Assembly: GCA_016208745.1 (NCBI GenBank) | Contig: JACQXN010000020.1 | Location: 9,062 to 73,061, forward strand | DNA: 64,000 nt | DNA from: Candidatus Portnoybacteria bacterium | GTDB taxonomy: Bacteria; Patescibacteriota; Minisyncoccia; Portnoybacterales; GWB1-42-6 | Direction: 5' to 3' | In this document: positions 1 to 64,000 of the stretch, piece by piece | How positions within the stretch are numbered: the first letter of the stretch is position 1 | How the letters are laid out: every line of letters starts with the position of its first letter | Translations under genes and position numbers: made by a program | Notes under the pieces: model-generated | Seen by the model: only the letters and a program-made list of their open reading frames with translations | What the model was told of the DNA's origin: nothing | Databases searched by the model: none

Positions 1-1
1 G

Positions 2-1438
2 ACGAGCCTGGAGGTTGCCCTTTGGAATTATCTTAAAGAAAAAAATGAGTTTGACCATAAAAAAATTCCCGAGCTTTATCCCCGTCTTTTTGAGGAGCCT
101 TTTGATAGCGAGAAAAAATATTCTATGACCATTAATCAGGTTGACGGGCATAAAATGGCTTTGATCCTGGGAGCGCCAGAAATTGTTTTGTCTTTTTGTG
201 ATATCGGAGCCGAGCAAAAAACCCAAGCTTTGGCCAAAATTGACAACTGGGCTGAGCAGGGATTAAGGGTTTTGGGCGTGGCTTTCAAGGAAAAAGAAGA
301 TTTAAGAGAAAAAATAAATTATTCCTGGGTGGGGTTGGTTGGGATTGAAGACCCGATCAGAGAATCAGCCAAAGAAACGATTTTAAAAACGCAGGAAGCG
401 GGCATAAAAATAAAAATTGTTACGGGCGACTATAACAAAACCGCCCAGAATGTTGCTAGGCGTCTTGGTTTTAAAATAAATCCGGAAAATATTATGGAGG
501 GGGCGGAGCTTGAAAAAATAAGTCAAGATGAGCTAGAACAAAAAATCGACAACATTTTTTTATTTGCCAGAGTTCTACCCCATCAGAAATTAAAAATTGT
601 TAAAGCCTTACAGGCCAAAGGAGAAACAGTCGCTATGACTGGTGACGGCGTTAATGACGCGCCAGCGCTTAAAGCGGCTGATATCGGGGTGGCAGTTGGC
701 AGTGGTTCGGAAGTGGCCAAAGAGGCTGGCGATTTGATTTTGCTTGATAATAATTTTAAAACGATTGCCGCAGCAGTAGAAGAAGGCCGGTTAATTTATG
801 CCAACATTAAAAAAGTGGTCGGTTATGTATTATCTAATTCATTTGTTGAAATTATTTTAATTTTTGGCGCGATAATGGCTGGTCTGCCTGCGCCTTTAAC
901 CATTGTCCAGATTTTATGGATTCATTTAATTTGCGATGGGCCGCCTGATATTATGCTTGGTTTTGAGCACAAAGAAAAAGGGCTCATGCAGGAAAAACCA
1001 AAAGACATAAAAAAGGACGAGATTTTATCAGGTTACATGAAATTTTTAATTTTCAGTATTAGTTTGACGGCTGGTTTGGCAGCGCTAATGTTTTTCTGGT
1101 ATTTTATGGATAAAACCGGCAATTTAGAGTTAGCCCGAACTATTGCCTTTGCCACAATTGCTACGGTGGATCTGGTCTATGTTTTTTCTTTCAAAAATCT
1201 TAAAAGTTCGCTTATCAAAGCAGGAAAATTCTTTGACAATAAATTATTGATATTGGGAGTGATATACGGTTTTATTTTGATCTTTGCTGCTATTTATTTG
1301 CCCTTTCTTAATCGGATTTTGGGGACGACGCCGATTTTGGCCTGGCATTGGTTAATTGTTTTTGGCGTGGCCTTTGGCGTTACAGCAATGATAGAAATAG
1401 TTAAAGCGCTGGCTAATAATAATGCAAACCATCATTGA
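2..1438 (+). CDS. Cation-transporting P-type ATPase, C-terminal part. The reading frame is open from window position 2, so the gene is truncated by the window edge.
   Basis: The frame is open upstream of the ORF-track start (TSLEVALWNYLKEKNEFDHKKIPELYPRLFEEPFDSEKKYSMT...), which matches the P-type ATPase EPFDSERKRM-like segment. It has the hinge motif MTGDGVNDAPALKAADIGVAVG and the C-terminal TM10 region. Confidence 0.85.
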   Translation, partial: TSLEVALWNYLKEKNEFDHKKIPELYPRLFEEPFDSEKKYSMTINQVDGHKMALILGAPEIVLSFCDIGAEQKTQALAKIDNWAEQGLRVLGVAFKEKEDLREKINYSWVGLVGIEDPIRESAKETILKTQEAGIKIKIVTGDYNKTAQNVARRLGFKINPENIMEGAELEKISQDELEQKIDNIFLFARVLPHQKLKIVKALQAKGETVAMTGDGVNDAPALKAADIGVAVGSGSEVAKEAGDLILLDNNFKTIAAAVEEGRLIYANIKKVVGYVLSNSFVEIILIFGAIMAGLPAPLTIVQILWIHLICDGPPDIMLGFEHKEKGLMQEKPKDIKKDEILSGYMKFLIFSISLTAGLAALMFFWYFMDKTGNLELARTIAFATIATVDLVYVFSFKNLKSSLIKAGKFFDNKLLILGVIYGFILIFAAIYLPFLNRILGTTPILAWHWLIVFGVAFGVTAMIEIVKALANNNANHH

Positions 1439-1495
1439 TTTTTAAAATAAAAAAAATACATCAGATAGCTATTTTATCATTAGGCAGTCAAAAAA

Positions 1496-2053
1496 ATGCC
1501 AAAGCAAAAAAATAATAATATAGTGCGGGATCTTATACTGATTACTTTAAGCGTTATTATTGCTGTTATTCTGGCTAAAACCGGAGCGCTGGAAGGCTTT
1601 TTGGCCGGCGCAAAAGAATACGGATTTTTAGGCAGTCTGATAGCGGGCATGTTTTTTGTTTCAATATTCACTGCGGCGCCAGCAGGCGTTGTTCTTTTTG
1701 AGATTGCTGCTGCTGGTTCTATGTGGGAAGTGGCGCTTTTGGGCGCAATAGGCGCCATGATCGGCGATCTTTTGATTTTCCGATTTATCAAAGTCAGAAT
1801 ATCTAAAGATGTCAGCTGGCTTATCAGAAAAACGAAACAAGAACGATTGGCCTCTATATTTAGGCTTAAGCTTTTTAGGTGGCTGGTGCCGTTTTTTGGC
1901 GCCTTGATTATTGTTTCTCCATTACCAGACGAATTAGGGCTGGCTATGATGGGGCTGTCAAAGATGAAAACAGCGATATTTATGCCAATGTCATTTGTGC
2001 TAAATTTTTTGGGGATACTGATAATTGGTTTGTTTGCCAAAGATCTGCTTTAA
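1496..2053 (+). CDS. Hypothetical polytopic membrane protein
   Basis: 185-aa ORF that is strongly hydrophobic with multiple predicted TM segments. The antisense ORF 1480..2040 is less plausible. Confidence 0.45.
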   Translation: MPKQKNNNIVRDLILITLSVIIAVILAKTGALEGFLAGAKEYGFLGSLIAGMFFVSIFTAAPAGVVLFEIAAAGSMWEVALLGAIGAMIGDLLIFRFIKVRISKDVSWLIRKTKQERLASIFRLKLFRWLVPFFGALIIVSPLPDELGLAMMGLSKMKTAIFMPMSFVLNFLGILIIGLFAKDLL

Positions 2054-2077
2054 TTTTCTCTGTTGATAACTTTCCCC

Positions 2078-2106
2078 TTGACAAGCTTTTTGGATTTTAT
2101 ATAATA
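2078..2106 (+). promoter_or_regulatory. Sigma70-like promoter, TTGACA-17-ATAATA
   Basis: TTGACA at 2078-2083, a 17-nt spacer, then ATAATA at 2101-2106. Read directly from the sequence. Confidence 0.4.
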
Positions 2107-2329
2107 GAAGTAGTTAGATTCTTTCTAACATCAAAAAAAGCGACACCTTAGTGTCAAAAATCATATAGCTCTTTCTCCATCAACCCATTCAAAAGCCCAT
2201 ACCTCGGTATGGGCTTCAATCTTTTTACAGATCTTTATAGTTATTTTTTGTTTGTAGTTTTCAAAGTTTATTACAACGTTGTTATATTGTTGCATTGAAT
2301 TTAACCCGGCATCCAGAAAAACAAATCTG

Positions 2330-2412
2330 GATTCCGGCTGGAGTTTACCCTCGATCTGGATTCCTGCTTTCGCAGGAATAACAGAGTCGGGGCGGGAATG
2401 ACAGAAAGGGGA
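2330..2412. mobile_element. Degenerate copy of the TGTCATTCCCGC-TIR MITE family
   Basis: ATCTGGATTCCTGCTTTCGCAGGAATAACAGAG...CGGGAATGACAGAA. The stem CTGC/GCAG replaces CCGC/GCGG, a compensatory change. Track ORF 2161..2514(-) overlaps it and is probably spurious. Confidence 0.45.
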
Positions 2413-2493
2413 AGCATTCTGCAGAGCCTTATCATAACGATTGCTGACGCTATTTAATCGCCATCTGGGCGGTTTTTTGTTAGAATAAAATAT

Positions 2494-3177
2494 ATGACCC
2501 AGTTGTCTTATCAATATGCCTATATTATTGCCTGTTTAATCCTCCTTATTTTTTGGCTCTTTATATTTCTAAAACGCAAGGATTTGCGAAAAGAAATGAT
2601 TTGGGCAAGTTTAGCTGGCCTGCCCTTTGGTTTTATTGACTGGTTTTTGGTGCCAGTTTATTGGCATCCAGAATCTCTGTTTGATTTAATAAAAAAATAC
2701 GGTGTGGGGATTGAGAGCTTTGTTTTCTTTTTCGCCATGGCCGGCATTGCGGCGGTGGCTTATGAATTTACTGAAAAAAGAAAGATAAAAAGGATAGGCC
2801 GGAGTAAAAAATTGCATCTTCTGCCTTTTTTTCTGGCTTTGGTTTCCTTTCTGATATTAACCATCGCTTCTCCTGAAAAAGCGGTTTATAATCTTATGGC
2901 TTCTGGCGCTATTGGCACTTTTTTAATAATTTTTTTCCGCCGCGATCTTTTAGAGCAGATTTTGGGGAGTGCTTTTATTTTTAGCTTTTTTTATTTTGTC
3001 GCCCTGTTTTTGGTCGGTCGGATTTTTAACGGGGTGATTGAAAGTTTCTATAACCTTTCAAGCATTTGGGGGATATTTATTGCCGGCGTGCCGCTGGAAG
3101 AAATATTGGTGGCATTTTTTGCCGGCGCTTTTTGGTCATGTGCCTATGAATACGCCAAGTCGTATCAAGAAAGATAA
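2494..3177 (+). CDS. Membrane protein, possibly lycopene-cyclase-domain (CrtYcd-like) family
   Basis: 227 aa with two internally similar hydrophobic halves. This resembles lycopene cyclase domain proteins that are common in small genomes. It is a weak family call. Confidence 0.4.
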   Translation: MTQLSYQYAYIIACLILLIFWLFIFLKRKDLRKEMIWASLAGLPFGFIDWFLVPVYWHPESLFDLIKKYGVGIESFVFFFAMAGIAAVAYEFTEKRKIKRIGRSKKLHLLPFFLALVSFLILTIASPEKAVYNLMASGAIGTFLIIFFRRDLLEQILGSAFIFSFFYFVALFLVGRIFNGVIESFYNLSSIWGIFIAGVPLEEILVAFFAGAFWSCAYEYAKSYQER

Positions 3178-3268
3178 TTAAGCCAGTTTAGCTATTATAG
3201 AACTCCCTGTCTATAAAACCCAAGGCATTATTTTAGAAAAGACCGATCTTTCGCCAACTGATCGGCTT

Positions 3269-3805
3269 TTGACTATTTACACTAAAAGCTTTGGCAAAAT
3301 TTTAGTTAGAGCCAAGGGGGTTGGCAAAAAAGAATCAAAGCTTAAATCTTTTCTGGAGCCGTTTAATTTATGCGAATTTTTACTGGCCAGAAGCAAAACC
3401 ATTGATGTTTTAACTGGCGTTGAATGTTTAAAAGAATTTATTCATTTGCGAAGCAATCTTGAGTCTCTGGCGCTCGCTTTTTATTTTTCGGAACTGATTG
3501 ATAAATTAGTTGTGGCGCCAGAACGAGATGAAAAAATTTGGACGTTATTGACAAGGGCGATGGAGGCGTTGGAAAAAGCATCATCCACAGAAGCAGAGCC
3601 AAAATTTTACCCTTCGACAAGCTCAGGGAATAAAATTTTAGCTCCAGGTTTACTCAAATTAAAATCAGCTTTTGAGGAAAAGCTGATTGAGTTTCTGGGA
3701 TATAAAATTGAAAAACCAAAAGATAATTTACGCTATATTCAATCTTTGGCTGGCGAAGAAATAAAATCAGCTAGATTTTTAAGGTCATTAAGTTTAAGCA
3801 AATAA
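3269..3805 (+). CDS. recO: DNA repair protein RecO. The true start is probably upstream, near 3182-3230, with a non-canonical start codon.
   Basis: The N-terminal OB-fold-like sequence continues in frame upstream of the TTG at 3269 (ASLAIIELPVYKTQGIILEKTDLSPTDRLLTIYTKSFGKI...), typical of a RecO N-terminus. No ATG, GTG or TTG lies between the upstream in-frame TAA (3179-3181) and 3269. Confidence 0.65.
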   Translation: MTIYTKSFGKILVRAKGVGKKESKLKSFLEPFNLCEFLLARSKTIDVLTGVECLKEFIHLRSNLESLALAFYFSELIDKLVVAPERDEKIWTLLTRAMEALEKASSTEAEPKFYPSTSSGNKILAPGLLKLKSAFEEKLIEFLGYKIEKPKDNLRYIQSLAGEEIKSARFLRSLSLSK

Positions 3806-5037
3806 GTCTCTTGGGCGTTTCTGGCTTTTAGTTCCATTGAGCTTTTGTCTAACGATTTTTGCGAAATAACAATTCGCCAAGGAATGCCGATTAAATCCGC
3901 TTCAGCAAATTTTTTGCCGGCAGTGGCGTCTCGGTCGTCATATAAAACAGCATATCCGCGGCTTATCAGTTTTTCATAAAGGGCCTCCGCCTCTTTTTTT
4001 ATTTTTTCATCTTCACCTAAAGCTAGAAGATGAATATCAAATGGCGCGACTTCTTTGGGCCAAATAAGGCCTTTTTCATCGTGCCAGACTTCGGCTATGG
4101 CGCCCATGATTCTGGCTGGGCCCATGCCATAGCAACCCATAATGACTAATTTCTCTTGGCCGTCTTTGTCGCGGAATTTTAAATCAAACGGCTCGGAATA
4201 CTTTGTTTTTAGTTTAAAGATATTGGCGATTTCAACGGCTTTGACTTCTTTGAAATCATTACTGCCGCAGTCAGGGCAAGTTGGATTTTCTGGTTTTATT
4301 TCTTCATTAATTGCTAAGTCGCATTGCTGGCAAATATGGATTTTATCCTCGCCGCCTTCGGTTATGGTTTGGAATTCATGGGAATATTTGGAAAAACTGC
4401 CGCCCGAAGCCGCAGTTAAATAAGTTTGTTCATCTAATCCGCAGCGCTCAATGATTTTAAAATAAGCATCGGTTATTTTTTCGTAATAGCTATCAAGGTC
4501 TTTTTCGTCGGCATGAAAGGAATAAAGATCTTTCATGGAAAATTCGCGGGTGCGCAAGAGGCCGGATTTGGCGCGGATTTCATTGCGGAATTTGGTTTGA
4601 ATCTGAAAAATATATAGCGGGAGATCCTTGTAAGATAAAATAAATTTTTGCGCCAAAGGCACAACAATTTCTTCGTGTGTCGCGCCAAGCGCATATTCTT
4701 TTTCATCAGCCCCTTTTATTTTAAAAAGCGCATCAAAATTCTCCCAGCGGCCGGTTTTCTGCCAGTTTTCTTTGGGGTTTAACGCCGGCATCAAAATTTC
4801 TTGTCCGTCAACCGCAACCATTTCCTCACGGACAATGTTTTCTATTTTCCGCAAAACTTTCAAGCCCAGTGGCAGAAAAGAAAAAATTCCAGCTGAAAGC
4901 TTGTCAATAAAACCGCCCCGCGTTAGCAATTTGGCATTGACGCTTATTTCGTCTTTGGGCGCCTCTTTTTGAGTTTTGGTAAAAAGTTGCGATTGATGCA
5001 TTAACTTTAGTATAATAGCTGAAAGTCTATTTTGCAA
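3739..5037 (-). CDS. proS: Prolyl-tRNA synthetase, archaeal/eukaryal-like short form without an editing insertion. It starts with TTG.
   Basis: Class II aaRS motifs (LTRGGFIDKLSAGIFSFLPLGLKV, REFSMKDLYSFH) and a Cys cluster CQQCD...CPDCG. It is 432 aa. Its 3' end overlaps the recO 3' end by about 67 bp. Confidence 0.85.
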   Translation of the reverse strand: MQNRLSAIILKLMHQSQLFTKTQKEAPKDEISVNAKLLTRGGFIDKLSAGIFSFLPLGLKVLRKIENIVREEMVAVDGQEILMPALNPKENWQKTGRWENFDALFKIKGADEKEYALGATHEEIVVPLAQKFILSYKDLPLYIFQIQTKFRNEIRAKSGLLRTREFSMKDLYSFHADEKDLDSYYEKITDAYFKIIERCGLDEQTYLTAASGGSFSKYSHEFQTITEGGEDKIHICQQCDLAINEEIKPENPTCPDCGSNDFKEVKAVEIANIFKLKTKYSEPFDLKFRDKDGQEKLVIMGCYGMGPARIMGAIAEVWHDEKGLIWPKEVAPFDIHLLALGEDEKIKKEAEALYEKLISRGYAVLYDDRDATAGKKFAEADLIGIPWRIVISQKSLDKSSMELKARNAQETYLLKLNDLKNLADFISSPAKD

Positions 5038-5097
5038 TAATCCGATTTTATTGTAGAATACAGAAAGGAGGGTTTTTAGTTTTAAACTTCTAATAAT

Positions 5098-8275
<3,178 letters not shown>

Positions 8276-8483
8276 TTCTTATTATTGGTATTTATACGAA
8301 ATAAAAAAGCGCCGTTTTATTAGCGCTTAAAGAGATGGGCGCGACAGAGAAAGGAAAGGAGAAATAGTTTTTTGCAGTTGGGGCCGGTTTCCCCTTCTGC
8401 AAAATCCTACCCTGTCGCGCCCGGCAAATTGGAAATTAGAAATTAGGGTACTATATTGCAATAATAGGTTAACTCAAATAACT

Positions 8484-8512
8484 TGTCAAGAGACAGGCGA
8501 AATATTATACTA
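8484..8512 (+). promoter_or_regulatory. Sigma70-like promoter, TTGTCA-17-TATACT, upstream of glyQS
   Basis: TTGTCA at 8484-8489, a 17-nt spacer, then TATACT at 8507-8512. Confidence 0.4.
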
Positions 8513-8654
8513 AGTTTAGTTATCGTAGCAGATTTTTACGTTTTTTGATTATTTAACTTTCAACCATGCAAGAAAACAATCTTATGGATAAAATAGTGAG
8601 TCTTTGTAAAAGGCGGGCCGCCCCTTTGGCGAGCCTCGCCTGACTTTTTAACAT

Positions 8655-9968
8655 ATGAAAGAAAATAATACAAACAATCAATCTGTGATGGATAAAATAG
8701 TAAGTTTATGCAAAAGGCGGGGTTTTATTTTTCCGGGTTCGGAAATTTATGGCGGTTTGGCCAATACTTATGATTATGGTCCGCTTGGCGTTGAACTTAA
8801 AAATAATATCAAGAATCTTTGGTGGAAATATTTTGTTCAGACTCGAGATGACATGGTTGGTTTGGACGGCGGGATAATTTCTAATGCCAAAATATGGGAA
8901 GCTTCAGGCCATATTAAAAATTTTAAAGACCCATTGGTAGAATGCAAAAAATGTCATCATCGCTTCCGGCCTGATAAATTAATAGATCCTTCAAAATGTC
9001 CTGACTGCGGCGGAGAATTTACCGAATCAAAAATGTTTAGCGGTTTATTCAAAACAACCATTGGGCCAGTTGAAGAAGAAGGAGAAATTGCTTATTTGCG
9101 GCCTGAAACCGCCCAGAATATGTTTGTGAATTTTAAAAATATTCTTGATTCATCGGGCAAAAAATTGCCGTTTGGCATTGGGCAAATGGGCAAGGCGTTT
9201 CGCAACGAAATAACGACCGGCAATTTTATTTTTCGGACTTTAGAATTTGAGCAAATGGAAATAGAATATTTCATTGCGCCCCAAAGCGATTGGAATAAAA
9301 TTTTTGAAAGTTGGCTGGAATATATTTATGGCTACGCTGATTTAATCGGGCTGGCGCGCGATAATTTCTTTAACCACGAAATTCCGGATGAAGAACGCGC
9401 TTTTTATTCCAAAAGAACAATTGACATAGAATATAAATTTCCTTTCGGCCAAGATGAACTTTGGGCAATTGCCTATCGGACAGATTATGATTTATCAGCG
9501 CATCAAAAAGCATCAAGCAGGAATCTTGAATATTTTGATGAAGAAACTAAGAAAAGATTTATTCCCCATGTGATTGAGCCGACTTTTGGCGTTGATAGAA
9601 CACTACTAGCTCTTTTATCAGAAAGTTACAGCGAAGAAGAAGGTAGAGTTGTTCTAAAGTTAAATCCTAAAGTCGCGCCATATAAAGCGGCGATATTTCC
9701 ATTATTGGCCAATAAGCCGCAATTGGTTGAGTCGGCACGTAAAATTTATGAGGATTTGCGGAAAGAATTTAATGTGGCTTTTGACGATCGCGGCAATATT
9801 GGCAAGCGTTATTTTTCTCAAGATGAAATCGGAACGCCTTTTTGTATTACAATTGATTTTGATAGCCTAGAGAAAAGCGATGTCACAGTACGCGATAGAG
9901 ATACAATGAAGCAGGAAAGGATTAAGATAGAGGACTTGAAGAGTTATTTTGAGAAGAAGCTGAATTAA
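8655..9968 (+). CDS. glyQS: Glycyl-tRNA synthetase, dimeric archaeal/eukaryal-type
   Basis: The N-terminus DKIVSLCKRRGFIFPGSEIYGGLANTYDYGPLG is diagnostic of alpha2 GlyRS, and class II motifs are present. Confidence 0.9.
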   Translation: MKENNTNNQSVMDKIVSLCKRRGFIFPGSEIYGGLANTYDYGPLGVELKNNIKNLWWKYFVQTRDDMVGLDGGIISNAKIWEASGHIKNFKDPLVECKKCHHRFRPDKLIDPSKCPDCGGEFTESKMFSGLFKTTIGPVEEEGEIAYLRPETAQNMFVNFKNILDSSGKKLPFGIGQMGKAFRNEITTGNFIFRTLEFEQMEIEYFIAPQSDWNKIFESWLEYIYGYADLIGLARDNFFNHEIPDEERAFYSKRTIDIEYKFPFGQDELWAIAYRTDYDLSAHQKASSRNLEYFDEETKKRFIPHVIEPTFGVDRTLLALLSESYSEEEGRVVLKLNPKVAPYKAAIFPLLANKPQLVESARKIYEDLRKEFNVAFDDRGNIGKRYFSQDEIGTPFCITIDFDSLEKSDVTVRDRDTMKQERIKIEDLKSYFEKKLN

Positions 9969-9978
9969 TTTTCTTTAA

Positions 9979-10168
9979 GCCACTTTTTGTGCCGACAAAA
10001 AGTGGCCAAAAAACTCTCGCCACGCGTAAAAAATAAAGAAAAATCGGGCTCGCTTCGCTAAATTTGCTATGCCCAGCGCTTCGCGCTGACAACCACAACA
10101 CGCAAATTTTTAACGCTCGGCTCGTCTCGATTTTCTAGTTATTTTTTCGCGATGGCGAATAAATTTTA
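9979..10168 (+). repeat. Copy 1 of a ~190-bp structured intergenic repeat, glyQS to M16 peptidase
   Basis: A 5' hairpin CCACTTTTTGTGCCGACAAAAAGTGG, conserved blocks AAAAAACTCTCGCCA, ATCGGGCTCGCTTCGCTAAATTTGCTATGC and ACGCAAATTTTTAACGCTCGGCTCG, and a variable apical hairpin. Confidence 0.65.
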
Positions 10169-10172
10169 GGCC

Positions 10173-11441
10173 ATGTTTAAAAAATATACTTTACCAAATG
10201 GTTTGAGAATTATTACGGCGCCGATTGAAGGAAGTAAATCGGTGACGGTTTTAGTTTTGGTTGGAACCGGCTCAAAATATGAGACAAAAGAGAATAATGG
10301 CTTATCTCATTTTTTAGAACACATGTTTTTTAAGGGGACAAAAAAGCGGCCGACCACCTTGGAAATTTCTTCTGATTTAGACGCGGTTGGCGGATCATAC
10401 AATGCCTTTACTTCAAAAGAGATGACTGGTTATTGGGCTAAGGTTGATGCTTCCCATTTTGATCTGGCGCTTGATTGGGTCTCAGATATATTTTTAAATT
10501 CAAAATTAGAAGAAGAAGAAATTGAGCGGGAAAAAGGCGTGATTTTGGAAGAAGTTAATATGTATTTGGATACGCCAATGACCGATATCTGGCATATTTG
10601 GGAGAAACTTTTATACGGCGATCAGCCAGCCGGTTGGCTGACGCTTGGCGAAAGAGAAATTATAAAATCAATGCGGCGCGAGCAGTTTTTGCAGTATCTT
10701 AAAAATCAATATGTCGCTAAAAACACAATGGTCGTTGTGGCCGGAAGCGAAAAAATAATTCAAAATTCAAAATCTAAAATTCAAAATTGTTTCAAAGATA
10801 TAAGAAAAGGGAGTTTTAAAAATAAACAAAAGGCCGTTGAGAAACAAAAAACACCGCAGGTTTTAATCCGTTTTAAAGAAACCGACCAGACACATTTAGT
10901 TTTGGGCGGGCGAAGTTATGATATTTTTCATAGAGACAGATTTGCTGCGGCTCTTTTAAATACGATCCTTGGCGGCTATATGAGTTCGCGTTTATGGATT
11001 GAAATTAGGGAGCGCCGGGGTCTAGCTTATTATGTCCGTTCAATCAATGAGACATATACTGACACAGGATATTTAGTGGCCAACGCCGGGCTTGATATTT
11101 CAAGAATCGACGAAGCGATAAAGGTTATTTTGGGAGAATTTAAAAAAATTAAAGAAGAGAAAGTTCCCGATAAGGAGCTTAAGAAAGCTAAAGATCATAT
11201 TAGGGGCGCGACTTTATTGGCTTTGGAATCATCTGATGAAATGGCCTCATATTTGGGCATGCAAGAAGTGATCAAAAAACAAATCTTGACACCAGAGCAA
11301 TTTTTCAGTAAAATAGAGAAAGTAACTCCTAATGATTTACAGCGAGTGGCTAAAGAAATTTTCCGACCTGAAAAATTAAATTTGGCCTTAATCGGGCCAT
11401 TTAAAGATAAGCAGAAGTTTGAGCGGTTGATTAAGATCTAA
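10173..11441 (+). CDS. M16 family zinc peptidase (insulinase-like)
   Basis: It has the inverted zinc motif HFLEHMFFKGT and the N-terminus MFKKYTLPNGLRII typical of M16B. Confidence 0.8.
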   Translation: MFKKYTLPNGLRIITAPIEGSKSVTVLVLVGTGSKYETKENNGLSHFLEHMFFKGTKKRPTTLEISSDLDAVGGSYNAFTSKEMTGYWAKVDASHFDLALDWVSDIFLNSKLEEEEIEREKGVILEEVNMYLDTPMTDIWHIWEKLLYGDQPAGWLTLGEREIIKSMRREQFLQYLKNQYVAKNTMVVVAGSEKIIQNSKSKIQNCFKDIRKGSFKNKQKAVEKQKTPQVLIRFKETDQTHLVLGGRSYDIFHRDRFAAALLNTILGGYMSSRLWIEIRERRGLAYYVRSINETYTDTGYLVANAGLDISRIDEAIKVILGEFKKIKEEKVPDKELKKAKDHIRGATLLALESSDEMASYLGMQEVIKKQILTPEQFFSKIEKVTPNDLQRVAKEIFRPEKLNLALIGPFKDKQKFERLIKI

Positions 11442-11578
11442 AAAGTAGCGTAAAATTGTTCGGTAGAAATAATCATATTTTTCCGCACGCCTCTGTTATA
11501 TTGGCGCTCGCGCCAAAATCAATGAACCCACGGCCAGCCCGATGCAGAAAAATATGATTATTTCCACGCCTTAAAGCG

Positions 11579-12598
11579 ATGAATCAAACAATAAATATTT
11601 CAAGTTCTACTATCTGGCGCGCTATTTTCATAGTGATTTTTATTTTGCTTCTCTATTTTGTGCGCGATATTTTAATCTTGGTTTTCACTTCTTTAATTTT
11701 GGCGGCAGCGCTTGACCGGCCGATTGATCGTCTGCAAAAACATAAAATTCCCCGTGCTTTGAGCGCAATTTTAATATATGTTATCGCCCTCTCTGTTTCA
11801 GGCTTGATTATCTATTTAATAGTTCCGCCTCTGGTTTCTGAGGTTAAGGCTTTTGCTTCCAATTACTCTTTCTATCTTGATAAAATTAGCGATTGGTCAA
11901 AAAATACAGCTTCAATTGATTTTAGCGGTTTGTTAAAAGATTTGCCCGGCCAGCTGGCCGGCGGAGTGCAACCGGTTTTGACGGTGATTTCTAATATTTT
12001 TGGCGGGTTTGTTTCTTTTATCGTTATTTTCTTTTTGGCGCTATTTTTCAATATTCAAGAAAACGGCGTTAAAAAATTTATTTATTATTTAACGCCCAAT
12101 AAAAACCGCGAATATATTTTGGAGCTTTTCGGAAAAATCCAGCAAAAGATGAGCGCTTGGCTCTGGGGAAAAATTCTAATTGCTTTTTCTTTGGCGATTT
12201 TAACTTCAGCCGGATTGTATTTTATGGGAATAAAATACGCCCTGACTTTGGGCGTTTTGGCTGGTTTGCTAAATTTTATTCCTTATATCGGCGTGATTAT
12301 CGCCGCCATTCCGGCCATATTTTTGGGATTAGTTGAATCGCCTTTAATGGCATTAATCGTGGCGGCTTTTTATACTTTTCTTAACGCGGTGGTGGAGTCT
12401 TTTTTCTTAACGCCGCTTTTAATGAGAAAGGTGACCGGGCTTAATGCCGGGCTTTTGATATTAGTTGTTTTAATCGGCGCCAAACTCGCGGGAGTTTTGG
12501 GCATTATTTTGGCAATTCCTACAGCGGTTATTGTTTCTGTCTTAATTGATGAGTATATCAGAGGAAAACAGGTTGTCGGGAAAGAAACTGAACTCTAG
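11579..12598 (+). CDS. AI-2E family transporter (PerM/YdiK-like)
   Basis: 339 aa with a 7-8 TM architecture and a conserved C-terminal region like AI-2E permeases. Confidence 0.65.
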   Translation: MNQTINISSSTIWRAIFIVIFILLLYFVRDILILVFTSLILAAALDRPIDRLQKHKIPRALSAILIYVIALSVSGLIIYLIVPPLVSEVKAFASNYSFYLDKISDWSKNTASIDFSGLLKDLPGQLAGGVQPVLTVISNIFGGFVSFIVIFFLALFFNIQENGVKKFIYYLTPNKNREYILELFGKIQQKMSAWLWGKILIAFSLAILTSAGLYFMGIKYALTLGVLAGLLNFIPYIGVIIAAIPAIFLGLVESPLMALIVAAFYTFLNAVVESFFLTPLLMRKVTGLNAGLLILVVLIGAKLAGVLGIILAIPTAVIVSVLIDEYIRGKQVVGKETEL

Positions 12599-12633
12599 TT
12601 AACGTTTGCGCTTTCCAATCAGGCGATTAGAGA

Positions 12634-13107
12634 TTAATTTAAGGAAAAAAGCAACGCGATAGTAATAATCGTTACAGATGTTTGAAAGACCAGGCCGAAC
12701 CAATTGGGGCCCGGTTTTTCTTTTTGAAGATGAACAGTTTCGTGTATAAGCGCCAATACCTTAAGAATTTTTTGTTTTGGCATGCGCCAGTATAAAAATG
12801 TGAGTCCGTCAGGGATTATTGATCCAAGCATTGCCCAAGTTATCGGTGAATTTAAAGAAGGCGTGCCAAGAATCCAGAAAACAATGACTACGCCTGCGGC
12901 CAAATCCAAGAAGACTTTTAGCATTTGGGACAGAAATTTTTCATTGAATTTTGAATTGACCCTTTTTAAATAATAGATGGGATAATCGTAATGAGGAAAT
13001 AGATCCAAGAAATAATGTCCCAAAACACCAAGGGCAAAAGCGGTCGCGCTTGAACTAACTTGCGAGCCAATTAGTGCACCGGCAAGAATATGGGGGGCTA
13101 GAGTCAT
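12634..13107 (-). CDS. Membrane-bound metal-dependent hydrolase-like protein (DUF457/YdjM-like)
   Basis: 157 aa, hydrophobic, with His-rich motifs (LGHYFLDLFPHYD). A similar protein is at 17308..17847. Confidence 0.45.
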   Translation of the reverse strand: MTLAPHILAGALIGSQVSSSATAFALGVLGHYFLDLFPHYDYPIYYLKRVNSKFNEKFLSQMLKVFLDLAAGVVIVFWILGTPSLNSPITWAMLGSIIPDGLTFLYWRMPKQKILKVLALIHETVHLQKEKPGPNWFGLVFQTSVTIITIALLFSLN

Positions 13108-13151
13108 AAAACGACTTTAAACTTTAAACTTGTTACTTTATACTTCATAAT

Positions 13152-13835
13152 ATGGGTATATTATACATTATTGCGACGCCCATTGGCAATTTGGAGGATT
13201 TAAGCTTTCGGGCTTTGCGGGTCTTAAAGGAGGTTGATTTAATTGTTTGCGAAGATACGCGCCAGACTATAAAATTATTAAATCATTATAATATCCAAAA
13301 ACCGCTGGTTAGTTATTTTCAGCATAGTAAATTATCAAAAATAGAATATATCGGGGAACAGTTGGCGCAGGGCAAAAATATCGCGCTTGTTACAGATGCT
13401 GGCACGCCCGGGATTTCGGATCCAGGAGGCATGCTAGTTAACAAGTTAACAGGTGAACAGGTGAACAAGGAAGAATTTAAAATCGTGCCAATTCCTGGTC
13501 CAAACGCAGCGATTGCGGCTTTAAGCATTTCTGGCTTACCGGCTGACAAATTTATTTTTATGGGTTTCCCGCCGCACAAAAAGGGGAGAAATAAATTTTT
13601 TGATGAAGTCTTAGCTGCAAAATACACGGTCGTATTTTACGAATCAACGCATCGGATTTTGAAAACATTGGGACAATTGAATAAAGTCGCGCCGCAAAAA
13701 AATATTGTAGTTTGTCGTGAGCTAACCAAGCAATTTGAATCTATATATCGGGGTAGTGCACAAGAAATAATTAAAATTTTGGAAAGCGATAAAAATAATT
13801 TAAAAGGGGAATTTGTGATTGTAATCGGGAAATAA
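13152..13835 (+). CDS. rsmI: 16S rRNA (cytidine1402-2'-O)-methyltransferase RsmI
   Basis: N-terminus MGILYIIATPIGNLEDLSFRALRVLKEVDLIVCEDTR matches tetrapyrrole-methylase-fold RsmI. It contains a small tandem duplication, (AACAGGTG)x2. Confidence 0.85.
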   Translation: MGILYIIATPIGNLEDLSFRALRVLKEVDLIVCEDTRQTIKLLNHYNIQKPLVSYFQHSKLSKIEYIGEQLAQGKNIALVTDAGTPGISDPGGMLVNKLTGEQVNKEEFKIVPIPGPNAAIAALSISGLPADKFIFMGFPPHKKGRNKFFDEVLAAKYTVVFYESTHRILKTLGQLNKVAPQKNIVVCRELTKQFESIYRGSAQEIIKILESDKNNLKGEFVIVIGK

Positions 13836-13863
13836 AAAAAGCAGAGCGTTTAATTTGCTCTGC
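13834..13863. terminator. Bidirectional hairpin terminator, GCAGAGC-N10-GCTCTGC, with a flanking A/T run
   Basis: Perfect 7-bp stem at 13841-13863 preceded by A7. It lies between the convergent rsmI gene and the lipoprotein gene. Confidence 0.5.
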
Positions 13864-13894
13864 CATTAGGATAGGATGTAATAGGTGGTGGTTG

Positions 13895-14251
13895 CTATTT
13901 CTTTTGAGTTTCGCCGCCGATGTCGATATTTTTGACAATTTTTGGCGGCCGGTCGTCGTCAAGAAGGACCAACGCGTATTTCTCTTCGCCTTTCTTTTTG
14001 TATATTATTTCATGAACGATTACGGAGCTTTCTTCTGTGATCATGGGGTTGCTTCCTCCTATAAATGGATCATTTGGCGTATCAATGGCCCTGCCAGAAC
14101 GGATATTCAGGTACTGGATTATTCTGTCACAGTCGGAGAGCGAAGACACCACAAACCTAGCTTCCTCTTCGGAAGAACTCTGTAAGTTGGTGCATGCCAA
14201 AATTAAAGCAGAAAGCGATAGTAATACAATAAAAAGTGCTATCTTTTTCAT
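13895..14251 (-). CDS. Putative lipoprotein
   Basis: It has a signal peptide with a lipobox-like LILAC (MKKIALFIVLLSLSALILAC) and is 118 aa. Confidence 0.55.
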   Translation of the reverse strand: MKKIALFIVLLSLSALILACTNLQSSSEEEARFVVSSLSDCDRIIQYLNIRSGRAIDTPNDPFIGGSNPMITEESSVIVHEIIYKKKGEEKYALVLLDDDRPPKIVKNIDIGGETQKK

Positions 14252-14320
14252 TCCATCCTCCCTATTTTCATTATTCCGCTAGAATTCGCGGTTAAATTAA
14301 TATAGTATATATAGATAAAA

Positions 14321-15775
14321 ATGTCAAAATTTTATATCACCACAACCCTGCCTTATATCAACGCTGACCCGCATATCGGTTTTGCGATGGAAATAATTCA
14401 AGCGGATGTTTTGGCGCGGTTTTATCGAAAACAAGGCGCTGAAGTTTTTTTTAACACTGGCACAGACGAGCACGGTTTAAAAGTTTTTCGCAAAGCGCAG
14501 GAATTGGGCATCGAGCCGCAGGTATATTGTGATCAAAAAGTTGAGGTCTGGAAAAACTTAAAAGAGCTTTTAAATTTAAGCTTTGATAATTTTATTAGGA
14601 CAACCGATAAGCATCATATAGAAGCGGCGCAGGAACTTTGGCGGCGCTGTAAGCAAAACGGTTATCTTGATAAGAAAAAGTACAAAATTAAATATTGCGT
14701 TGGCTGTGAATTGGAAAAAACAGAGTCGGAATTAATTAATGGCTGCTGCCCTTTGCATCCCGACCAAAAACTTGAAATTATTGAAGAGGAAAATTATTTT
14801 TTCGCTTTTTCCAAATTTCAAAAAGAGCTCCTTTCTCTTTATGAGGCAAATCCATCTTTTGTTTATCCGCCTAAAAAATTTAACGAGATAAAAAAATTTG
14901 TCCAAATGGGGCTGGAAGATTTTAGCGTCTCACGTCTTAAAGCTAAGATGCCTTGGGGCATTGACGCGCCAGATGACAAGGAGCACGTAATGTATGTTTG
15001 GTTTGATGCGCTGGTTAATTATATTTCCGCCCTTGGCTGGCCAAAAGATTTGGAAAACTTTAACCAATGGTGGCCGGGAAGCCAAATCGCCGGCAAGGAT
15101 AATTTAAGACAGCAGACAGCTATGTGGCAAGCAATGCTTTTGGCCGCTGGCTTGCCAAATTCAAAGCAGATTTTTATCGGCGGCTTTATCACCGTCGCTG
15201 GCCAGAAAATGAGCAAAAGTCTGGGAAATGTTATCAGCCCCAAAGATATGGTGGATAAATTTGGCGCAGACGGCACGCGTTATTTACTCTTAACTTTGGG
15301 AGCTTTTGGCGAAGATGTGGATGTGACAATGGAAAGATTAACGGAAAAATATAATGCCGATTTGGCGAATGGACTAGGAAACTTAATTTCGCGGGTGATA
15401 AAATTGTCTCAAAATTATTCTTCGACCAAGCTCCGACCGAAGGTCGGAGCGCGTGGAGAAGTTCTCGACTCGTCCCGCTTGGCGGGACTCGCTCGAACAA
15501 TAAATGAAAGAATGCGGGAAATGAAATTTAAAGAAATTTTAGATGAAATCTGGGCGCAAGTGGCTTGGGCGAATAAATATATTGAGGAGAAAAAATTGTG
15601 GGAATTGGTAAAAAATGATCCGGAAGAAGGAGAGAAGGTTTTAGCAGAGTTACTTTCTTTAATTTCTGAAATTTCAGATGCCCTTACTCCTTTTATGCCC
15701 GAAACCGCGGAGAAAATTAAAAATATTTTATCTGGCGGCGAGTCGGGAGAAATATTATTTCCGAGGGTAAAATAA
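14321..15775 (+). CDS. metG: Methionyl-tRNA synthetase (short form) with a GC-rich hairpin insertion in the anticodon-binding region
   Basis: Class I motifs are present (PYINADPHIGFA as HIGH-like, KMSKSLGN). The segment KLRPKVGARGEVLDSSRLAGLARTIN is encoded by three GC-rich hairpins at 15428-15495. Confidence 0.9.
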   Translation: MSKFYITTTLPYINADPHIGFAMEIIQADVLARFYRKQGAEVFFNTGTDEHGLKVFRKAQELGIEPQVYCDQKVEVWKNLKELLNLSFDNFIRTTDKHHIEAAQELWRRCKQNGYLDKKKYKIKYCVGCELEKTESELINGCCPLHPDQKLEIIEEENYFFAFSKFQKELLSLYEANPSFVYPPKKFNEIKKFVQMGLEDFSVSRLKAKMPWGIDAPDDKEHVMYVWFDALVNYISALGWPKDLENFNQWWPGSQIAGKDNLRQQTAMWQAMLLAAGLPNSKQIFIGGFITVAGQKMSKSLGNVISPKDMVDKFGADGTRYLLLTLGAFGEDVDVTMERLTEKYNADLANGLGNLISRVIKLSQNYSSTKLRPKVGARGEVLDSSRLAGLARTINERMREMKFKEILDEIWAQVAWANKYIEEKKLWELVKNDPEEGEKVLAELLSLISEISDALTPFMPETAEKIKNILSGGESGEILFPRVK

Positions 15776-15811
15776 TAAATATAAGCGTCATGGATTGCAG
15801 GAGTTAATAAT

Positions 15812-16330
15812 ATGGATGTAAAATCATATTTGTCGCCCAAAATAAAAATAGGCCAAAGCAAGGTACAGGGGCTTGGGTTGTTTGCGGTCGAAAATATAAA
15901 AAAAGACGAAATTATTGGTATAAAAGCGGGGTATATAATTAATAGAGAAACCCTAGAGAGAATAGGAGGATTAAAGAGCGATATAGGGCAAAGTATGCTG
16001 CAGGTTAGCGATGAATTTTTCATCGGTCCGTTAACCGCGGATGATATTGGAGATAGCATGATGTATGTTAATCACTCATGCGAGCCCAATATTGGAATGC
16101 TGGGCGATGTCATTAATGTAGCGATGAGAGACATAGTTATAGGTGAGGAGTTAACCGCGGATTATGCCGTTGCATTGATCCATCCCTCTCTTTTAATGGA
16201 ATGCAATTGTGGGGCTATAAATTGCCGTAAGATAATTACTGGCGAAGATTGGAAGCGACCAGAATTACAAGGCAGATATAAAGGATATTTTTCGGCTTAT
16301 ATTCAAAAAAAGATAAAGGAAGAAAAATGA
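15812..16330 (+). CDS. SET-domain protein (putative lysine methyltransferase)
   Basis: SET signature MYVNHSCEPNIGM and the post-SET Cys cluster CNCGAINC are present. Confidence 0.75.
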   Translation: MDVKSYLSPKIKIGQSKVQGLGLFAVENIKKDEIIGIKAGYIINRETLERIGGLKSDIGQSMLQVSDEFFIGPLTADDIGDSMMYVNHSCEPNIGMLGDVINVAMRDIVIGEELTADYAVALIHPSLLMECNCGAINCRKIITGEDWKRPELQGRYKGYFSAYIQKKIKEEK

Positions 16331-16331
16331 C

Positions 16332-16598
16332 ATGGCAACCATTAAGAAAAAAATTTGGCCGGAATATTTTGATGATGTAGCTTCGGGGAAAAAGAAATAC
16401 GAGCTACGTTTAAATGATTTTAAAGTTAAAGAAGGGGATACATTAATCCTTGAAGAATGGGATCCAAGAACTAAAAAATATACAGGCAGAAAAACTGAGA
16501 AGAAAGTAACTTATGTCGGGAAATTTAAGGTTGATAGATTATTCTGGCCGGAAGAAGAGATAAAAGAAAAAGGAATACAGATTATATCATTGGAATAA
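16332..16598 (+). CDS. Small ASCH/DUF3850-like protein
   Basis: 88 aa. The pattern KIWPEYFDDVASGKKKYELRLNDFKVKEGD resembles DUF3850/ASCH-fold proteins. Confidence 0.5.
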   Translation: MATIKKKIWPEYFDDVASGKKKYELRLNDFKVKEGDTLILEEWDPRTKKYTGRKTEKKVTYVGKFKVDRLFWPEEEIKEKGIQIISLE

Positions 16599-16602
16599 TT
16601 TT

Positions 16603-17151
16603 ATGAGTTTTGAATCTAGCAAAGAAAATATAAAAGAGTCGGAGAAAGAGATAAAGTGGCGCCAGGCCGAACAAGAAATTGAGGGTATCGGAGACAAGCG
16701 GAGGAAAGGAATTGATGAGGGGATAAAATTTACAGTGGTTTCTCTTAGGGTAAATGGTTTTGGAACTACGGCCTCCTGCGAGGGTCATTTAGATCGTGGC
16801 CTCCCTTGGCCATGGGTTGATGTGGAGTCTAAATTAGCGGAAAGTTTGATTGGCAGTCCCCATTATAATGAATTACGAGAAAAGGCCGGAAGCATGTTAA
16901 GGAGAGAAGGGAAAATGATTGAGGAAGAGAAATCAGAATACCAGAGTTTAGTTAGCGCGCAAATAGAAGAGAACGAGAAAGAATATAGGCGGCTTAGCGG
17001 TTTACTGGAAGAGTTTTACGGGCAAGAATCTCAAAAAAAAGAAGAGGGTCTTGTGGGGGTCGCTCATCTAAAAATCAAAAAATTTCCGTGGAACCAAAGC
17101 CGGCTTCAACCGGAAGACGTTCCTGAAAATTTAATGCCGCGGGAAGCCTAG
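16603..17151 (+). CDS. Hypothetical protein
   Basis: 182-aa ORF with good coding periodicity and no recognised motif. Confidence 0.45.
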   Translation: MSFESSKENIKESEKEIKWRQAEQEIEGIGDKRRKGIDEGIKFTVVSLRVNGFGTTASCEGHLDRGLPWPWVDVESKLAESLIGSPHYNELREKAGSMLRREGKMIEEEKSEYQSLVSAQIEENEKEYRRLSGLLEEFYGQESQKKEEGLVGVAHLKIKKFPWNQSRLQPEDVPENLMPREA

Positions 17152-17307
17152 AAATTATGGACCAAGGAAGAAAAATCAAAAAAACTTATGGTATACAGAC
17201 AAGAGATGGAAAGATTTGCCGATTTTCTTAAAGAGAAATTTTTAACGCAGGGAGTATAAATGATGCTTCAAAGCGCAGGGGCAGATAATTAGTAAGTAAG
17301 TAATTCT

Positions 17308-17847
17308 ATGGACATCTTTTCTCACGGCCTTTGGGCCGGTGCGCTTTATAAGGCGATAAATTTAAAGAAGGAAAAGCCTAAATTGAAGGTTTGGCTGGCG
17401 GCTCTTTGGTCAGTGGCGCCGGATATTTTTTCTTTCGCGCCTGTTTTTATATGGGTTTTTGCGGGTGTCATTTTTGGCGGAATGAGTTTTTCTGATTTGC
17501 CGGGCCCTGATTCAGTTGAGCCAATGGCCAGAAATTCGCTGGCAATTTTTCGGTTCACCGACACGCTTTATAATATCACGCACAGCTTAACGATTTTTCT
17601 TATCGCCGCTGGCTTGGTTGGCTTTTTTGGCAAACGCATTCCTTGGGAAGCAGGCGGTTGGCTATTCCATATTCTAATTGATATTCCAACCCATTCTTAT
17701 AAATTCTATCCAACGCCATTTTTATGGCCTTTTTCTGAATGGAAATTTGACGGATTCGCTTGGGGAAATTGGTGGTTTATGATAATTAATTATTCTTTGT
17801 TAATTTTGGTTTTTTTGGCGTTGAGGTCGGCGCGTAAAAAAGGTTAA
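17308..17847 (+). CDS. Membrane-bound metal-dependent hydrolase-like protein (DUF457-like)
   Basis: 179 aa, hydrophobic and His-rich (HILIDIPTHSYKF). It is a paralogue-like relative of the 12634..13107 product. Confidence 0.45.
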   Translation: MDIFSHGLWAGALYKAINLKKEKPKLKVWLAALWSVAPDIFSFAPVFIWVFAGVIFGGMSFSDLPGPDSVEPMARNSLAIFRFTDTLYNITHSLTIFLIAAGLVGFFGKRIPWEAGGWLFHILIDIPTHSYKFYPTPFLWPFSEWKFDGFAWGNWWFMIINYSLLILVFLALRSARKKG

Positions 17848-17932
17848 TTGTGCAACCGGTAACTTGATCAATCGTTGCACAGTCTATTAAATCTCCCCTA
17901 GCCCCTCCTAAAGGAGGGGAATTACTCCTTAT

Positions 17933-18763
17933 ATGCTTATTGATACTCACGCTCACATTAACTTTATTGCCTACAAAGAAGATGGCGGGGAAGTTATAAA
18001 AAGGGCATTAGAAAATAATACCTGGATAATTAATGTCGGCTCGCAATGGGATACTAGCCGCCGGGCAGTTGAATACGCCAAAAAATATGAAGAAGGCATA
18101 TTTGCGGCTGTGGGCTTGCATCCTATTCATTTAAGAAGCATAAAAATAAAAGAGGAATTTGATGAACAGGAATTATTAGAATTTGAAACGCAGGAAGAAA
18201 AATTTGATTATGAAAAATATAAAACATTAGCCAGTGAGTCGGGCGCCATAGCTATAGGCGAAACAGGATTGGACTATTACCGTATTAATGAGGAAGACAA
18301 GGAAAATCAAATAAAACTTCAAAAAGAAAATTTTTTAGCGCATATTAAATTGGCGCAAGAAATTAGCAAACCTTTGATTGTCCATTGCCGCGAGGCGCAT
18401 AACGAGGTTTTGGAAATATTAAAGTCGCAAGTGACAAGTGACAAGTTGCAAGGAGTAATTCATTCTTTCTCGGGCCGGTTGAGCCAGGCAGAGCAATATT
18501 TAGAAATGGGATTTTATTTAGGATTTAATGGTATCATTACTTTTGCGCGGGATTATGATAAAGTAATAAAGGAAATACCGCTTGAGAGAATTTTGGTTGA
18601 AACCGACTGCCCTTATTTAACGCCGATTCCTTTCCGCGGAAAAAGAAACGAGCCTTTATATGTTAAATATGTGGCGGAGAAGATAGCGGAAATAAAAGGA
18701 GTTTCGTTTGATGAGGTGTCAGAAGTGACAACGGATAATGCGAGAGGACTATTCTATATATAA
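17933..18763 (+). CDS. tatD: TatD-family Mg-dependent DNase/hydrolase
   Basis: Contains MLIDTHAHINF, then GLHPIH, and further HS/D motifs. It also contains a heptad-like duplication, (CAAGTGA)x2. Confidence 0.85.
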   Translation: MLIDTHAHINFIAYKEDGGEVIKRALENNTWIINVGSQWDTSRRAVEYAKKYEEGIFAAVGLHPIHLRSIKIKEEFDEQELLEFETQEEKFDYEKYKTLASESGAIAIGETGLDYYRINEEDKENQIKLQKENFLAHIKLAQEISKPLIVHCREAHNEVLEILKSQVTSDKLQGVIHSFSGRLSQAEQYLEMGFYLGFNGIITFARDYDKVIKEIPLERILVETDCPYLTPIPFRGKRNEPLYVKYVAEKIAEIKGVSFDEVSEVTTDNARGLFYI

Positions 18764-18784
18764 TGCAAATATCATGCGAATCTT

Positions 18785-19180
18785 ATGCAAATGCCGCAAA
18801 TAGATAAGATGATCTATCCGGAATTATCATATAAGGTCTGTGGTCTATGTTTTTATATTCATAACCGACTGGGTCGATATAGGAACGAAAAGCAATATGG
18901 CGATGCACTAGAAGTTGCTTTTGATGAAGCGGGCATCATTCACAAAAGAGAAAAAAGGTTGCCAGCATCTTTTGTCGGAGAGAAAAGCTATAGGAATATA
19001 CCGGACTTTATCATTGAAGATAAGCTGATTGTTGATTTGAAAGCCAAAACCATAATCACAAAAGATGATTATTTCCAGATGAGGCGCTATCTAGTCTCTT
19101 ATAAAAAGAGGCTGGGTCTCATTATTAATTTCCGTCAAAAATATTTGAGACCAAAAAGAATCCTAAATAAATTTGCTTGA
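18785..19180 (+). CDS. GxxExxY family protein
   Basis: 131 aa. The N-terminal region IYPELSYKVCGLCFYIHNRLGRYRNEKQYGDALEVAF is typical of the GxxExxY family, which is often mobile or intron-associated. Confidence 0.65.
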   Translation: MQMPQIDKMIYPELSYKVCGLCFYIHNRLGRYRNEKQYGDALEVAFDEAGIIHKREKRLPASFVGEKSYRNIPDFIIEDKLIVDLKAKTIITKDDYFQMRRYLVSYKKRLGLIINFRQKYLRPKRILNKFA

Positions 19181-19228
19181 TTTATTCGCATCATTTGAAT
19201 ATCATTCGCATTTATTTGAATTATATTT

Positions 19229-19705
19229 ATGCTTGAGATCAAAAAATACGGCGAGCCGATTTTAAGGAAAAAAGCTAAACCGGTTGGAAAAATAGACCCG
19301 GAGATTTTGAAATTGATAGATTATATGATTCAGGCCATGCGGCAGAATCAGGGAGTCGGCGTGGCGGCAAATCAAATTGGCATTGATTTGAGAATCGCGG
19401 TTGTCGACGCGGGCAATGGTTTAAAAATTTTAATTAATCCCGAAATTATTAAAGCAAGGGGAAAAAGCGTTAAGGATGAAGGATGTTTGAGTTTCCCGGG
19501 AATATATTTTAAAATCGCGCGGCCAGAAATCGTGGAAATGAAAACTTTAAATAAAAAAGGCGAGGAGGTTATTTTAAAAGCCCAGGGCTTGGAAGCCCGG
19601 GCTTTTTGTCATGAGATAGACCATTTAAACGGGAAATTAATTATAGACCATTTAAGTTTTTGGCAGAAATTAAAGTTTAAAAAGGGTCGGCTATCTAATC
19701 GTTGA
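19229..19705 (+). CDS. def: Peptide deformylase
   Basis: All three Def motifs are present: GVGVAANQIG, EGCLSFPG and HEIDHLNG. Confidence 0.9.
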   Translation: MLEIKKYGEPILRKKAKPVGKIDPEILKLIDYMIQAMRQNQGVGVAANQIGIDLRIAVVDAGNGLKILINPEIIKARGKSVKDEGCLSFPGIYFKIARPEIVEMKTLNKKGEEVILKAQGLEARAFCHEIDHLNGKLIIDHLSFWQKLKFKKGRLSNR

Positions 19706-19721
19706 TAAAGGTAAGCAAAAA

Positions 19722-19748
19722 GAAAAAGGGCATAGCGCCCTTTTTAAG
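19722..19748. terminator. Bidirectional intrinsic terminator, AAAGGGC-ATAGC-GCCCTTTTT
   Basis: Perfect 7-bp stem flanked by an A-run and a T-run. It lies between def (+) and the convergent - strand gene. Confidence 0.6.
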
Positions 19749-19766
19749 TTTGAGATTTAATCTCCT

Positions 19767-20198
19767 TCATCTTTTCTCCCTGTATATTAGTCGCAAGACG
19801 AAGAACGTTACCCCAATTACAACCAGAGAAAAAACTAATTCTGCTGCGCTATTTACTATCAAAGATTTCCACCCTATTTTTCGTGAGAGATCCAAAACAA
19901 AGCCTGCCAATCCAAAAGACATATTTGCTATCAGGATTGTAATTGCCCAGAGCGCCAATTTTTGATTGAGGTCCATTTTATTTCTTTCGTTTCTTTTTGT
20001 CGCTTTATTAAGAAGTCGCGCTCCGAAGAAGGCGAGGATGCAGGCTGCAATAGCGCAGATCAGGATATCTGTTTTTGAAATAAGCGGTATAGTTTGATAA
20101 TTTCCGGTCGCGGCTAATGCGTTTAAGAATATAAGCATAAACCACATACAAAATATGGGTAATGCTTTTTCAAAGCGGGTCAATTCCATTTCTGCCAT
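19767..20198 (-). CDS. Hypothetical membrane protein
   Basis: 143 aa with four predicted TM segments. It is more plausible than the overlapping + ORF 19702..19965. Confidence 0.45.
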   Translation of the reverse strand: MAEMELTRFEKALPIFCMWFMLIFLNALAATGNYQTIPLISKTDILICAIAACILAFFGARLLNKATKRNERNKMDLNQKLALWAITILIANMSFGLAGFVLDLSRKIGWKSLIVNSAAELVFSLVVIGVTFFVLRLIYREKR

Positions 20199-20228
20199 AA
20201 GCCCCCTCCTTTTTTAAGATAAAATTTG

Positions 20229-20423
20229 TTAGTATTTTCTAATGTAAATGAACTTCCATAGCTGTTTATACTCTCTTGGTTCAACAAATCCACCTTTCAT
20301 TGCTCGCCGGTCAAGCCACGGGTTAATAACGAATGCCCATGCCATATCAGCGATAATCGCTGTCAGAATTAAAGGCCACCATTCTTTCAGAAATCCCATC
20401 ATTAATTCTATCAAGGCAATCAC
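20229..20423 (-). CDS. Small hypothetical protein of 64 aa, downstream of ccdA
   Basis: Small ORF co-oriented with ccdA with no motif. This is a weak call. Confidence 0.25.
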   Translation of the reverse strand: MIALIELMMGFLKEWWPLILTAIIADMAWAFVINPWLDRRAMKGGFVEPREYKQLWKFIYIRKY

Positions 20424-20438
20424 CCCCTCAATATTTTT

Positions 20439-21236
20439 TTATAACCATCCTCCCAACATAACAATTCCCAAGCCAATTAATATTACGCCGGCGATTAAAT
20501 GCAGAAGCCGGATTTTTTGTTTACGCCAATTTTCAGCGCGCTCTGGAGCAAGGCCCCAATACATCGCAAAAACTATAACTAACATTGGTAAAACAAAAAT
20601 TAAGTTGTAAATAATAAGATATAAAATCGCTTTGATAAACGAAACCTTGCTGGCTAGCATTCCAAGAATTACTACATAGGGCCCAGAAGTGCAGGGCAGT
20701 AAAAACAGGCTGATTAAAAGACCAATGGCAAATGCGCCAACGGGATTGGTTACCCTTTTTATCATGGATTTCATTTTTGGCCGCCAGCTTTGCGGAACTT
20801 CCATTAAAAAACCCTTGCCATACCAAAAATAATCCTTGATATTTAAAAGCCCAATAATTATGGCTAAAATGCCAATAACTTTATAAAAAACTCCTGAAAA
20901 AGAAAGAGTATATTGCCGGATAACAGCGAAAAGCCCGACGCCCATTAGGAAATAGGCAAGAAAAATTGCTGTGGTAAACGCCAGCCCCGCCCAAAGCGCC
21001 TTTTTCCTATTACTTTCATCAATTAGCATCGAGGCCATTAAAAGTATTAAAATAGCAAATTCACAGGGATTAATTGCATCAACCGCCGCGCCACAAATAA
21101 CTGCCACAGGCGTTAAATGCAGCGATTGAAGGCCTGTATGGCAGGCGGCTTCATCCGCAGAGGCAAATTCAGGCAATAAAAAAACAGCTGCAATAAGTAT
21201 TGATAAAGCTATCTTTACGGCTAAGTGTTTATTCAT
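20439..21236 (-). CDS. ccdA: Cytochrome c biogenesis / thiol-disulfide transporter CcdA (DsbD-family) membrane protein
   Basis: It has two conserved Cys in TM segments (NPCEF and LLPCTSGP), a signal peptide, and 6 TM segments. Confidence 0.7.
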   Translation of the reverse strand: MNKHLAVKIALSILIAAVFLLPEFASADEAACHTGLQSLHLTPVAVICGAAVDAINPCEFAILILLMASMLIDESNRKKALWAGLAFTTAIFLAYFLMGVGLFAVIRQYTLSFSGVFYKVIGILAIIIGLLNIKDYFWYGKGFLMEVPQSWRPKMKSMIKRVTNPVGAFAIGLLISLFLLPCTSGPYVVILGMLASKVSFIKAILYLIIYNLIFVLPMLVIVFAMYWGLAPERAENWRKQKIRLLHLIAGVILIGLGIVMLGGWL

Positions 21237-21365
21237 ATAGTCTTTGGATATAGTAGATCATATTTGAAAAAAAAGCAAAATTGAGGTAGAGTAAAATAAA
21301 AATCCACCCCGACCCTCCTTTTCCAAAGGAGGGGATATTCCTTCTTTCGAAAAAGGGAGGCCAAG

Positions 21366-21488
21366 ATGGATTTGGAATATATGGATAAATATGACCCGAA
21401 AAAAGTAGAGCCCAAATGGCAGAAGTTTTGGGAGGAACATCCCGAGCTTTTTTCAGCCAAAGAAGATTCCAAGGGAAAAAAGGAATAG
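21366..21488 (+). other. leuS: N-terminal 40 codons of leuS, separated from the main ORF by an in-frame TAG at 21486-21488
   Basis: The translation MDLEYMDKYDPKKVEPKWQKFWEEHPELFSAKEDSKGKKE is followed by TAG, then ILDMFPYPSGDG. This is the canonical LeuS N-terminus (YNPKEIExKWQKxW...). Confidence 0.8.
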
Positions 21489-21491
21489 ATT

Positions 21492-23987
21492 TTGGATATG
21501 TTTCCATATCCTTCAGGCGATGGTTTGCATACCGGGCATGTTGAAAGCTATACCGCAACAGATATCATTTCCCGTTATTGGCGTATGAAGGGAAAAAATG
21601 TTTTGCATCCGCAGGGCTTTGACGCTTTTGGTTTGCCGGCAGAAAACTTTGCCATTAAAACAAAGATTCATCCTTCGCAAACCACTCAAAAAGCAATTGC
21701 CACTTTCAAGCAGCAAATGAATATGCTCGGATTTTCCTATGATTGGTCGCGGGAAGTTAATTCGTCTGACCCAAAATATTATAAGTGGACACAATGGTTT
21801 TTTCTTTTACTTTACAAAAATGGTCTGGCATATAGGGGTAAAGCAAAAGTTAATTGGTGCAATTCTTGTCAAACGGTTTTGGCCAACGAACAGGCCGAAG
21901 GCGGAGTTTGCGAGCGATGCGGCAGTCCGGTTGTGCAAAAGGATTTGGAGCAGTGGTTTTTTAAAATTACTGATCTTATTGAATCCAAGGGCGCTACTTC
22001 CGGATTGCTACAGGGTCTTGATAAAATTGACTGGCCAGAATCAACCAAAGCCGGCCAGCGCAACTGGATAGGGAAGTCAGAGGGAGCGCAGTTTAAAATG
22101 GAAATTATAACCAGTACCACCCCGGCCTCCGGCCACCCCTCCTCAGCTGAGGAGGGGACGAAAGGGGAGGTGTTGGATTATATTGAAGTTTTTACAACGC
22201 GATTGGACACGGTTTTTGGGATGACTTTTGCCCTTATCGCTCCGGAACATAAGATTATCAACGAGCTTAAATCGCAAATTGAGAATTGGAGTGAGGTTGA
22301 AAAATATATTGAAGAGGCCAGGAAAAAATCAGAGTTGCAAAGAATTTCTGAAACCAAAGAAAAAACAGGAGTGGAAATAAAAGGCGTAAAAGTTATTAAT
22401 CCTTTTACCGAGCAGGAAATTCCGGTTTTTATTTCCGACTTTGTTTTAGCGCATTATGGAACAGGCGCTGTTATGGCCGTTCCCGGACACGACCAGCGCG
22501 ATTACGAATTTGCTAAAAAATTTAACCTGCCGATTATTGAAGTGATAAAAAGCGAGGACAGAAAATCATCAATTGAAAAGGAGGCATTTATAGAAGATGG
22601 GGTATTGGCTAATTCGCGCGAATACGACAATACAACTTCTGCAAAAGCACGCGAAAAATTAATTGAGTGGATCCAGAAAAATAATCTGGGCGAAAAGAAA
22701 ATTAATTACAAAATGCGCGATTGGTTGGTTTCGCGGCAAAGATATTGGGGCGCGCCAATCCCGATAATTTATTGTCCGCAATGTTGTCATTCCCGCCCCG
22801 CATCGCAGTACGGGGCGAATCTAGAAAACGAAAAATCTGGATCCCGGATCAAGTCCGGGATGACAGAATTTGAAATTACAGAGATTGACGGAAAAAAATA
22901 TGCGATGGTCCCCATTCCAGAAAAAGATTTACCAGTGCTTTTGCCTGATGATGTTGATTTTATGCCGCATGGCGAATCCCCTCTTTCAAAATCAAAAAAA
23001 TTTCACGATGTTTCGTGTCCAAAATGCGGAGAGAAGGCGAAAAGGGAGTCAGACACAATGGACACATTTGTCTGTTCCTCCTGGTATCATTTCCGTTATG
23101 CTGATCCGAAAAACGAAAAAGAATTTGCCAGCAAAGAGAAAATAGAGAAATGGTTGCCAGTTGATTTGTATGTTGGGGGCGCGGAGCATACGGTTTTACA
23201 TCTTTTGTATTCCCGTTTTTTTACCAAGGCCTTGCATAATCTCGGCTACATTGATTTTGACGAGCCGTTTTTAAAAATGCGGCATCAAGGAATAATTTTG
23301 GCTGAAGACGGCCAAAAAATGTCAAAGTCGCTCGGCAATGTTATCAATCCTGATTCGGTGGTGGCACAATATGGCGCCGATGCCTTACGGATGTTTGAAA
23401 TGTTTATGGGGCCGCTGGAAGATGCAAAACCTTGGAATACTAAGGGGATCACCGGGATCTATAGGTTTTTGGAGAAAGCATGGAGGATAAGCTTAAAGTT
23501 TAAAGTTAAAAGTGAAAAGTCAGGGCTAGAAGTTAAAAGTTTAATACATAAAACAATTAAGAAAGTTAGTGAAGACATAGAAAAATTAAAATTTAATACA
23601 GCTATCAGCGCATTAATGGTTTTGCTAAATGAGATTGAAAAAAACGAAGAAATGCCCATCGAGGTTTTTGAAAAGTTTTTAATTCTCCTTTCGCCCTTTG
23701 CGCCGCATATCTCAGAGGAGATTTGGTCACAGTTAGGTCATGAAGAAAGTATTTTTAAAGAAAAATGGCCTGAATATAATCCCGAATTAATTAAAGAAGA
23801 GATAATTGAGTTGATCATTCAGATTAACGGCAAGGTGCGCGATACGATTTCTGTGGCGGTTGATATTTCGGAAACTGACGCTAAAAAACTCGCGCTTGAA
23901 AGCGAGAAGATAAAAAAATATCTTTTGGGCAGAGAGCCAAAGAAAATTATTTTTGTTAAAGAGAAACTAATAAATATTGTATTGTGA
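21492..23987 (+). CDS. leuS: Leucyl-tRNA synthetase main ORF (TTG or ATG restart just after the TAG). It carries at least three in-frame repeat insertions.
   Basis: Contains MFPYPSGDGLHTGH (HIGH), KMSKSLGN, the editing domain and a Zn knuckle CPQC...CPKCG. The insertions are at 22118-22175, 22785-22865 and 23492-23547. Confidence 0.9.
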   Translation: MDMFPYPSGDGLHTGHVESYTATDIISRYWRMKGKNVLHPQGFDAFGLPAENFAIKTKIHPSQTTQKAIATFKQQMNMLGFSYDWSREVNSSDPKYYKWTQWFFLLLYKNGLAYRGKAKVNWCNSCQTVLANEQAEGGVCERCGSPVVQKDLEQWFFKITDLIESKGATSGLLQGLDKIDWPESTKAGQRNWIGKSEGAQFKMEIITSTTPASGHPSSAEEGTKGEVLDYIEVFTTRLDTVFGMTFALIAPEHKIINELKSQIENWSEVEKYIEEARKKSELQRISETKEKTGVEIKGVKVINPFTEQEIPVFISDFVLAHYGTGAVMAVPGHDQRDYEFAKKFNLPIIEVIKSEDRKSSIEKEAFIEDGVLANSREYDNTTSAKAREKLIEWIQKNNLGEKKINYKMRDWLVSRQRYWGAPIPIIYCPQCCHSRPASQYGANLENEKSGSRIKSGMTEFEITEIDGKKYAMVPIPEKDLPVLLPDDVDFMPHGESPLSKSKKFHDVSCPKCGEKAKRESDTMDTFVCSSWYHFRYADPKNEKEFASKEKIEKWLPVDLYVGGAEHTVLHLLYSRFFTKALHNLGYIDFDEPFLKMRHQGIILAEDGQKMSKSLGNVINPDSVVAQYGADALRMFEMFMGPLEDAKPWNTKGITGIYRFLEKAWRISLKFKVKSEKSGLEVKSLIHKTIKKVSEDIEKLKFNTAISALMVLLNEIEKNEEMPIEVFEKFLILLSPFAPHISEEIWSQLGHEESIFKEKWPEYNPELIKEEIIELIIQINGKVRDTISVAVDISETDAKKLALESEKIKKYLLGREPKKIIFVKEKLINIVL
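22785..22865. mobile_element. TGTCATTCCCGC-TIR MITE inserted in-frame (81 bp, 27 codons) inside leuS
   Basis: TGTCATTCCCGCCCCGCATCGCAGTACGGGGCGAATCTAG...ATCTGGATCCCGGATCAAGTCCGGGATGACA encodes the extra segment between CPQCC and EFEITEIDGKKY in the LeuS Zn-knuckle region. Confidence 0.65.
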
Positions 23988-24011
23988 TTTTCAGTTTTTT
24001 ATATAAAAAGA

Positions 24012-24040
24012 TTGACTTTAAAGTGCTATTGCGATAGATA
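24012..24040 (+). promoter_or_regulatory. Sigma70-like promoter, TTGACT-17-TAGATA
   Basis: TTGACT at 24012-24017, a 17-nt spacer, then TAGATA at 24035-24040. Confidence 0.35.
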
Positions 24041-24302
24041 TAACATAAAGGGAGCAAAAATCGGTATCTGTTGCATGGGGCGTGTGGAAATAAGCAAAAT
24101 GAGAAGTCCCGGGCTAGTATCGTTTTGCAAAACTTCCATAATCTTGCTGGAGGCCAGGCGCATTTATTGCGGCTGTTGCCGAAAAAAAGAGTGCATGAAA
24201 GATTTTGCCGGTTAATCTCCTCTCTCCCTTCCCCCTTGCATCAACAAGGGGGATTTTCATTTGTATTTTTAGCGAGATTGAGGATATAATTGATTTAAAG
24301 AT

Positions 24303-24947
24303 ATGGACGTTATTAAAATCAACCCCGAAAATTTAAGGCCTTCGCGATACGGCATAGAAAAAGCCGCCGAAATTATTTTGCGCGGCGGGGTAGTTGTAAT
24401 TCCTACAGACACTGTTTATGGTTTGGCGGCTGACGCGACAAAAGAGTATGCTGTCAAAAAGATTTTTAAAATAAAAAAAAGACCGGAAACCAAGCCTGTG
24501 CCTTTGATTGTCCGCGACTTAGAAATGGCAAAAAAACTGGCGTTTGTCGATAAAAGGCTTGAAAGAATTTTAAACCTTATCTGGCCGGGCGCCATCACGG
24601 CTATTTTGCAAAAAAAATTTAATTTGCCAGAAATTGTGACAGCCGGGAAAAGAACGATTGGCCTGCGGATTCCAGATTATAAACTAATTCATTTTTTGAT
24701 TGAAGAGATTGGCCGGCCTCTTACTGCCACTTCCGCTAATATTTCCAGTCAGCCGCCATCAAATAAAATTGAGGATGTTTTAAGCCAATTTCGAAACGAA
24801 TTTTTTCGGCCGGATTTGGTTTTGGATGCTGGCGATTTGAAATGTTGTGAACCTTCAACTGTTCTTGATTTATCAACTGATCAGCCAAAAATTATCAGAA
24901 TTGGGCCAGCTAGCCCTAAGAAGTTGATGGAGATACTTTCAATATGA
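24303..24947 (+). CDS. tsaC: L-threonylcarbamoyladenylate synthase (TsaC/Sua5/YrdC family)
   Basis: Contains GGVVVIPTDTVYGLAADA and KIFKIKKRPETKPVPLIV, the YrdC-domain signature. Confidence 0.85.
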   Translation: MDVIKINPENLRPSRYGIEKAAEIILRGGVVVIPTDTVYGLAADATKEYAVKKIFKIKKRPETKPVPLIVRDLEMAKKLAFVDKRLERILNLIWPGAITAILQKKFNLPEIVTAGKRTIGLRIPDYKLIHFLIEEIGRPLTATSANISSQPPSNKIEDVLSQFRNEFFRPDLVLDAGDLKCCEPSTVLDLSTDQPKIIRIGPASPKKLMEILSI

Positions 24948-24954
24948 TTTTCAT

Positions 24955-25150
24955 GCCGCTTTTTTGGCAGCAAAAAAGCGGCGGAAAAAACTGCGCCCAG
25001 AGCGTAAAAATTTAATAAAATCGGATTCGCCTCGCTAAATTTGCTATCCACAACGCCCCAACCTTACGGTCGGGGCCCCACCACAGCACGCAAATTTTAC
25101 GCTTGGCTCATCGCGATTTTATTAATAAATTTTTCGCTATAGGCGGTGAA
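24955..25150 (+). repeat. Copy 2 of the ~190-bp structured intergenic repeat, tsaC to PAP2
   Basis: Same block order. The 5' hairpin is CCGCTTTTTTGGCAGCAAAAAAGCGG, a different sequence with the same fold. Confidence 0.65.
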
Positions 25151-25154
25151 TTAA

Positions 25155-25697
25155 TTGGATTATTTAATCTTTCAGTATTTCAACAATCTTGCTGGGCAAT
25201 ATAAGATAGTCGCTGATTTGGCGATTTTTTTTGCTCGCTTTTTCCAATATTTTTTAATTGGCGGAGCGATTCTATTTTTGCTGGCGAGGAAAAATAAACT
25301 AGGCAGGATAAAAAGTTTTAAAATTATCATTTTGTCTTTTGCGGCGGCCTTAGTTTCCCGTTTTATTTTCGCCGAAATTATTCATCTTTTTTGGTCTAGG
25401 CCCCGACCATTTTTAAGCCACGAAGTTTATAAATTAATTCCTGTTTTAACGGACGTCTCTTTTCCTTCGGGCCATATGTCGTTTTTATTCGCTTTTAGCG
25501 TTGCCGCATATTTATTAATTAAAAAAACCGACCCCTCAATTAAATGGGTCGGCTGGCTGCTTTTTTCAGGCAGTTTTTTAATCGGCATTGCCAGAATTTT
25601 TTCTGGAGTCCACTATCCTTCAGATATTCTAGCAGGCATTATTTTAGGGATTCTGGTGGGGTGGGGAAGCTATGTAATATTCAAAAAATGGTGGTAG
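25155..25697 (+). CDS. PAP2-family membrane phosphatase (undecaprenyl-diphosphatase-like)
   Basis: PAP2 motifs PSGH and SGVHYPSD are present and the protein is membrane-embedded. Confidence 0.8.
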   Translation: MDYLIFQYFNNLAGQYKIVADLAIFFARFFQYFLIGGAILFLLARKNKLGRIKSFKIIILSFAAALVSRFIFAEIIHLFWSRPRPFLSHEVYKLIPVLTDVSFPSGHMSFLFAFSVAAYLLIKKTDPSIKWVGWLLFSGSFLIGIARIFSGVHYPSDILAGIILGILVGWGSYVIFKKWW

Positions 25698-25717
25698 GGG
25701 ATTAATATGTTAGCTTT

Positions 25718-26863
25718 CTATCCAAAGAGTAACTTTTTCAAAATAACATCCGGCCTGAGCCGTTTTTTTAATTCAAAAAATGTTTTATCGCCTCGAATCA
25801 CCCGGCAGAATGTATTCCAGGAGCGATCGTTATTTTTTAAGACATTAAAGACAAACGAAGATATAGGCATAAGTATTCCAGAAAGTTTTTTTGAAGCTTT
25901 AAGTTCCGGCATAATCTGTTGGTTGATGTCGGTTTCGTAATCCCCGATAGCTTTTTTATGTCCTTCAAAAAATCTTTTTATTTGTTTGGCCGCGATTTTG
26001 GCGCTTTTAATAGCATAAAAAATTCCTTCGCCCGTCCAATAATCTACTAACCCCGCTGCTTCGCCAACCAAAAGCGCCTGTTTGGCAGTAATGGGTTTTC
26101 CGCTTGTGCGGTGATTAAATAAGTGGCCAGTTAGATTCAGGTTATCCGTTTTGACTCCTAGATATTTTAATAGTTCAAAAAGATACAATTTTAATTGCTG
26201 GCCGGAAGTTATTGGTCCGCCAACGCCAATTGAGAATAAATCGCTTTTTGGAAATACCCAGCCATAGCAATGCTTTATGGTCCCCAAATCAAGGAAAATC
26301 GTTTGGGCGTTAAGGGCAGAATAATTTTTTGCTAGACTGGCCGGAATTTCAACCTGGATGGCCACTCCCATAAAATCAATTGGGTTTAACCCAATGTTTT
26401 TGGCAACGAAACTATCTGCGCCGTCAGCGCCAACTAAAATTTTTCCTTGAAAAAAGTTAGTAGATGTGTTTATTTGCCAATTATCTTTTTCAAAAAATAT
26501 GTTTTCTATCCTCTGGCCATCAAAAAATTCAGCACCAGCCTCTTTTGCCTTTTGAACTAAAAAATCATCAAATTTTTCCCGTTTAATCATAGCAACCAGG
26601 CGCTTATCGTAGCTTCTTGTAAATTCTTTTTTAAGGCCATGAGCTAGGGTAATTTTGGAAATTTCGCATTCAATAATCGAGCTAATATCAAAGGGGAGGA
26701 CACTAAAGACCCTGTTGCTTAATCCGCCGGCGCAAACTTTTTTTCTCGGAAATTTTTCTTCATCAATAAGCGCGACTTTGAGTTTTGATTGCGCGAGATA
26801 AAAAGCCAGCGAAGATCCTGCTGGCCCAGCGCCGACGATTACTATGTCGTAATTTTTGTCCAT
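25718..26863 (-). CDS. FAD-dependent oxidoreductase of the geranylgeranyl reductase family
   Basis: N-terminal dinucleotide fold DIVIVGAGPAGSSLAFYLA and CAGG present; 381 aa. Confidence 0.8.
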   Translation of the reverse strand: MDKNYDIVIVGAGPAGSSLAFYLAQSKLKVALIDEEKFPRKKVCAGGLSNRVFSVLPFDISSIIECEISKITLAHGLKKEFTRSYDKRLVAMIKREKFDDFLVQKAKEAGAEFFDGQRIENIFFEKDNWQINTSTNFFQGKILVGADGADSFVAKNIGLNPIDFMGVAIQVEIPASLAKNYSALNAQTIFLDLGTIKHCYGWVFPKSDLFSIGVGGPITSGQQLKLYLFELLKYLGVKTDNLNLTGHLFNHRTSGKPITAKQALLVGEAAGLVDYWTGEGIFYAIKSAKIAAKQIKRFFEGHKKAIGDYETDINQQIMPELKASKKLSGILMPISSFVFNVLKNNDRSWNTFCRVIRGDKTFFELKKRLRPDVILKKLLFG

Positions 26864-26879
26864 TGAGGAATGAAGCTAG

Positions 26880-26963
26880 TGCCGCTGGTCGGAGTCGAAC
26901 CGACATGAGCTTGCGCTCACAGCATTTTGAGTGCTGCGTGTCTGCCAGTTTCACCACAGCGGC
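26880..26963 (-). tRNA. tRNA-Leu (anticodon CAA), class II with a long variable arm
   Basis: Folded by hand from the reverse complement. Acceptor GCCGCTG/CAGCGGC, D-stem GTG/CAC, anticodon stem CAGCA/TGCTG with loop CTCAAAA, variable arm TGAGCGCAAGCTCAT, T-arm GTCGG-TTCGACT-CCGAC, discriminator A. CCA is not encoded. Confidence 0.85.
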
Positions 26964-27003
26964 GCGACCTTCTTTAGATTTATCTTATTTGGATAACTGC
27001 TAT

Positions 27004-27031
27004 TTGTCAATTTGGATAGTTGAAGTATAAT
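27004..27031 (+). promoter_or_regulatory. Sigma70-like promoter, TTGTCA-16-TATAAT, upstream of parA
   Basis: TTGTCA at 27004-27009 and TATAAT at 27026-27031. Confidence 0.45.
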
Positions 27032-27039
27032 AGACTTAA

Positions 27040-27804
27040 ATGGCCAAAATTATTTCATTTATCAATCAAAAGGGAGGCGTTGGGAAAACGACCTCGGCTG
27101 TTAATTTGGCAAGTTATTTAGCCGCGCTTGGTAAATATGTTTTGTTAGTTGATTTAGATCCGCAAGCCAATGCTACAGCTGGTCTTGGTTTTGAGCCAGA
27201 AAGCCTGGAAAGAAGTCTTTATCATAGCTTGCTTGGCCAGGCACACCCTTTGGAATTAGTTAAAAAGACCAATCTTTTCGGTTATGAGTTGATGCCTTCT
27301 TCTTCGGATTTGGCCGGAGCGGCAGTGGAGCTAGTTTCTATTCCCAATCGAGAGTTTAGGCTTTACGAACTTTTAAATAGCATCCGGACTAACTATGATT
27401 ATATAATAATTGATTCGCCGCCAAGTCTGGGACTTTTAACAATTAATGGTTTGGTAGCGGCAGATGAGGTTATCGTTCCGGTGCAGTGCGAATATTATGC
27501 TTTGGAAGGGTTAGGGCAACTTTTAAAAACCGTTAATTTAATTCAGGAAAATTTAGGCAAGGATTTAAAGATTAAGGGCGCGCTCTTAACGATGTTTGAT
27601 AAACGTAATAAACTTGCTCAACAAGTAGCTAAAGAAGTGCGTTTGCATTTTCCCGGCTATGTTTTTGAATCAGTTATTCCCCGTTGTATCAGACTGACCG
27701 AAGCGCCGAGTTTTGGCCGAACAATCCTGCAATACGATCCATCTTCCAAGGGCGGAAAAGCATATAGGCAACTAGCAGAAGAATTTTTGAGAATGGAAAG
27801 TTAA
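27040..27804 (+). CDS. parA: Chromosome partitioning ATPase ParA/Soj
   Basis: Deviant Walker A KGGVGKTT and the N-terminus MAKIISFINQKGGVGKTTSAVNLA. Confidence 0.9.
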   Translation: MAKIISFINQKGGVGKTTSAVNLASYLAALGKYVLLVDLDPQANATAGLGFEPESLERSLYHSLLGQAHPLELVKKTNLFGYELMPSSSDLAGAAVELVSIPNREFRLYELLNSIRTNYDYIIIDSPPSLGLLTINGLVAADEVIVPVQCEYYALEGLGQLLKTVNLIQENLGKDLKIKGALLTMFDKRNKLAQQVAKEVRLHFPGYVFESVIPRCIRLTEAPSFGRTILQYDPSSKGGKAYRQLAEEFLRMES

Positions 27805-27810
27805 ATTTTG

Positions 27811-27963
27811 CTACGGAATACAGATAAGTACAGATATACGGATAAAAACAAAATCCACCCCGCCCCTCCTTTAAAAAGGAGGGAGATTCCTCCCTTTGAA
27901 AAAGGGAGGGTAGGAGGGATTTGGATTTAATCTGTATATCTGTAATAAATCCATAATCCGTAG
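27811..27963. mobile_element. MITE-like element. It has roughly 35-bp terminal inverted repeats (CTACGGAATACAGATAAGTACAGATATACGGAT) and a CCTCC-family palindromic core.
   Basis: The left end 27811-27845 and the reverse complement of the right end 27925-27963 match. A second copy with the same TIRs and a different core is at 44658-44858. Confidence 0.6.
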
Positions 27964-27970
27964 AGAAATC

Positions 27971-28867
27971 ATGCAAAATATCGGCAAAGGCCTTCATTCA
28001 TTAATTCCGCCAAAATCAGCTTCCGGCGAAGTTTCTTTTCCGAAAATCTCCCAGCCTCTAAGGTCAAAAAAAGAGAGCGTTTTTAATGTCGAAACGAATA
28101 AAATTAAACCTAATCCCATGCAGCCGCGTCAGGAAATGGACAGAGAAGATTTGCAGGATTTAGCGGAATCAATAAAAGAACACGGCATTTTGCAGCCTTT
28201 GATTGTTACCAAATCTGTCAAGGATTTAGCCAAGGGGCAAGACGTTGAGTATACATTAATTGCCGGCCACAGGCGATGGGAGGCGGCTAAAATGATCGGT
28301 TTGCCGCATGTGCCAGTTATTATCAGGGACTCCACGGAGCAGCAAAAATTAGAATTGGCTTTAGTTGAAAATCTACAAAGGAGCGATCTAAATGGCCTTG
28401 ATAAGGCCAAAGCATTTAAGCGCTTAAGCGAGGAATTTGATTTAACGCATCAGGAAATCGCGCAGAAAGTTGGCAAAAGCCGAGAGCTGGTAACAAATAC
28501 CATCAGGCTTTTAAATCTTCCCCAGGAGATTAAAGATGGAATGATGGCGGGAAAAATTTCCGATGGTCATGCCAGAACCCTAGCTGGCATAAAAAGCCCG
28601 CAAGCGCAGAAGGCGCTTTATGACGAGATTATCAAAAACAATATGAATGTCAGGCAGGTTGAGCAGAGAGTGAGAGAAATTTCCGTTAAAGCTCATAGGC
28701 GGAAAGTATTTTTGGACCCGGAAATTAAAAAAATCGCCGGGGAATTAACGGCGTTTTTGGGAAACAAAACTGAAGTTAGGCGGGCGGGTATTGGCGGGAA
28801 AATAGTTATTGAATTTTCAGATAAAGGGGACTTAGAAAAAGTGATTAAAAAGATTTTAAAATCGTAG
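27971..28867 (+). CDS. parB: Chromosome partitioning protein ParB/Spo0J
   Basis: ParB box ILQPLIVTK...GHRRWEAAKMIGLPHVPVIIRD and an HTH region are present. Confidence 0.9.
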   Translation: MQNIGKGLHSLIPPKSASGEVSFPKISQPLRSKKESVFNVETNKIKPNPMQPRQEMDREDLQDLAESIKEHGILQPLIVTKSVKDLAKGQDVEYTLIAGHRRWEAAKMIGLPHVPVIIRDSTEQQKLELALVENLQRSDLNGLDKAKAFKRLSEEFDLTHQEIAQKVGKSRELVTNTIRLLNLPQEIKDGMMAGKISDGHARTLAGIKSPQAQKALYDEIIKNNMNVRQVEQRVREISVKAHRRKVFLDPEIKKIAGELTAFLGNKTEVRRAGIGGKIVIEFSDKGDLEKVIKKILKS

Positions 28868-28971
28868 AAGCCAATTCACGCAAGGCCGAATTCTAGAAGC
28901 CAATTCACGCCAAATTGGCGTTTCGTCTGGCTTATAGTATTTTATTTTGGCGTTTTGTTTATTGGCCTCTA

Positions 28972-30714
28972 CTATTTCCTCCACGACACCGGAATTAATC
29001 TTTCGGTGTTTTTTAGCTTTTTGATATTTGAACAGCTGATTTTGTGGACGGATATGCCGCGGTTTAAGGTTATATAACCAATTATTTCGTCGCCTACTTG
29101 AGGATGGCAGCATTTAGCAAAATTGGTTAAGATTCTTGTCTCGCCTTTGATTTCAACGGCTTGCAGAGGAAGTCTTTTTTTGCGAATGGGCGGCGGTTGA
29201 ATAATTTTAGGCGTTGGTTTAGCTTCTTCTATTTCTGGCTCCTGTAGCCCAATTATTTCGACTCTATTTCTCTTAAACCAATTTTTTATTTTGTTTCTGG
29301 CAAAATTTGTTTTAACAAAATTTAGCCAGTCGCGAGAGGGCTTTTCTTTGTTTTGGGTAACAATTTCCACAACCTGTCCATTATTAAGCGGCTGGTCTAA
29401 AGAAACAAGCTTTCCTTCAATTTTTGCGCCGACACACCGATGGCCAATGGCTGTATGGACGCGATAGGCAAAATCAATCGGCGTGGCTCCTTCTGGCAAA
29501 TCAATCAGGTCGCCCTTGGGGGTAAAAACAAAAATCTGGTCTTTGAATAAATCAATTTTTAGCGATTGAATAAATTGGGGGTCGGCTTCCTGCTCTTTCT
29601 GCCACTCCTGCAATTCCTTTACCCAAGTGAGCTCCTTTTCGGGCGGTTTATAAAAAAGCCGTTTGATATAAGCCATAAGCCCCTTTTGCTCTGAATAATA
29701 CCAATGAGCGGCGATGCCGTATTCGGCTTCTTTGTGCATTTCGGGCGTTCTAATTTGAAATTCCGTAATTTTTCCGCCCGGACAAAAGACGGTTGTGTGA
29801 AGCGATCGATAGCCATTCGGTTTTGGCAGAGCAATATAATCTTTTATTCTGCCGGGCAACGGCCGCCATAATTTATGGATAACGCCAAGCGCGGCATAGC
29901 AGTCATCTATATCTTTGACAAGAATTCGCAGCGCCACTAAATCATATATTTTATTTAAATCCATATCATAGCGCTGGAGTTTTTTAAAAAGACTAAAATA
30001 TCTCTTGGCGCGGGAATGAATTTCCAGCGGTACAACATTAATTTTTTCAAGCTCCCTTTTAATTATTGGCATCAATCTATTCAAATATCTATCCCGTTCT
30101 TGATATTTGTCTTTCACCTGATTAAGCAGCCATTTGTATTCCTGCGGGTAGACCAAAGGAAAAGCCGCATCTTCCAGCTCGCCGGAAATTTTCCGCATAC
30201 TTAAGCGGTAGGCAATAGGTGCATAAATTTCCAATGTCTCCTGGGCCAGCCTTCTTTGCTTTTCTTTATCAAAAACTGAAATTGTCTTTAAGCCATGCAG
30301 CCGATTAATTAATTTAATAATCACCACCCGGATATCTTTGGCGGTGGCCAAAAACAATTTTCTTAAATTTTCCATGCTGCGCTTAACTCCTTTATGCTCA
30401 ACCTTCCCAACATTGGTTACGCCCTCAACTAAAAACACAACTTCTTCTCCAAACTCTTTTTTTAGTTCCAGCCGGTTGACATCAGTTTTTTCCAAGGCTT
30501 CGTGAAGAAGGCCGGTTATGACAGAGGGAGAGCCTAAATTTATTTCTGCTAATTCCAAAGCGATTTCAGCACAATGGTCAATCATAGTTTGTCCGGAGAG
30601 CCTTTTTTTCTCATTGTAGATTTTTTTGGCATAATTAAAAGCCCGGCCGAGCTGGTCTTTGCTAAGCCTGGGATTTATCTGCTCTATTCGCATTAAAAAT
30701 TCTTCTTTTTCCAT
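28972..30714 (-). CDS. RelA/SpoT-family bifunctional (p)ppGpp synthetase/hydrolase, short 580-aa form
   Basis: HD-domain N-terminus (MIDHCAEIALELAEINL...LLHEALE), synthetase motif RSLHTTV, and a TGS-like C-terminus. Confidence 0.85.
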   Translation of the reverse strand: MEKEEFLMRIEQINPRLSKDQLGRAFNYAKKIYNEKKRLSGQTMIDHCAEIALELAEINLGSPSVITGLLHEALEKTDVNRLELKKEFGEEVVFLVEGVTNVGKVEHKGVKRSMENLRKLFLATAKDIRVVIIKLINRLHGLKTISVFDKEKQRRLAQETLEIYAPIAYRLSMRKISGELEDAAFPLVYPQEYKWLLNQVKDKYQERDRYLNRLMPIIKRELEKINVVPLEIHSRAKRYFSLFKKLQRYDMDLNKIYDLVALRILVKDIDDCYAALGVIHKLWRPLPGRIKDYIALPKPNGYRSLHTTVFCPGGKITEFQIRTPEMHKEAEYGIAAHWYYSEQKGLMAYIKRLFYKPPEKELTWVKELQEWQKEQEADPQFIQSLKIDLFKDQIFVFTPKGDLIDLPEGATPIDFAYRVHTAIGHRCVGAKIEGKLVSLDQPLNNGQVVEIVTQNKEKPSRDWLNFVKTNFARNKIKNWFKRNRVEIIGLQEPEIEEAKPTPKIIQPPPIRKKRLPLQAVEIKGETRILTNFAKCCHPQVGDEIIGYITLNRGISVHKISCSNIKKLKNTERLIPVSWRK

Positions 30715-30847
30715 GGCATATTAATAGTGTAAAATTCTTAACCTGCCCGCTAAAGCTTGTTTGGCGCATGCGGGCGAGTTCGCCCATGCGAATAAAATCC
30801 GAGTCATCCGGGTGTAATCCGGATAATCAGGGTCGCCTTGAAAAACA

Positions 30848-30875
30848 TTGACAATCTTGACGAAAAGCCTATAAT
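30848..30875 (+). promoter_or_regulatory. Near-consensus sigma70 promoter, TTGACA-16-TATAAT, upstream of the NUDIX gene
   Basis: TTGACA at 30848-30853 and TATAAT at 30870-30875. Confidence 0.5.
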
Positions 30876-30953
30876 TATATGATAAAAGAGAGTCAGTTCC
30901 TTTCAAAAAACTTAAAAATTGCTGATAAAGAAGTATAACACGGAGGTGTAAAA

Positions 30954-31469
30954 ATGGGCAAAGAAAGGGTTTCTGCTGCTCCTGTGGCAGTAGGATTTAT
31001 TAGAAATCCCAAAAGCGAATTATTGCTTGTTGGAAGATTGAATTTATTAACGCTTCCGACCGGCCATATGAAGCCGGGCGAAAAAAGCTTAAAAGAAACA
31101 CTCGTGCGGGAAATGGTTGAAGAACTAAGCATAAAACCTGATCAGATTAAAATTACAGAATCTCTCGGAACACTCTTTCGTGACAATGGCAGTGGACTAA
31201 AGGTCTTTGAGATTTTTTCTTGTAAAATAGGGCAAGGAACAGCGGATGAGGTTAGATACAAGGAAGATGGAGAAGTAATTCATATGTGGCTGACTCCGGC
31301 ACAAGCTATAAGATCTAGCGCATTAGATCCGCTGGCAAGAGAAGCCATCAGTATGTTTATCAAGAAATATCCAAGATACACAGGTCCGCAGAGCAATAAG
31401 GAGGGGTCATGGAGAAAGAGAGATTTACAAGATCAGGGAGCAAGAGGCCAGAGAGCCGTCAATTTTTAA
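30954..31469 (+). CDS. NUDIX hydrolase
   Basis: Nudix box GHMKPGEKSLKETLVREMVEELSI, which fits Gx5Ex7REUxEExGU. Confidence 0.7.
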   Translation: MGKERVSAAPVAVGFIRNPKSELLLVGRLNLLTLPTGHMKPGEKSLKETLVREMVEELSIKPDQIKITESLGTLFRDNGSGLKVFEIFSCKIGQGTADEVRYKEDGEVIHMWLTPAQAIRSSALDPLAREAISMFIKKYPRYTGPQSNKEGSWRKRDLQDQGARGQRAVNF

Positions 31470-31483
31470 AACTTTATCAGCAA

Positions 31484-31530
31484 AAAACAGGGCCTCGATT
31501 AATTTTAAAATCGAGGCCTTTTATTTTTCT
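31484..31530. terminator. Bidirectional intrinsic terminator, GGCCTCGAT-N10-ATCGAGGCC plus a T-run
   Basis: Perfect 9-bp stem at 31491-31518 with an A-run before and a T-run after. It lies between the convergent NUDIX gene and topA. Confidence 0.6.
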
Positions 31531-33557
31531 TCTTTTTGGATAAAGCCGCATTCTTTGTTTGAGCATTTAATTCGGCCTTTTTTATCAGAGATCAACAGGG
31601 AGCCGCATTTGGGGCAGGTTTCGCCGGTTGGCTTGTCCCAGAGAGCGAATTTGCAGTCGGGATAATTTGAGCAAGCATAGAAAATTTTTCCCTTTCTGGT
31701 TCTTTTTTCATTGATTTTTCCCTGTTTACATTCCGGGCAAGTCACGCCGGTTGAATTGGCAATGTTTTCAGTATAACGGCATTCAGGAAAACCGGAGCAA
31801 GCATAGAATTTTCCAAAACGGCTGGTCCTAATTACTAGCGGCTTGCCGCATTGGGGGCAAGTTTTGTCTGTCGGCTCAACAGGCGCTTTTTGTTTTTTTA
31901 CTTCTTCGTATTTTTGGTCTAAGTTTTCTTTAAAGGGATCATAAAATTCTTTAATAACTGGTTGCCATTTTATTTGGCCTTCAGCTATTTTGTCTAAATC
32001 CTCTTCCATATGCGCGGTGAATTTTAAATCAACAATTACGGGAAAATGTTCAACTAATAAATCGTTAACCGTAAAACCAATATCAGTCGGGAAAAATTTT
32101 CGCGCCTCATCTTTTTGGATATAATTTCGGTCTTGGATGGTGGAAATAATCGGCGCATAGGTTGATGGCCGGCCAATGCCGTCTTCTTCCAAAGCCTTAA
32201 TCAGTGTTGCTTCTGAGTATCTTGGCGGTGGTTGGGTGAAATGCTGGCTAGAAATTAATTTTATCAATTCCAAAATTTCTTTTTCTTGGAGCGACGGCAA
32301 ATCCATTTCTTGAAATTTTATCGGATAGACCCTTAGAAAGCCATCAAATTTCATCATTGAACCATTGGCGCGGAAAATGTGATTATTCGCTTCAATATCA
32401 ATACTAGTTGAATCAAAAATTGCGCTTGACATCTGGGAAGCCAAAAATCGCGACCAGATAAGTTGATAGAGTTTTGCTTGGCTTGCATCTAGTTTAAGAT
32501 TCTCCGGCTCAGCTTCCGGAGAAGTTGGCCTAATTGCTTCGTGCGCTTCCTGCGCGCCTTTTGATTTTGTTTTGTATGTTTTAGAAAACCCCGGCCAATA
32601 AGTAGCCCCAAATTTTTCTAAAATAAATTTTTTAGCAGCGTCCAAAGCTATTTGGGAAATATTTAAAGAATCGGTTCGGTGATAAGTTATATGACCTTCT
32701 TCATAGAGTCTTTGCGCCAAACTCATTGTCATCTTGGCCGAAAAATGGAATTTTTGCCAAGCAGCCTGTTGAAGAGTGCTGGTGGTAAATGGCGGCAGGG
32801 GATTTCTCTTCGTTTCTTTTTTCTCTATTTTTGCAATCTGATATTTTGCACCTTCAAGATCTTTTAAAATTTTATCGGCGTTTTCCTTAGTTCCAATATC
32901 AAGCTTGCCGATTGGTATTTCTCCTCTTTTGATAAGGGTCGCGGTGAATTCTTTTTCCGACTCAGCTTTTTTAAGCAGCGCTTCTATGCTCCAGTATTCT
33001 TCCGGTTTAAAATTTTGGATTTCCCGTTCTCTCTCAACAATTAAGCGCACAGCCACTGATTGCACTCGTCCAGCTGAAAGGCCCTTGGCTATTTTACGCC
33101 ATAAAAAAGGCGAAAGCTGATAGCCAACAATTCTATCTAAAATTCTGCGCGCTTGCTGGGAATCAACCAAATCCATATCTATTCTTCGGGGATTTTTGAG
33201 CGCCTCTTGAATCGCACTTTTGGTTATTTCATGAAAAACAATTCTGTCTGATTTTTCGGCATCCAGTTTTAAGGCCTGCGTTAAATGCCAGGCAATGGCT
33301 TCGCCTTCGCGGTCTTCGTCAGTTGCCAGAATAACTTTGTCTGCTTTCTCTAAAGATTTTTTTATCGGCGTCAACTTTTTTCTGGATAGCATTGGCACAA
33401 CATATTTTGGCTCAAAATTATTTTCAATATCAATGCCGAGCTCCTTTTTTGGCAGATCGCGGATATGGCCAAAAGAAGACACGACCGAATATTCCTTGTT
33501 CAGGAATTTTTGGATTGTTCGGGCTTTAGTTGGGGATTCAACGATGATAAGATCCAT
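31521..33557 (-). CDS. topA: DNA topoisomerase I with C-terminal zinc ribbons
   Basis: TOPRIM N-terminus MDLIIVESPTKARTIQKFL, an active-site Tyr region, and four C4 zinc-finger repeats. Confidence 0.95.
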   Translation of the reverse strand: MDLIIVESPTKARTIQKFLNKEYSVVSSFGHIRDLPKKELGIDIENNFEPKYVVPMLSRKKLTPIKKSLEKADKVILATDEDREGEAIAWHLTQALKLDAEKSDRIVFHEITKSAIQEALKNPRRIDMDLVDSQQARRILDRIVGYQLSPFLWRKIAKGLSAGRVQSVAVRLIVEREREIQNFKPEEYWSIEALLKKAESEKEFTATLIKRGEIPIGKLDIGTKENADKILKDLEGAKYQIAKIEKKETKRNPLPPFTTSTLQQAAWQKFHFSAKMTMSLAQRLYEEGHITYHRTDSLNISQIALDAAKKFILEKFGATYWPGFSKTYKTKSKGAQEAHEAIRPTSPEAEPENLKLDASQAKLYQLIWSRFLASQMSSAIFDSTSIDIEANNHIFRANGSMMKFDGFLRVYPIKFQEMDLPSLQEKEILELIKLISSQHFTQPPPRYSEATLIKALEEDGIGRPSTYAPIISTIQDRNYIQKDEARKFFPTDIGFTVNDLLVEHFPVIVDLKFTAHMEEDLDKIAEGQIKWQPVIKEFYDPFKENLDQKYEEVKKQKAPVEPTDKTCPQCGKPLVIRTSRFGKFYACSGFPECRYTENIANSTGVTCPECKQGKINEKRTRKGKIFYACSNYPDCKFALWDKPTGETCPKCGSLLISDKKGRIKCSNKECGFIQKEEK

Positions 33558-33683
33558 AAATAGTTAGAAGGTTTAAGTTAAAAGTTCAAAGTCAAAGTTG
33601 AAAGTTTAAAATTTATTGCGCAAAGCGCGATGCCAAAATTTTTCATTTTCAACTTTTAATTTTTAACTTAGTTCTTTCGAGAT

Positions 33684-34778
33684 CTATCTTGAAAGAACGT
33701 AATTCATTCCTCCTAAATTTCTAATCTTTCCTTTTATCTCCATCAAGGCAATCGTGGCGTTAATTGTCGCGGTGTCTATTTTAGTTTCAATTACGATTTT
33801 GTCAATATGCGTTGGCTCGTCTCCGAGTATTTCTAAAATTTTTGCCTCCTCTTCGTTGTCAGGCAGAATTTGTCGAATTTCAATCTGCTCAGTTAGCGCT
33901 TTCAGGTTTAATTCTTCTAAAATATCATTGGTGCCAAGAACTAGCTTTGCCCCCATTTTTATTAAGTTATTTGGCCCAATTGAAGTTTGAGAATATATGG
34001 GGCCGGGGATAGCAAAGACTTCGCGGTTTTGTTCTAAAGCATGCTTGGCAGTAATTAAGGCGCCGGATTTTTCTTTTGCTTCAATAACTAATGTGCCAAG
34101 CGATAAACCACTGATAATGCGATTTCGGGCATGAAAATGGTGTTTCAAAGCCGGCGTGCCGGGCGGATATTCTGAAATCACCGCGCCGTTTTCTGAAATT
34201 TGCTGGGCTAATCGGCGATTTGATGGCGGATAAACGCTCTGTTCGTCAATGCCAGAGCCGACAACTGCGATTGTCCGTTTTTTATCCTGCAGGGCCGCCA
34301 TATGCGCCAGTGAATCAATTCCGCGCGCCAGGCCCGAAACAATAGTTAAACTAGCTTGGCTTATTTGATTAGCTAAATGCGAAGCAACCTGTTGGCCATA
34401 GAGAGTCGGTATTCTTGTTCCGACTATTGCCAGCGCCCTTTCGTCTTGAGGCATAATTTTCCCTCTAACATATAATAGCGGAGGCGGGTCGTAGATTTCT
34501 TTTAAAAGCGAGGGATAGTTTTCGTCTGAAATTGTAATAACATCAATGTTGTGCGCTTTTAATTCTTCAAGTTTTTTATCCGGATTAATAGTTATCCTTC
34601 GGCTGCAAAATTCTTTGATAATATTTTCATCAAGCCCGGCGTTTAAAAGCTCCAATTCTTCTGCTTTCCAGGCGTTTTCCAAATTTCCAAAATAATTCAA
34701 TAGCCGCTTGATTCTTTGCGGCCCGATTTTTTCGTGGAATTGGTTGAAGGCGATAAAGTATTTTGTTTGGTCGCTCAT
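33684..34778 (-). CDS. dprA: DNA processing protein DprA/Smf
   Basis: Rossmann-like core ALAIVGTRIPTLYGQQVASHLANQISQASLTIVSGLARGIDSLAH. Confidence 0.9.
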   Translation of the reverse strand: MSDQTKYFIAFNQFHEKIGPQRIKRLLNYFGNLENAWKAEELELLNAGLDENIIKEFCSRRITINPDKKLEELKAHNIDVITISDENYPSLLKEIYDPPPLLYVRGKIMPQDERALAIVGTRIPTLYGQQVASHLANQISQASLTIVSGLARGIDSLAHMAALQDKKRTIAVVGSGIDEQSVYPPSNRRLAQQISENGAVISEYPPGTPALKHHFHARNRIISGLSLGTLVIEAKEKSGALITAKHALEQNREVFAIPGPIYSQTSIGPNNLIKMGAKLVLGTNDILEELNLKALTEQIEIRQILPDNEEEAKILEILGDEPTHIDKIVIETKIDTATINATIALMEIKGKIRNLGGMNYVLSR

Positions 34779-34783
34779 CCTTT

Positions 34784-34856
34784 TGTCATTCTGGGCCCCT
34801 ACCCGTCCGGCAGACGGGAACCCGCAATCTAGATTCCCGTTTTCACGGGAATGACA
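34784..34856. mobile_element. MITE of the TGTCATTCCCGC-TIR family (REP-like hairpin pair)
   Basis: It starts TGTCATTC and ends GGGAATGACA, with internal hairpins CCCGTCCGGCAGACGGG and TTCCCGTTTTCACGGGAA. Related copies are at 2330-2412, 22785-22865 and 52780-52849. Confidence 0.55.
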
Positions 34857-34913
34857 GAATAGAAATTAAACAACTTGTATTTAATATAACACTTAGAATA
34901 AATCGCGACAAAT

Positions 34914-34942
34914 TTGACAGATTAACGGCCCAGCTGTATATT
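34914..34942 (+). promoter_or_regulatory. Sigma70-like promoter, TTGACA-17-TATATT
   Basis: TTGACA at 34914-34919 and TATATT at 34937-34942. A strong RBS AAAGGAGG follows before the ATG at 34980. Confidence 0.45.
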
Positions 34943-34979
34943 AAAATTAAAATTTGTTTTTTAAAAAAAGGAGGCAGTT

Positions 34980-35441
34980 ATGTTCCCGAATATTTCTGAA
35001 AAGCAAAAGAATACCCTTGGATCGTTTGTTGAGCTTTTATGCCTGTATTTTAAAGGAAAAGAGATCCCTCTAAAATATTACATGGATAGATCTTGGTTTA
35101 TTGAGAATCGACAGCGAATTGGGTGTTTGCCTAATACTCCTGGCGCAGAAGAAAAGTTCGGCGGTTGGTTTAATTCTTTGGAGAAAGGCGACAAGAATAT
35201 TTGGGCTCGGTTCCTCGGCGATCTTTCGGACGCCGGGGTAAGCGAACATATGTATGCAGAAGTAAAAAAATATTCGCCCTTTGCAGATGAGCTTATTGTT
35301 GTCAAGCGAGGCGCAGGCGAAATTTATTTGTCTAAGCACGAGGGGCATGCGTTGATGAAAAATGTTTTTCCTGTTGAGTGCGGAGAAACATTTTTGGTTT
35401 TTTCAATCGATAGACGACAGATTATCTATCCAAGGCCATGA
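34980..35441 (+). CDS. Hypothetical protein
   Basis: 153-aa ORF with a good RBS and promoter and no recognised motif. Confidence 0.5.
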   Translation: MFPNISEKQKNTLGSFVELLCLYFKGKEIPLKYYMDRSWFIENRQRIGCLPNTPGAEEKFGGWFNSLEKGDKNIWARFLGDLSDAGVSEHMYAEVKKYSPFADELIVVKRGAGEIYLSKHEGHALMKNVFPVECGETFLVFSIDRRQIIYPRP

Positions 35442-35577
35442 TTAAGGTTATAAGCCCGAGCCATTTTTAGGATTCGGGTTTTTTATTTCTTCATTTCCTC
35501 CACCCCGTTAGAAATTACTGCGATTAATCGTATGAGGCAAAATTATCTTTTTGCGTTATAAGTATACTTATTTATGT

Positions 35578-37695
35578 TTATACGTTCTCATAATTTCTAA
35601 CGAGGTCCACCGCTTCATTCAGCATCTGGATATATAGATTAAGCCCCACGGCGTTGATTTGGCCTGATTGTTCGCGGCCCAAGATATTGCCTGCCCCGCG
35701 GATTTCCAAATCGCGCAGAGCGATTTGATAGCCAGAACCAAGCGCTTGCGCTTCTTTTAGCGCGTCTAATCTTTGTTGCGCAATGTCGGTCAGATTTTTT
35801 TCATTATACAAAAAATAGGCATAGGCCTGTTTATCAGAGCGCCCAATTCTGCCTCGCAATTGATAGCTTTGGGCCAGGCCAAGTTTTGTCGCGTTTGCAA
35901 CAATTAGAGTATTAACATTGGGAAAATCCAAGCCGTTTTCAATAATTGTTGTGGCCACTAGAATATCAATCTTTTTTTCGCCAAAATCATCCATCACTTT
36001 TATCAATTGTTTTTCGTTCATGCGGCCGTGAGCAATAGCAATATAAATTTTCCCCCCCTCCTTTTTAAAGCCTGCCTGTCCGGTAGGCAGGGAGGGGTGG
36101 GGTGGATTTTTTGAATTATCTCCATCCGTAGAATAAATCCCTCCCAGCCTCCCTTTAAAAAGGGAGGAGTTTTTTAGTAATTTCTCAATCTGCTTCTTTG
36201 CCAGTTCAATTGTTTCAATCCGATTATGCAGATAATAAATTTGTCCGCCTCGCTTTAATTCAAATTCAATCGCTTTTTTAATTGTTTTTGGTGAATAGGG
36301 TTCAATAAATGTTTTAACTGCCAATCGGCCGGGCGGCGCGGTTTGAATTAAACTGATATCGCGCAAGCCGGTTAAAGATAAATGCATTGTTCTTGGGATA
36401 GGCGTGGCGCTCAAACTTAAAATATCTATGTTGGCGCGCATTTCTTTAAATCGCTCTTTTTGTTTAACGCCAAATCTTTGTTCCTCATCTATTATAACTA
36501 GTCCAAGACTTGGAAACTCTACGTCTTTTTGAATGAGACGATGGGTGCCAATAACAATATCAGTCTGGCTGTCTTTAATTTGTTTTATGGTTTGAGCCTG
36601 ATTCTTTTTTGATTCCAATCTTGAAAGCAGCGCGATATTAATTGGAAATTTTTTAAGCCGGTTTAAAAAATTATGATAATGCTGGTGGGCTAAAATGGTT
36701 GTTGGCGTGATTAAAGCTACCTGTTTGCCAGCAGTTACTGCTTTAAAAGCCGCGCGCAAAGCGATCTCTGTTTTGCCAAAACCAACATCCCCGCAAATTA
36801 ATCTGTCCATTGGTTTTTCCGATTCCATATCTTTTTTAACGTCTCTCATAGCAGACAATTGATCTTCGGTTTCAATATATAAAAAAGAATCTTCCAGCTC
36901 TTTTTGCAAAGCGTCATCTGGCGGAAATTTAAAACCAGAAACTGCTGCGCGCTTGGCATAAATCTCCAATAATTCTTTAGCCAGATTCAAGGCGCTTTCT
37001 TTGATTTTTCTTTTGGTTTTATACCAGAGCGTTCCGCCAAGGCGATGCACAATCGGCGTTTCAAAGCCAATGTATCTGGTTAATTTTTCTTCCAGTTCAA
37101 GCGGCACATAAAGCCGGTCATTTTTGGCGTATTCTAAAACGAAATATTTTTCTTGACTCTCGGGCGTCGGCGAGTTAAAAGAAAGCTCGCCACCTAGTTC
37201 TTTGGCAAAGCCCTTAAAAATGCCAATGCCATGGTCCAGATGAACCAGATATTCATTCGGTTTTAAATTTGCCAGAAGTTGCGAAGGCGCTTGTTTTTTA
37301 AGGGCTTTCTTGATTGTTTCTGGCTTTTCGTCGATTTTAATTTCAAGAGAAAAAATTTCAGCCAGCTCATTGCCGGAAAATTCAAGGCGCAAGGCCGAAT
37401 CCATATTTATCGGAAAAATATCTAAGATCCCGCCGCGTTGGGAGAGCTCGCCGGGTCTAGCCAATGTTTGCACGCGCTCATAACCAAAATTAGTCAGTTT
37501 TCTTAATAGCTCAAATAGATTTATTCTCTGATTTTTTTCTAAAAAGATCGTATTATCCTTCCACCAGATCTGGGTTTTAGCTACTTCTTCTATTTTTTTT
37601 TGGTTTTCGGAGAACCAAAAGATATCCCGATCTAGGAAATACGGCGACAAGCTTGCAATTAGAATTTTAGTTGGATTTTTACTTTCTGATATCAT
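35578..37695 (-). CDS. mfd: Transcription-repair coupling factor Mfd, compact 705-aa form, carrying an in-frame palindromic-repeat insertion
   Basis: UvrB-homology region (ARPGELSQRGGILDIFP), SF2 helicase motifs (GDVGFGKTEIALRA, DEEQRFGV) and the TRG motif. The insertion ...KGRLGGIYSTDGDNSKNPPHPSLPTGQAGFKKEGG... is encoded by a CCTCC-family element at about 36050-36172. Confidence 0.8.
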   Translation of the reverse strand: MISESKNPTKILIASLSPYFLDRDIFWFSENQKKIEEVAKTQIWWKDNTIFLEKNQRINLFELLRKLTNFGYERVQTLARPGELSQRGGILDIFPINMDSALRLEFSGNELAEIFSLEIKIDEKPETIKKALKKQAPSQLLANLKPNEYLVHLDHGIGIFKGFAKELGGELSFNSPTPESQEKYFVLEYAKNDRLYVPLELEEKLTRYIGFETPIVHRLGGTLWYKTKRKIKESALNLAKELLEIYAKRAAVSGFKFPPDDALQKELEDSFLYIETEDQLSAMRDVKKDMESEKPMDRLICGDVGFGKTEIALRAAFKAVTAGKQVALITPTTILAHQHYHNFLNRLKKFPINIALLSRLESKKNQAQTIKQIKDSQTDIVIGTHRLIQKDVEFPSLGLVIIDEEQRFGVKQKERFKEMRANIDILSLSATPIPRTMHLSLTGLRDISLIQTAPPGRLAVKTFIEPYSPKTIKKAIEFELKRGGQIYYLHNRIETIELAKKQIEKLLKNSSLFKGRLGGIYSTDGDNSKNPPHPSLPTGQAGFKKEGGKIYIAIAHGRMNEKQLIKVMDDFGEKKIDILVATTIIENGLDFPNVNTLIVANATKLGLAQSYQLRGRIGRSDKQAYAYFLYNEKNLTDIAQQRLDALKEAQALGSGYQIALRDLEIRGAGNILGREQSGQINAVGLNLYIQMLNEAVDLVRNYENV

Positions 37696-38134
37696 AGCGA
37701 AAGGGATATCTTTTCAGAAGGGGCGACGGGGAAACTGGGTGTTTCCCCGTGGTGGAAATATTAAAACCGCAAGGTTTTAAGGAGTGAGCCTAAAAAGGCG
37801 AACGACAAAATATCCCGCTCTAAAAAATAGGGGGTAAGGCTGGCAATTAAAATTTTTTCTTTTTCACTTGACAAGCCCATTAAACCAGATAATAATAACC
37901 TATTCTGGATAAATGGTCAAAAAGCATCCGAATAGCGCAAAATTCTACACGAATGCGTCCATACGAATAAAAATTCTTTCTACCATCCTATCTGTGAGTG
38001 GCCAAAGCCAAAGTTAACCCTCCTAAACTTTGGTGAGTAACCTCAAGTATCAAGGGCGAATCCTTTTGGAATCTGCTCTTGTCACTCGCAGGTAGGATGG
38101 TGGATGGGATTAAGTTCTTTTAAAAAGGAGAAGT

Positions 38135-38344
38135 TTGATGAGCAAAATTTTTAAGCATTTCTCTGCATTCGGGCTATTTTTGCTTCTGTGTTTAGGAAGT
38201 TACTCGTTTTCGGATCTAATCCAAGCAATAATAGGAATAGTTGTTGGACTTTTCTTGACTTTTTGTTTTTTACCTTCCGGGTATTTGATAAAAAAGGGTT
38301 CTTCATGTGGGGGAGAGAAGCTCTTAAAAAAAGGAGAATTCTGA
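38135..38344 (+). CDS. Small membrane protein of 69 aa with 2 TM
   Basis: RBS AAGGAG 8 nt upstream; hydrophobic. It shares the leader AAGTTCTTT(T)AAAAAGGAG with the downstream cassette ORFs. Confidence 0.45.
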   Translation: MMSKIFKHFSAFGLFLLLCLGSYSFSDLIQAIIGIVVGLFLTFCFLPSGYLIKKGSSCGGEKLLKKGEF

Positions 38345-38757
38345 TGGGTTTTAAAATTTTTGGAGCGATCTCTATTGTCATCGGATTATTGCTGGTATGG
38401 TATTGGTGTGCGAATCGCGAAGCGATAAAGGGGGGTTCGTCAATGAATTCGTTTTTATTTTTAAGCAGTCCTCTGCTGGCCATAATAGCCGGGATTATTT
38501 TTATTGTCTCCTCGCCATCGTATTGGTTAAACTTGTTTGCTGCGAACAATTTAAAGAGTGGCAGTGTGACGCTTGGCGAAGCTATGAGCGCTACACTATT
38601 CTTTGCCACGTCGGTATTTTTAGCAGGATCGCTTTTCTGCGTGGTCTGGAAACGGATTTTCAAAGAAGACAGAAGAAGATTCGCGGTTATCGTTGGGTCG
38701 TCTACCTTCTTTGCTGTTACGATTATTCTCTGGCTGAAATATTTTAAGGTGTTTTGA
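38344..38757 (+). CDS. Small membrane protein of 138 aa with about 4 TM
   Basis: The start overlaps the upstream stop (TGATG), which suggests translational coupling. RBS AAGGAG is present. It is the same frame as track ORF 38188..38757. Confidence 0.5.
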   Translation: MGFKIFGAISIVIGLLLVWYWCANREAIKGGSSMNSFLFLSSPLLAIIAGIIFIVSSPSYWLNLFAANNLKSGSVTLGEAMSATLFFATSVFLAGSLFCVVWKRIFKEDRRRFAVIVGSSTFFAVTIILWLKYFKVF

Positions 38758-38813
38758 CCAATTGGTGGGCAAGGATGGTGGATGGGACTAAGTTCTTTAA
38801 AAAGGAGGTTTGT

Positions 38814-39053
38814 ATGAGGCCGGAAGCATATTCTGTACTCGCTACTATAGCTGTTTGGGCCGTAATTTTAATCTTTATGTATATTTTTCGCCCCATGGCT
38901 TTTTGGTGTTTGCGTGGATTATTAGAGCAGAGGGAATTGGAAGACGCCGTAAATGCAGTGCAGGTATTTTCATTAGTAACCCTACACGCCGTTTTTTTCT
39001 TAACGTTGATCGGTATAGGGGTATATTATCAAATACTAATACAGGTTAATTAA
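38814..39053 (+). CDS. Small membrane protein of 79 aa
   Basis: The ATG at 38814 is preceded by the duplicated leader GGATGGTGGATGGGACTAAGTTCTTTAAAAAGGAGG. The product is hydrophobic. Confidence 0.45.
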   Translation: MRPEAYSVLATIAVWAVILIFMYIFRPMAFWCLRGLLEQRELEDAVNAVQVFSLVTLHAVFFLTLIGIGVYYQILIQVN

Positions 39054-39100
39054 ACCGATTCGCGGTTTAATTAAAAACAAGTTCTTTATAAGGAGGAAAT

Positions 39101-39328
39101 ATGAAGCTAGCAGTGAGTGGCGGTATACAATCGGTTGGCGGTAAAATTATGGGAGATTCTTTTGATATAATCCCGGACGATCCCATGGCTCCTGTAGTTC
39201 TCTATTTGCACCCGGGCGAACATCTAGAGGTGGCTTATGAGCTTGACGGAAGAGGGGCAAAGAAATGCATTTTTATTGATGAGAATAGCAATCTTGTAAT
39301 GGCAAATAAATTTCCCGGCCAAGATTAA
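39101..39328 (+). CDS. Small soluble protein of 75 aa
   Basis: RBS TAAGGAGG is present. It has GG-containing N-terminus MKLAVSGGIQSVGGK. No family assignment. Confidence 0.4.
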   Translation: MKLAVSGGIQSVGGKIMGDSFDIIPDDPMAPVVLYLHPGEHLEVAYELDGRGAKKCIFIDENSNLVMANKFPGQD

Positions 39329-39912
39329 TTAAATCGATTCATCGCGGATTCAATGCCGCTTTCGCATGCCGTCTCAATCGCTTGAGCGGCTTTTTTTATT
39401 GTTTCTTGAACCGCCGGTATTTCCTCTTTTGAAAAATTTTTGAGAACGAATTTTTCAAGCGATGTAATTTTTTGCATTATAGTTGAAATGAAAGTTTTTC
39501 CAATAGGATGGATACCAAGACGGAAGCGGATAAATTCTTTATTGCCAAGAGCCTCAATAATTGATTTAACGCCATTATGGCCGCCGCCAGAAGAATTTTT
39601 ACTGATTCTAATGAGTCCCAAAGGCAAATCAAAATCATCATGGATTATCCAAATATCTTCTGGCTGCGTTCTGTAAAAATCAGCTAATTCTTTGACTGCG
39701 GAACCAGAAAGATTCATAAAAGTCTGGGGTTTGGCTAGAATGATTTGCTCGCCTTTTATCTGGCCTTCGGCGATTTGAGATTTGTCTTTTTCCCGCCAAC
39801 CAGAAAATCCGCCCAGATTTTTCTGGATATAATCTAGAGCCATAAAACCAAAATTATGGCGCGTCCTTTCGTATTTTTGGCCCGGATTGCCAAGACCGAA
39901 GATAATTTTCAT
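39325..39912 (-). CDS. pth: Peptidyl-tRNA hydrolase
   Basis: N-terminus MKIIFGLGNPGQKYERTRHNFGF and the HNG region GGGHNGVKS. Confidence 0.9.
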   Translation of the reverse strand: MKIIFGLGNPGQKYERTRHNFGFMALDYIQKNLGGFSGWREKDKSQIAEGQIKGEQIILAKPQTFMNLSGSAVKELADFYRTQPEDIWIIHDDFDLPLGLIRISKNSSGGGHNGVKSIIEALGNKEFIRFRLGIHPIGKTFISTIMQKITSLEKFVLKNFSKEEIPAVQETIKKAAQAIETACESGIESAMNRFN

Positions 39913-40052
39913 AATTTCTAATTGATCTAATTGCTCTAATTAACCTAATCAATACTCAATGCCCAACGGCAAAATTATTAAAAATTTTTAGACATTGGAT
40001 ATTCAAAAAATTGGGATTTGATTAGAAATTAGGAATTAGAAATTAGATATTT

Positions 40053-41138
40053 CTATTGGTTTTTATCAATAAATTCCTGTATCTCCTCATAGTTTTCCAA
40101 TCCCGCTTTCGGTTTTAAAATTGATGCCTGTTCGTTGCCTAGCCAAATTTGTCCGGAGGCTAGCAGGTTATTTTCGTCTCTGTCAATTACAATATTTTTA
40201 ATATTATCCGGCGAAATATTTTTGGCGATTTGCCAAAATTGCGGCACTTCTGTTAAGGGGAGATTGGTTTTTGTCTGGCTCCAAATATTATTTAAAACCT
40301 TTAGCAACGAAGGCAAATCCCAAACAGGATGGAGGCCAGCCACTTTTTGTTTTAAAGCTTCAAGCACTTGTTGTTGGCGTCCGATTCGGTCGAAATCTCC
40401 AGCGACGCTGTGCCTTGTCCGGACATATTTTGAGGCGGTTTCGCCGTCCATATACCGCCAGCCAGCCTGAATTTGGAAAGTTTGATAAGAATGATTCGGA
40501 CCGGGAAATTGCGGGTCGTAGATATCTTTTTCCACCCAGACATTAATTCCGCCCAAACTATCAATCACTTTTTTGACAACCGACAAATCAACAAAAACAT
40601 AATAATCAATTTTTTGGCCGGTTATCTCTTCTACTTCTTGTTTTACAAGTTCTAGTCCATAATTTTCATCTTTGGAGTTTTTCCCTAAAGCATACAGCGA
40701 GTTAATTTTAGCATAAAAATTAGTTTCTGGAACTTTAACCCAAAGATCGCGGGGGATTGAAATTAAGGTGGCGTCGTTTGAGGAGCTGGGATTAATTTTT
40801 GCCAGAACAATTGTATCAGTCAAATCCGGCGCGTCATTGCCCGGACCAGCCGCGCCCAAAAGCAAAATGTTAATTTCTTCTTGAGACGACGAAAAACTGG
40901 ATGGCAGAAAAGAGGCCGCTAATTTTTTAAAACTTGTCTGGCTAGCCTTTTCTTTGTTGGCGAGGTTCTTTCCTTGTGATCGAGAAACGTCTTTAACGAA
41001 AAATTTTGGCAGAAAGAAAAATAGAGCGACAAGAGTAATAAAGACAAGAAGCCAGAGCCAGATTTTTTTGGATTTGGTCGATTGGCTTCCTAGGTCGCCT
41101 TGTACTATTTGATTAAATTGGTTTAGATAATCAGCCAT
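40053..41138 (-). CDS. LytR-CpsA-Psr (LCP) family cell-envelope glycopolymer transferase
   Basis: An N-terminal TM followed by the LCP core (ILLLGAAGPGNDAPDLTDTIVLAKIN...ISIPRDLWV...YVRTRH...DFDRIGRQQQVL). Confidence 0.85.
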   Translation of the reverse strand: MADYLNQFNQIVQGDLGSQSTKSKKIWLWLLVFITLVALFFFLPKFFVKDVSRSQGKNLANKEKASQTSFKKLAASFLPSSFSSSQEEINILLLGAAGPGNDAPDLTDTIVLAKINPSSSNDATLISIPRDLWVKVPETNFYAKINSLYALGKNSKDENYGLELVKQEVEEITGQKIDYYVFVDLSVVKKVIDSLGGINVWVEKDIYDPQFPGPNHSYQTFQIQAGWRYMDGETASKYVRTRHSVAGDFDRIGRQQQVLEALKQKVAGLHPVWDLPSLLKVLNNIWSQTKTNLPLTEVPQFWQIAKNISPDNIKNIVIDRDENNLLASGQIWLGNEQASILKPKAGLENYEEIQEFIDKNQ

Positions 41139-41250
41139 TGGTTCTATTATAAATAATATTGCGGATTTTAGAAACAGGCCGCTCTAGATTCGGGCTTGAC
41201 AGCGCGGGTAGCAAACGTTATGCTTTTTATAAAAAACGAGGAGGGAAAAT

Positions 41251-41835
41251 ATGTTTAGTTCTCTAAAAAAAGAAAATAAAAAAACAGAAGGGGAAACCCA
41301 GAGAGCGGTTCTTAGCCTAGTTAGGCCAATTGCTTCTTTGCCCAAAACAGAGAATGCGCCGCTGGATGATTACGAAGCTCTCGCAGGAGAATTGGGCTTC
41401 AGGCCTGCGCAGCTTTTAAAAGAGCAGGTATTGCGATTTTTGGCCGAGCAAGGGATTCCAATTTTTGATTATGGCGAAGTTGATCGATATTTAACCAACA
41501 CAGTCAAGCAGACAGAAGAGAACTGGATTTGGAGGCCGCTTCGTGAACAGGACAAGCTGGAACATGGATGGAGCGGCCATTGCCCCGAGGGTACTATTCT
41601 TACGCGTGGTCACGGAAGCTATCATAATGAATGGGGATACCGCCCCTACGATAAGGCGGTGCCACTGCCTATTTTGAAGCAAGTTAAAACTATTCAAGAT
41701 CGCTTAGGGGATCAAGTCTCATTCTTTGTCAGCGACTATGCTGCTGTGAATCCTGATCCTTTCATTATGCTCACCGCTGTTGACTTGGGAATAATCGTCT
41801 TCGGCGTTTGGGACGAGCCGGGATTTGGAGTATAG
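41251..41835 (+). CDS. Hypothetical protein
   Basis: 194-aa ORF with an RBS GAGGAGGG and locally higher GC. No recognised motif. Confidence 0.5.
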   Translation: MFSSLKKENKKTEGETQRAVLSLVRPIASLPKTENAPLDDYEALAGELGFRPAQLLKEQVLRFLAEQGIPIFDYGEVDRYLTNTVKQTEENWIWRPLREQDKLEHGWSGHCPEGTILTRGHGSYHNEWGYRPYDKAVPLPILKQVKTIQDRLGDQVSFFVSDYAAVNPDPFIMLTAVDLGIIVFGVWDEPGFGV

Positions 41836-41967
41836 GGGGTCGCTTGCTCCCGTGTGTTAAGTTGAATATTCTTTATCGCCGCTTAGATTTCCTAGGCGGC
41901 TCTTTTATTTAAAATTGGGAGACAGGACTAGCTTAAAAGCCTTTCTACTGATAAAATAAACGAATAT

Positions 41968-42570
41968 ATGACAAATCAAATATTCCAAAAAATAGTTAAA
42001 GAATCTCAGTCAATATTAGAGGGGCTCGCCAAGAAAAACGGTTGGTCGTGGTTTATTAATATGCATCAGAAAGAAGTGATAAAGTATGCAAGTAGACTAT
42101 TGAAAATTTATAAAAAAGCAGACAGGAAAATAGTTTTAATTTCATGTTGGTTGCATGATATCGCCCATTTATATGCTAAAGATGGTGAAGAAATTACAAT
42201 GGTTAAAAAGGATCATCATATAAATAGCGCTAAAATAGCCGAACAAATTTTAAAAAAATACAATATTGAGGAGAAGGAAATCGACAGAATTAAAAATTGT
42301 ATTTTAAGACATAGAAACGCAGGTTTGCATAAGGCAAGAAGTTTAGAGGAAAAAGTTGTTGCTGTAGCCGATACTTTATCGCATTTTGGAAGCATTTTTT
42401 ATTTTACCTATTTTAAATTTCATCCCCATCGTTCCCTAGAGAGAATGGTGAAAGACGACCTGGCAAAATTGGAGAGGGATTGGCGGGATTTACAGCTTTT
42501 GCCGGGCGCAAGGGAGTTGGTTGAGGCTGAATACAAAGTCTTAAAAAGACTGCTAGGAAATTATAAGTAA
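41968..42570 (+). CDS. HD-domain phosphohydrolase-like protein
   Basis: Contains H...HD (WLHDIAH) and a later D. This is a weak family call. Confidence 0.45.
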   Translation: MTNQIFQKIVKESQSILEGLAKKNGWSWFINMHQKEVIKYASRLLKIYKKADRKIVLISCWLHDIAHLYAKDGEEITMVKKDHHINSAKIAEQILKKYNIEEKEIDRIKNCILRHRNAGLHKARSLEEKVVAVADTLSHFGSIFYFTYFKFHPHRSLERMVKDDLAKLERDWRDLQLLPGARELVEAEYKVLKRLLGNYK

Positions 42571-42682
42571 AATAGTCCTAATCTATTTGTGAATCATAGT
42601 CTCGATTAAATAGATGACCCCTTGCGGCAAGCCTAAAAATGTTTTAATATATATTTAATCCGTTTAATGCTAATATTATTTT

Positions 42683-43231
42683 ATGAAAACCTTTGGACTT
42701 TTTGTGTGGGAAATATTTAAGATAGTGATTATTTCTTTGGCGATCATTATCCCGATTCGTTATTTTTTGGTTCAGCCGTTTTTCGTCAAAGGCGCCTCAA
42801 TGGAGCCAAATTTTGAGGATAATCAGTATCTGCTAATTGATGAGATATCGTATAGGTTTAGAGAGCCGCAGAGAGGAGAAGTGGTAGTTTTTAAATACCC
42901 GCTTAAGCCATCGGAATTTTATATCAAAAGAATTATTGCTTTGCCCGGAGAATCAGTCCAGATAAAAGATAGCAAGATTTCTGTTTACAACAAAGAACAT
43001 CCGGATGGTTTTTCCCTAGATGAATCCAGCTACCTTGGGACTATTCCTATGTCTGACGAGCCCAAAATTACCTTAAAGGAAAATGAGTTTTTCGTTTTGG
43101 GCGACAATCGCCAAGCCAGTTATGATTCAAGGCGCTGGGGGCCTTTGCCCCGCGAAGATTTAATCGGGCGAGTTTGGATAAGAGTTTGGCCACTAGCCCA
43201 AGCGCAGGCGATCGGAGCGCCGGCATATTAA
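42683..43231 (+). CDS. lepB: Signal peptidase I
   Basis: Catalytic Ser box GASMEPNF, the Lys box YIKRIIALPGE, and GDNRQASYDSRRWG. Confidence 0.9.
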   Translation: MKTFGLFVWEIFKIVIISLAIIIPIRYFLVQPFFVKGASMEPNFEDNQYLLIDEISYRFREPQRGEVVVFKYPLKPSEFYIKRIIALPGESVQIKDSKISVYNKEHPDGFSLDESSYLGTIPMSDEPKITLKENEFFVLGDNRQASYDSRRWGPLPREDLIGRVWIRVWPLAQAQAIGAPAY

Positions 43232-43327
43232 TAAATTAAAAATTAAAATTTAAGAATTAAAAACGACATTTAAAAAATAAAAACAGAAAAATCCTAATTT
43301 TTTACTTTTTCATTTTTACTTTTTAAA

Positions 43328-44644
43328 TTGAGCGGAGCGAACGTGCCGCGAAAAAAAACAAAACTTTTGCAGGCGCCGCGAGGCACCTACGATATTCTAC
43401 CCGAAGACCAAATTTATTGGGAGCGGGTTTTTCGGGTGGTTAAAGAATTAGCCAATGATTATGGTTTTGAAAAAATTGACACGCCTATTATTGAAGACAC
43501 AGAGCTTTTTATTAAAGGCACAGGCCAGACGACCGATATAGTTGAAAAGCAAATGTACACTTTAAAAACAAAAGGCGGCTCCAGCCTTACCCTGCGGCCC
43601 GAAGGCACGCCGGGCATTATCCGCGCGTATCTTCAAAACGGCCTTTTTAACCTTCCTCAACCCTTAAAGCTTTTTTATTTTGGTCCGATGTTTCGCCATG
43701 AGCATCCTCAAGCCGGCCGCTTCAGGCAGTTTTATCAATTTGGTTTTGAAACGATTGGCGGGACCGAACCGGTTTTGGATGTTCAGATCTTGCAGCTTTT
43801 TTTGCATATTTTAAAAGACTTAGGCCTAAAGAAGATAGGTGTCCAAATCAATAGCCTCGGCTGTCCCAAATGCCGACCAGCTTTCAGGCGCGCTTTAATA
43901 GACTATTATAAAAACAAAAAACAGAAAATTTGTCCGGATTGCGAGCGGCGTCTAAAAATAAATCCATTGCGCCTGCTTGATTGCAAAGAAGAAAAATGCC
44001 AGCCGATTAAAGTCGGCGCGCCTTTATTTCTTGATTATTTATGCCAAGAATGCCATAATCATTTCAAAAGCGTCTTGGAATTTCTGGATGAGTTGGAAAT
44101 GCCGTATTTTTTAAATAATCATCTGGTTCGGGGATTGGATTATTACACTAAGACGGTTTTTGAGGTTTGGTTTGACGAGAAAAAAGATGAGGCTTCTCAA
44201 GCCCCTCTTGCTTTGGGCGCTGGCGGCCGTTACGATGATTTGGTAAAGCAGCTGGGCGGCAAAGCAACGCCGGCAGTAGGCATGGCAGCTGGCATTGAGC
44301 GGATAATTGCTTTAATGAAAGAGCAAGAAGTTAAAATTTCTCCTCGTTTGGCCCCGAAAGTATTTTTAGTTCAGCTTGGCGAGCTTGGCCAGAGAAAAGT
44401 CCTAAAGCTTTTTGAAGAATTGCATCAGGCAAATATCTCGGTCGCCGAATCAATTAGCAAGCCCAGCATTAAATCGCAATTAAAAATCGCTGATCGGCTC
44501 GGCTCTAAATTTTCTTTGATTTTGGGCCAGCAGGAAGCACTTGATGGCTCGGTGATAATCAGAGATATGGAGAGCGGCGTTCAGGAAACACTGCCTAAAG
44601 ATAGGGTTATTAATGAACTTAAAAAGAGATTAGCGAAGAAGTAA
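43328..44644 (+). CDS. hisS: Histidyl-tRNA synthetase
   Basis: Class II motifs (RGTYDILPED, LRPEGT, GGRYD) and a Cys-rich insertion (CPKC...CPDC...C...C). Confidence 0.9.
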   Translation: MSGANVPRKKTKLLQAPRGTYDILPEDQIYWERVFRVVKELANDYGFEKIDTPIIEDTELFIKGTGQTTDIVEKQMYTLKTKGGSSLTLRPEGTPGIIRAYLQNGLFNLPQPLKLFYFGPMFRHEHPQAGRFRQFYQFGFETIGGTEPVLDVQILQLFLHILKDLGLKKIGVQINSLGCPKCRPAFRRALIDYYKNKKQKICPDCERRLKINPLRLLDCKEEKCQPIKVGAPLFLDYLCQECHNHFKSVLEFLDELEMPYFLNNHLVRGLDYYTKTVFEVWFDEKKDEASQAPLALGAGGRYDDLVKQLGGKATPAVGMAAGIERIIALMKEQEVKISPRLAPKVFLVQLGELGQRKVLKLFEELHQANISVAESISKPSIKSQLKIADRLGSKFSLILGQQEALDGSVIIRDMESGVQETLPKDRVINELKKRLAKK

Positions 44645-44657
44645 TTATAGAAAATAG

Positions 44658-44858
44658 CTACAGAATACAGATTTTATACAGATATACGGATAAATGCCGA
44701 CTGGCGGTTAAGATTACGAGGCTCGTTTTGCCAAGCGGTTAGGTTTTACGTCTTTTTGACGAATGACGCTTGACGCTAAACGATACGAGCTTTGTAACCG
44801 ATAGACGTTAAACGAATGACCAAGTATCTGTATATCTGTACTTATCTGTAATCCGTAG
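44658..44858. mobile_element. Second MITE-like element with the CTACRGAATACAGAT...TIRs and a different internal sequence
   Basis: The left end CTACAGAATACAGATTTTATACAGATATACGGATAAA matches the reverse complement of the right end (GGCTACGGATTACAGATAAGTACAGATATACAGATAC). It shares TIRs with 27811-27963. Confidence 0.55.
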
Positions 44859-44865
44859 CCAGATC

Positions 44866-45216
44866 ATGGCTTGTATTTTTTGCAAAATCGCCAGCAAAGA
44901 AATCCCGGCCGATATTTTATATGAGGACGAATTAGTAGTGGCATTTAAAGATGCTAAACCCATTGCGCCGGTGCATATTTTAGTTATTCCCAAAGAGCAC
45001 ATAGAGAGTGTCGCGGATTTGAAAGATAATCACGAAGTATTAGCTGGCCGAATGATTATGGTTGCCAGGAGATTGGCCGAGGAATTAGGAATTTCAGAAA
45101 ACGGCTACAAATTGCTTTTTAGAGTGAGAAAATATGGTGGCCAAGAAGTGCCGCATATTCATTTGCATCTTTTGGGCGGGGCGAGATTGAGCGAGAATAT
45201 TAAACCAGTAGAATAA
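44866..45216 (+). CDS. HIT-family (histidine triad) nucleotide hydrolase
   Basis: Histidine triad HIHLHLLGG is present, with N-terminus MACIFCKIASKEIPADILYEDE. Confidence 0.9.
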   Translation: MACIFCKIASKEIPADILYEDELVVAFKDAKPIAPVHILVIPKEHIESVADLKDNHEVLAGRMIMVARRLAEELGISENGYKLLFRVRKYGGQEVPHIHLHLLGGARLSENIKPVE

Positions 45217-45312
45217 TAGGGCGGCCCGCCTTCGCCCCGCAAATGCGGGGCTTCGGCGAGGCGCTAAATTTTCTAACAAAATTAAAATTTTGAGAAAATT
45301 TGCGAAAGGAGG

Positions 45313-45585
45313 TTGATTATATTGGCAATTGAAGTAAGAAAAAAACAAAAAGAATCAACAGGATCATTATTAAGACGCTTTTCAAGGCGAGTCCAGCAAA
45401 GCGGGGTTTTGTTGCGTGCCAGACGCCAGAGATTTTACAAAAAGCCAAAAACCAAACTTCAGGAAAAACAAAGCGCCCTGCGCGCTACGCAGCTGCGCCG
45501 GCAAAGAGTAAAATTGATGAAGCTGGGGCTGCTTGAAGAGGGCCAGCTGATTCCAAAGGAATTATTAAAGTTTGAGAAAAAATAA
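45313..45585 (+). CDS. rpsU: 30S ribosomal protein S21. The start is probably TTG at about 45322.
   Basis: AIEVRKKQKESTGSLLRRFSRRVQQSGVLLRARRQRFYKKPKTK matches the S21 core. AGGAGG lies upstream. Confidence 0.7.
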   Translation: MIILAIEVRKKQKESTGSLLRRFSRRVQQSGVLLRARRQRFYKKPKTKLQEKQSALRATQLRRQRVKLMKLGLLEEGQLIPKELLKFEKK

Positions 45586-45667
45586 ATTTTCAGCTGCAAG
45601 AAGAAATTAAAAATCAGGCATCAGAATTTTTATTTTTTACTTCTGATTTTTTACTTTTAACTTTTTT

Positions 45668-46159
45668 ATGACTCTTCGCGAAAAAATTGATCAAGATTTC
45701 AAGGAAGCGTTTAAGGCCCAGAAAGAGGCGCAGGTTTCAACCTTGCGTCTTCTTTTGTCGTCTATAAAAAACAGAGAGGTTGAGAAAAGAACAAAATTGA
45801 GCAAGACAGAAGCAGCAGAAAAATTAGAAGAGTTAAGTAAGCTTGGCGACGAGGAAATCATAGGGGTTATTTCTTCAGAAGTTAAAAAACGAAAGGATTC
45901 AGCCGAGCAATATAAGGCAGGCAATCGCAATGAACTAGCCGAGAAAGAAGAAGCAGAAATCAAAATTCTATCAGTCTATCTGCCCGAGCAATTGGGCGAA
46001 GATGAAATCCGAAAAATGGTCAAGGAAGCAATTCAAAAATCAGGCGCGCAAAGCCAGAAAGAAATGGGAAAAGTGATGGGAATTTTAGCGCCGCAGATAA
46101 AAGGCAAGGCGGATGGCGGCTTGGTGAGTGGGATTGTTAAAGAAGAACTTTACGGTTAG
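45668..46159 (+). CDS. GatB/YqeY-domain protein
   Basis: N-terminus MTLREKIDQDFKEAFKAQKEAQVSTLRLLLSSIKNREVEKR with a YqeY-like C-terminus. Confidence 0.8.
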   Translation: MTLREKIDQDFKEAFKAQKEAQVSTLRLLLSSIKNREVEKRTKLSKTEAAEKLEELSKLGDEEIIGVISSEVKKRKDSAEQYKAGNRNELAEKEEAEIKILSVYLPEQLGEDEIRKMVKEAIQKSGAQSQKEMGKVMGILAPQIKGKADGGLVSGIVKEELYG

Positions 46160-46200
46160 CACTTTTATTTTTCGGCATATCCCTTAGTGAATTTTTTAAA

Positions 46201-46390
46201 CCTACTTTTTGTACCGACAAAAAGTAGGCAAAAAACTCTCGCCAAGCATAAAATTTTGATAAAATCAGACTCGGCTCGCTAAAATTGCTATGCACCCCGC
46301 ATTCTGCGGGGCCCAAAGGCACAGCACGCAATTTTTTAACGCTCGTCTTGCCTCGATTTTATTGCAAAATTTTTGCTATGGCGAAGAGGG
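46201..46390 (+). repeat. Copy 3 of the ~190-bp structured intergenic repeat, yqeY to ybeY
   Basis: Same block order. Hairpin CCTACTTTTTGTACCGACAAAAAGTAGG. The long-stem pairing AAAATTGC/GCAATTTT differs from AAATTTGC/GCAAATTT in copies 1 and 2 in a compensatory way. Confidence 0.65.
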
Positions 46391-46423
46391 TATTAAAAAT
46401 GCAGAGGCCTGAACTCTAGATTT

Positions 46424-46816
46424 ATGTTGGAAATCACCAATCTTACAAGGCATAAGATATATGGACGGGAATTAATAGAGGTAGCTCAAAAAGTTTTAAA
46501 AATTGTTGGCAGCGAAAATCTTAAAGAGATTAGCCTGGTTTTCGTTGACGAGAAAAAGATTCAGGAAATCAATAAAAAATACCGCCGTAAAAATAAGCCG
46601 ACTGATGTTTTAAGCTTTGAGGGTTTAAATGAAGTTTTCATTTGTCCTCAGGTAGTCGCAAAACAAGCGCGAGAGCTTGGAGTTAGTTTTGAAAGTGAAT
46701 TGATGAGAGTTTTGGTTCATGGTATATTACATTTAATAGGGCATGACCACGAAAAAAGCGCGAAAGAAGCGGAGAAGATGAGAAAAATAGAAGAGAAAAT
46801 TTTGAGACAGGATTAA
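46424..46816 (+). CDS. ybeY: rRNA maturation endoribonuclease YbeY
   Basis: Zinc motif HGILHLIGHDHE. Confidence 0.9.
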   Translation: MLEITNLTRHKIYGRELIEVAQKVLKIVGSENLKEISLVFVDEKKIQEINKKYRRKNKPTDVLSFEGLNEVFICPQVVAKQARELGVSFESELMRVLVHGILHLIGHDHEKSAKEAEKMRKIEEKILRQD

Positions 46817-46875
46817 TGATGGTAAGCTAATTTTTTAATTTCTTCGCCCACTAAGATAGGCGGGCTGAAATTTTT

Positions 46876-48141
46876 TTGATGTCCAGACAAAAAATCATCG
46901 TGGGCCTTGATATAGGCTCATCTAATATTAAAGTGGCGGTAGCTCAGCAAAGAGAGCAGGCAGAGCAGGCTTTTCAGATTTTAGGCGTGGGGCAGGCAAA
47001 ATCTTCTGGCATAAGGCGGGGGGTGGTGGTTGATTTGGAAGAAACGATAAGAAATATTAGAGAAGCCGTTATTTGCGCTGAGCGAACCAGCGGCATGCAG
47101 ATTGAAAACGCCATCATCAGTCTTGGCGGCGGTCATTTGGGTTGTCGCCAGAGCAAGGGCGTGATTGCTGTTTCCAGAGCCGATGGGGAAGTTTCAAGAG
47201 AAGATACAGACAGGGCAGTTAGCGCGGCTTCGGCCATTTCTTTGGGCGCTAATCGCGAAATCATTCAGATTATTCCCAAGCAATTTAATGTTGACAATCA
47301 GGGCGCGATAAAAGACCCGGTTGGAATGAGCGGGGTCAGGCTTGAGGTAGATGTTTTAATTGTTGACGGCTCAACGCCTTTTATCAAAAATTTAGTTAAA
47401 TGCCTTTCTGAGGCGGAGGTTGGGATTGAAGGTTTGGTGCCTTCTTCCTTGGCGGCTGCCCGTTCGGTTTTGGATAGACGCCAAAAGGAACTTGGCGTTT
47501 TAGTTTTGGATTTAGGCGGCGGCACGACCGGTTTTACGGTTTTTGAAGAAGGAGAGGTTTTGGATACCTGCGTTTTGCCGGTGGGTTCCGGCCATATAAC
47601 TAATGATTTGGCTATCGGCCTTAGAACTTCTATTGATGTGGCTGAAAAGATTAAATTAGAATACGGTTCTGTTTTGCCTGAGGAAATCAATAAAAGGGAA
47701 ATGATAAATTTAGAAAAATTAGGCGGTGAAGCAGGAGAAATTTCCCGCCAGAAGGTGGCGGAAATTATTGAAGCCAGGATCAGCGAAATTTTTGATTTAG
47801 CGTTGAAGCGCCTAAAGCAAATTGACCGGGCGGGACTTTTGCCGGCTGGCGTTGTCTTGGTTGGCGGCGGAGCTAAATTGCCCGGCTTGGTTGATTTGGC
47901 AAAAGAGAAGTTGAGGCTGCCGGCTCAGGTTGGTTTTCCGATTCAATTTGAAGGGATAGTTGAGCAAATAGATGATCCAAGCTTTGCGACAGTTTTGGGT
48001 TTAGTTTTGTGGAGCGAGGATGAAAGCGGCGAATTTAAAGCGCCAAAAATGCCTTTGGCAAATTTGTCGCGCAATCTTTCAAAAAAGATGAGTCCGCTGA
48101 TGAAAAAATTTAGAAGTTTGATTAAGGGAATAATACCGTAG
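46876..48141 (+). CDS. ftsA: Cell division protein FtsA
   Basis: Actin-fold N-terminus IIVGLDIGSSNIKVAV and a GGG motif VLVLDLGGGTTG. Confidence 0.9.
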   Translation: MMSRQKIIVGLDIGSSNIKVAVAQQREQAEQAFQILGVGQAKSSGIRRGVVVDLEETIRNIREAVICAERTSGMQIENAIISLGGGHLGCRQSKGVIAVSRADGEVSREDTDRAVSAASAISLGANREIIQIIPKQFNVDNQGAIKDPVGMSGVRLEVDVLIVDGSTPFIKNLVKCLSEAEVGIEGLVPSSLAAARSVLDRRQKELGVLVLDLGGGTTGFTVFEEGEVLDTCVLPVGSGHITNDLAIGLRTSIDVAEKIKLEYGSVLPEEINKREMINLEKLGGEAGEISRQKVAEIIEARISEIFDLALKRLKQIDRAGLLPAGVVLVGGGAKLPGLVDLAKEKLRLPAQVGFPIQFEGIVEQIDDPSFATVLGLVLWSEDESGEFKAPKMPLANLSRNLSKKMSPLMKKFRSLIKGIIP

Positions 48142-48437
48142 AATTTTTAATTAACCTAATTATTCTAATTTCTAATCAAATCCCAAAATCCCAATACCTA
48201 ATTTAATTTTAAAACAGGGATATCCGGTATTTTATTAGAAATTGGAATTTGGGAATTATTTAGGTCAATTAGAAATTAGGTTAATTAGAAATTCTCCTCC
48301 TGCCTCTTGACAGCTTTCGCCCTTTTGACCTATCCTGATATAATCTTTACATAAAGAAAAATTTCTCAATTTTTTCAAAATCTTTCCCTTCGACAAGCTC
48401 GGGGCAAACTAAGCCCGGGGTATAATTATAAAATATT

Positions 48438-49568
48438 ATGGCGCAAATTAAACCAAACATAGAAACATTTGCTAAAATAAAAGTAGTGGGAGTTGGCGGC
48501 GGCGGCGGCAATGCGGTTTCGCGAATGGCCGATTGCAAAATTCAAGGCGTGGAATTAATTGCTATTAATGCCGACGCGCAGGATTTGCATAGCTGTCTTG
48601 CTCCTCAAAAAGTTCTTATCGGAAAAAATTTAACCAGAGGTCTTGGCGCGGGAATGAATCCAGACATCGGCCGCCAGGCAGCTGAAGAAAACCGCGATGA
48701 AATCCACGAAGTTGTTAAAGGCGCGGATTTGGTTTTTGTTACCTATGGTTTGGGCGGCGGTGTTGGCACAGGAGCCGGGCCGGTGGTGGCCGAAGCAGCC
48801 AGAGATGCAAGCGCTTTAACTGTTGGCGTTGTTACCAGGCCTTTTTCTTTTGAAGGAAATCAGAGGTCTCGTTTAGCTGAAGAGGGCTTAAAGTCGCTGG
48901 CTGATAAGGTTGATGCTTTAATCACTATCCCCAATGACAAACTTCTTTCTATAATTGACCGCAACACTTCTTTATTGGATGCGTTCAAGGTGGTTGATGA
49001 TGTTTTGCGACAAGGCGTTCAGGGGATTTCCGATATAATCGTTACGCCCGGAATTGTTAATGTTGACTTTGCTGATTTGAAGGCGATATTGCAGGGAGCC
49101 GGCTCCGCGCTTATGGGCATTGGATTTGGTTCGGGCGACGATAGAGCAGCCGAAGCCGCGCGTCAGGCAGTAAATTCTCCTTTGCTTGAGGCTTCAATTG
49201 AGGGGGCAAGGGGAGTCGTGTTTAATGTTAGCGGCGGTTCTGATTTAACAATGGCTGAAATCAACGAAGCAGCTAAAATTATTACAGATGCTATTGACCC
49301 GCAGGCCAAAGTCATTTTTGGCGCGGTGACAGATGATAAATTAAAGAAAGGCGAAATAAAGATAACGGTTATTGCGGCTGGTTTTGGCGAACGCCAGGCC
49401 AAAAAAGAGGAAGCGACAACGCGTCTGCCGCTTGATGAAAGAATGATGTCTGCGGCAGCAAAAACTAAAAAACAGCCCGCTTTCACCACATCTCAGGTGA
49501 ATCCTACAGAAGGTCAGGAAGAAGACGAATGGGATATACCGGCTTTTATTAGGAAGAAGATGAAATAA
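48438..49568 (+). CDS. ftsZ: Cell division GTPase FtsZ
   Basis: Tubulin signature GVGGGGGNAV, a T7 loop and a C-terminal tail. Confidence 0.95.
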   Translation: MAQIKPNIETFAKIKVVGVGGGGGNAVSRMADCKIQGVELIAINADAQDLHSCLAPQKVLIGKNLTRGLGAGMNPDIGRQAAEENRDEIHEVVKGADLVFVTYGLGGGVGTGAGPVVAEAARDASALTVGVVTRPFSFEGNQRSRLAEEGLKSLADKVDALITIPNDKLLSIIDRNTSLLDAFKVVDDVLRQGVQGISDIIVTPGIVNVDFADLKAILQGAGSALMGIGFGSGDDRAAEAARQAVNSPLLEASIEGARGVVFNVSGGSDLTMAEINEAAKIITDAIDPQAKVIFGAVTDDKLKKGEIKITVIAAGFGERQAKKEEATTRLPLDERMMSAAAKTKKQPAFTTSQVNPTEGQEEDEWDIPAFIRKKMK

Positions 49569-49587
49569 TCCCAATCCATTTTTTAAA

Positions 49588-49622
49588 AAAGAGCCCATAA
49601 TTACAGGGCTCTTTTAGTTTTT
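49588..49622 (+). terminator. Intrinsic terminator downstream of ftsZ
   Basis: AGAGCCC-ATAATTACA-GGGCTCT followed by TTTTAGTTTTT. Confidence 0.55.
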
Positions 49623-49798
49623 AATCTCAGTTTTAGCATTAACTGGTTTAATTTATGAGGCATTATCTCTTTTTGCCTCAGTAATATCAGGCGTTCTTTG
49701 AGCCTTGAGAAGATAAAAATATTGACAAACTATCTATTATGTGGTAGCCTAAATAATCCAAAAATAAGGGGGAAAATCCCTTTAACCTACCCATAAAT

Positions 49799-50842
49799 AT
49801 GAGAATTTCTATTCTGATTCCTTGCCACAACGAAGAGCGGTCAATAGAAAGATGCGTCAAATCGTGTTTGGAGCAGACGAGAAAACCCGATGAGATTATC
49901 GTTGTGAACGACGGCAGCACCGATAAAACCGCCCAGATTCTGGCGGGTTTTGGCGACCAAATAAAAGTGGCTAATATTGAAAAGGCGACCGGCAATAAAA
50001 GCTATGCCCAGGAATTTGGGTTGCAATTTATAACCGGCGACATATTTATTGCCACAGACGGGGACACTTTTCTAGACAAAGATTTTGTCAAAACGATTGA
50101 GGAAGATTTTCTTGCCGAGCCCAAGCTGGCGGCAGTTGGTGGCTATGTCAGAAGTTTAAAGTATAATTGGTTGACCGCCTGTCGGGAAATGGATTATATC
50201 CTTGGGCAGGATTTATATAAAGTGGCCCAGGCAAGCATTGATTTCCTTTTTGTTATTCCCGGATGCGCCGGCGCTTTTAAGACGGATATTTTCAGACAAT
50301 ATATTAAATTTGATCACGACACCCTAACCGAAGATTTGGATTTTACATACAAGCTTCATCTTAATTATTTCAAGATTAAATATAACAAAAAGGCGATTTG
50401 CTATACGCAAGACCCCTTTACGCTTGGAGCCTATATTAATCAGATGAGGCGCTGGTTTGGCGGCGGCTGGCAGAATTTGATTAAGAACTTTCGGATTGCT
50501 AACCGGCCGGCCAACGCGCTTGAGCTTTCTTTAATGTATATTGAGGGGCTCATCTTTTCTTCCTGCCTCTTTATTTTCCCTTTGGTTAATATCCTCTTTT
50601 TTGAGCGGTTTATGAGCGCCTATTGCGTTTTTGTGCTTATGCTGGGTCTTTACTGCTCAATTAAAAGAAAAAGAATTGATCTTCTGCTTTTCTCCCCGCT
50701 TTATCTTGTTTTGGTTTTTATAAATTCATGGGTGTTTTTAGAGCAGTTTGTTAAAGAAGTTGTCTTGGGGCGAAAAAATCTGGATTGGTTTAAGCCGGAG
50801 AGATTTAAAAACGAGGAAATGAATCTAGCGCAGAAAATTTAA
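49799..50842 (+). CDS. Processive family-2 glycosyltransferase (PgaC/IcaA/NodC-like; QxxRW motif)
   Basis: GT-A N-terminus ISILIPCHNEERSIERCVKSCLEQT, DxD (TDGDT), and QMRRWFGGGW (QxxRW), with C-terminal TM helices. Confidence 0.8.
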   Translation: MRISILIPCHNEERSIERCVKSCLEQTRKPDEIIVVNDGSTDKTAQILAGFGDQIKVANIEKATGNKSYAQEFGLQFITGDIFIATDGDTFLDKDFVKTIEEDFLAEPKLAAVGGYVRSLKYNWLTACREMDYILGQDLYKVAQASIDFLFVIPGCAGAFKTDIFRQYIKFDHDTLTEDLDFTYKLHLNYFKIKYNKKAICYTQDPFTLGAYINQMRRWFGGGWQNLIKNFRIANRPANALELSLMYIEGLIFSSCLFIFPLVNILFFERFMSAYCVFVLMLGLYCSIKRKRIDLLLFSPLYLVLVFINSWVFLEQFVKEVVLGRKNLDWFKPERFKNEEMNLAQKI

Positions 50843-50861
50843 TTTTAAAGGGCAAACTTAT

Positions 50862-51347
50862 ATGCTTCCAAACGGATTATCGCTTATCGTGCATTTACTG
50901 ATTTTATTTTTAGTCTTTCTTAAAAGAACGATTGATTTGGCTATTCAAAAATTAGGATGGTATATTTTAAGATTTAAAATAAGTTTCTGGTTTAGAAAAA
51001 AATTGATTGTTTTTTTAATTGGCCAGCCGGGGAATATATTGTCCAGAAAAATCCTTTCTTATGCGATAGTGCTGTTTGTTTTTTCCGCTATTTCTTCTTT
51101 GATGATAATTTCAATGTGGCCGCGCTTAAGCACAGATTCAAACATAGAGCTTGTTGGGAGCGTATTAAAAAATAATTTTGCGGTTGCTGATGAAAGGGCC
51201 GCGGAAGTCTTTATCAAAGATGATTTTGATGTGGAGTATATCAATGTTTTGCCTTCATCTGATGACATTTCTTATCCGGAGCAAGACGTTTTTGTAGCGC
51301 TCCTGCCGGTTTCTGAAGATATCAAAGAGCCGATTAATAATAATTAA
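50862..51347 (+). CDS. Small membrane protein, possibly PgaD/IcaD-like accessory subunit of the GT2
   Basis: 161 aa with 2-3 TM, immediately downstream of the GT2 gene. The functional link is inferred from position only. Confidence 0.4.
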   Translation: MLPNGLSLIVHLLILFLVFLKRTIDLAIQKLGWYILRFKISFWFRKKLIVFLIGQPGNILSRKILSYAIVLFVFSAISSLMIISMWPRLSTDSNIELVGSVLKNNFAVADERAAEVFIKDDFDVEYINVLPSSDDISYPEQDVFVALLPVSEDIKEPINNN

Positions 51348-51393
51348 ACCAACGCTCAAGCCCGGCGCTAGACGCTAATCAACTGACCAAAAA

Positions 51394-52749
51394 ATGAAAA
51401 AAATTTATTTAATTCCAATTTATATCCTCTGTGTAAGCCTAATCTTTTCGCCGCTTAATTTCTTGTTGGCGGCCGATAAAGTTGATTTGGCCGGATACGC
51501 AATGAGCCGTTTGAGCGGTCTGTCTTTTGGCTTGTTTAATCAAGACCAAAATCAGTCAGAAGAACTAATCTTGTTAGACGGGGATATCTCTGAAGAATTT
51601 TCCTTGCTTTCGCCCGGCGCGCCATTTGGCCCCAATCTTATTAAAAATCCCTCGCTGGAGACAGCCGGCCTTTTAAGCGGTTTGCCGGAGTTTTGGTCCC
51701 ACGGAAGTTGGGACAAAAATAATCCAGTTCCAAGCTACCCGGTTTCTGGATTTGACGAAGAAAGAGCGGTTAGGATAGATATTGATAAATACGTTGGCGG
51801 AGACAGCAAATGGTATTTTGAAGACGTGGAGATTGCCGCTGGCAAGCATTATCTTTTTTCGGATTCATTTAAGTCTACAATTCCCAGCGTTTTAACTGCC
51901 AGATTCCTTTTAGCCGATAATACTTATCGATATTTTGATGTTGCTAATTTGCCTGCTTCATTTATTTGGCAGACAGCCTCGCAAATGATAACCGCGCCTT
52001 ATAACGCAAAATCGCTGACAATTTTCCATTCAATAAGAGGTAATGGTTCGTTGACTACTGATAACTTTTCTTTAAGAGAAATACCGGTCAGCGGCGGATT
52101 TTCTCAAGGTTTTGTTTCTTTGGATTTTGATGATGGTTGGGCGCTTACCTATAAAAACGCTTTGCCGATTTTAAACAAAGCGGGTCTAAAAAGCACGCAG
52201 AGCATAATCAGCGGTAGCATAAAAGATTGGCATTATGTTAATAAATCTCAGATTTTAGATATGCAAAATTCCGGACACGAAATTGCTTCGCATACAAAAA
52301 CGCACGCAGACTTAACTCGATTTTCAGCGAGCCGGGTGAAAGATGAAGTAGCCGGCTCAAAGAAAGCTTTATTATCGCTTGGCGTGGAGGCAATCAATTC
52401 ATTTGTGTATGCTCACGGAAAATACAATAACCAAGCAGAGGAAGCCGTAAAGGATGCTGGCTTCATAAATGCAAGAACCATTGATATTGGTTACAATACA
52501 AAAACATCCAATCCATATTTATTGAAAAGTCAGGTAATCGCATTAAACACTAGTTTTGATGAAGTAAAATTCTGGATTGACAGAGCGATTGCCGATAAAA
52601 CTTGGGTGATTTTGGTTTTTCATCAGATAGATTATAGCGGTCAAACATATAGCGCTACCCCAGAAATGTTGCAGCAAATTGTTGATTATCTAGTTTTACA
52701 GAATGTTTCGGTTTTGACCAATTCGCAAGGCGCGGCATTGCTTGAATAG
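51394..52749 (+). CDS. Secreted polysaccharide deacetylase (NodB homology) with an N-terminal CBM-like domain
   Basis: Signal peptide, a CBM-like segment (NLIKNPSLE...), then NodB motifs VSLDFDDGW and HEIASHTKTH. Confidence 0.75.
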   Translation: MKKIYLIPIYILCVSLIFSPLNFLLAADKVDLAGYAMSRLSGLSFGLFNQDQNQSEELILLDGDISEEFSLLSPGAPFGPNLIKNPSLETAGLLSGLPEFWSHGSWDKNNPVPSYPVSGFDEERAVRIDIDKYVGGDSKWYFEDVEIAAGKHYLFSDSFKSTIPSVLTARFLLADNTYRYFDVANLPASFIWQTASQMITAPYNAKSLTIFHSIRGNGSLTTDNFSLREIPVSGGFSQGFVSLDFDDGWALTYKNALPILNKAGLKSTQSIISGSIKDWHYVNKSQILDMQNSGHEIASHTKTHADLTRFSASRVKDEVAGSKKALLSLGVEAINSFVYAHGKYNNQAEEAVKDAGFINARTIDIGYNTKTSNPYLLKSQVIALNTSFDEVKFWIDRAIADKTWVILVFHQIDYSGQTYSATPEMLQQIVDYLVLQNVSVLTNSQGAALLE

Positions 52750-52779
52750 TTTTTGAATTGAATCATAGGCTCTGTTATT

Positions 52780-52849
52780 TGTCATTCCCGCGAAAGCGGG
52801 AATCCAGGCTCTTTTTTGAATCTAGATTCCCGCTTTCGCGGGAATGACA
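52780..52849. mobile_element. MITE of the TGTCATTCCCGC-TIR family (inverted pair of REP-like hairpins)
   Basis: TGTCATTCCCGCGAAAGCGGGAATCCAG...ATCTAGATTCCCGCTTTCGCGGGAATGACA. The two halves are reverse complements of each other. Confidence 0.6.
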
Positions 52850-52923
52850 AGACTGAGTATTATGTAATTCAAGCAGGAAGTTTTTTAAAAACAAAATAAA
52901 ACAAAAACATAAGGAGGCAAAAG

Positions 52924-54162
52924 ATGAAAGCAAGATTGAACGGTGTTTTTTTGGTGGCTTGTGCGGTTTTTTTCTTATTAACCTTAACCAGCGCGAGTTT
53001 CGCGTATGAACTGCCAAAGATGGTCGGCATTACCTGTGATGACGGGCAAGCCGATTCTTTGGAAAGAATGCTGTCTGTCACGATCCCTCTTGGGCTCAAG
53101 GTTGACCTTTTTTTGGTTACTGATTTCCTTGATGAAGGGGATTGGTCTATTGACTGGGCCAGGGCGAAAGAGCTCCAAACTCTTTATCCCGGCCTAGTTA
53201 AAATCAATAGTCACTCAAGGACTCATCCCTACTTTACGTCGCTTACCAATGCGCGATTGATTGATGAGACGCGCGGCTCAAAGCTTCAGTTCTCGGCTCA
53301 CGGCATTAATACAGATGACATGGGGATCGCCACGCCGTATGGCGACTTCAACCTTAAGGTCTTGTCTTTTGTGGCAAGATATTATCCTTGGCATCGGGCG
53401 GCTTGGGATTATGATGGTGATGGCGTGATCAACAAATGGCCTTTAAATGATTGTCAGTTGGAGATCTTTGAGCCGACACCGAATATGCCGGGCGAAGAAG
53501 TGATTGCCCGGGTCCAAGAAGACATAGCGCAAGGTGGACTTCCATTGCTTTTATTCCACGAATTTACGCCGGCTGGCGTTGTGCCGGGAGATTGGCAATA
53601 TCCAATTGAGGAATTCAAAAAAATTGTAAATTGGATTGCCGCAAACAGTGACACGATTAAATCTGTCACGATTTCGGAGGCACTGCATCTAACCGACGCC
53701 CCAAATTTGGTGAAAAACTATTCTTTTACTAACCGGAATGTTAATGGTTGGGCGAAGAATTGGTCGCGGAGCGGCGCGGGAGTTACGATCAATACGGCTC
53801 ACCAGGGCAATTTTCCTGAATTTACAAACAGCTTGCGAATTGTCGGTGGTTCTGTGGAGCGCAAAGCCTGGAACGATCAGGTGCCAGTGGATGAGGGCTC
53901 CGAATACATTATCAAGATGTATCAGAGCTGCCAGAATTGGGTCGCGGGCGGTTGGTGCGTCTGGGTTGATGAATTTAACTTAGACGGATATTATATTGGC
54001 GGCCAACGGTTAGGAGGCAACTACTGGAACTTCGTTGGCTGGCGGTATTATCAATATCAGCCTTCACCCGGAACCGCCAAAGCTTCTATCCAACCTTATG
54101 TAGAGGCGGGCAGTCGGTTGACTCTGTTCGTTGATTCAGTGGAGATGAGGAAGCTGCCATAG
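52924..54162 (+). CDS. Secreted polysaccharide deacetylase (NodB) with a C-terminal CBM-like domain; paralogue A
   Basis: Signal peptide, NodB motifs (ITCDDGQAD, NSHSRTHP), and a C-terminal CBM-like domain (NLVKNYSFTN...FVDSVEMRKL). Confidence 0.75.
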   Translation: MKARLNGVFLVACAVFFLLTLTSASFAYELPKMVGITCDDGQADSLERMLSVTIPLGLKVDLFLVTDFLDEGDWSIDWARAKELQTLYPGLVKINSHSRTHPYFTSLTNARLIDETRGSKLQFSAHGINTDDMGIATPYGDFNLKVLSFVARYYPWHRAAWDYDGDGVINKWPLNDCQLEIFEPTPNMPGEEVIARVQEDIAQGGLPLLLFHEFTPAGVVPGDWQYPIEEFKKIVNWIAANSDTIKSVTISEALHLTDAPNLVKNYSFTNRNVNGWAKNWSRSGAGVTINTAHQGNFPEFTNSLRIVGGSVERKAWNDQVPVDEGSEYIIKMYQSCQNWVAGGWCVWVDEFNLDGYYIGGQRLGGNYWNFVGWRYYQYQPSPGTAKASIQPYVEAGSRLTLFVDSVEMRKLP

Positions 54163-54257
54163 ATAATTATTTCCCCCTTTATAAAAGGGGGATTCAGGGG
54201 GATTTTTAAAATCCCTCCCAGCCTCCTTTTTTCAAGGGAGGAGTAAGAAAACAAATA

Positions 54258-54294
54258 CACCCGACGCAAAATAAAGCGTCGGGTTTTTAATTTT
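54258..54294 (+). terminator. Intrinsic terminator, CACCCGACGC-N8-GCGTCGGGT plus T5
   Basis: Perfect stem plus TTTTT. It is duplicated after the next paralogue at 55685-55718. Confidence 0.6.
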
Positions 54295-54397
54295 AGCAGC
54301 ACAAAAAACTTGACAACATTATTGTTGTGTGTTAGATTGGTTGATTCAAAGAGTGAGGAGAAATTCCTTAAAAACAAAACAAAAACGGAGGTAAAAA

Positions 54398-55621
54398 ATG
54401 GAAACAAGAAAGGTAGTAAGTATTTGGATGATTATTTTAGCGGTAACTTTTATGGTAACCGCGAATTCGGCCGCTTATGAGCCGCCGGCCAAGTGTACAA
54501 TCTTTTTTGATGATGGTCAGAGGTCAATTTATGACATCGCCTTGCCTATAATGGCGGCGAGAAACCTTAAGGCCGTAATTTGCCCTAGGGCCGATTGGAT
54601 GGGTTTGGGAGAAGGCTGGGTGATGAACTGGGAAGAGGTCTCGACTCTGAAGACGCAATATAAGTGGGAAGTTACCAGCCATGGAATAGACCATCCAGAT
54701 TTCACCACATTGTCAGACCCGGATCTGGAATGGCAGATGATAGGTTCCAAGGATGCATTTGCCGACCACAATATTATTGTTAGGGGCATCGCAACGCCTT
54801 TTGGTGCTTACAATGGCAAGGTTTTGTCGGCTATCGCCAGAAACTATTTTTGGCATCGCACAGCAGACGCAGGGGTGGATTCTTGGCCCTATAATGACTA
54901 TATGCTTAAGGTTATAGAGCCAAAAAGGGACACGCCGCCTGAAGATGTAATTACGCAACTTCAGGACGCCTTTGCTCAAGGCCAATGGCCTAAGCTTTTG
55001 TTTCACAATCTCGTGGATGGGGTGCCGTTGGATTATCAATACAACTCGGCGGACTTCGCCCAGATTATGGACTTTATCCAAGCAGAGAGAGACCGGGGAG
55101 CCGTTAAGGTTGTGACGGTTACGCAAGGTTTGAGGTTGCCTGCTGGCAACAACTTGGTGCCAAACAGCAGCTTTGAGAATTTAAAACCCAACGGTTGGCC
55201 AAAAAATTGGTGGCTGAATGATGGGGCTGATTCAAGCAAAGTCTTCTTGGACAACGCTAATCACGGTAATTTTCCAAAGCCGAAAAACTCCATCAAGATT
55301 ATTGGTGATGCTCTGCCGCAAGGCATCCAATCAGCCAAAATCGCAGTCAGCAGTAATTCTGAGTATATCGTCAAGATGTTTCAGAATGTTCAAGATCTTG
55401 TTGCTGGTGGTTGGAGCGTCCATGTAGACGAATTTGACTCATCTGGCGCTTATATCGGGACTCGGTGCCTTGGCAACAACTGGGATAATTTCTTTGACTG
55501 CCGGTATTATGAATATCAGCCATCTGTCAAAGCCGTGAAAACGGCTATCATAATTTCAACTTGGGAAAACAGCGAGTTGACGCTACGTGTTGACTCGGTT
55601 GAATTCCGGAGATTAAATTAG
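54398..55621 (+). CDS. Secreted polysaccharide deacetylase (NodB) with a C-terminal CBM-like domain; paralogue B
   Basis: Same architecture as 52924..54162 (IFFDDGQRS, SHGIDHP, C-terminal ...VDSVEFRRLN). This is a tandem duplicate that includes the downstream repeat and terminator. Confidence 0.75.
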   Translation: METRKVVSIWMIILAVTFMVTANSAAYEPPAKCTIFFDDGQRSIYDIALPIMAARNLKAVICPRADWMGLGEGWVMNWEEVSTLKTQYKWEVTSHGIDHPDFTTLSDPDLEWQMIGSKDAFADHNIIVRGIATPFGAYNGKVLSAIARNYFWHRTADAGVDSWPYNDYMLKVIEPKRDTPPEDVITQLQDAFAQGQWPKLLFHNLVDGVPLDYQYNSADFAQIMDFIQAERDRGAVKVVTVTQGLRLPAGNNLVPNSSFENLKPNGWPKNWWLNDGADSSKVFLDNANHGNFPKPKNSIKIIGDALPQGIQSAKIAVSSNSEYIVKMFQNVQDLVAGGWSVHVDEFDSSGAYIGTRCLGNNWDNFFDCRYYEYQPSVKAVKTAIIISTWENSELTLRVDSVEFRRLN

Positions 55622-55684
55622 CAAAAAGGGGAATAAATCCACCCCACCCCTCCTTTTTCAAAGGAGGGAGTAAAAAAACAAATA

Positions 55685-55718
55685 TACCCGGCGCAAAGCA
55701 ATGCGTCGGGTTTTTAAT
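55685..55718 (+). terminator. Intrinsic terminator (duplicate of 54258-54294)
   Basis: ACCCGGCGC-N9-GCGTCGGGT plus TTTTT. Confidence 0.55.
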
Positions 55719-55768
55719 TTGTCCGGCCTTTATTTTCAGGAAGTTATCCACAATAAACTTTTGACGTC

Positions 55769-56240
55769 TTGACAGCATTTTACTATTTGCTAAACTAATA
55801 TAACGCCTTAAAAAGGCGCTAAAAAACCATAGATTAAAATTAGAAAACAAAATTAGAATTTAGATTTAAACCACCTACGGAGGGTAGCGAGAATCGTAAT
55901 GCAAGAGCCCGATAAGCTCACACATTACATACTGATTGACTAGAAGGGTGGTTTTTTTATTTTCTCGTCAAAAATTTCAAGTGTTAACGCAGAAATTTTT
56001 GTAACGAGAAAATAACCCCGCATTTATTCTTACCAAAGGGCAAGAAGACCAGTAAACGAAGGCGCAGGTCTCAAGGCCGGAGCCGTTTCGCGCAATAATA
56101 CAGAAATAGATAAACTTGGCTGGAATAAGTGCGGGGTTGAAAACAGAATTTATTGTCCGCATACCCGCCGTCGCCAAGGCTTTGGCGGGCAGGCGCGGGA
56201 GATTCTTCTCCGTCCGCAAATGCGGACGGAGAAGAATGAC
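55769..56240 (+). ncRNA. Copy A of a conserved promoter plus structured non-coding element of unknown class
   Basis: Promoter TTGACA-16-TAAACT, then hairpin H1 (AAACCACC...GGTGGTTT plus T-run), hairpin H2 (16-bp stem), a domain H3 closed by a 15-bp stem ACCCCGCAYTTATTC/GAATAAGTGCGGGGT, and a 17-bp perfect hairpin at 56195-56236. It is homologous to 62808-63205 with compensatory changes. Confidence 0.5.
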
Positions 56241-56548
56241 AGAAGAAAGTTAATCCAAATTTTAACATCCGATTGTTAATCTGGCGCATAGGGGGCGAAG
56301 TTCTATAAATAATTTTTTTATAAATCCCTCCCAACCTCCCCTAAAGGGGAGGAGTAAAAAATTCCCCTCCTTTAGGAGGGGTTAGGGGAGATTTAGTAAA
56401 AGGTCGACATTGCCTGCTTTCCGCTTTTAGCGGTTTTCTGCCAAAAGCAGGGCAGTGAACTAGCACATTTTAAAAATAAAGGCAGAAAACAGATATTAAC
56501 GAATTGCGGATTAACGAATTTTAACGCGTTAGTTCGTTAATTCATAAA

Positions 56549-57412
56549 ATGATACAAAAATCTATGAAAAAAGTTTTCGTTACCTTAACAGTTTTATCGT
56601 TAATGGTATTGACGGCGGCTCCTGCTTTGGCTGGTCATCGTCCTTCAAGACACCAAATGCCAGCTAATGACAGCGATATCACAATTAATATTGATAATGA
56701 GGCGACTGTTACCAACATCGTTTCTGTCGGAGCTTACACCGGCGGCAATACCTCTAAAGGCGATGACGGCGGCGACGGCGGCGACAGCGGCGAAGCAGAA
56801 GTTGAAGGAGCTAAAGGCACTGCCACTTCCGGCGACGGCGGCGACGGCGGCGACGGCGGCAATGGCGGCACAATCACCTCTGGTGATGCAGATGCGAGCG
56901 CCTATATTGCTAACGTAGTTAATACCAATTTGACTTCAGTTGATGCTTGCGGTTGCGAAGAAGGAGAAGAGGAAGATGGCTGTGGATGTGAAGATCCTTG
57001 CGGCTGTCAGTCTCGCTGCGGCGGCTCTCAACAAGGGGATGACTGTGGTTGCATTGATGACATCAAAGTTGACATAGAAAACAAAAAGACTGATGTTAAC
57101 AACAATGCAGGAGTTATGGCCGACACAGGTTTAAATGAATCCAAAGGCGATGACGGCGGCAATGGCGGCGACAGCGGCGAAGCAGAAGTTGAAGACCAAG
57201 ACAAAGACAGAGACAACAGATGGCATCGCGGCGGCTGCAATACTTGCGGCAGTGATTCAGAAGACAGCGAATGCTGCCCTGAAGCCACTTCAGGTGATGC
57301 AGGCGATGGCGGCGACGGCGGCAATGGTGGTGAAATCACCAGCGGCGCAGCTGCGGCTACAGCCAAAGTATTTAATCTGGTTAACACCACTGTTACCAGA
57401 GTTCGCAGATAA
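56549..57412 (+). CDS. Secreted Gly/Asp/Cys-rich repeat protein
   Basis: Signal peptide, two internal repeats (SKGDDGGxGGDSGEAEVE...TSGDAxxxAxxxNxVNTxxT), and a CGC-rich metal-binding-like segment. The antisense ORFs are spurious. Confidence 0.6.
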   Translation: MIQKSMKKVFVTLTVLSLMVLTAAPALAGHRPSRHQMPANDSDITINIDNEATVTNIVSVGAYTGGNTSKGDDGGDGGDSGEAEVEGAKGTATSGDGGDGGDGGNGGTITSGDADASAYIANVVNTNLTSVDACGCEEGEEEDGCGCEDPCGCQSRCGGSQQGDDCGCIDDIKVDIENKKTDVNNNAGVMADTGLNESKGDDGGNGGDSGEAEVEDQDKDRDNRWHRGGCNTCGSDSEDSECCPEATSGDAGDGGDGGNGGEITSGAAAATAKVFNLVNTTVTRVRR

Positions 57413-57737
57413 CTATTTTTTGCGAAACGAGCAGGAGAAGCTTTCGGGCTTCTCCTCTCGGATAAGCTCTTAATTTATTTCCCCCTTTTTAAAGGGGGAT
57501 AAAGGGGGATTTAAAAAGACAAATCTAAATCCACCCCTCCCCTCCTTTAAAAAGGAGGGGAGGAATATCGATTGATAGCTTATGCGAGGGAAAAATGCCA
57601 GAATTTCTAATTACTCCGCCCAAGGCGGATCCGCCTCTGGCGGATAATTCAATCCCAATGCCCAATGTCAAGATTTAAAAATTAGACATTTGGGAACTAA
57701 ATATTTTATTGGAAATTAGGAATTATTTAAGAAATTT

Positions 57738-58346
57738 ATGGAGGTAAAGACGAGAAAAATTTTAAAAGTTATTTTACTTTTTTCATTAGTTTTGCCTCTG
57801 TCAGCCCAAGCGGCGTTGTTTGACGATTTTGTTAGCGGGATTGAAGATTGGGTTTCTGAACAAACAGGCAGTCAAACAAATAGTTCGGGCAATGTCCAGA
57901 TAAAAAACGAAGTAAAAGTTGAAGCTTCAACCGGCGGAAATTCTGTTGGTTCAGGCGGGGAAATTAAACAGGGCGAACAAAAAACCGAAATTGAAATAAA
58001 AAACATTATCAACGGACAGGAAATAGAGCCGGTTAATATTAATTCTTCAAGCAGCAAGGCAAAAGTGGAAATAAAAATAGAGGCCAATGATGGAAAAATT
58101 GAAGTTGAAAGAGAAATTGAAGTTGATTCGGAAAAAAGCGAGCAGAATTACCAGATTAATGCGGATAATCAAAATTCCCAAGATGATGCAAGCTCGCAAG
58201 AGTCTGCTGGCGCAGGCACAGATAGCGGCGTAGAAACGGAAAAGGAAAATATATTGGAAAAAACCGCAACAACAACTTCGGATTTCTTTTCAGCGATTTT
58301 TGAAAGCATAAAATCTTTTTTTGAAAATATATTTAGTATTTTTTAG
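57738..58346 (+). CDS. Secreted hypothetical protein sharing the (S/T)GGNS motif
   Basis: Signal peptide with a cleavage site ...LSAQA; acidic with low complexity. Confidence 0.5.
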   Translation: MEVKTRKILKVILLFSLVLPLSAQAALFDDFVSGIEDWVSEQTGSQTNSSGNVQIKNEVKVEASTGGNSVGSGGEIKQGEQKTEIEIKNIINGQEIEPVNINSSSSKAKVEIKIEANDGKIEVEREIEVDSEKSEQNYQINADNQNSQDDASSQESAGAGTDSGVETEKENILEKTATTTSDFFSAIFESIKSFFENIFSIF

Positions 58347-58544
58347 ATTCACTGAATCATAAAGCGGGCATTTTTTGCCTCCCCTCCTCAGATGAGGAGG
58401 GGAATTAAAGGGGTGGTGGTGACCTTAATAATTCAACACCCCACCCTACCCCTCCCCTCATCTGAGGGGAGGGAAGACGCCTATTTTATAATTCAATGTT
58501 AAGCCAATATTTTAATCTAACTCCGGAGGGAAGTTATATCGGTT

Positions 58545-61349
58545 ATGAAAGCCAAACAGAGCAGGAGGGGAGATAATTGTTTTTTAACTAATTTAACTCG
58601 GGGAAAACAGAAAAACTTTATTTTAATTCCCTTACTGGTTATCAGTTTGGTGGTTTTTAATTTTCCCGCCATATCGGTTTTAGCCGAAGAAGTCCCGACT
58701 GACGCGCCAGCAGACACAACTTTAAGCCAAGATGCGCCAGCGCCTGCAGAAACTCCTGCGCCAACGGAAAATCCTGCTCCGCCGGAAGATGTGGTTATTG
58801 ACACCGGGGACGCCAATGGCGGCATTGAGGTTGAAAACTCTGTTAACACCAATATCGCCCAGCTTGGCGATCCGGCAGAAAGCCAGACAGACTGGTCAGA
58901 GCTTGAAGGAGAAGTCCAAGGACAGGCTGATGAAGCCGCTCAAACAGAGGCTGAAGAAACCGGTGAAACTGAAACTCAAGAGACCGCAGAAACTTTAGGC
59001 GACAATCCTCCAGCCGAGCCAGAAGAAGAATTGGCTCAAGGCGTTGACAATAGCAATGACGAGGAAAATAATGACGGCCAAAACACACTCGATATTACAA
59101 ATGATAATCAGGCTGATGTTGGAAACGACGTTGTTGGAGTCGGCTCAACCGGCGACAATCAAGCAGAGGGCGAAGCTTGCGACGTTGATATTAATACCGG
59201 CGCTGTCAATTTATACACCTATTTAATAAATATCGTTAACACCAATATTTTTGCCTCTGATTTCTCCCAGTTTTTGTTAAATCTTTTTGAGGGTTTGCAA
59301 GGCGATATTGATTTATCCAGCGAAATTGCTTCTTCGGCAGAAGGATGCCTAGGCGATGATTGCATAGACAATATTAATATCACCAATAATAACAACGGCA
59401 CAACGACCAACGATGTTTTGCTTGACGGCTCAAGCGGGGGAAACACCGCGCAAAGCAATGGCGGATCGGCAACTATTAACACCGGCGATGTTAATGTGGT
59501 GGCCAATGTTTTAAATATCTTAAACTCCAATATCGTTGGCGCAAACTGGACTCAATTTATCATCAATGTTTTTGGCGATTGGATGGGCGATTTGGTTTTG
59601 CCCGGCAAGGACCAGATGCAGGATCAATTTGGCAATAGCGGCTCTGCCTGCTGCGGCGATTTGTCCATTACCAATTCAAATCAAGGCCAGATAATAAATG
59701 ATGTTAGCGTTATTTCAGACACCGGTTTAAACACAACGCAAGGCGATGGCGGCTCAATTAACACCGGCGACGCGCAAGCGGATGTTAATGTTTTCAATAT
59801 CGCCAATACCAATATAACCGGCAATAATTTCTTTTTGATGAAGGTTAATAATTTTGGCGACTGGAACGGCAGTATTTTCAGTCTGCCGCCCGGATTTTTC
59901 ATTAGCCAAGACGGAATGGGCTTTGAAATTATAAACGCTGGTTCAAGCAGCGGCGTGGGAATTTCTGGCAGCGACTTAAATATCACCAACAATAACGCCG
60001 GCGCGATTATAAACAGAGTAATCATCAATGCCTTTACCGGCGGAAACACCGCTCAATCATCAGGCGGCTCTGCTTCAATTAATACCGGCGATGCCCAAGC
60101 GATAGTCAATTTGATGAATATTATGAATACCAATATCGTGGGCAATAATTTCCTTTTGGGCATGGTTAATATTTTTGGCAACTGGCAGGGCAATTTGGCC
60201 TTTGGCCGGCCAGACAACTGGATTGGTTCCTCTGCCGCCACCCTGCCTGATCCGGTCAGCCCGGGCGGCGAAATTGCCTATAACCTGGCCTACACTAACA
60301 AAGGCAATGCCGATGCGAGCAATGTTTTGGTCAAAGCCGGCTTCAATAAGGGGATTGTGGAAATCTTAAATAGCGGCGGCGGCTTTATTGACGAAGCAGC
60401 CGGCGAAATTATCTGGAATGTTGGCGATTTATCAATCGGCGAAACCGGCGCAGTTTCCTATGCTGTCCAGGTTAAAGATGATGTGCAAAATGACGTAAAA
60501 ACAATTGATACCACTTCTTCCATTTCAAGCCTTGAGAGCGACAATAACAGCCAAGACAACACAGACACTCTTTCGGTGGCTCTTTATCGCGGCAGTTCTT
60601 TGGGCGCTTTGGTTGGCGGGCCAAACGAAACTTTGCCGAATATGAAATTAACTCAAGCCAACAATGCTTATGATGGCGCCTGGCAAGGTGGCAGCATTAG
60701 TTTCTCTACCAAGCTTTTTAACGATAGTTCGGGCTCTTCTTATGACACGATTCTTTACAATAACATCCGATCAGTTTCTTCAACCGATATTCTAGACACC
60801 CAGCAATGGAATTTGGGCAAAGTTTTTCCCAATGAAGAGATAACAATTGATTTTGCCATTGTGGTTGGCGAAAATTTGCCGCCGGGCGAGTATCTAAGCT
60901 TTACCCAGGCGGCTGGCAAAGATGCTTCTGGCAACGCCAGCTATTCAACTATTGCTTCAAGCGTATTTAAAGTTGTAGAAGCTCCGGATACTGAAAATGT
61001 CGCGTCAGAAGAGGCAGCCGAGCTGAATGAAGAAGAGAATTCACAAAACAATATTGTGTCGGACATAAAAGATGTGGTTCAGGAAATATTAGCGCCTCTT
61101 AGACCAAAAACCATTAGCGCTTCGGATGAAAATGGGCCAGCAGTTGTTCGCGAAGTTTCAGCTTCAAACGAACAAGGTGGCGTTTTAGGGGATTTGCAAG
61201 AAGAGTCAAATAACAGACGCAGCTTAAATCTTTTTTCAGCGATTGGGTCTTTGGGCTGGTGGGGCTGGCTGATTATATTGGCTATCTTGGCAGCATTCTT
61301 GATTCTTCTGTTTTTGACAAAGAAAAGGAAAAAGGAAGAATCTTATTAG
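58545..61349 (+). CDS. Large cell-surface protein with four tandem ~60-aa repeats and a C-terminal TM anchor
   Basis: N-terminal TM/signal, an acidic Pro/Glu-rich linker, four copies of ...GGNTAQSxGGSAxINTGDxxAxVNxxNIxNTNIxGNNF..., and a C-terminal LGWWGWLIILAILAAFLILLFL-KKRKK anchor. Confidence 0.75.
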   Translation: MKAKQSRRGDNCFLTNLTRGKQKNFILIPLLVISLVVFNFPAISVLAEEVPTDAPADTTLSQDAPAPAETPAPTENPAPPEDVVIDTGDANGGIEVENSVNTNIAQLGDPAESQTDWSELEGEVQGQADEAAQTEAEETGETETQETAETLGDNPPAEPEEELAQGVDNSNDEENNDGQNTLDITNDNQADVGNDVVGVGSTGDNQAEGEACDVDINTGAVNLYTYLINIVNTNIFASDFSQFLLNLFEGLQGDIDLSSEIASSAEGCLGDDCIDNINITNNNNGTTTNDVLLDGSSGGNTAQSNGGSATINTGDVNVVANVLNILNSNIVGANWTQFIINVFGDWMGDLVLPGKDQMQDQFGNSGSACCGDLSITNSNQGQIINDVSVISDTGLNTTQGDGGSINTGDAQADVNVFNIANTNITGNNFFLMKVNNFGDWNGSIFSLPPGFFISQDGMGFEIINAGSSSGVGISGSDLNITNNNAGAIINRVIINAFTGGNTAQSSGGSASINTGDAQAIVNLMNIMNTNIVGNNFLLGMVNIFGNWQGNLAFGRPDNWIGSSAATLPDPVSPGGEIAYNLAYTNKGNADASNVLVKAGFNKGIVEILNSGGGFIDEAAGEIIWNVGDLSIGETGAVSYAVQVKDDVQNDVKTIDTTSSISSLESDNNSQDNTDTLSVALYRGSSLGALVGGPNETLPNMKLTQANNAYDGAWQGGSISFSTKLFNDSSGSSYDTILYNNIRSVSSTDILDTQQWNLGKVFPNEEITIDFAIVVGENLPPGEYLSFTQAAGKDASGNASYSTIASSVFKVVEAPDTENVASEEAAELNEEENSQNNIVSDIKDVVQEILAPLRPKTISASDENGPAVVREVSASNEQGGVLGDLQEESNNRRSLNLFSAIGSLGWWGWLIILAILAAFLILLFLTKKRKKEESY

Positions 61350-61691
61350 TTTTTTGAGGCTGAGTTTGTCTAATAATAACTTGATTAGCCACAAATCCTC
61401 CCTCGCCTCGCTTAAGCTCCGGCGAAGCGGGCCAGCCCTCCCCCGTATCAAGTACGGGGCAAGCTCTAAAGGGAGGGAGCAGGGATTATTCCCCTCCTTT
61501 AGGAGGGGTTAGGGGAGATTTAGATTGGTGTAAGAGTTAATTAATTTCAGGAACCATCGCAGATTACATTATTATTCATTAAACCCTAGGCTATTATTTG
61601 TTTGACAGGATTCCTTGAGGCGGTAAAATGATAAATAAACATCGCTTTTTTTGCAGCGGGCGAGTTTTAATAATTATTAAAACTATAAAAA

Positions 61692-62504
61692 ATGAATAAA
61701 AAATCGCTTCTCAATAATTTAATTGTTTTGCTGGCGGCCTTTGCTTTGCTTTTAAGCCCGGTTTTGGCTAAAAACGACAATGCCATAGAAGTTGATATTC
61801 CAGACCAAGATGGGATATATGACGTGCCCGGCCATCAGGAACTTAAACTAAGAGTTATTGTCCACAAAGAGAAACCGGCAAAAACCGATCCAGAGGCTTT
61901 GCAATCTTTTGTCTGCACTCTCTCCGATCCTGATTCTCTGTCATTTATTGGCGCAACCGGCTGGTATTTGGCAACAACAACACCTTTCGTTTATACCTTA
62001 AATCCAAGCAGTGTGCCCGCTTCCATTGGCGCCAGCAACTTGCCAAAAATAGCGGAAAATTCATTTAAGGTTTGGACGGATGCGATTGGCAATAAGGTGA
62101 CTATTTCAAGAAACCCGATAAACACTTTAATCGCCAAAAAAGCTCTTGATGGCAAAAATATTATTGCCTGGAACAGATTGTCAAAATCAATTTTAGGCGT
62201 TACCTACACTTGGTATTACACGAGCACCGGTTTAGTAGCGGAGATTGATACCATAATGAATAAAAGCGTTGCTTGGAGCTGGTCTAATCCGACAACCTGG
62301 CCCCTGCCCTATATTTGCGCTGATAAATATTCTTATGACGCGCAGAATATCCTAACTCATGAAATCGGCCATTGGTTTGGCCTGATTGATAGATATGAGA
62401 CTGATTATGCCGCAAACACAATGTATGGTTATGGTTCAAAAATGGAAACAAAGAAGGATACTCTAACTGAAGGCGATATTTTGGGGGTAGAGGCGATTTA
62501 TTAA
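61692..62504 (+). CDS. Secreted zincin-like metalloprotease
   Basis: Signal peptide and HEIGHWFGLID, which is HExxH followed by G, matrixin/metzincin-like. Confidence 0.6.
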   Translation: MNKKSLLNNLIVLLAAFALLLSPVLAKNDNAIEVDIPDQDGIYDVPGHQELKLRVIVHKEKPAKTDPEALQSFVCTLSDPDSLSFIGATGWYLATTTPFVYTLNPSSVPASIGASNLPKIAENSFKVWTDAIGNKVTISRNPINTLIAKKALDGKNIIAWNRLSKSILGVTYTWYYTSTGLVAEIDTIMNKSVAWSWSNPTTWPLPYICADKYSYDAQNILTHEIGHWFGLIDRYETDYAANTMYGYGSKMETKKDTLTEGDILGVEAIY

Positions 62505-62526
62505 AACAGAGAAGTATTTATTTCAA

Positions 62527-62566
62527 AAACAGTCCGTTCGTAAAGGCGATCGGGCTGTTTTTTATG
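62527..62566 (+). terminator. Intrinsic terminator downstream of the metalloprotease gene
   Basis: ACAGTCCG-N14-CGGGCTGT plus TTTTTT. Confidence 0.5.
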
Positions 62567-62807
62567 TCTTTTTTCCTCCTCTCAGACTTGCCCCGTTCAG
62601 CGGGGTGAAGGAGAGGTAGGGTGGGGTGTTGAAAAGACAAATTTTACAATAATTCCCTCTCCTCAGTTGAGGAGAGGGGAAGGGTGAGGTGATGTTTTCA
62701 AATCAACACCACCCCCAACCCCTCCTCATCTGAGGAGGGGAGGAATCATTTTAGGGTTTTCCACAGATTTCTCCACATTTGGTTCACTTTTCATAAACAG
62801 CGCGATT

Positions 62808-63205
62808 TTGACGCTGTTTTTTTGTTTGGTTAAACTGATATAACGGGCTGGAAAAAGCGAGATTTTTTTCATCTGAAATTAATCTTTGTTATTTTAGAAT
62901 GCGATTGGGACATGATTATTTTATTTTAATTTTTTCAATTAGTTAAAAAACCACCTAATTATCAATAACTATGCTGAGGGAAAAACCCAAAATTGCATTT
63001 ATAGTTAGCTGAAAAGAAAGGGTGGTTTTTATTTGTTTGTCAAAATTTTAGAACTCGCCGCAGCGAGCGATAAAAATTTTATAACAAACAAATAACCCCG
63101 CACTTATTCTTACCAAAGAGCAAGAATGTCAAAGAACAAAGGCGTAGCCGTTTCGTGCGATAAGACGGAAATAAGAATACTTGGCTGGAATAAGTGCGGG
63201 GTAAC
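62808..63205 (+). ncRNA. Copy B of the conserved promoter plus structured non-coding element
   Basis: Promoter TTGACG-17-TAAACT and H1/H2/H3 homologous to copy A. The H2 stem is TTTGTTTGT/ACAAACAAA where copy A has TTCTCGT/ACGAGAA, a compensatory change. Spurious ORFs are called over it. Confidence 0.5.
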
Positions 63206-63410
63206 TCCCGATAAATAATTGCTCTCTCTATCAGAAAGTCCTTGATAGGTGGGGGAAAAGGTCGAAAAGTGGCTTCCCTTGGTTCTGCAGAAACGGAGCT
63301 AAGGCGAGCCACTTTAAGTAAAAAATTAATAAATTAGTCAATTAACGAATTAAAGAATTAACGAATTAAATCCGTTAATCCGTTAATGCGTTAATAAATA
63401 ATAATTAATA

Positions 63411-64000
63411 TGAAGAAGATTATATTAAGTTTAAGCATTATCGCGGCGGCCGCGGCAGTGGTCATCGGCGTCACGACTTCATTTTTTTCCGACACCGAAA
63501 CTTCCAGCGGCAACACCTTTACCGCTGGCGACATTGATCTCCAGATTGATAATGAAAGTTATGTGACTAATGAAGACGGAATATTGGTTGCGAGCCCTAA
63601 TACGAGCTGGGATTTAGCAGATCTTACAATAGAAAAATTTTTTGATTTTGATGATCTAAAACCCGGCGACATTGGCGAGGATACAATTTCAATTCATATT
63701 GGCTCAAACGACGCATGGGTTTGCGCTGCGGCAAGAATTACCGCAGACGAAGATGTTACGTGTACTGAGCCAGAAGGCGATGACGATTCAAATTGCGCCG
63801 AGTCGGGCGCGGGGCTTGGAGAGTTAGATGAAGAAATAAATTTTGCATTTTGGGTAGACGATGGTGATAACGTGCTTGAGGATAATGAGGTTAGCTCTAT
63901 TTTTCTCGAAGGACCATTAAGCGGAATTGGCGCGCAGGGGCAAATTACCTTGGCGGATTTCGATGAATCGATTCTTCCAGACAAAGGTCCTATTCCGGGC
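63411..64000 (+). CDS. TasA/camelysin-like protein with a SipW-cognate-class signal peptide; 3' end truncated by the window edge
   Basis: MKKIILSLSIIAAAAAVVIGVTTSFFSDTETSSGNTFTAGDIDL matches the SipW-cognate N-terminal signature (FSDTETS...N.F.AG.LDL). No stop codon before the window ends. Confidence 0.7.

What the first reader, a model, noticed from the sequence alone, without database searches (positions are those of the whole stretch)
8337..8654. glyQS leader: long GC-clamped stem-loop, then a uORF that duplicates the first 11 codons of glyQS and ends in a terminator-like hairpin
8337-8423 forms GGGCGCGACAG...CTGTCGCGCCC (11-bp stem) enclosing TTGCAG-TTGGGGCCGGTTTCCCC-TTCTGCAA sub-hairpins. 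After the TTGTCA-17-TATACT promoter at 8484-8512, the leader contains ATGGATAAAATAGTGAGTCTTTGTAAAAGGCGGGCCGCCCCTTTGGCGAGCCTCGCCTGA (8584-8643). This encodes MDKIVSLCKRRAAPLASLA*, whose first 11 residues equal MDKIVSLCKRR of the real gene start at about 8688. Its 3' part, GGCGAG-CC-TCGCC followed by TGACTTTTT, looks like an intrinsic terminator right before the glyQS RBS. This is either a footprint of a duplication or insertion event, or an attenuator-like leader peptide arrangement.
Basis: seen in the sequence. Interest (0 to 1): 0.5.

Follow-up and report, generated by a model that had tools for sequence, protein, structure and literature searches.

The report
Duplicated glyQS start: a recombination scar
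In this Candidatus Portnoybacteria genome a one-off DNA rearrangement duplicated the first ~75 bases of the glycyl-tRNA synthetase gene, leaving the old start as a 25-codon mini-ORF in front of the working gene; this is an evolutionary scar, not a conserved regulatory switch, and the long hairpin beside it belongs to a separate RNA probably transcribed in the opposite direction.

Summary
The duplication is longer than reported. Unit A (8546-8617) and unit B (8641-8721) each hold the end of the 5'UTR, an ATG, a short N-terminal extension and MDKIVSLCKRR. A 23-nt GC-rich segment joins them.

About a dozen related lineages keep the same promoter. Unit A sits at the ancestral distance from it, so the uORF (8566-8643) is the orphaned original start of glyQS. 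None of about 95 related loci has the duplication.

The uORF has no Gly codon. The leader has no antiterminator alternative and no T-box. It is therefore a lineage-specific scar, not a conserved attenuator. All four core differences between the units are synonymous (P~0.001), which favours recombination between diverged glyQS alleles over a recent in-place duplication.

Expression probably needs ribosomes on the uORF to melt the -21 kcal/mol junction hairpin and then restart 11 nt downstream. This step is inferred.

The 8337-8423 hairpin lies upstream of the glyQS promoter. It sits between a conserved minus-strand promoter, which shares the palindromic -35, and a minus-strand terminator. It is probably an unannotated divergent small RNA.

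The parts
8298..8328 (-). Terminator of the minus-strand RNA. The hairpin AAGCGCUAAUAAAACGGCGCUU lies at 8328-8307 and is followed by UUUUAUUU.
   Evidence: The terminator scan calls it on the - strand only, and it appears in the fold. Relatives L083, L092, L093 and L097 carry a homologous AAGCGC...GCGCUUUUU hairpin at the same place.
8337..8423 (-). Long GC-clamped hairpin with a 13-bp closing stem, an apical GGGG/CCCC sub-hairpin and an unpaired CU-rich stretch, AACUAUUUCUCCUU. It is the probable body of a ~155-nt divergent small RNA.
   Evidence: It lies upstream of the glyQS promoter. Structured RNAs at the same position in L083 and L097 show covariation, with G.U pairs only on the minus strand.
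8461..8489 (-). Minus-strand sigma-70-type promoter TTGACA-17-TATTAT (11/12). The transcription start is predicted near 8454.
   Evidence: TTGACA followed by N16-18 and TATAAT or a near variant is kept in 11 other lineages.
8483..8511 (+). glyQS promoter TTGTCA-17-TATACT. Its -35 (TTGTCAA) is the reverse complement of the minus-strand -35, so the two promoters overlap back to back. The transcription start is predicted near 8518.
   Evidence: TTGTCAA-N16-TATRCT is kept upstream of glyQS in all close relatives.
8546..8617 (+). Unit A: the ancestral end of the 5'UTR (TGATTATTTAAC..), ATG 8566, a short N-terminal extension (MQENNL) and codons MDKIVSLCKRR(G). This is the orphaned original 5' end of glyQS.
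   Evidence: Alignment to unit B. The distance from the -35 to the KIVSLCKRR motif is 107 nt, inside the 85-110 nt range of relatives. The ..N-L-M-D-K context matches the family consensus.
8566..8643 (+). uORF of 25 codons, MQENNLMDKIVSLCKRRAAPLASLA*. It has no Gly codon. It reads through the junction hairpin and stops at TGA 8641-8643, 11 nt before ATG 8655.
8618..8640 (+). A 23-nt GC-rich junction segment, CCGCCCCTTTGGCGAGCCTCGCC, between the two units. It has no other copy in the window or in the viral contigs.
8611..8649 (+). Junction hairpin (8611-8641, 12 bp with two bulges, -21.7 kcal/mol) followed by GAC and UUUUU (8645-8649). It is terminator-like. Its 5' arm is made of the K-R-R-(G) codons of unit A.
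8641..8721 (+). Unit B: the second copy of the 5'UTR end (TGACTTTTTAAC..), ATG 8655, the extension MKENNTNNQSV and MDKIVSLCKRR(G). It continues into the functional gene.
8655..9968 (+). glyQS, the class II glycine-tRNA ligase. It is 437 aa from ATG 8655; NCBI aa from ATG 8688.
   Evidence: (Pfam tRNA-synt_2b and HGTP_anticodon).

Best explanation
Two unrelated things sit side by side.

(1) The uORF is an evolutionary scar. The original 5' end of glyQS is unit A (8546-8617): the last ~20 nt of the 5'UTR, the start codon and 17 codons. A ~104-nt insertion cut it off from the gene body. The insertion consists of a 23-nt GC-rich segment plus a second, diverged copy of the same 5' end (unit B, 8641-8721), which now heads the working gene.

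The most likely origin is recombination with a diverged glyQS allele from a related strain. One end would have been anchored by homology inside the gene and the other joined illegitimately at AAAAGGCGGG, as in homology-facilitated illegitimate recombination.

The likely present-day operation is inferred, not shown. Transcription starts at the conserved promoter. Ribosomes start at the old ATG 8566, translate 25 codons through the -21 kcal/mol junction hairpin and stop at UGA 8641. While translating, they keep the hairpin from acting as a terminator. They or fresh ribosomes then start at AUG 8655, 11 nt downstream, or at AUG 8688. The arrangement is tolerated, not regulatory.

(2) The 8337-8423 hairpin is not in the glyQS leader. 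It is the body of a ~155-nt RNA transcribed on the minus strand. Its promoter has a -35 hexamer that overlaps the glyQS -35 on the opposite strand, and the RNA ends at a minus-strand intrinsic terminator next to the tgt stop codon. It exposes a CU-rich, anti-Shine-Dalgarno-like stretch. Its function is unknown. Suggested roles are pairing with ribosome-binding sites, or competing with glyQS for RNA polymerase at the shared -35.
For: Scar:
- The promoter TTGTCAA-N16-TATRCT is conserved upstream of glyQS in about 12 lineages. The -35-to-KIVSLCKRR distance is 85-110 nt in relatives, 107 nt for unit A and 211 nt for unit B.
- The duplicated N-terminal motif occurs only in the window and its two re-assemblies among 96 loci.
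- The repeat includes 5'UTR sequence, so both units derive from real glyQS loci.
- All 4 differences in the 11-codon core are synonymous. Four random substitutions would leave the peptide unchanged with probability about 0.001.
- The net length difference in the N-terminal extension is 15 nt, which is in frame.
- The region is identical in three assemblies.

Not an attenuator:
- The uORF has 0 Gly codons.
- With the hairpin's 3' arm blocked, its 5' arm finds no upstream partner; the leader energy goes from -31.9 to -17.2 kcal/mol.
- Rfam has no hit at E<=10.

Geometry for coupling: the hairpin spans 8611-8641, inside uORF codons 16-26, the last being the stop codon, and the stop lies 11 nt before ATG 8655.

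Minus-strand RNA:
- A TTGACA-17-TATTAT promoter and a terminator are found on the - strand only.
- The same layout is seen in L083, L092, L093, L097 and L098.
- The L083/L097 closing stem keeps 16/16 pairs, with 5 double and 4 single compensatory changes. Its G.U pairs would be A.C mismatches on the other strand.
Against: - No donor allele and no uninterrupted sister allele was found. The nearest GlyRS in 5.8 billion proteins is 82% identical, so the origin cannot be dated or polarised.
- The 23-nt junction segment is nearly complementary to the adjacent AGGCGGG. That fits a templated filler made during an in-place duplication better than a chance donor sequence.
- The synonymous-only argument rests on 4 substitutions.
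- Translation of the uORF, read-through of the hairpin and reinitiation are all inferred.
- For the small RNA, the window's hairpin shares no detectable sequence or covariance-model similarity with those of relatives. Homology is therefore positional only.
- The genome holds many other long intergenic hairpins, so this one could be a generic element.
Confidence: 0.6

Rival explanations
1. In-place tandem duplication. A ~72-nt piece (5'UTR end plus the first 17 codons) was duplicated within this genome by replication slippage or template switching. The 23-nt GC-rich segment is a templated filler, and the two copies diverged afterwards. This is still a scar but has a different origin.
For: The two units are adjacent and in the same orientation. 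The filler is quasi-palindromic and pairs with the adjacent AGGCGGG, as expected for snap-back synthesis. No donor was found.
Against: After an in-place duplication the orphaned copy A would drift neutrally. Yet 4 of 4 core differences are synonymous (P~0.001 for four random hits, ~0.03 for two), and the indels in the extension sum to an in-frame 15 nt. About 12% divergence with zero amino-acid change in the core is hard to reach unless the uORF peptide itself is under selection.
Confidence: 0.25
2. Functional translation-coupled attenuator of the pyrBI type. The uORF is kept so that a closely following ribosome melts the terminator hairpin, which couples glyQS transcription to translational capacity.
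For: The uORF reads through a stable hairpin followed by a U-run, and its stop codon overlaps the hairpin's last base pair (U8641). U-rich runs lie upstream of the uORF.
Against: It is absent from all ~95 related loci. The uORF has no Gly codon and there is no antiterminator. The U-run is only 5 nt long and starts 3 nt after the stem. The peptide's N-terminus is explained by descent from glyQS. Such coupling would give feed-forward control of an essential synthetase, not homeostatic control.
Confidence: 0.1
3. The 8337-8423 hairpin is a generic intergenic palindromic element (REP/MITE-like), or a 3' stabiliser or terminator of tgt, and not a dedicated minus-strand small RNA.
For: The window holds many long GC-clamped intergenic hairpins. 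The hairpin also folds well on the + strand, at -45.1 kcal/mol. Covariance models built from relatives do not find it, and nucleotide similarity is absent.
Against: A near-consensus promoter points into it and is kept in about 12 lineages. The U-run terminator exists only on the minus strand. G.U pairs in relatives fit only the minus strand. No second copy of the element exists in 64 kb.
Confidence: 0.3
4. Assembly artefact: two strain haplotypes of the glyQS start were concatenated by the assembler.
For: The source is a metagenome-assembled genome, and the copies differ at synonymous sites as strain variants do.
Against: The same 451 nt appear in assemblies of two other sequencing runs made by a different pipeline. 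The only sequence shared at the junction is about 10 nt, too short for a k-mer join. The 23-nt segment and the differing UTR parts are not explained.
Confidence: 0.03
5. Programmed translational bypass. Ribosomes starting at ATG 8566 take off at ..AGG CGG and land on the identical codons 104 nt downstream, making GlyRS with the ancestral N-terminus.
For: Identical AAAAGGCGGG sequences lie at both sites, and a stable hairpin begins at the putative take-off site.
Against: Unit B has its own ATG and UTR, so no bypass is needed. No stop codon follows the take-off codon; the stop is 8 codons later. The 104-nt gap is twice that of T4 gene 60. The arrangement is not conserved.
Confidence: 0.01

Closest known systems
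Homology-facilitated illegitimate recombination (HFIR). Linear DNA is integrated with one homologous and one illegitimate junction; described in naturally competent bacteria and in E. coli conjugation (PMC3240628, found).
   Same: The outcome fits. The resident sequence left of the illegitimate join (unit A) is retained. Incoming DNA supplies its own upstream sequence plus the 5' end of the gene (unit B). The join falls at a short GC-rich shared motif, GGCGGG. The differences between the copies look allelic: synonymous substitutions and in-frame indels.
   Different: No donor was identified, and competence or the DNA uptake route in this CPR organism was not examined. The right-hand homologous junction cannot be located.
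Leader-peptide transcription attenuators (trp, his, pheST type) and the pyrBI translation-coupled attenuator (established knowledge).
   Same: A short ORF sits in the leader of an aminoacyl-tRNA synthetase gene, followed by or overlapping a GC-rich hairpin with a U-run. The ORF reads through the hairpin, as in pyrBI.
   Different: There are no codons for the cognate amino acid and no alternative antiterminator. The arrangement is not conserved in relatives. The peptide is a truncated copy of the enzyme's own N-terminus.
T-box riboswitch of glyQS in Firmicutes (Rfam RF00230).
   Same: The same gene and the same position, in the 5' leader, with a terminator-like hairpin before the start.
   Different: No T-box match even at E<=10. 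The leader is only ~136 nt long and most of it is the uORF.
Termination-reinitiation, or translational coupling, between closely spaced ORFs (established knowledge).
   Same: The uORF stop lies 11 nt upstream of the next ATG, and no Shine-Dalgarno sequence precedes that ATG.
   Different: Coupling here would be an accident of a rearrangement, not an operon design. It is untested.
Bidirectional or divergent bacterial promoters that arise from promoter-element symmetry (bioRxiv 10.1101/2020.01.31.928960; PMC12825309).
   Same: Two promoters on opposite strands share a pseudo-symmetric element, so one RNA polymerase binding event should exclude the other. The pair is conserved across lineages.
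   Different: By my own recollection, which I did not check in the papers, the described class shares the -10 element. Here the shared element is the -35 (TTGTCAA/TTGACAA), with the -10 boxes on the outside and the start sites about 65 bp apart.
C/U-rich regulatory small RNAs that pair with Shine-Dalgarno sequences, such as RsaE/RoxS (established knowledge).
   Same: An independent promoter and terminator, a stable hairpin body, and an exposed CU-rich stretch. That stretch is UUUCUCCUUUCC in the window and CCCUCCUC or CACCUCCUU in relatives.
   Different: There is no sequence or Rfam relationship. No targets have been identified and expression has not been shown.

Membership tests
T-box leader (RF00230) | A match to the T-box covariance model (specifier loop, T-box motif, terminator/antiterminator) | tested here: not met
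   Rfam at gathering threshold over the whole window finds only one tRNA. The permissive scan of 8200-8800 at E<=10 gives no T-box.
Leader-peptide attenuator (trp/his/pheST type) | A short ORF in the leader upstream of, or overlapping, a terminator | tested here: met
   The uORF spans 8566-8643 and the hairpin 8611-8641, followed by a U-run. Translation itself is not testable here.
Leader-peptide attenuator (trp/his/pheST type) | Regulatory codons for the cognate amino acid (Gly) in the leader peptide | tested here: not met
   MQENNLMDKIVSLCKRRAAPLASLA contains no glycine.
Leader-peptide attenuator (trp/his/pheST type) | A mutually exclusive antiterminator structure | tested here: not met
   With the 3' arm blocked, the 5' arm forms only a small local hairpin, and the leader energy goes from -31.9 to -17.2 kcal/mol. 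The hairpin's pair probability is 0.81-0.999.
Leader-peptide attenuator (trp/his/pheST type) | Conservation of the leader ORF and terminator in related genomes | tested here: not met
   A second KIVSLCKRR-type motif is found only in the window, L001 and L002 among 96 loci. The leaders of relatives are 36-54 nt long without a uORF.
Intrinsic (Rho-independent) terminator | A GC-rich stem immediately followed by a U-tract | tested here: inconclusive
   The stem is strong, at -21.7 kcal/mol. The pattern scan accepts it, but the U-run is only 5 nt long and begins 3 nt after the extended stem. Its activity is not testable here.
Partial gene duplication / recombination scar | Two homologous copies of the gene's 5' end. 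One is in the ancestral position and truncated, the other is contiguous with the gene. | tested here: met
   Alignment score 75.5 against 32.2 +/- 5.3 for shuffles. The distance to the promoter is 107 nt for unit A and 211 nt for unit B, against 85-110 nt in relatives.
Homology-facilitated illegitimate recombination | An identifiable donor allele and one homologous junction | not testable with these tools
   No relative lies closer than 82%. The junction segment is absent from the viral contigs. The allelic pattern of differences is only indirect support.
Translational bypass (T4 gene 60 type) | A stop codon directly after the take-off codon, and a downstream ORF that lacks its own start | tested here: not met
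   The stop is 8 codons after ..KRR. Unit B has ATG 8655 and ATG 8688.
Independent small-RNA gene (minus strand) | Its own promoter and its own terminator on the same strand | tested here: met
   TTGACA-17-TATTAT (11/12) at 8489-8461 and a terminator at 8328-8307 with a U-run, both on the - strand. The promoter is conserved in relatives. These are consensus matches only; expression is not testable here.
Independent small-RNA gene (minus strand) | Covariation supporting the RNA structure | tested here: inconclusive
   It is met for the positional counterparts L083/L097, where 16/16 closing-stem pairs are kept with 5 double changes. It is weak for L092/L093/L098. The window's own hairpin has no alignable homologue.
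Known structured RNAs (SRP RNA, 6S RNA, Y RNA, RNase P, tmRNA and others in Rfam 15) | A match to the family covariance model | tested here: not met
   No hit in the window region or in the counterparts of 11 related loci.

The most novel reading that the evidence does not exclude
The scar has been co-opted. The orphaned start now acts as a newly born, translation-coupled attenuator of an essential aminoacyl-tRNA synthetase gene. It works together with a conserved, previously undescribed CPR small RNA. That RNA's promoter shares its -35 hexamer with the glyQS promoter, so the two transcripts would be mutually exclusive, and its exposed anti-Shine-Dalgarno-like stretch would act on translation.
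Probability: 0.08. Interest if true: 0.6.

Novelty: new member of a known kind. Interest (0 to 1): 0.3.

Why it matters
For annotation, the ORF at 8566-8643 should be flagged as a remnant of glyQS, not as a leader peptide, and the glyQS start (8655 or 8688) is ambiguous.

For evolution, it is a clean small example of how an essential gene survives a rearrangement inside its own 5' end: the incoming piece brings a replacement start. The synonymous-only differences hint at DNA exchange between related CPR strains, about which little is known.

The more useful by-product is the conserved back-to-back promoter pair upstream of glyQS in Portnoybacteria-like genomes. It drives an unannotated structured RNA, 90-120 nt in some lineages and 300-600 nt in others. 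Regulatory RNAs of the Candidate Phyla Radiation are almost unexplored, which makes this a concrete candidate for transcript mapping.

Tried and rejected
- Rfam scans of the window and of 11 related loci, at gathering and permissive thresholds, found nothing in the region. ARAGORN found only a distant tRNA-Leu.
- blastn of the hairpin and the leader against 82 related loci found only the glyQS coding starts.
- I searched for other copies of the stem, the junction hairpin and the 26-nt junction sequence. None was found in the window or in the viral contigs.
- Two covariance models built from the small-RNA counterparts (R1 from L083/L101/L097, R2 from L092/L093/L098) did not detect each other's members or the window hairpin. 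A single family therefore could not be shown.
- All-against-all blastn of the minus-strand regions showed that the window matches relatives only inside tgt.
- A possible second scar at the 3' end of glyQS (9942-9972 versus 10137-10167, 71% identity) was rejected. The second copy is simply the 3' arm of another long hairpin.
- I looked for closer relatives to polarise the event. The nearest GlyRS is 82% identical and its own 90% cluster holds only this organism. L106, the closest relative, has only 54 nt of upstream sequence.
- A literature search for CPR small RNAs returned nothing relevant.

Full report
WHAT IS THERE

The window comes from a Candidatus Portnoybacteria (Patescibacteria/CPR) metagenome-assembled genome. 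The GlyRS encoded at 8688-9968 is identical to NCBI MBI4709196.1. The gene order is a 636-aa surface-type protein (5098-7008), tgt (7052-8275), a 380-nt spacer, glyQS (8655-9968), and then a peptidase M16 homologue at 10173, identified by synteny with L083 and L089.

- The 11-nt stem GGGCGCGACAG lies at 8337-8347 and its complement at 8412-8422. These are the only two matches in 64 kb. The region folds far better than shuffles on both strands.
- The promoter TTGTCA-17-TATACT is at 8483-8511.
- The uORF is longer than stated. It runs 8566-8643 and encodes MQENNLMDKIVSLCKRRAAPLASLA*.
- The repeat is also longer. It is not only 8584-8617 versus 8688-8721 (88%). It extends to 8546-8617 versus 8641-8721 and covers about 12 nt of 5'UTR (TGAYTWTTTAAC), the ATG and the N-terminal extension. 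The alignment scores 75.5, against 32.2 +/- 5.3 for shuffles.
- Between the units lie 23 GC-rich bases, CCGCCCCTTTGGCGAGCCTCGCC (8618-8640).
It is AGGCGGGCCGCC/CCUUU/GGCGAGCCUCGCCU at 8611-8641, -21.7 kcal/mol. It is followed by GAC and five U.

IS IT REAL?

The same 451 nt are 100% identical in Logan assemblies of two other sequencing runs. In one of those contigs tgt differs from the window's by one residue. The only sequence shared at the junction is about 10 nt, too short for a k-mer mis-join. I therefore treat the structure as real.

WHAT RELATIVES SHOW

The nearest GlyRS proteins in the 5.8-billion-protein collection are 79-82% identical. I fetched their loci with the look-up of encoding contigs and with a promoter-plus-start DNA pattern scan of the metagenome contigs.

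In about a dozen lineages the promoter TTGTCAA-N16-TATRCT lies upstream of glyQS. These are L083, L087, L092, L093, L094, L096, L097, L098, L099, L105 and L107. The leader from the -10 to the first in-frame ATG is 36-54 nt in most of them. The distance from the -35 to the KIVSLCKRR motif is 85-110 nt. It is 160 nt in L087, where a GTCATTCC...GAATGAC palindromic element sits in the 5'UTR.

In the window that distance is 107 nt for the upstream copy and 211 nt for the downstream copy. Unit A is therefore the ancestral start of glyQS, and unit B plus the 23-nt segment is the insertion.

Unit A also keeps the family-typical context before the conserved Met. Among 87 homologues with an extension, residue -1 is Leu in 50 and residue -2 is Asp or Asn in 70. 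Unit A reads ..N-L-M-D-K and unit B reads ..S-V-M-D-K.

A second KIVSLCKRR-type motif is found in none of the other loci, 96 loci in all. The arrangement is a lineage-specific event, not a conserved leader.

ORIGIN

The 11-codon core differs at four nucleotides, and all four changes are synonymous. Only 19% of single substitutions there are synonymous. Four random hits would leave the peptide intact with probability about 0.001, and two hits with about 0.03. The indels in the N-terminal extension sum to 15 nt, which is in frame.

If copy A had been an idle remnant since an in-place duplication, it should have collected amino-acid changes. The simplest reading is that both copies diverged as working glyQS alleles in separate lineages and were joined recently.

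That is the outcome of recombination with one homologous and one illegitimate junction, known as homology-facilitated illegitimate recombination (PMC3240628). The illegitimate join would be at AAAAGGCGGG.

In that reading the 23-nt segment is the donor's own 5'UTR hairpin. Small hairpins followed by U-rich runs also occur in the glyQS 5'UTRs of L092, L093 and L097 (AGCGCAAAGGCGU-CUGUUUUAUU) and in unit A's own UTR (CGUAGCAGAUUUUUACG-UUUUUU).

The main rival is an in-place tandem duplication with a templated filler. It is favoured by the filler's near-complementarity to the adjacent AGGCGGG. No donor and no uninterrupted sister allele exists in the databases, so this cannot be settled. I put allelic recombination at about 0.5 and in-place duplication at about 0.25.

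HOW IT WORKS NOW (INFERRED)

The uORF has no glycine codon. No T-box or other Rfam leader matches. When the hairpin's 3' arm is blocked, the 5' arm finds no upstream partner. Classical amino-acid-sensing attenuation is therefore excluded.

GlyRS is essential, so transcripts from the single conserved promoter must pass the hairpin. The geometry suggests how. The uORF starts in the ancestral, presumably efficient, initiation context. It reads through the whole hairpin (codons 16-26, the last being the stop codon). It stops at UGA 8641-8643, whose U is the last paired base of the stem. The next ATG, at 8655, is 11 nt downstream and has no Shine-Dalgarno sequence.

A translating ribosome would keep the hairpin open, so there would be no termination. 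It would also deliver ribosomes to the glyQS start by termination-reinitiation. This resembles the geometry of the pyrBI attenuator, but nothing indicates a sensed signal. I regard it as a tolerated scar. A co-opted regulator gets about 0.1.

THE LONG HAIRPIN

It is not in the glyQS leader. The promoter scan finds a better promoter on the minus strand, TTGACA-17-TATTAT (11/12) at 8489-8461. Its -35 is the reverse complement of the glyQS -35. The scan also finds a terminator with a U-run on the minus strand only, at 8328-8307. Together they predict a ~155-nt RNA: about 30 nt of leader, the 87-nt hairpin, then the terminator.

The minus-strand TTGACA-N16-18-TATAAT (or one or two mismatches) is kept in all the lineages above. 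L083, L092, L093, L097 and L098 have the same layout: a 90-120-nt GC-clamped branched hairpin followed by an AAGCGC...GCGCUUUUU terminator.

Between L083 and L097 the 16-bp closing stem keeps every pair through 5 double and 4 single changes. It contains G.U pairs that would be A.C mismatches on the other strand. That shows a selected RNA structure on the minus strand.

The hairpins carry CU-rich, anti-Shine-Dalgarno-like stretches. These are CCCUCCUC and CACCUCCUU in relatives. In the window the stretch is UUUCUCCUUUCC, most of it (UUUCUCCUU) in an unpaired loop.

There are caveats. The window hairpin is not detectably homologous to the others, whether tested with covariance models R1 and R2 or with blastn. 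Other lineages (L087, L094, L096, L099, L105, L107) have a 300-600-nt structured stretch there instead. The window also contains many other long intergenic hairpins. I give the small-RNA reading about 0.55-0.6. The function is unknown. My working guesses are pairing with ribosome-binding sites and competition with glyQS for RNA polymerase at the shared -35. Promoter symmetry causing mutually exclusive polymerase binding is discussed in PMC12825309 and bioRxiv 10.1101/2020.01.31.928960.

COMPARISON WITH KNOWN SYSTEMS AND VERDICT

The uORF works like none of the regulatory leader families. It fails the defining tests for T-box and leader-peptide attenuators. It fits the known kind 'partial gene duplication or recombination scar at an essential gene', with possible accidental translational coupling. 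That is a new instance of a known kind and of modest interest.

The divergent structured RNA with a shared -35 is unannotated and could be new. However, the evidence here is consensus motifs plus covariation in two relatives, without expression data.

Overall interest is 0.3.

Noticed in passing
window 8461-8511; L083 2905-2965; L092 2400-2460; L093 1025-1085; L097, L098, L087, L094, L096, L099, L105, L107: A back-to-back promoter pair is conserved upstream of glyQS in about 12 CPR lineages. The palindromic -35 (TTGTCAA/TTGACAA) is shared, and good -10 boxes sit on both outer sides.
   Followed up: partly
L087 2360-2900; L094 340-960; L096; L099/L102; L105; L107 640-1060: In these relatives the same minus-strand promoter faces a 300-600-nt GC-rich, ORF-free, highly structured stretch instead of a ~100-nt hairpin. 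Several of these stretches begin with GCCUGCGG-N-GGG. None hits Rfam, so this may be an undescribed large structured RNA.
   Followed up: partly
window 9979-10006 and 10017-10158: The 205-nt spacer between glyQS and the M16 peptidase gene holds a 12-bp hairpin and a ~140-nt GC-clamped hairpin (-48 kcal/mol). The NIF3 and dodecin genes that follow glyQS in L083 and L093 are absent here.
   Followed up: partly
window 52779-52850; L087 2972-3056: These are GTCATTCC...GGAATGAC-type palindromic elements (97% complementary arms in the window copy). In L087 one sits inside the glyQS 5'UTR and inflates the called N-terminus (..DSSAFGLRMT.., also seen in P0086). They look like a dispersed MITE/REP-like family of CPR genomes.
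   Followed up: no
window 27829-27944, 54137-54237, 55602-55730, 57481-57558, 58381-58472: Several intergenic long hairpins contain nested CCCCTCC...GGAGGGG sub-hairpins. Two of them are weak hits (E 0.007-0.03) of the covariance model built from the L092/L093/L098 RNA. That suggests a shared module or a repeat family.
   Followed up: no
window 56014-56138 and 63095-63202: Two copies of one hairpin element have the arms ACCCCGCACTTATTCTTACCAA / TTGGCTGGAATAAGTGCGGGGT, 7 kb apart.
   Followed up: no
window 8655 vs 8688: The annotated start is ambiguous. NCBI calls GlyRS from ATG 8688 (426 aa) and the Logan gene call from ATG 8655 (437 aa). Most relatives have a short in-frame extension ending in [DN]-L before the conserved Met, which unit B lacks.
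   Followed up: partly
L092 2085-2185: An extra ~100-nt hairpin (AGCGTAACGAG...CTCGTTACGCT) with its own U-run lies between tgt and the small-RNA terminator in L092 only. It is another sign that this spacer is a hot spot for structured insertions.
   Followed up: no

What the first reader, a model, noticed from the sequence alone, without database searches (positions are those of the whole stretch)
9979..10168. 190-bp structured intergenic repeat present three times, with covariation in two stems
Copies at 9979-10168, 24955-25150 and 46201-46390 each fill the gap between two co-oriented + strand genes. All share the same block order:
- A 5' hairpin whose sequence differs but whose fold is kept: CCACTTTTTGTGCCGACAAAAAGTGG, CCGCTTTTTTGGCAGCAAAAAAGCGG and CCTACTTTTTGTACCGACAAAAAGTAGG.
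- AAAAAACTCTCGCCA-GCGTAAAAA.
- An arm AAAATCGGGCTCGCTTCGCTAAATTTGC.
- A variable GC hairpin.
- The complementary arm GCAAATTTTTAACGCTCGGCTCGTCTCGATTTT.
- TTTTCGCGATGGCGAA.

In copy 3 the arm pairing is AAAATTGC/GCAATTTT instead of AAATTTGC/GCAAATTT, a compensatory double change. The element looks like a long imperfect stem capped by a hypervariable hairpin, preceded by a terminator-like hairpin with no T-run. It may be a structured RNA such as a processing or terminator/antiterminator module, an sRNA, or a structured MITE.
Basis: seen in the sequence. Interest (0 to 1): 0.8.

Follow-up and report, generated by a model that had tools for sequence, protein, structure and literature searches.

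The report
Replication-oriented hairpin repeat family in Portnoybacteria
The three 190-bp copies belong to a previously undescribed family of hairpin-forming interspersed repeats in Portnoybacteria (candidate phyla radiation) genomes, and their orientation follows the direction of DNA replication rather than the neighbouring genes, so they look like small REP/ERIC-type mobile DNA and not a regulatory RNA.

Summary
Three + strand copies lie at 9979-10158, 24955-25145 and 46201-46388. They are 60-71% identical, and the window holds no other copy. The window comes from a Candidatus Portnoybacteria MAG.

The same element occurs at least 81 times in 72 other loci from Patescibacteria MAGs and metagenomes. 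Each copy has a 12-bp 5' hairpin, an A-rich linker and one long imperfect hairpin. Pairing is very well supported: 93% of cells are paired and 42 of 63 pairs show changes on both sides. Five T·C mismatches are invariant.

The evidence favours folding as single-stranded DNA over a role as a cis-acting mRNA element:
- G·T and A·C cells are equally rare.
- In 58 of 59 loci the element's + strand is the G-rich (lagging-strand-template) strand. This includes every locus where the flanking genes point the other way.
- One MAG carries two 195-nt copies that are 100% identical, at unrelated sites, with no target-site duplication.
- The Sua5|PAP2 junction is filled or empty in a patchy way among relatives.

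Rfam and the literature search found nothing. I classify it as a new family of REP/ERIC/BOX-like small mobile DNA. Its mobilising enzyme is unknown.

The parts
9979..10158 (+). Copy 1, whole element, between the class II aaRS gene (stop at 9968) and the M16 peptidase gene (ATG at 10173)
   Evidence: nhmmer 9976-10162, E = 3.9e-44
9979..10006 (+). Copy 1, 5' hairpin GCCACTTTTTGT-GCCG-ACAAAAAGTGGC (12 bp). It is followed by the A-rich linker CAAAAAACTC at 10007-10016
   Evidence: Helix 1 shows double changes at 9 of 12 pairs
10017..10158 (+). Copy 1, long imperfect hairpin. It comprises the base stem TCGCCACGCG/CGCGATGGCGA, AT-rich stems, the CTCGCTTCGCT/ACGCTCGGCTCG helix with T.C mismatches, helix AAATTTGC (10060-10067) / GCAAATTT (10101-10108), a C/A-rich internal loop, and the apical hairpin CAGCGC-TTC-GCGCTG (10074-10088)
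24955..25145 (+). Copy 2, whole element, between Sua5/TsaC (stop at 24947) and PAP2 (TTG at 25155). The 5' hairpin is at 24955-24982, the long hairpin at 24994-25145, and the apical hairpin GCCCCAACC-TTAC-GGTCGGGGC at 25056-25077
   Evidence: E = 6.2e-57. The PAP2 start was confirmed against orthologues
46201..46388 (+). Copy 3, whole element, between YqeY (stop at 46159) and YbeY (ATG at 46424). The 5' hairpin is at 46201-46228, the long hairpin at 46236-46388, and the apex CCCCGC-ATTCT-GCGGGG at 46294-46310, followed by a small GCC-CAAA-GGC hairpin
   Evidence: E = 6.5e-44. Short-read contigs L001 and L002 break inside this copy

Best explanation
The three copies belong to a family of non-coding interspersed repeats about 195 bp long, found in Portnoybacteria-type Patescibacteria. 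They are small, non-autonomous DNA of the same general kind as REP/REPIN, ERIC, BOX and IS200/IS605-derived palindromic elements.

The unit has three parts: a 12-bp hairpin, an A-rich linker, and one long hairpin with conserved T.C mismatches and a C/A-rich internal loop.

Shown:
- The pairing is maintained by many compensatory changes.
- The element has been copied to new sites without a target-site duplication.
- It is gained or lost at a given gene junction among relatives.
- Its polarity is fixed relative to replication. The strand written here as + is almost always the G-rich strand, that is, the lagging-strand template.

Inferred: the structure that matters is a fold of single-stranded DNA exposed at the replication fork. 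Copying or excision would be carried out by an enzyme that acts on such folds (an HUH/Y1-type transposase or something similar) and that has not been identified. When a copy is transcribed, the same hairpin will form in the mRNA and may incidentally affect processing or stability. That RNA effect is not what sets the element's orientation.
For: - Size of the family: 14 loci in 6 species-level MAGs and 57 metagenome loci match a strict two-block pattern. A profile finds 81 strong copies.
- Structure: 93.0% of cells are paired against 80.8% in shuffles and at most 52% in slid controls. 42 of 63 pairs change on both sides. The covariation score is 0.324 against 0.127.
- Wobble test: G.T cells number 42-50 and A.C cells 53-83, each about 1.5-2.5% of cells, so there is no RNA-type wobble excess. 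Five T.C mismatches are invariant or nearly so.
- Orientation: third-codon-position GC skew is positive on the element's strand in 58 of 59 non-redundant loci, with one tie (p = 2e-16). This includes all 10 loci with a flanking gene pointing the other way and all 5 loci where most coding sequence points the other way.
- Gene-level skew: co-oriented genes have a mean GC3 skew of +0.158 and anti-oriented genes -0.143. The anti-oriented neighbours are real genes: DprA, Mfd, Pth, LytR, PriA and a radical SAM protein.
- Structure is kept in those contexts: their copies keep 94-98% Watson-Crick pairing (one outlier, L064, at 67%).
- Consistency within contigs: all contigs with two or three copies have them in one orientation. 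The window has positive GC skew throughout.
- Mobility: L005 and L013 lie on different contigs of one MAG and share a 195-nt block that is 100% identical, with unrelated flanks and no duplication.
- Relatedness: the closest relatives of window copies 1 and 2 (84% and 83%) sit at other junctions in other metagenomes, while the window copies are only 60-71% alike.
- Patchy occupancy of the Sua5|PAP2 junction: filled in the window, in L075 (76% Sua5 identity) and in L020 (61%); empty in L074 (81%), L076 (73%, with a remnant) and L077 (71%).
- Mosaicism: L013 carries a chimera with the same 5' hairpin, linker and base stem but a different interior. L010 has two adjacent copies with identical apexes and different outer parts.
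- Assembly behaviour: short-read contigs end inside copies.
- Internal control: an IS200 element (Y1_Tnp, 107 bits) in L050 lies in the same orientation relative to skew. This agrees with the published lagging-strand-template rule for ssDNA transposons (PMC6006769).
Against: - No mobilising enzyme was found. The only Y1 transposase in the 556 kb held has end hairpins unlike the element's.
- Copy number appears low: 3 in 64 kb here, and at most 4 strict-pattern hits per MAG.
- Several junctions are occupied in genomes whose flanking proteins are only 45-67% identical. Four-fold degenerate sites are near saturation there (0.32-0.43 identity), while orthologous copies keep 59-73% identity. This suggests either purifying selection, meaning a host function, or repeated re-invasion.
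- One truncated copy at a contig end in L074 is inverted.
- The two identical copies could come from gene conversion between older copies rather than from transposition.
- Every locus was recruited through a strict pattern in one helix, so the sample is a biased slice of the family.
Confidence: 0.6

Rival explanations
1. It is a cis-acting RNA structure within polycistronic transcripts. The long hairpin would be an RNase III-type processing site or a 3'-end stabiliser, as proposed for ERIC, REP and Correia elements, and selection would act on the RNA fold.
For: - 39 of 55 copies with two scorable neighbours lie between co-oriented genes. They often start 0-14 nt after a stop codon and end 1-25 nt before the next start.
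- Covariation is strong.
- Sequence is conserved well above synonymous sites at shared junctions.
- Because the element is nearly palindromic, either transcript strand would fold.
Against: - Orientation follows GC skew even where both neighbours are on the other strand. An RNA that works in either orientation would not explain a 58 of 59 polarity.
- G-U pairs are no more frequent than A-C mismatches.
- Occupancy of the same junction is patchy among close relatives.
- No Rfam family matches.
Confidence: 0.15
2. It is a host-retained single-strand DNA signal on the lagging-strand template. The analogues are plasmid and phage single-strand origins or initiation signals (ssoA, M13 ori(-), Frpo, PriA assembly sites). 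The folded hairpin would rebuild -35 and -10 boxes, or a PriA site, and would prime or reload replication.
For: - Polarity relative to replication is fixed, and it is the polarity a lagging-strand primer would need (the geometry is my inference).
- A TTGA(G/T)A-N18-TAAATT promoter-like site sits at one alignment column in 35 of 55 distinct copies. It falls within the stem, just before the unpaired C/A-rich loop.
- Conserved mismatches imply recognition of a folded single strand.
- Several junctions are retained over deep divergence.
- PriA is present in these genomes.
Against: - The promoter-like site scores only 9 of 12 and is absent from 20 of 55 copies, including window copies 1 and 2. In those copies the -35 positions changed together with their pairing partners.
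- No chromosomal system of this kind is known.
- No CS-6-like TAGCGT motif is in the terminal loop.
- Close relatives lack the element at the same junction.
Confidence: 0.08
3. It is an independent small-RNA gene, or a portable promoter, that is co-directional with replication in the way highly expressed RNA genes are.
For: - Co-orientation with replication is expected for highly expressed genes.
- An internal promoter-like site is present in 35 of 55 copies and would drive transcription towards the downstream gene.
Against: - No conserved promoter lies upstream. The element starts a few nucleotides after the preceding stop codon.
- A transcript from the internal site would lack the 5' arm, so it could not explain the covariation.
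- There is no terminator at the 3' end on the + strand.
- In L073 a strong TTGACA-17-TATACT promoter lies downstream of the element instead.
Confidence: 0.07
4. It is a chance similarity or a recent local duplication with no structural constraint.
For: None beyond the small number of copies in the window.
Against: - The window copies are only 60-71% identical, yet each scores E < 1e-43 against the family profile.
- The family is found in dozens of other genomes, with compensatory changes.
Confidence: 0.01

Closest known systems
IS200/IS605-family elements and their non-autonomous palindrome-associated derivatives (PATEs)
   Same: Both lack terminal inverted repeats and target-site duplications, both depend on hairpins in one DNA strand, and both are strongly oriented with the active strand on the lagging-strand template (PMC6006769). 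A genuine IS200 copy in L050 has the same orientation relative to skew.
   Different: Those elements carry similar subterminal hairpins at both ends, and a fixed 4-5-nt target flanks the left end. Here only the 5' end has a small hairpin, and the 5' flank is merely T-rich (TCAT, TTT, TCTT). The one Y1 transposase found has unrelated end hairpins.
REP / BIME / REPIN elements with RAYT (TnpA-REP)
   Same: Both are intergenic, hairpin-forming and non-coding. Both are thought to be processed as single-stranded DNA. Both persist for a long time and are largely inherited vertically (bioRxiv 10.1101/2022.05.22.493013 abstract).
   Different: REPs are 20-40 nt with a GTAG or CGTC tag (PMC3733652 abstract), occur in hundreds of copies, and flank a RAYT gene. 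This element is about 195 nt, has no such tag, is low in copy number, and no RAYT was found in the DNA held.
ERIC (enterobacterial repetitive intergenic consensus) and pneumococcal BOX elements
   Same: Both are imperfect palindromes of 100-200 bp at gene junctions. Both have conserved outer modules that pair and a variable or insertable interior, and both occur at shared junctions across species. No transposase is known for either. This comparison rests on my own knowledge of those families and was not tested here. It matches the extra-hairpin variants (L010, L031, L035, L075) and the L013 chimera.
   Different: As far as I know, a strict polarity relative to replication is not a feature of ERIC or BOX. 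There is no sequence relationship. The 5' hairpin plus A-tract module is specific to this family.
Integron attC sites (for example Vibrio cholerae repeats)
   Same: Both are imperfect palindromes of 60-140 nt lying directly between co-oriented genes. Both are recognised as folded single strands with conserved unpaired bases, and both have a biased orientation relative to replication (my own knowledge).
   Different: This element has no RYYYAAC/GTTRRRY core sites and is not in a cassette array next to an integrase. Copies lie 15-20 kb apart between housekeeping genes.
Correia elements and other DDE-type MITEs
   Same: Both are small, non-coding, palindromic and intergenic, and both can be co-transcribed.
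   Different: MITEs have terminal inverted repeats at their extreme ends and a target-site duplication. Neither is present here.

Membership tests
Any Rfam 15 RNA family | Covariance-model match at or above the family's gathering score | tested here: not met
   The whole window at the gathering threshold gave only tRNA-Leu. Copy 1 with permissive filters gave only three chance-level matches (two miRNA-precursor models and YenS) at 13-17 bits. The L013 chimera gave Chloroflexi-1 at 20 bits against a gathering score of 80.
DDE-type MITE | Terminal inverted repeats at the two extreme ends | tested here: not met
   The exact ends, taken from the identical pair L005/L013, are TCATCTAC... and ...GCGCGGT. 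The inverted repeat (the base stem) begins only after the 5' hairpin and linker.
DDE-type MITE | Target-site duplication flanking the element | tested here: not met
   The flanks are TTTTT/CTTGG in L005 and TTATC/AAATT in L013. No direct repeat is seen in other copies either.
IS200/IS605-derived PATE | Strand-specific orientation with respect to replication (active strand on the lagging-strand template) | tested here: met
   GC3 skew is positive on the element's strand in 58 of 59 loci, including all loci with oppositely oriented neighbours. There is one likely exception, in L074.
IS200/IS605-derived PATE | Similar subterminal hairpins at both the left and the right end | tested here: not met
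   A small hairpin is present only at the 5' end. The 3' end is the 3' strand of the base stem.
IS200/IS605-derived PATE | A fixed 4-5-nt target sequence abutting the left end | tested here: inconclusive
   TCAT precedes three copies of one subfamily (L005, L013, L040). Other copies have TATT, TCTT or NTTT.
IS200/IS605-derived PATE | A cognate Y1 transposase whose IS ends carry the same hairpins | tested here: inconclusive
   A tblastn search of 556 kb with three Y1 queries written from memory found one IS200 (L050), which Pfam confirmed. Its end hairpins, CCCCGCGC-CTCCGT-GCGCGGGG, differ from the element's. Whole genomes could not be searched.
REP/REPIN-RAYT | A 20-40-nt REP unit with a GTAG or CGTC tag, in high copy number | tested here: not met
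   The unit is about 195 nt. The 5' hairpin arms read CTAC...GTAG, GCCGC...GCGGC or GTTAC...GTAAC, so there is no consistent tag. There are 3 copies in 64 kb.
REP/REPIN-RAYT | A single RAYT gene flanked by the repeats | not testable with these tools
   This needs complete genomes of the hosts. No RAYT-like hit was found in the loci held.
Integron attC | R''/R' core sites (RYYYAAC ... GTTRRRY) and a cassette array next to intI | tested here: not met
   The ends carry no such motifs, and the neighbours are housekeeping genes 15-20 kb apart.
Intrinsic (Rho-independent) terminator | A GC-rich stem directly followed by a U-run on the transcribed strand | tested here: not met
   On the + strand an A-run follows the 5' hairpin, and no T-run follows the long hairpin. 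On the - strand a T5-6 run follows the long hairpin after 2-3 nt, which is marginal. Ordinary terminators exist elsewhere in the window.
ssoA / ssi-type single-strand initiation signal | An orientation-dependent folded ssDNA with promoter-like boxes in the stem and a conserved CS-6 loop motif | tested here: inconclusive
   Polarity relative to replication is met. TTGAnA-N18-TAAATT is present in 35 of 55 copies. No TAGCGT is in the terminal loop. Priming activity cannot be tested here.

The most novel reading that the evidence does not exclude
The element is not selfish DNA. It is a host-retained, strand-specific single-stranded-DNA signal spread along the lagging-strand template of these very small genomes. 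When unwound at the fork it would fold into a hairpin that rebuilds a promoter-like or PriA-recognised structure and would prime or restart lagging-strand synthesis. That would be a chromosomal counterpart of plasmid and phage single-strand origins.
Probability: 0.07. Interest if true: 0.85.

Novelty: new member of a known kind. Interest (0 to 1): 0.45.

Why it matters
- Candidate-phyla-radiation genomes are usually described as streamlined and poor in repeats. Neither Rfam 15 nor the searched literature describes a repeat family of this kind in them.
- The family gives a well-populated example (more than 80 copies, 42 covarying pairs) in which strong "RNA-like" covariation is most simply explained by a DNA fold. 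It is a caution for covariation-based ncRNA discovery in metagenomes.
- The element's strict polarity could serve as a marker of replication direction in fragmented MAGs.
- The repeats break short-read assemblies of these genomes.
- If the element proved to be retained for a host function at the replication fork, that would be much more interesting.

Tried and rejected
- Rfam at the gathering threshold on the window, and with permissive filters on copy 1 and on the L013 chimera: nothing credible.
- Viral contig scan with the family pattern: no hits.
- Literature searches on Patescibacteria/Parcubacteria with repeat, MITE, REP or structured-RNA terms: no paper combines them.
- Sigma-70 promoter and terminator scans. 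Around copy 1 there was only a weak unrelated hit. Across 55 copies one marginal internal site appeared on the + strand and none on the - strand. I rejected this as the main constraint, because the -35 positions change together with their pairing partners.
- Terminator/antiterminator switch between the 5' hairpin and the base stem (GCGGCGG with CCGCCGC). It is possible only in the GCCGC subfamily and absent in the others, so I dropped it.
- Target-site duplication and a fixed target sequence: none found.
- Site-specific clades. Copies at the same junction are only partly each other's closest relatives, so neither pure vertical descent nor pure mobility fits.
- Search for other elements sharing the outer frame in the loci held: only the L013 chimera and a solo 3' end fragment next to the L039 copy.
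- Which strand is the active one. The - strand folds more stably in 51 of 55 copies, with both RNA and DNA parameters, because the T.C mismatches become tandem G.A pairs. Yet the + strand is the one on the lagging-strand template. This is unresolved.

Full report
**Observation.** The three stretches are real and homologous. They lie at 9979-10158, 24955-25145 and 46201-46388, all on the + strand. The three-way alignment has 78% mean column identity, and pairwise identity over the family alignment is 60-71%. Each copy fills the gap between two + strand genes: a class II aaRS and an M16 peptidase, Sua5/TsaC and a PAP2 phosphatase, and YqeY and YbeY. Each folds much better than shuffled sequence, with z between -6.4 and -7.7. 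The reverse strand of copy 1 also folds well. A profile built later from the family finds exactly these three copies in the window, at E = 4e-44 to 6e-57, and no partial copies. The window belongs to a Candidatus Portnoybacteria MAG, because its Sua5 protein is identical to an NCBI entry of that name.

**Anatomy.** The element is a 12-bp hairpin, a roughly 10-nt A-rich linker, and then a single long imperfect hairpin. From base to tip the long hairpin contains these parts:
- a GC-rich base stem (TCGCC/GGCGA or CCGCGC/GCGCGG), with a conserved (T/C)AT bulge on the 3' side;
- two AT-rich stems;
- a helix CTCGCCTCGCT / ACGCTCGGCTCG, in which five T.C mismatches are invariant or nearly so while the Watson-Crick pairs around them covary;
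- the helix AAAWTTGC/GCAAWTTT;
- a large internal loop with C/A-rich sequence on both sides;
- a GC-rich apical hairpin that comes in about six types.

**A wide family.** A strict two-block pattern found 14 loci in six species-representative Patescibacteria MAGs and 57 metagenome loci. It found none in viral contigs. A profile search of all the DNA held finds 81 strong copies, of which 55 are distinct and full length. On a 53-sequence alignment with a 63-pair structure, 93.0% of cells form standard pairs. Column shuffles give 80.8%, and sliding the partner gives at most 52%. Forty-two pairs show changes on both sides, and the covariation score is 0.324 against 0.127. One caveat applies. Helix 5 and the adjacent bases were fixed by the search pattern, so their invariance carries no information. 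Divergent copies found by the profile do covary there, for example AAAATCGC/GCGATTTC in L047.

**RNA or DNA?** Four observations argue against a cis-acting mRNA element.
- *Wobble pairs.* G.T cells number 42-50 and A.C cells 53-83, each about 1.5-2.5% of cells. A functional RNA normally tolerates G-U far better than A-C. Here neither strand shows that asymmetry.
- *Polarity.* 39 of 55 copies lie between co-oriented genes. However, 5 lie between genes that both point the other way, and 11 lie at convergent or divergent junctions. Third-codon-position GC skew, expressed on the element's strand, is positive in 58 of 59 non-redundant loci, with one tie (p = 2e-16). This holds in all 10 loci with an oppositely oriented neighbour and in all 5 loci where most coding sequence is on the other strand. 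Genes co-oriented with the element average +0.158 and anti-oriented genes -0.143, so the skew reflects the replication strand and not transcription. The anti-oriented neighbours are genuine genes: DprA, Mfd, Pth, LytR, PriA and a radical SAM protein. The copies beside them keep 94-98% Watson-Crick pairing, apart from one outlier, L064, at 67%. Every contig with several copies has them in one orientation, and the window has positive skew throughout. The G-rich strand is by convention the lagging-strand template, so the + strand of the element is the one exposed as single-stranded DNA at the fork. An IS200 element with a Y1 transposase in L050 has the same orientation, as the published rule for that family predicts (PMC6006769). 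One truncated copy at a contig end in L074 is inverted.
- *Terminator features.* The + strand has no terminator features, because A-runs rather than U-runs follow the stems. The genome uses ordinary GC-stem-plus-T-run terminators elsewhere.
- *Rfam.* No family matches.

**Evidence for mobility and turnover.**
- L005 and L013 lie on different contigs of one MAG and share a block of 195 nt that is 100% identical. It runs from TCATCTAC... to ...GCGCGGT. The flanks are unrelated and there is no duplication.
- The nearest relatives of window copies 1 and 2 (84% and 83%) lie at different junctions in other metagenomes.
- The Sua5|PAP2 junction is filled in the window, in L075 (76% Sua5 identity; the hairpin starts at the G of the stop codon) and in L020 (61%). 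It is empty in L074 (81%), in L076 (73%, whose spacer keeps a GCCGCT...AAAAAAC remnant) and in L077 (71%, a 3-nt spacer).
- Copies are mosaic. L010 has two adjacent copies with identical apexes but different outer parts. L010, L031, L035 and L075 carry an extra hairpin in the 3' arm. L013 holds a relative with the same 5' hairpin, linker and base stem but an unrelated interior.
- Short-read contigs end inside copies.

**Evidence that complicates a purely selfish reading.**
- Several junctions are occupied in genomes whose flanking proteins are only 45-67% identical. Examples are yqeY|ybeY in at least six genomes, a priA-upstream site, and others.
- Between such genomes four-fold degenerate sites are close to saturation, at 0.32-0.43 identity against 0.26 expected from composition. 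Copies at the same junction keep 59-73% identity.
- Either the element is under purifying selection, or it re-invades the few permissive junctions of these compact genomes, or copies are refreshed by recombination.
- Copy number is low, and no mobilising gene was found. The only Y1 transposase seen has different end hairpins.

**Mechanism proposed.** The following points are shown: a conserved single-strand fold, polarity tied to replication, duplication without a target-site duplication, and gain and loss at a given junction. The following is inferred: the fold forms in the lagging-strand template and is the substrate of an unidentified enzyme specific for single-stranded DNA, as for IS200/IS605 and REP elements. 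Transcribed copies will also form the hairpin in RNA and may affect mRNA processing as a side effect.

An unresolved point is which strand is active. The - strand folds more stably in 51 of 55 copies, because the T.C mismatches become tandem G.A pairs in a CGAG context. The + strand, however, is the one on the lagging-strand template.

A marginal promoter-like site, TTGA(G/T)A-N18-TAAATT, lies inside the stem in 35 of 55 copies. This keeps open a more exotic reading as a single-strand initiation signal. I give that reading a low probability, because the -35 positions change together with their pairing partners and close relatives lack the element.

**Comparison with known families.** The element behaves like IS200/IS605-derived palindromic elements and REP/REPINs in its polarity, its lack of terminal repeats and duplications, and its dependence on hairpins. 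It fails their defining features: hairpins at both ends, a fixed target, a GTAG/CGTC tag, and an associated transposase. In architecture it is closest to ERIC and BOX elements, which have pairing outer modules and a variable interior. It is not a DDE-type MITE, an attC site or an intrinsic terminator. I therefore file it as a new family within the known kind "interspersed palindromic repeats / small non-autonomous DNA", so far restricted to Portnoybacteria-type Patescibacteria.

**Verdict.** Its most attractive interpretation, a regulatory RNA, is unlikely. Interest is moderate.

Noticed in passing
window 7626-7712, 21294-21373, 22126-22162, 27845-27922, 36129-36170, 54167-54232, 55629-55670, 56320-56396, 57479-57565, 58371-58477, 61391-61523, 62709-62745: A second, unrelated family of short palindromic repeats, for example AAATCCACCCCnCCCCTCCTTTAAAAAGGAGGG and CCCCTCCTCAGCTGAGGAGGGG. 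Several copies lie inside long ORFs and are read in frame: a tgt-like ORF (7052-8275), a LeuRS-like ORF (21492-23987) and an Mfd-like ORF (35578-37695, - strand). This resembles the in-frame insertions of Rickettsia palindromic elements.
   Followed up: no
window 56015-56137 and 63095-63202 (+): A two-copy element of about 110-125 nt, 80-83% identical, closed by a 16-bp stem ACCCCGCAyTTATTCT / GGAATAAGTGCGGGGT. Copy 1 has an extra 15-nt hairpin. Each copy lies upstream of an ORF (56549-57412, Gly/Asp-rich; and 63410 onwards). There is no Rfam hit at the gathering threshold.
   Followed up: partly
L013 1320-1530 (- strand): A chimeric relative. It has the same kind of 5' hairpin, the CAGAAAAAC linker and the base stem ...TTTTTCGTATGGGCGG, but an unrelated GC-rich interior hairpin (GTCGTCCCGAGCGTAGCGAGGGATCTC...). 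It folds at -101 kcal/mol (z = -8.3) and has only a weak resemblance to Chloroflexi-1 (20 bits).
   Followed up: partly
L050 about 2750-3315: An IS200-type insertion sequence. The Y1_Tnp ORF is at 2819-3265 (Pfam 107 bits). The left-end hairpin is CCCCGCGC-CTCCGT-GCGCGGGG and the right-end hairpin is CCCCGCCG-CTCCGT-CGGCGGGG. It lies 5 kb from a copy of the 190-bp element and has the same orientation relative to GC skew. Relatives are mostly on very short contigs.
   Followed up: partly
L074 4367-4423: A partial copy of the element in inverted orientation just after a ParA-like gene, cut by the contig end. It is the one likely exception to the replication-orientation rule. In the window, the corresponding ParA|ParB gap (27805-27970) holds the other repeat family instead.
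   Followed up: partly
L076 3146-3191: An 'empty' Sua5|PAP2 spacer that keeps GCCGCTGTTT...AAAAAAC. It looks like the remnant of a deleted copy.
   Followed up: no
L039 349-363 (- strand): A solo 3'-end fragment (TTTTTTGTATGCGCGG) lying 35 nt downstream of a full copy. It may be the remnant of a second, tandem copy.
   Followed up: no
window 56740-57340: Runs of GGCGGCGAC-type 9-nt periodic repeats within the ORF 56549-57412 (a Gly/Asp-rich, probably secreted protein). Three paralogous polysaccharide-deacetylase-like ORFs lie at 51394-55621.
   Followed up: no

What the first reader, a model, noticed from the sequence alone, without database searches (positions are those of the whole stretch)
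15428..15495. GC-rich triple-hairpin insert inside metG
The stretch contains CTCCGACCGAAGGTCGGAG (7-bp stem), GAGAAGTTCTC (palindrome) and AGTCCCGCTTGGCGGGACT (8-bp stem). Together they encode KLRPKVGARGEVLDSSRLAGLARTIN in the MetRS anticodon-binding region. The local GC is far above the gene average, so this is probably another in-frame palindromic element.
Basis: partly seen in the sequence, partly recalled or inferred. Interest (0 to 1): 0.5.

Follow-up and report, generated by a model that had tools for sequence, protein, structure and literature searches.

The report
Mobile hairpin-pair element inside metG
The GC-rich hairpins inside this methionyl-tRNA synthetase gene are one 89-base copy of a previously undescribed family of mobile palindromic DNA elements in Parcubacteria-type bacteria; the copies sit in frame inside essential genes, and full-length relatives carry a small GIY-YIG nuclease gene.

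Summary
The window (Candidatus Portnoybacteria) has a GC-rich, strongly folding stretch in frame in metG. One hairpin was misread by a base, and the true unit is larger: 15415-15503, 89 nt.

It is not conserved MetRS sequence: 108 of 120 close homologues lack it. It is an ORF-less copy of a dispersed family with ends TTATTCTTCGA...TCGAACAATAA.

Each copy is two inverted hairpin units of the form CTTC-GA-[variable stem-loop]-GA-GAAG. Covariation for these units is strong: 108/112 and 110/115 copies pair at the first inner position.

Copies lie between genes and, in frame, inside TGT, SecA, PriA, TsaD, ThyX, Mur ligase, FemAB and others, in both orientations.

Longer copies carry a ~90-aa single-domain GIY-YIG gene between the two units. 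This is the layout reported for Ssn nucleases and their SRM hairpins, but the motif differs.

Filled and empty metG alleles that are ~85% identical differ only by a sharply bounded replacement tract. The element therefore spreads between alleles by gene conversion.

In the protein the insert is a disordered surface loop.

This is a new variant of known kinds (RPE-like in-frame elements; Ssn/SRM).

The parts
14321..15775 (+). Host gene metG (methionine--tRNA ligase, 484 aa). The ORF is intact and reads through the element.
   Evidence: ORF list. 100% identical to a Candidatus Portnoybacteria MetRS, P0001. AlphaFold2 model has mean pLDDT 89.
15415..15503 (+). The whole element: an 89-nt, ORF-less inverted pair of hairpin units, read in frame as (N)YSSTKLRPKVGARGEVLDSSRLAGLARTI(N).
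   Evidence: Exact match to the family pattern TTATTCTTCGA-N40-70-TCGAACAATAA. Family-profile nhmmer E = 7e-10. ssDNA folding z = -4.1 and -5.0.
15415..15425 (+). Left terminal motif TTATTCTTCGA. It holds CTTC-GA, the 5' half of the left unit's closing stem.
   Evidence: Nearly invariant in the 10 metG copies, including at synonymous sites. Defines the family.
15430..15450 (+). Variable core hairpin of the left unit: GCTCCGACC-GAA-GGTCGGAGC, a 9-bp stem.
   Evidence: In the 10 metG copies the stem sequence differs but pairs in 72 of 73 cells, with double compensatory changes at 4 of 9 positions.
15456..15466 (+). Junction palindrome GAGAAG/GTTCTC. It is formed by the 3' closing halves (GA-GAAG) of the left unit (top strand) and the right unit (bottom strand). 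In full-length relatives the GIY-YIG ORF sits here.
15472..15488 (+). Variable core hairpin of the right unit: GTCCCGC-TTG-GCGGGAC, a 7-bp stem.
   Evidence: Also present in the closest homologue L081, with a different loop (AAA); reduced to a mini-hairpin in the other metG copies.
15493..15503 (+). Right terminal motif TCGAACAATAA, the inverted counterpart of the left terminus with one C/C mismatch.
15415..15462 (+). Left hairpin unit: TTATT-CTTC-GA-[stem-loop]-GA-GAAG-T.
   Evidence: On its own it folds as ssDNA with CTTC/GAAG closing the stem, -12.7 kcal/mol, z = -4.1. In the family the first inner base pair is kept in 108 of 112 copies with all four Watson-Crick types.
15461..15503 (-). 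Right hairpin unit. Read on the bottom strand it is TTATT-GTTC-GA-[stem-loop]-GA-GAAC.
   Evidence: ssDNA fold -9.8 kcal/mol, z = -3.7. In the family the first inner base pair is kept in 110 of 115 copies.

Best explanation
Window 15415-15503 is a miniature, ORF-less copy of a dispersed mobile palindromic element. The family is found in Portnoybacteria-like Parcubacteria (CPR).

Anatomy. The element is two copies, in inverted orientation, of a roughly 35-45-nt hairpin unit: TTATT-CTTC-GA-[variable GC-rich stem-loop]-GA-GAAG. Full-length relatives carry a ~90-aa single-domain GIY-YIG nuclease gene between the two units. This is the same layout as the Ssn nuclease genes flanked by their SRM/NTS hairpins.

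What the data show:
- The family exists and is dispersed, both between genes and in frame inside many housekeeping genes, in both orientations.
- The unit hairpins are kept by compensatory change.
- The metG copy is read through as part of MetRS and forms a low-confidence loop between the first two helices of the anticodon-binding domain.
- Closely related filled and empty metG alleles differ by a sharply bounded replacement tract. The element therefore moves between alleles by homologous recombination, with co-conversion of flanking codons.

What is inferred:
- The GIY-YIG protein recognises the unit hairpins in single-stranded DNA and nicks next to them, as Ssn does at NTS.
- Such breaks, or incoming transforming DNA, drive copying of the element into empty alleles and occasionally into new surface-loop sites.
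- Insertions that keep the frame open are the ones that survive in essential genes.
For: Not MetRS sequence:
- 108 of 120 homologues lack the segment. Those that have it sit in at least 5 separate places on the MetRS tree.

Nucleotide-level conservation:
- Synonymous-codon identity is 0.83-0.91 in the element, against 0.52 gene-wide. Amino-acid identity there is only about 0.5.
- Hairpin-1 arms covary: 72 of 73 cells are paired.

A dispersed family:
- Copies outside metG were found in the TGT gene and around a GIY-YIG gene.
- Host genes with in-frame copies include TGT, cysteine desulfurase, FemAB, a UvrD-type helicase, PriA, TsaD, VanW, ThyX, Mur ligase and SecA.

Translated rather than spliced:
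- 27 of 28 sense copies inside ORFs use the same phase (xYSS...RTI or SNN).
- Length mod 3 is 16/12/2 for copies inside ORFs, against 39/31/28 for the others.

Unit hairpins:
- The first inner pair holds in 108 of 112 left units (shuffle maximum 70) and 110 of 115 right units (shuffle maximum 83).

GIY-YIG gene between the units:
- Seen in L128, L168, L135, L099 and in L184, a variant with compensated motifs.
- Also seen in a homologue picked by protein similarity alone, P0186 in L212-L218.

Gene conversion:
- L082 versus L210, and L084 versus L211, are about 85% identical gene-wide but 28-50% identical in a tract with sharp ends around the element.

Protein:
- The only segment with pLDDT below 50 is residues 369-384, inside the insert.

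Published analogue:
- Ssn/SRM (PMC11893778).
Against: - No second copy of this family and no GIY-YIG gene lie in the 64-kb window. Activity in this genome is therefore unproven.
- No target-site duplication was detected.
- In metG and in TGT the element replaces 9-17 native loop residues rather than simply adding to them. De novo transposition was never seen directly, only allelic replacement.
- GIY-YIG enzymes are hydrolytic nucleases, not known transposases.
- The family does not match the published SRM search pattern: 0 of 123 copies.
- Whether the CPR GIY-YIG belongs to the Ssn clade (cd10448) could not be tested. Its nearest solved structures are UPF0213 proteins.
- The conserved motifs in old metG copies could also reflect a host-level function rather than selfish spread.
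Confidence: 0.8

Rival explanations
1. The element is a host-domesticated recognition site rather than a selfish mobile element. Like NTS repeats in Neisseria, the hairpin pairs would mark DNA for an Ssn-type ssDNA nuclease and modulate recombination or transformation around essential genes. The conserved motifs would then be kept by host-level selection.
For: - The terminal and junction motifs stay intact at synonymous sites in metG copies whose variable hairpins have diverged.
- The same window holds canonical SRM/NTS motifs.
- Recombination tract ends coincide with the element.
- Ssn/NTS modulates transformation in Neisseria (PMC11893778).
Against: - The distribution among close relatives is patchy, and most lineages do without the element.
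- Copies sit inside many unrelated genes in both orientations.
- The layout of a nuclease ORF between two units looks like an insertion sequence.
- This reading is not exclusive of mobility.
Confidence: 0.15
2. The structure is a cis-acting RNA element of the metG mRNA, for example an autoregulatory tRNA mimic or a signal for stability or translation.
For: - The region has a cloverleaf-like minimum-free-energy fold with z = -4.2.
- It sits at the orthologous position in 10 metG genes and hairpin 1 covaries.
Against: - The same element occurs in many other genes, in intergenic DNA and in antisense orientation.
- There is no Rfam or tRNA-like match.
- Pairing within each unit (108/112, 110/115) is far better supported than the cloverleaf's inter-unit stems (75/115, 74/114).
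- Most MetRS genes lack it.
Confidence: 0.02
3. The element is an intervening sequence removed at the RNA or protein level (a mini-intron or intein-like segment), so the peptide is never part of mature MetRS.
For: - The GIY-YIG ORF sits between the two units, much as homing endonuclease genes sit in intron loops.
- The co-conversion tracts resemble intron homing.
Against: - Copies inside ORFs are stop-free and avoid the one length class that brings TAA into frame (16/12/2), whereas intergenic copies are uniform (39/31/28).
- 27 of 28 sense copies use a single phase.
- At 62-92 nt the element is far below any self-splicing intron, and no Rfam intron matches.
- There are no intein motifs, and 29 aa is too short for an intein.
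Confidence: 0.02
4. The segment is a lineage-specific functional peptide of MetRS, selected at the protein level. The hairpins would be incidental or due to chance.
For: - The motif YSST...EVLD.ARTI recurs in 11 MetRS homologues.
Against: - Codons are conserved well beyond what the amino acids require.
- The amino acids encoded by the hairpin arms change while base pairing is kept.
- The same DNA is read as unrelated peptides in the antisense orientation in other proteins.
- The AlphaFold2 model shows a disordered loop here.
Confidence: 0.01

Closest known systems
Ssn nucleases and their SRM/NTS hairpin repeats (Chenal et al., Nat Commun 2025, PMC11893778)
   Same: - Both have a ~90-aa single-domain GIY-YIG gene flanked on both sides by oriented hairpin repeats, an insertion-sequence-like 'repeat-gene-repeat' layout.
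- Both have many ORF-less repeat copies scattered in the genome.
- In both, the hairpin unit has conserved non-palindromic flanks.
- Canonical SRM motifs also occur in this window.
   Different: - The unit sequence differs (TTATT-CTTC-GA-stem-GA-GAAG) and fails the published SRM pattern in 0 of 123 copies.
- The host is CPR.
- Copies typically occur as abutted inverted pairs.
- Copies are frequent inside coding regions, in frame, whereas NTS is reported inside genes in about 2% of cases.
- Here there is comparative evidence for spread between alleles, whereas the paper did not show mobility.
- Membership of the nuclease in cd10448 and ssDNA cleavage are untested.
Rickettsia palindromic elements (RPE; Ogata et al. 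2000, recalled from memory; RPEs also mentioned in PMC10969869)
   Same: - Short palindromic repeats are dispersed in the reduced genome of a host-dependent bacterium.
- They are inserted in frame in housekeeping genes and translated as tolerated surface segments.
- Orthologous insertions are shared between species.
   Different: - There is no sequence relationship (not tested against RPE consensus sequences).
- This family is smaller (62-92 nt).
- An associated nuclease gene can be identified here.
- Filled and empty allele pairs show gene conversion.
MITEs, and PATE/REP-BIME elements linked to IS200/IS605 or RAYT enzymes
   Same: - The element is a miniature non-coding derivative of a longer gene-carrying element.
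- It has terminal inverted repeats.
- Its hairpin ends are plausibly recognised as ssDNA.
- Copies are found nested and in clusters.
   Different: - No target-site duplication was found.
- The associated gene is a GIY-YIG nuclease, not a DDE or HUH transposase.
- Many copies are intragenic and in frame, whereas REPs are extragenic.
Homing endonuclease genes in group I introns and inteins
   Same: - A selfish nuclease gene is embedded in an element that sits in conserved genes.
- Spread into empty alleles comes with co-conversion of flanking sequence.
- ORF-less derivatives persist.
   Different: - There is no splicing at the RNA or protein level; the host tolerates the insert as extra peptide.
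- The nuclease has a single domain and no DNA-binding module.
- The element occupies many different target genes.

Membership tests
RPE-like in-frame palindromic repeat | Palindromic, strongly folding short repeat | tested here: met
   Folding z-scores run from -4.1 to -5.0. The unit hairpins covary.
RPE-like in-frame palindromic repeat | Many dispersed copies, some inside ORFs with the frame kept open | tested here: met
   There are 123 distinct copies. 38 lie in ORFs of at least 150 aa, among them about 20 Pfam-identified housekeeping genes. Length mod 3 is biased in copies inside ORFs.
RPE-like in-frame palindromic repeat | Sequence similarity to the RPE-1 to RPE-8 consensus sequences | not tested
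   No RPE consensus sequences were available in the tools. The hosts belong to different phyla.
MITE | Terminal inverted repeats and small non-coding size | tested here: met
   The ends TTATTCTTCGA and TCGAACAATAA match at 10 of 11 positions. Copies are 62-92 nt long.
MITE | Target-site duplication flanking the copies | tested here: not met
   No direct repeat of 4 nt or more flanks any of 122 copies beyond chance. A 2-3-nt duplication hidden inside the TTA/TAA ends cannot be excluded.
MITE | A longer autonomous relative with the same ends that encodes a transposase | tested here: inconclusive
   Longer copies with the same ends encode a GIY-YIG nuclease. GIY-YIG is not a known transposase family.
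Ssn / SRM system | Match to the published SRM pattern HGTCWYN(0-2)YYVSBRHN(0-5)WNVSBRGN(0-2)RNCYNB | tested here: not met
   0 of 123 family copies match. Four other sites in the window do match.
Ssn / SRM system | Single-domain ~90-100-aa GIY-YIG gene flanked on both sides by the hairpin repeats | tested here: met
   The proteins hit only Pfam PF01541 and are 79-90 aa. Flanking units are present in L128, L168, L135, L099, L184, L089 and L212-L218.
Ssn / SRM system | The nuclease belongs to CDD clade cd10448 | not testable with these tools
   No CDD library and no SsnA sequence were available. NCBIfam gave no hit. The nearest PDB entries are the UPF0213 proteins 1zg2 and 1ywl.
Ssn / SRM system | Strand-specific cleavage of ssDNA next to the hairpin | not testable with these tools
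   This needs biochemistry.
Structured RNA family (Rfam) / tRNA-like element | Match to a curated covariance model or a tRNA fold | tested here: not met
   Only chance-level Rfam hits were found, on the window copy and on six other loci. ARAGORN finds nothing here.
Homing element (intron/intein type) | Filled and empty alleles differ by the element plus co-converted flanks | tested here: met
   Two independent pairs were compared. In L082 versus L210 the tract includes 18 downstream codons. In L084 versus L211 it includes 5 codons upstream and 3 downstream.
Homing element (intron/intein type) | Removal by splicing | tested here: not met
   The frame and stop-codon statistics indicate translation. 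No intron model matches.

The most novel reading that the evidence does not exclude
The family would be a new class of homing-type mobile element. A single-domain, Ssn-like GIY-YIG ssDNA nuclease gene is bracketed by two inverted copies of its own recognition hairpin. Together with its ORF-less hairpin-pair derivatives, it colonises surface loops of essential proteins in frame and spreads between alleles by nuclease-stimulated gene conversion. If so, it would be the first evidence that Ssn-type elements are mobile, and it would offer a mechanism for RPE-like 'protein-invading' repeats in reduced genomes.
Probability: 0.35. Interest if true: 0.8.

Novelty: new variant of a known kind. Interest (0 to 1): 0.62.

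Why it matters
In-frame palindromic repeats such as the Rickettsia RPEs have been known for 25 years, but no enzyme or route of spread has been assigned to them. Ssn nucleases with their hairpin repeats were described in 2025 as looking like insertion sequences, but their mobility was not shown.

This family links the two. It has a recognisable nuclease-carrying form and abundant miniature forms. It has in-frame copies in many essential CPR genes. It also has closely related filled and empty alleles that show how it moves.

That makes the question testable, through ssDNA cleavage assays on a defined 40-nt hairpin and through population metagenomics.

There is also a practical side. These inserts inflate and diversify CPR protein sequences, break assemblies, and can mislead annotation and phylogeny.

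Tried and rejected
- Copies of the two GC hairpins in the window, allowing up to 3 mismatches: none. The hairpin cores turned out to be the variable part of the element, so this was the wrong probe.
- MAFFT alignment of the metG copies (A2) misplaced the indels. I replaced it with a hand alignment.
- The genome-contig scan with the MetRS alignment returned only distant species (at most 62% identity) without the element. It served later as a negative control.
- The cloverleaf or four-way-junction model suggested by the MFE fold was rejected. Inter-unit pairs are barely above shuffles, whereas within-unit pairs are nearly always kept.
- Rfam and tRNA searches found nothing.
- The viral contig scan gave 0 hits.
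- A search for target-site duplications or longer terminal repeats found none.
- NCBIfam gave no hit for the GIY-YIG protein. The supplements of the Ssn paper are not held, so cd10448 membership stays open.
- I considered integron attC-like sites and IS630-type TA duplication from memory. I did not pursue them, because the motifs do not fit and no empty site with a simple insertion was available.

Full report
**Observation.**

The window is a Candidatus Portnoybacteria (CPR) contig. The ORF 14321-15775 is metG, 484 aa and 100% identical to P0001.

- CTCCGACC-GAA-GGTCGGAG, an 8-bp stem, or 9 bp with the closing G-C (15430-15450).
- GAGAAGTTCTC at 15456-15466.
- GTCCCGC-TTG-GCGGGAC at 15472-15488.

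Local GC reaches 0.63, against 0.41 for the gene. The stretch folds far better than shuffled sequence: RNA z = -4.2; ssDNA z = -4.1 and -5.0.

The folding also showed that the hairpins are enclosed by an 11-nt inverted repeat, TTATTCTTCGA (15415-15425) and TCGAACAATAA (15493-15503). The unit is therefore 89 nt long.

**It is not MetRS sequence.**

In an alignment of close homologues the region after the NGLGNLxSR helix is hypervariable. Only 11-12 of the 120 best homologues carry the motif YSST...ARTI. On a tree built without this region, those homologues fall in at least five separate places among 'empty' relatives.

I fetched the DNA of nine 'filled' homologues and compared them.
- The terminal motifs and the central GAGAAGTTCTC(GAC) are nearly identical across genes that share only 63-75% amino-acid identity.
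- The first hairpin has different stem sequences that always pair: CTCCGACC/GGTCGGAG, CCCAGC/GCTGGG, TTCGAC/GTCGAA, TTCGGC/GCCGAA, CCCCGC/GCGGGG.
- 72 of 73 stem cells are paired, and 4 of 9 positions show changes on both sides.
- Synonymous-codon identity is 0.52 over the gene but 0.83-0.91 in the element, where amino-acid identity is only about 0.5.

Selection, or more recent common ancestry, therefore acts on the nucleic acid and not on the peptide.

**A dispersed family.**

A profile of the ten metG copies found further copies outside metG in the homologue loci:
- one inside a tRNA-guanine transglycosylase (TGT) gene, at L088 1239-1318;
- three around a 90-aa GIY-YIG gene in L089.

It gave 123 distinct copies of 62-92 nt. 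Most are intergenic.

38 copies lie in ORFs of at least 150 aa. Pfam identified hosts that include TGT, cysteine desulfurase, FemAB, a UvrD/PD-(D/E)XK helicase-nuclease, PriA, TsaD, VanW, an amidohydrolase, a reverse transcriptase and polyprenyl synthase. In antisense orientation the hosts include TsaD, ThyX, a Mur ligase, SecA and an amine oxidase.

Further details on the intragenic copies:
- 27 of 28 sense copies use the same phase and are read as xYSS[ST]...RTI or ...SNN[KN]. The third possible exit frame would bring the terminal TAA into frame.
- Length mod 3 is 16/12/2 for copies inside ORFs, against 39/31/28 for the rest. This is what translation predicts and what RNA-level excision does not.
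- Two TsaD genes carry the element at exactly the same residue in opposite orientations.
- One FemAB-like ORF carries three copies.

Limits on the distribution:
- There is no Rfam or tRNA match.
- There are no hits in viral contigs.
- There is essentially no copy in 338 kb around metG from 80 other CPR species. The family is therefore restricted to one lineage.
- The window itself has only the metG copy.

**Anatomy.**

The MFE fold suggested a cloverleaf. Counting pairs over the family rejects that model. The bases that would extend the inter-unit stems pair in only 75/115 and 74/114 copies, close to shuffles.

Pairing within each half is much stronger:
- The base after CTTCGA pairs with the base before GAGAAG in 108 of 112 copies (shuffle mean 58, maximum 70; G-C 64, C-G 20, A-T 15, T-A 7).
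- The base after GTTCTC pairs with the base before TCGAAC in 110 of 115 copies (shuffle mean 74, maximum 83).

The element is therefore two inverted copies of one hairpin unit: TTATT-CTTC-GA-[variable stem-loop]-GA-GAAG. The variable part ranges from a GCGAAGC-type mini-hairpin to a 9-bp GC stem.

The middle 'palindrome' is the junction of the two units.

**Link to a nuclease gene.**

In L128, L168, L135 and L099 a ~90-aa GIY-YIG ORF lies exactly between the two units: left unit, 3-16 nt, ATG...stop, right unit.

L184 is a variant in which both motif pairs are changed in a compensated way: TTATTCCCTGAG/CTCAGGCAATAA and GTCGAAGG/CCTTCGAC.

As an unbiased check I took a homologue chosen only by protein similarity, P0186 from Levybacteria. 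It again has TTATTCTTCGAC-hairpin-GGAGAAGT three bases before its ATG, and a full miniature copy right after its stop.

The proteins hit only Pfam GIY-YIG. They have no NCBIfam model. Their nearest solved relatives are UPF0213 proteins.

The window has no such gene.

**How it spreads.**

Two pairs of closely related filled and empty metG genes were compared at the DNA level.
- L082 (filled) and L210 (empty) are about 85% identical throughout, except codons ~358-405, where identity falls to 28-50%. The tract covers the element plus 18 downstream codons, and those codons resemble other filled alleles.
- L084 and L211 show the same pattern with a shorter tract: 5 codons upstream, the element, and 3 codons downstream.

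In both pairs the filled allele lacks the canonical xIEKNFDGxIE loop of the empty one. The element was therefore gained by allelic replacement (gene conversion) with variable end-points, not by a simple insertion.

In TGT the element likewise replaces a 9-11-aa loop.

No target-site duplication was found. De novo insertion into new genes must have happened, but it was not observed directly.

**Effect on the protein.**

An AlphaFold2 model of the window's MetRS has mean pLDDT 89. The only segment below 50 is residues 369-384, inside the insert, between helices 337-366 and 384-399 of the anticodon-binding domain. The insert is a tolerated surface loop.

**Comparison with what is known.**

The literature search found no description of such an element in CPR.

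The closest system is the Ssn family (PMC11893778). These are ~94-aa single-domain GIY-YIG enzymes that cut ssDNA next to oriented hairpin repeats (NTS/SRM). Their genes are flanked by those repeats in a layout the authors call 'identical to' insertion sequences, and they did not show mobility.

The CPR family shares the layout but differs in several ways:
- It does not share the motif: 0 of 123 copies match the SRM pattern.
- Unlike NTS (about 2% inside genes), it is common inside coding regions.
- Clade membership of the nuclease (cd10448) and ssDNA cleavage could not be tested here.

The in-frame behaviour matches the Rickettsia palindromic elements (this comparison rests on my memory and on PMC10969869).

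I therefore file it as working like an Ssn/SRM pair and like an RPE. It is a new variant and not a proven member of either.

**Verdict.**

- That this is a translated, ORF-less copy of a dispersed palindromic mobile element: about 0.8.
- That the GIY-YIG nuclease drives its spread: about 0.5.

Noticed in passing
window 52780-52807 (+), 52822-52849 (-), 34829-34856 (-), 22837-22865 (-): Four matches to the published Ssn-related motif (SRM/NTS), against about 0.15 expected by chance per window. An example is TGTCATTCCCGCGAAAGCGGGAATCCAG, almost the Neisseria NTS consensus. The two sites at 52.8 kb form an inverted pair 14 nt apart, the same 'two inverted units' layout as the metG element. No GIY-YIG gene lies in the window.
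   Followed up: partly
window 22126-22162 and 22784-22865, inside leuS (ORF 21489-23987, +): LeuRS also carries in-frame palindromic inserts. One is CCTCCGGCCACCCCTCCTCAGCTGAGGAGGGGACGAA, read as PASGHPSSAEEGT. The other is an inverted pair of SRM-like units, read as CHSRPASQYGANLENEKSGSRIKSGMT, next to the CPQC motif.
   Followed up: partly
window 36071-36091 and 36148-36167, inside an Mfd/TRCF-like ORF (35581-37713, -): Two GC-rich hairpins lie inside the coding region. One (CCTCCCTTTAAAAAGGGAGG) belongs to the abundant intergenic family seen elsewhere in the window.
   Followed up: no
window 7626, 17887, 21294, 27845, 36129, 54207, 55629, 56320, 57521, 58371, 61391, 62709 and nearby: A very abundant, mostly intergenic repeat family of the type AAATCC(A/C)CCCC..CCTCCTTTAAAAAGGAGGG, often as inverted pairs. 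These may be terminator-like or REP-like elements (D3, D4, D5, D10, D16, I1, I2).
   Followed up: no
window 9970-10160, 25006-25134, 46192-46385: Three copies (73-81% identity) of a ~200-nt repeat that contains the hairpin CCACTTTTTGTGCCGACAAAAAGTGG and conserved CGCTCGGCTCGTCTCGATTTT blocks. Its nature is unknown (D7, D13, D14, D19).
   Followed up: no
MetRS homologues, same loop (alignment A1 columns ~420-470; one search list) and A1 columns 262-300: The same MetRS loop in other lineages holds other repeat-like peptides (NFQFSISNFQSISND, PKAGLSDFLKPGF, GNLGNQGD), so it is a hot spot for different inserts. A second patchy insert (ASAKASAGKP-like) occurs after GWP in P0011, P0013, P0022, P0040 and P0081.
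   Followed up: no
L127 3487-3567 and L104 2070-2151 (TsaD genes); L109 3-1949: Two TsaD genes carry the element at the identical residue position but in opposite orientations, which points to independent hits or in-situ inversion. One FemAB-like ORF carries three in-frame copies.
   Followed up: partly
L088 166-1533 (TGT gene of the P0019 genome): Besides the family copy, this TGT has two further GC-rich inserts absent from relatives (...NRKIFPGEENFTRQTSSLFAEGETVPARRSERFEESPASLG... and GHPERSEGSKRFFGLRPQND). They are probably other repeat families read in frame.
   Followed up: no
GIY-YIG homologues P0121-P0206: Most of the 86 homologue clusters sit on contigs shorter than 3 kb, as expected if these genes and their repeats break assemblies. 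Source names include Levybacteria, Daviesbacteria and Microgenomates, and also Omnitrophota and an Aenigmarchaeota MAG.
   Followed up: no
window 56740-57340: Tandem GGCGGCGAC/GGCGGCAAT 9-nt repeats, GC-rich and probably coding for a Gly/Asp-rich low-complexity protein segment (D1, D12).
   Followed up: no
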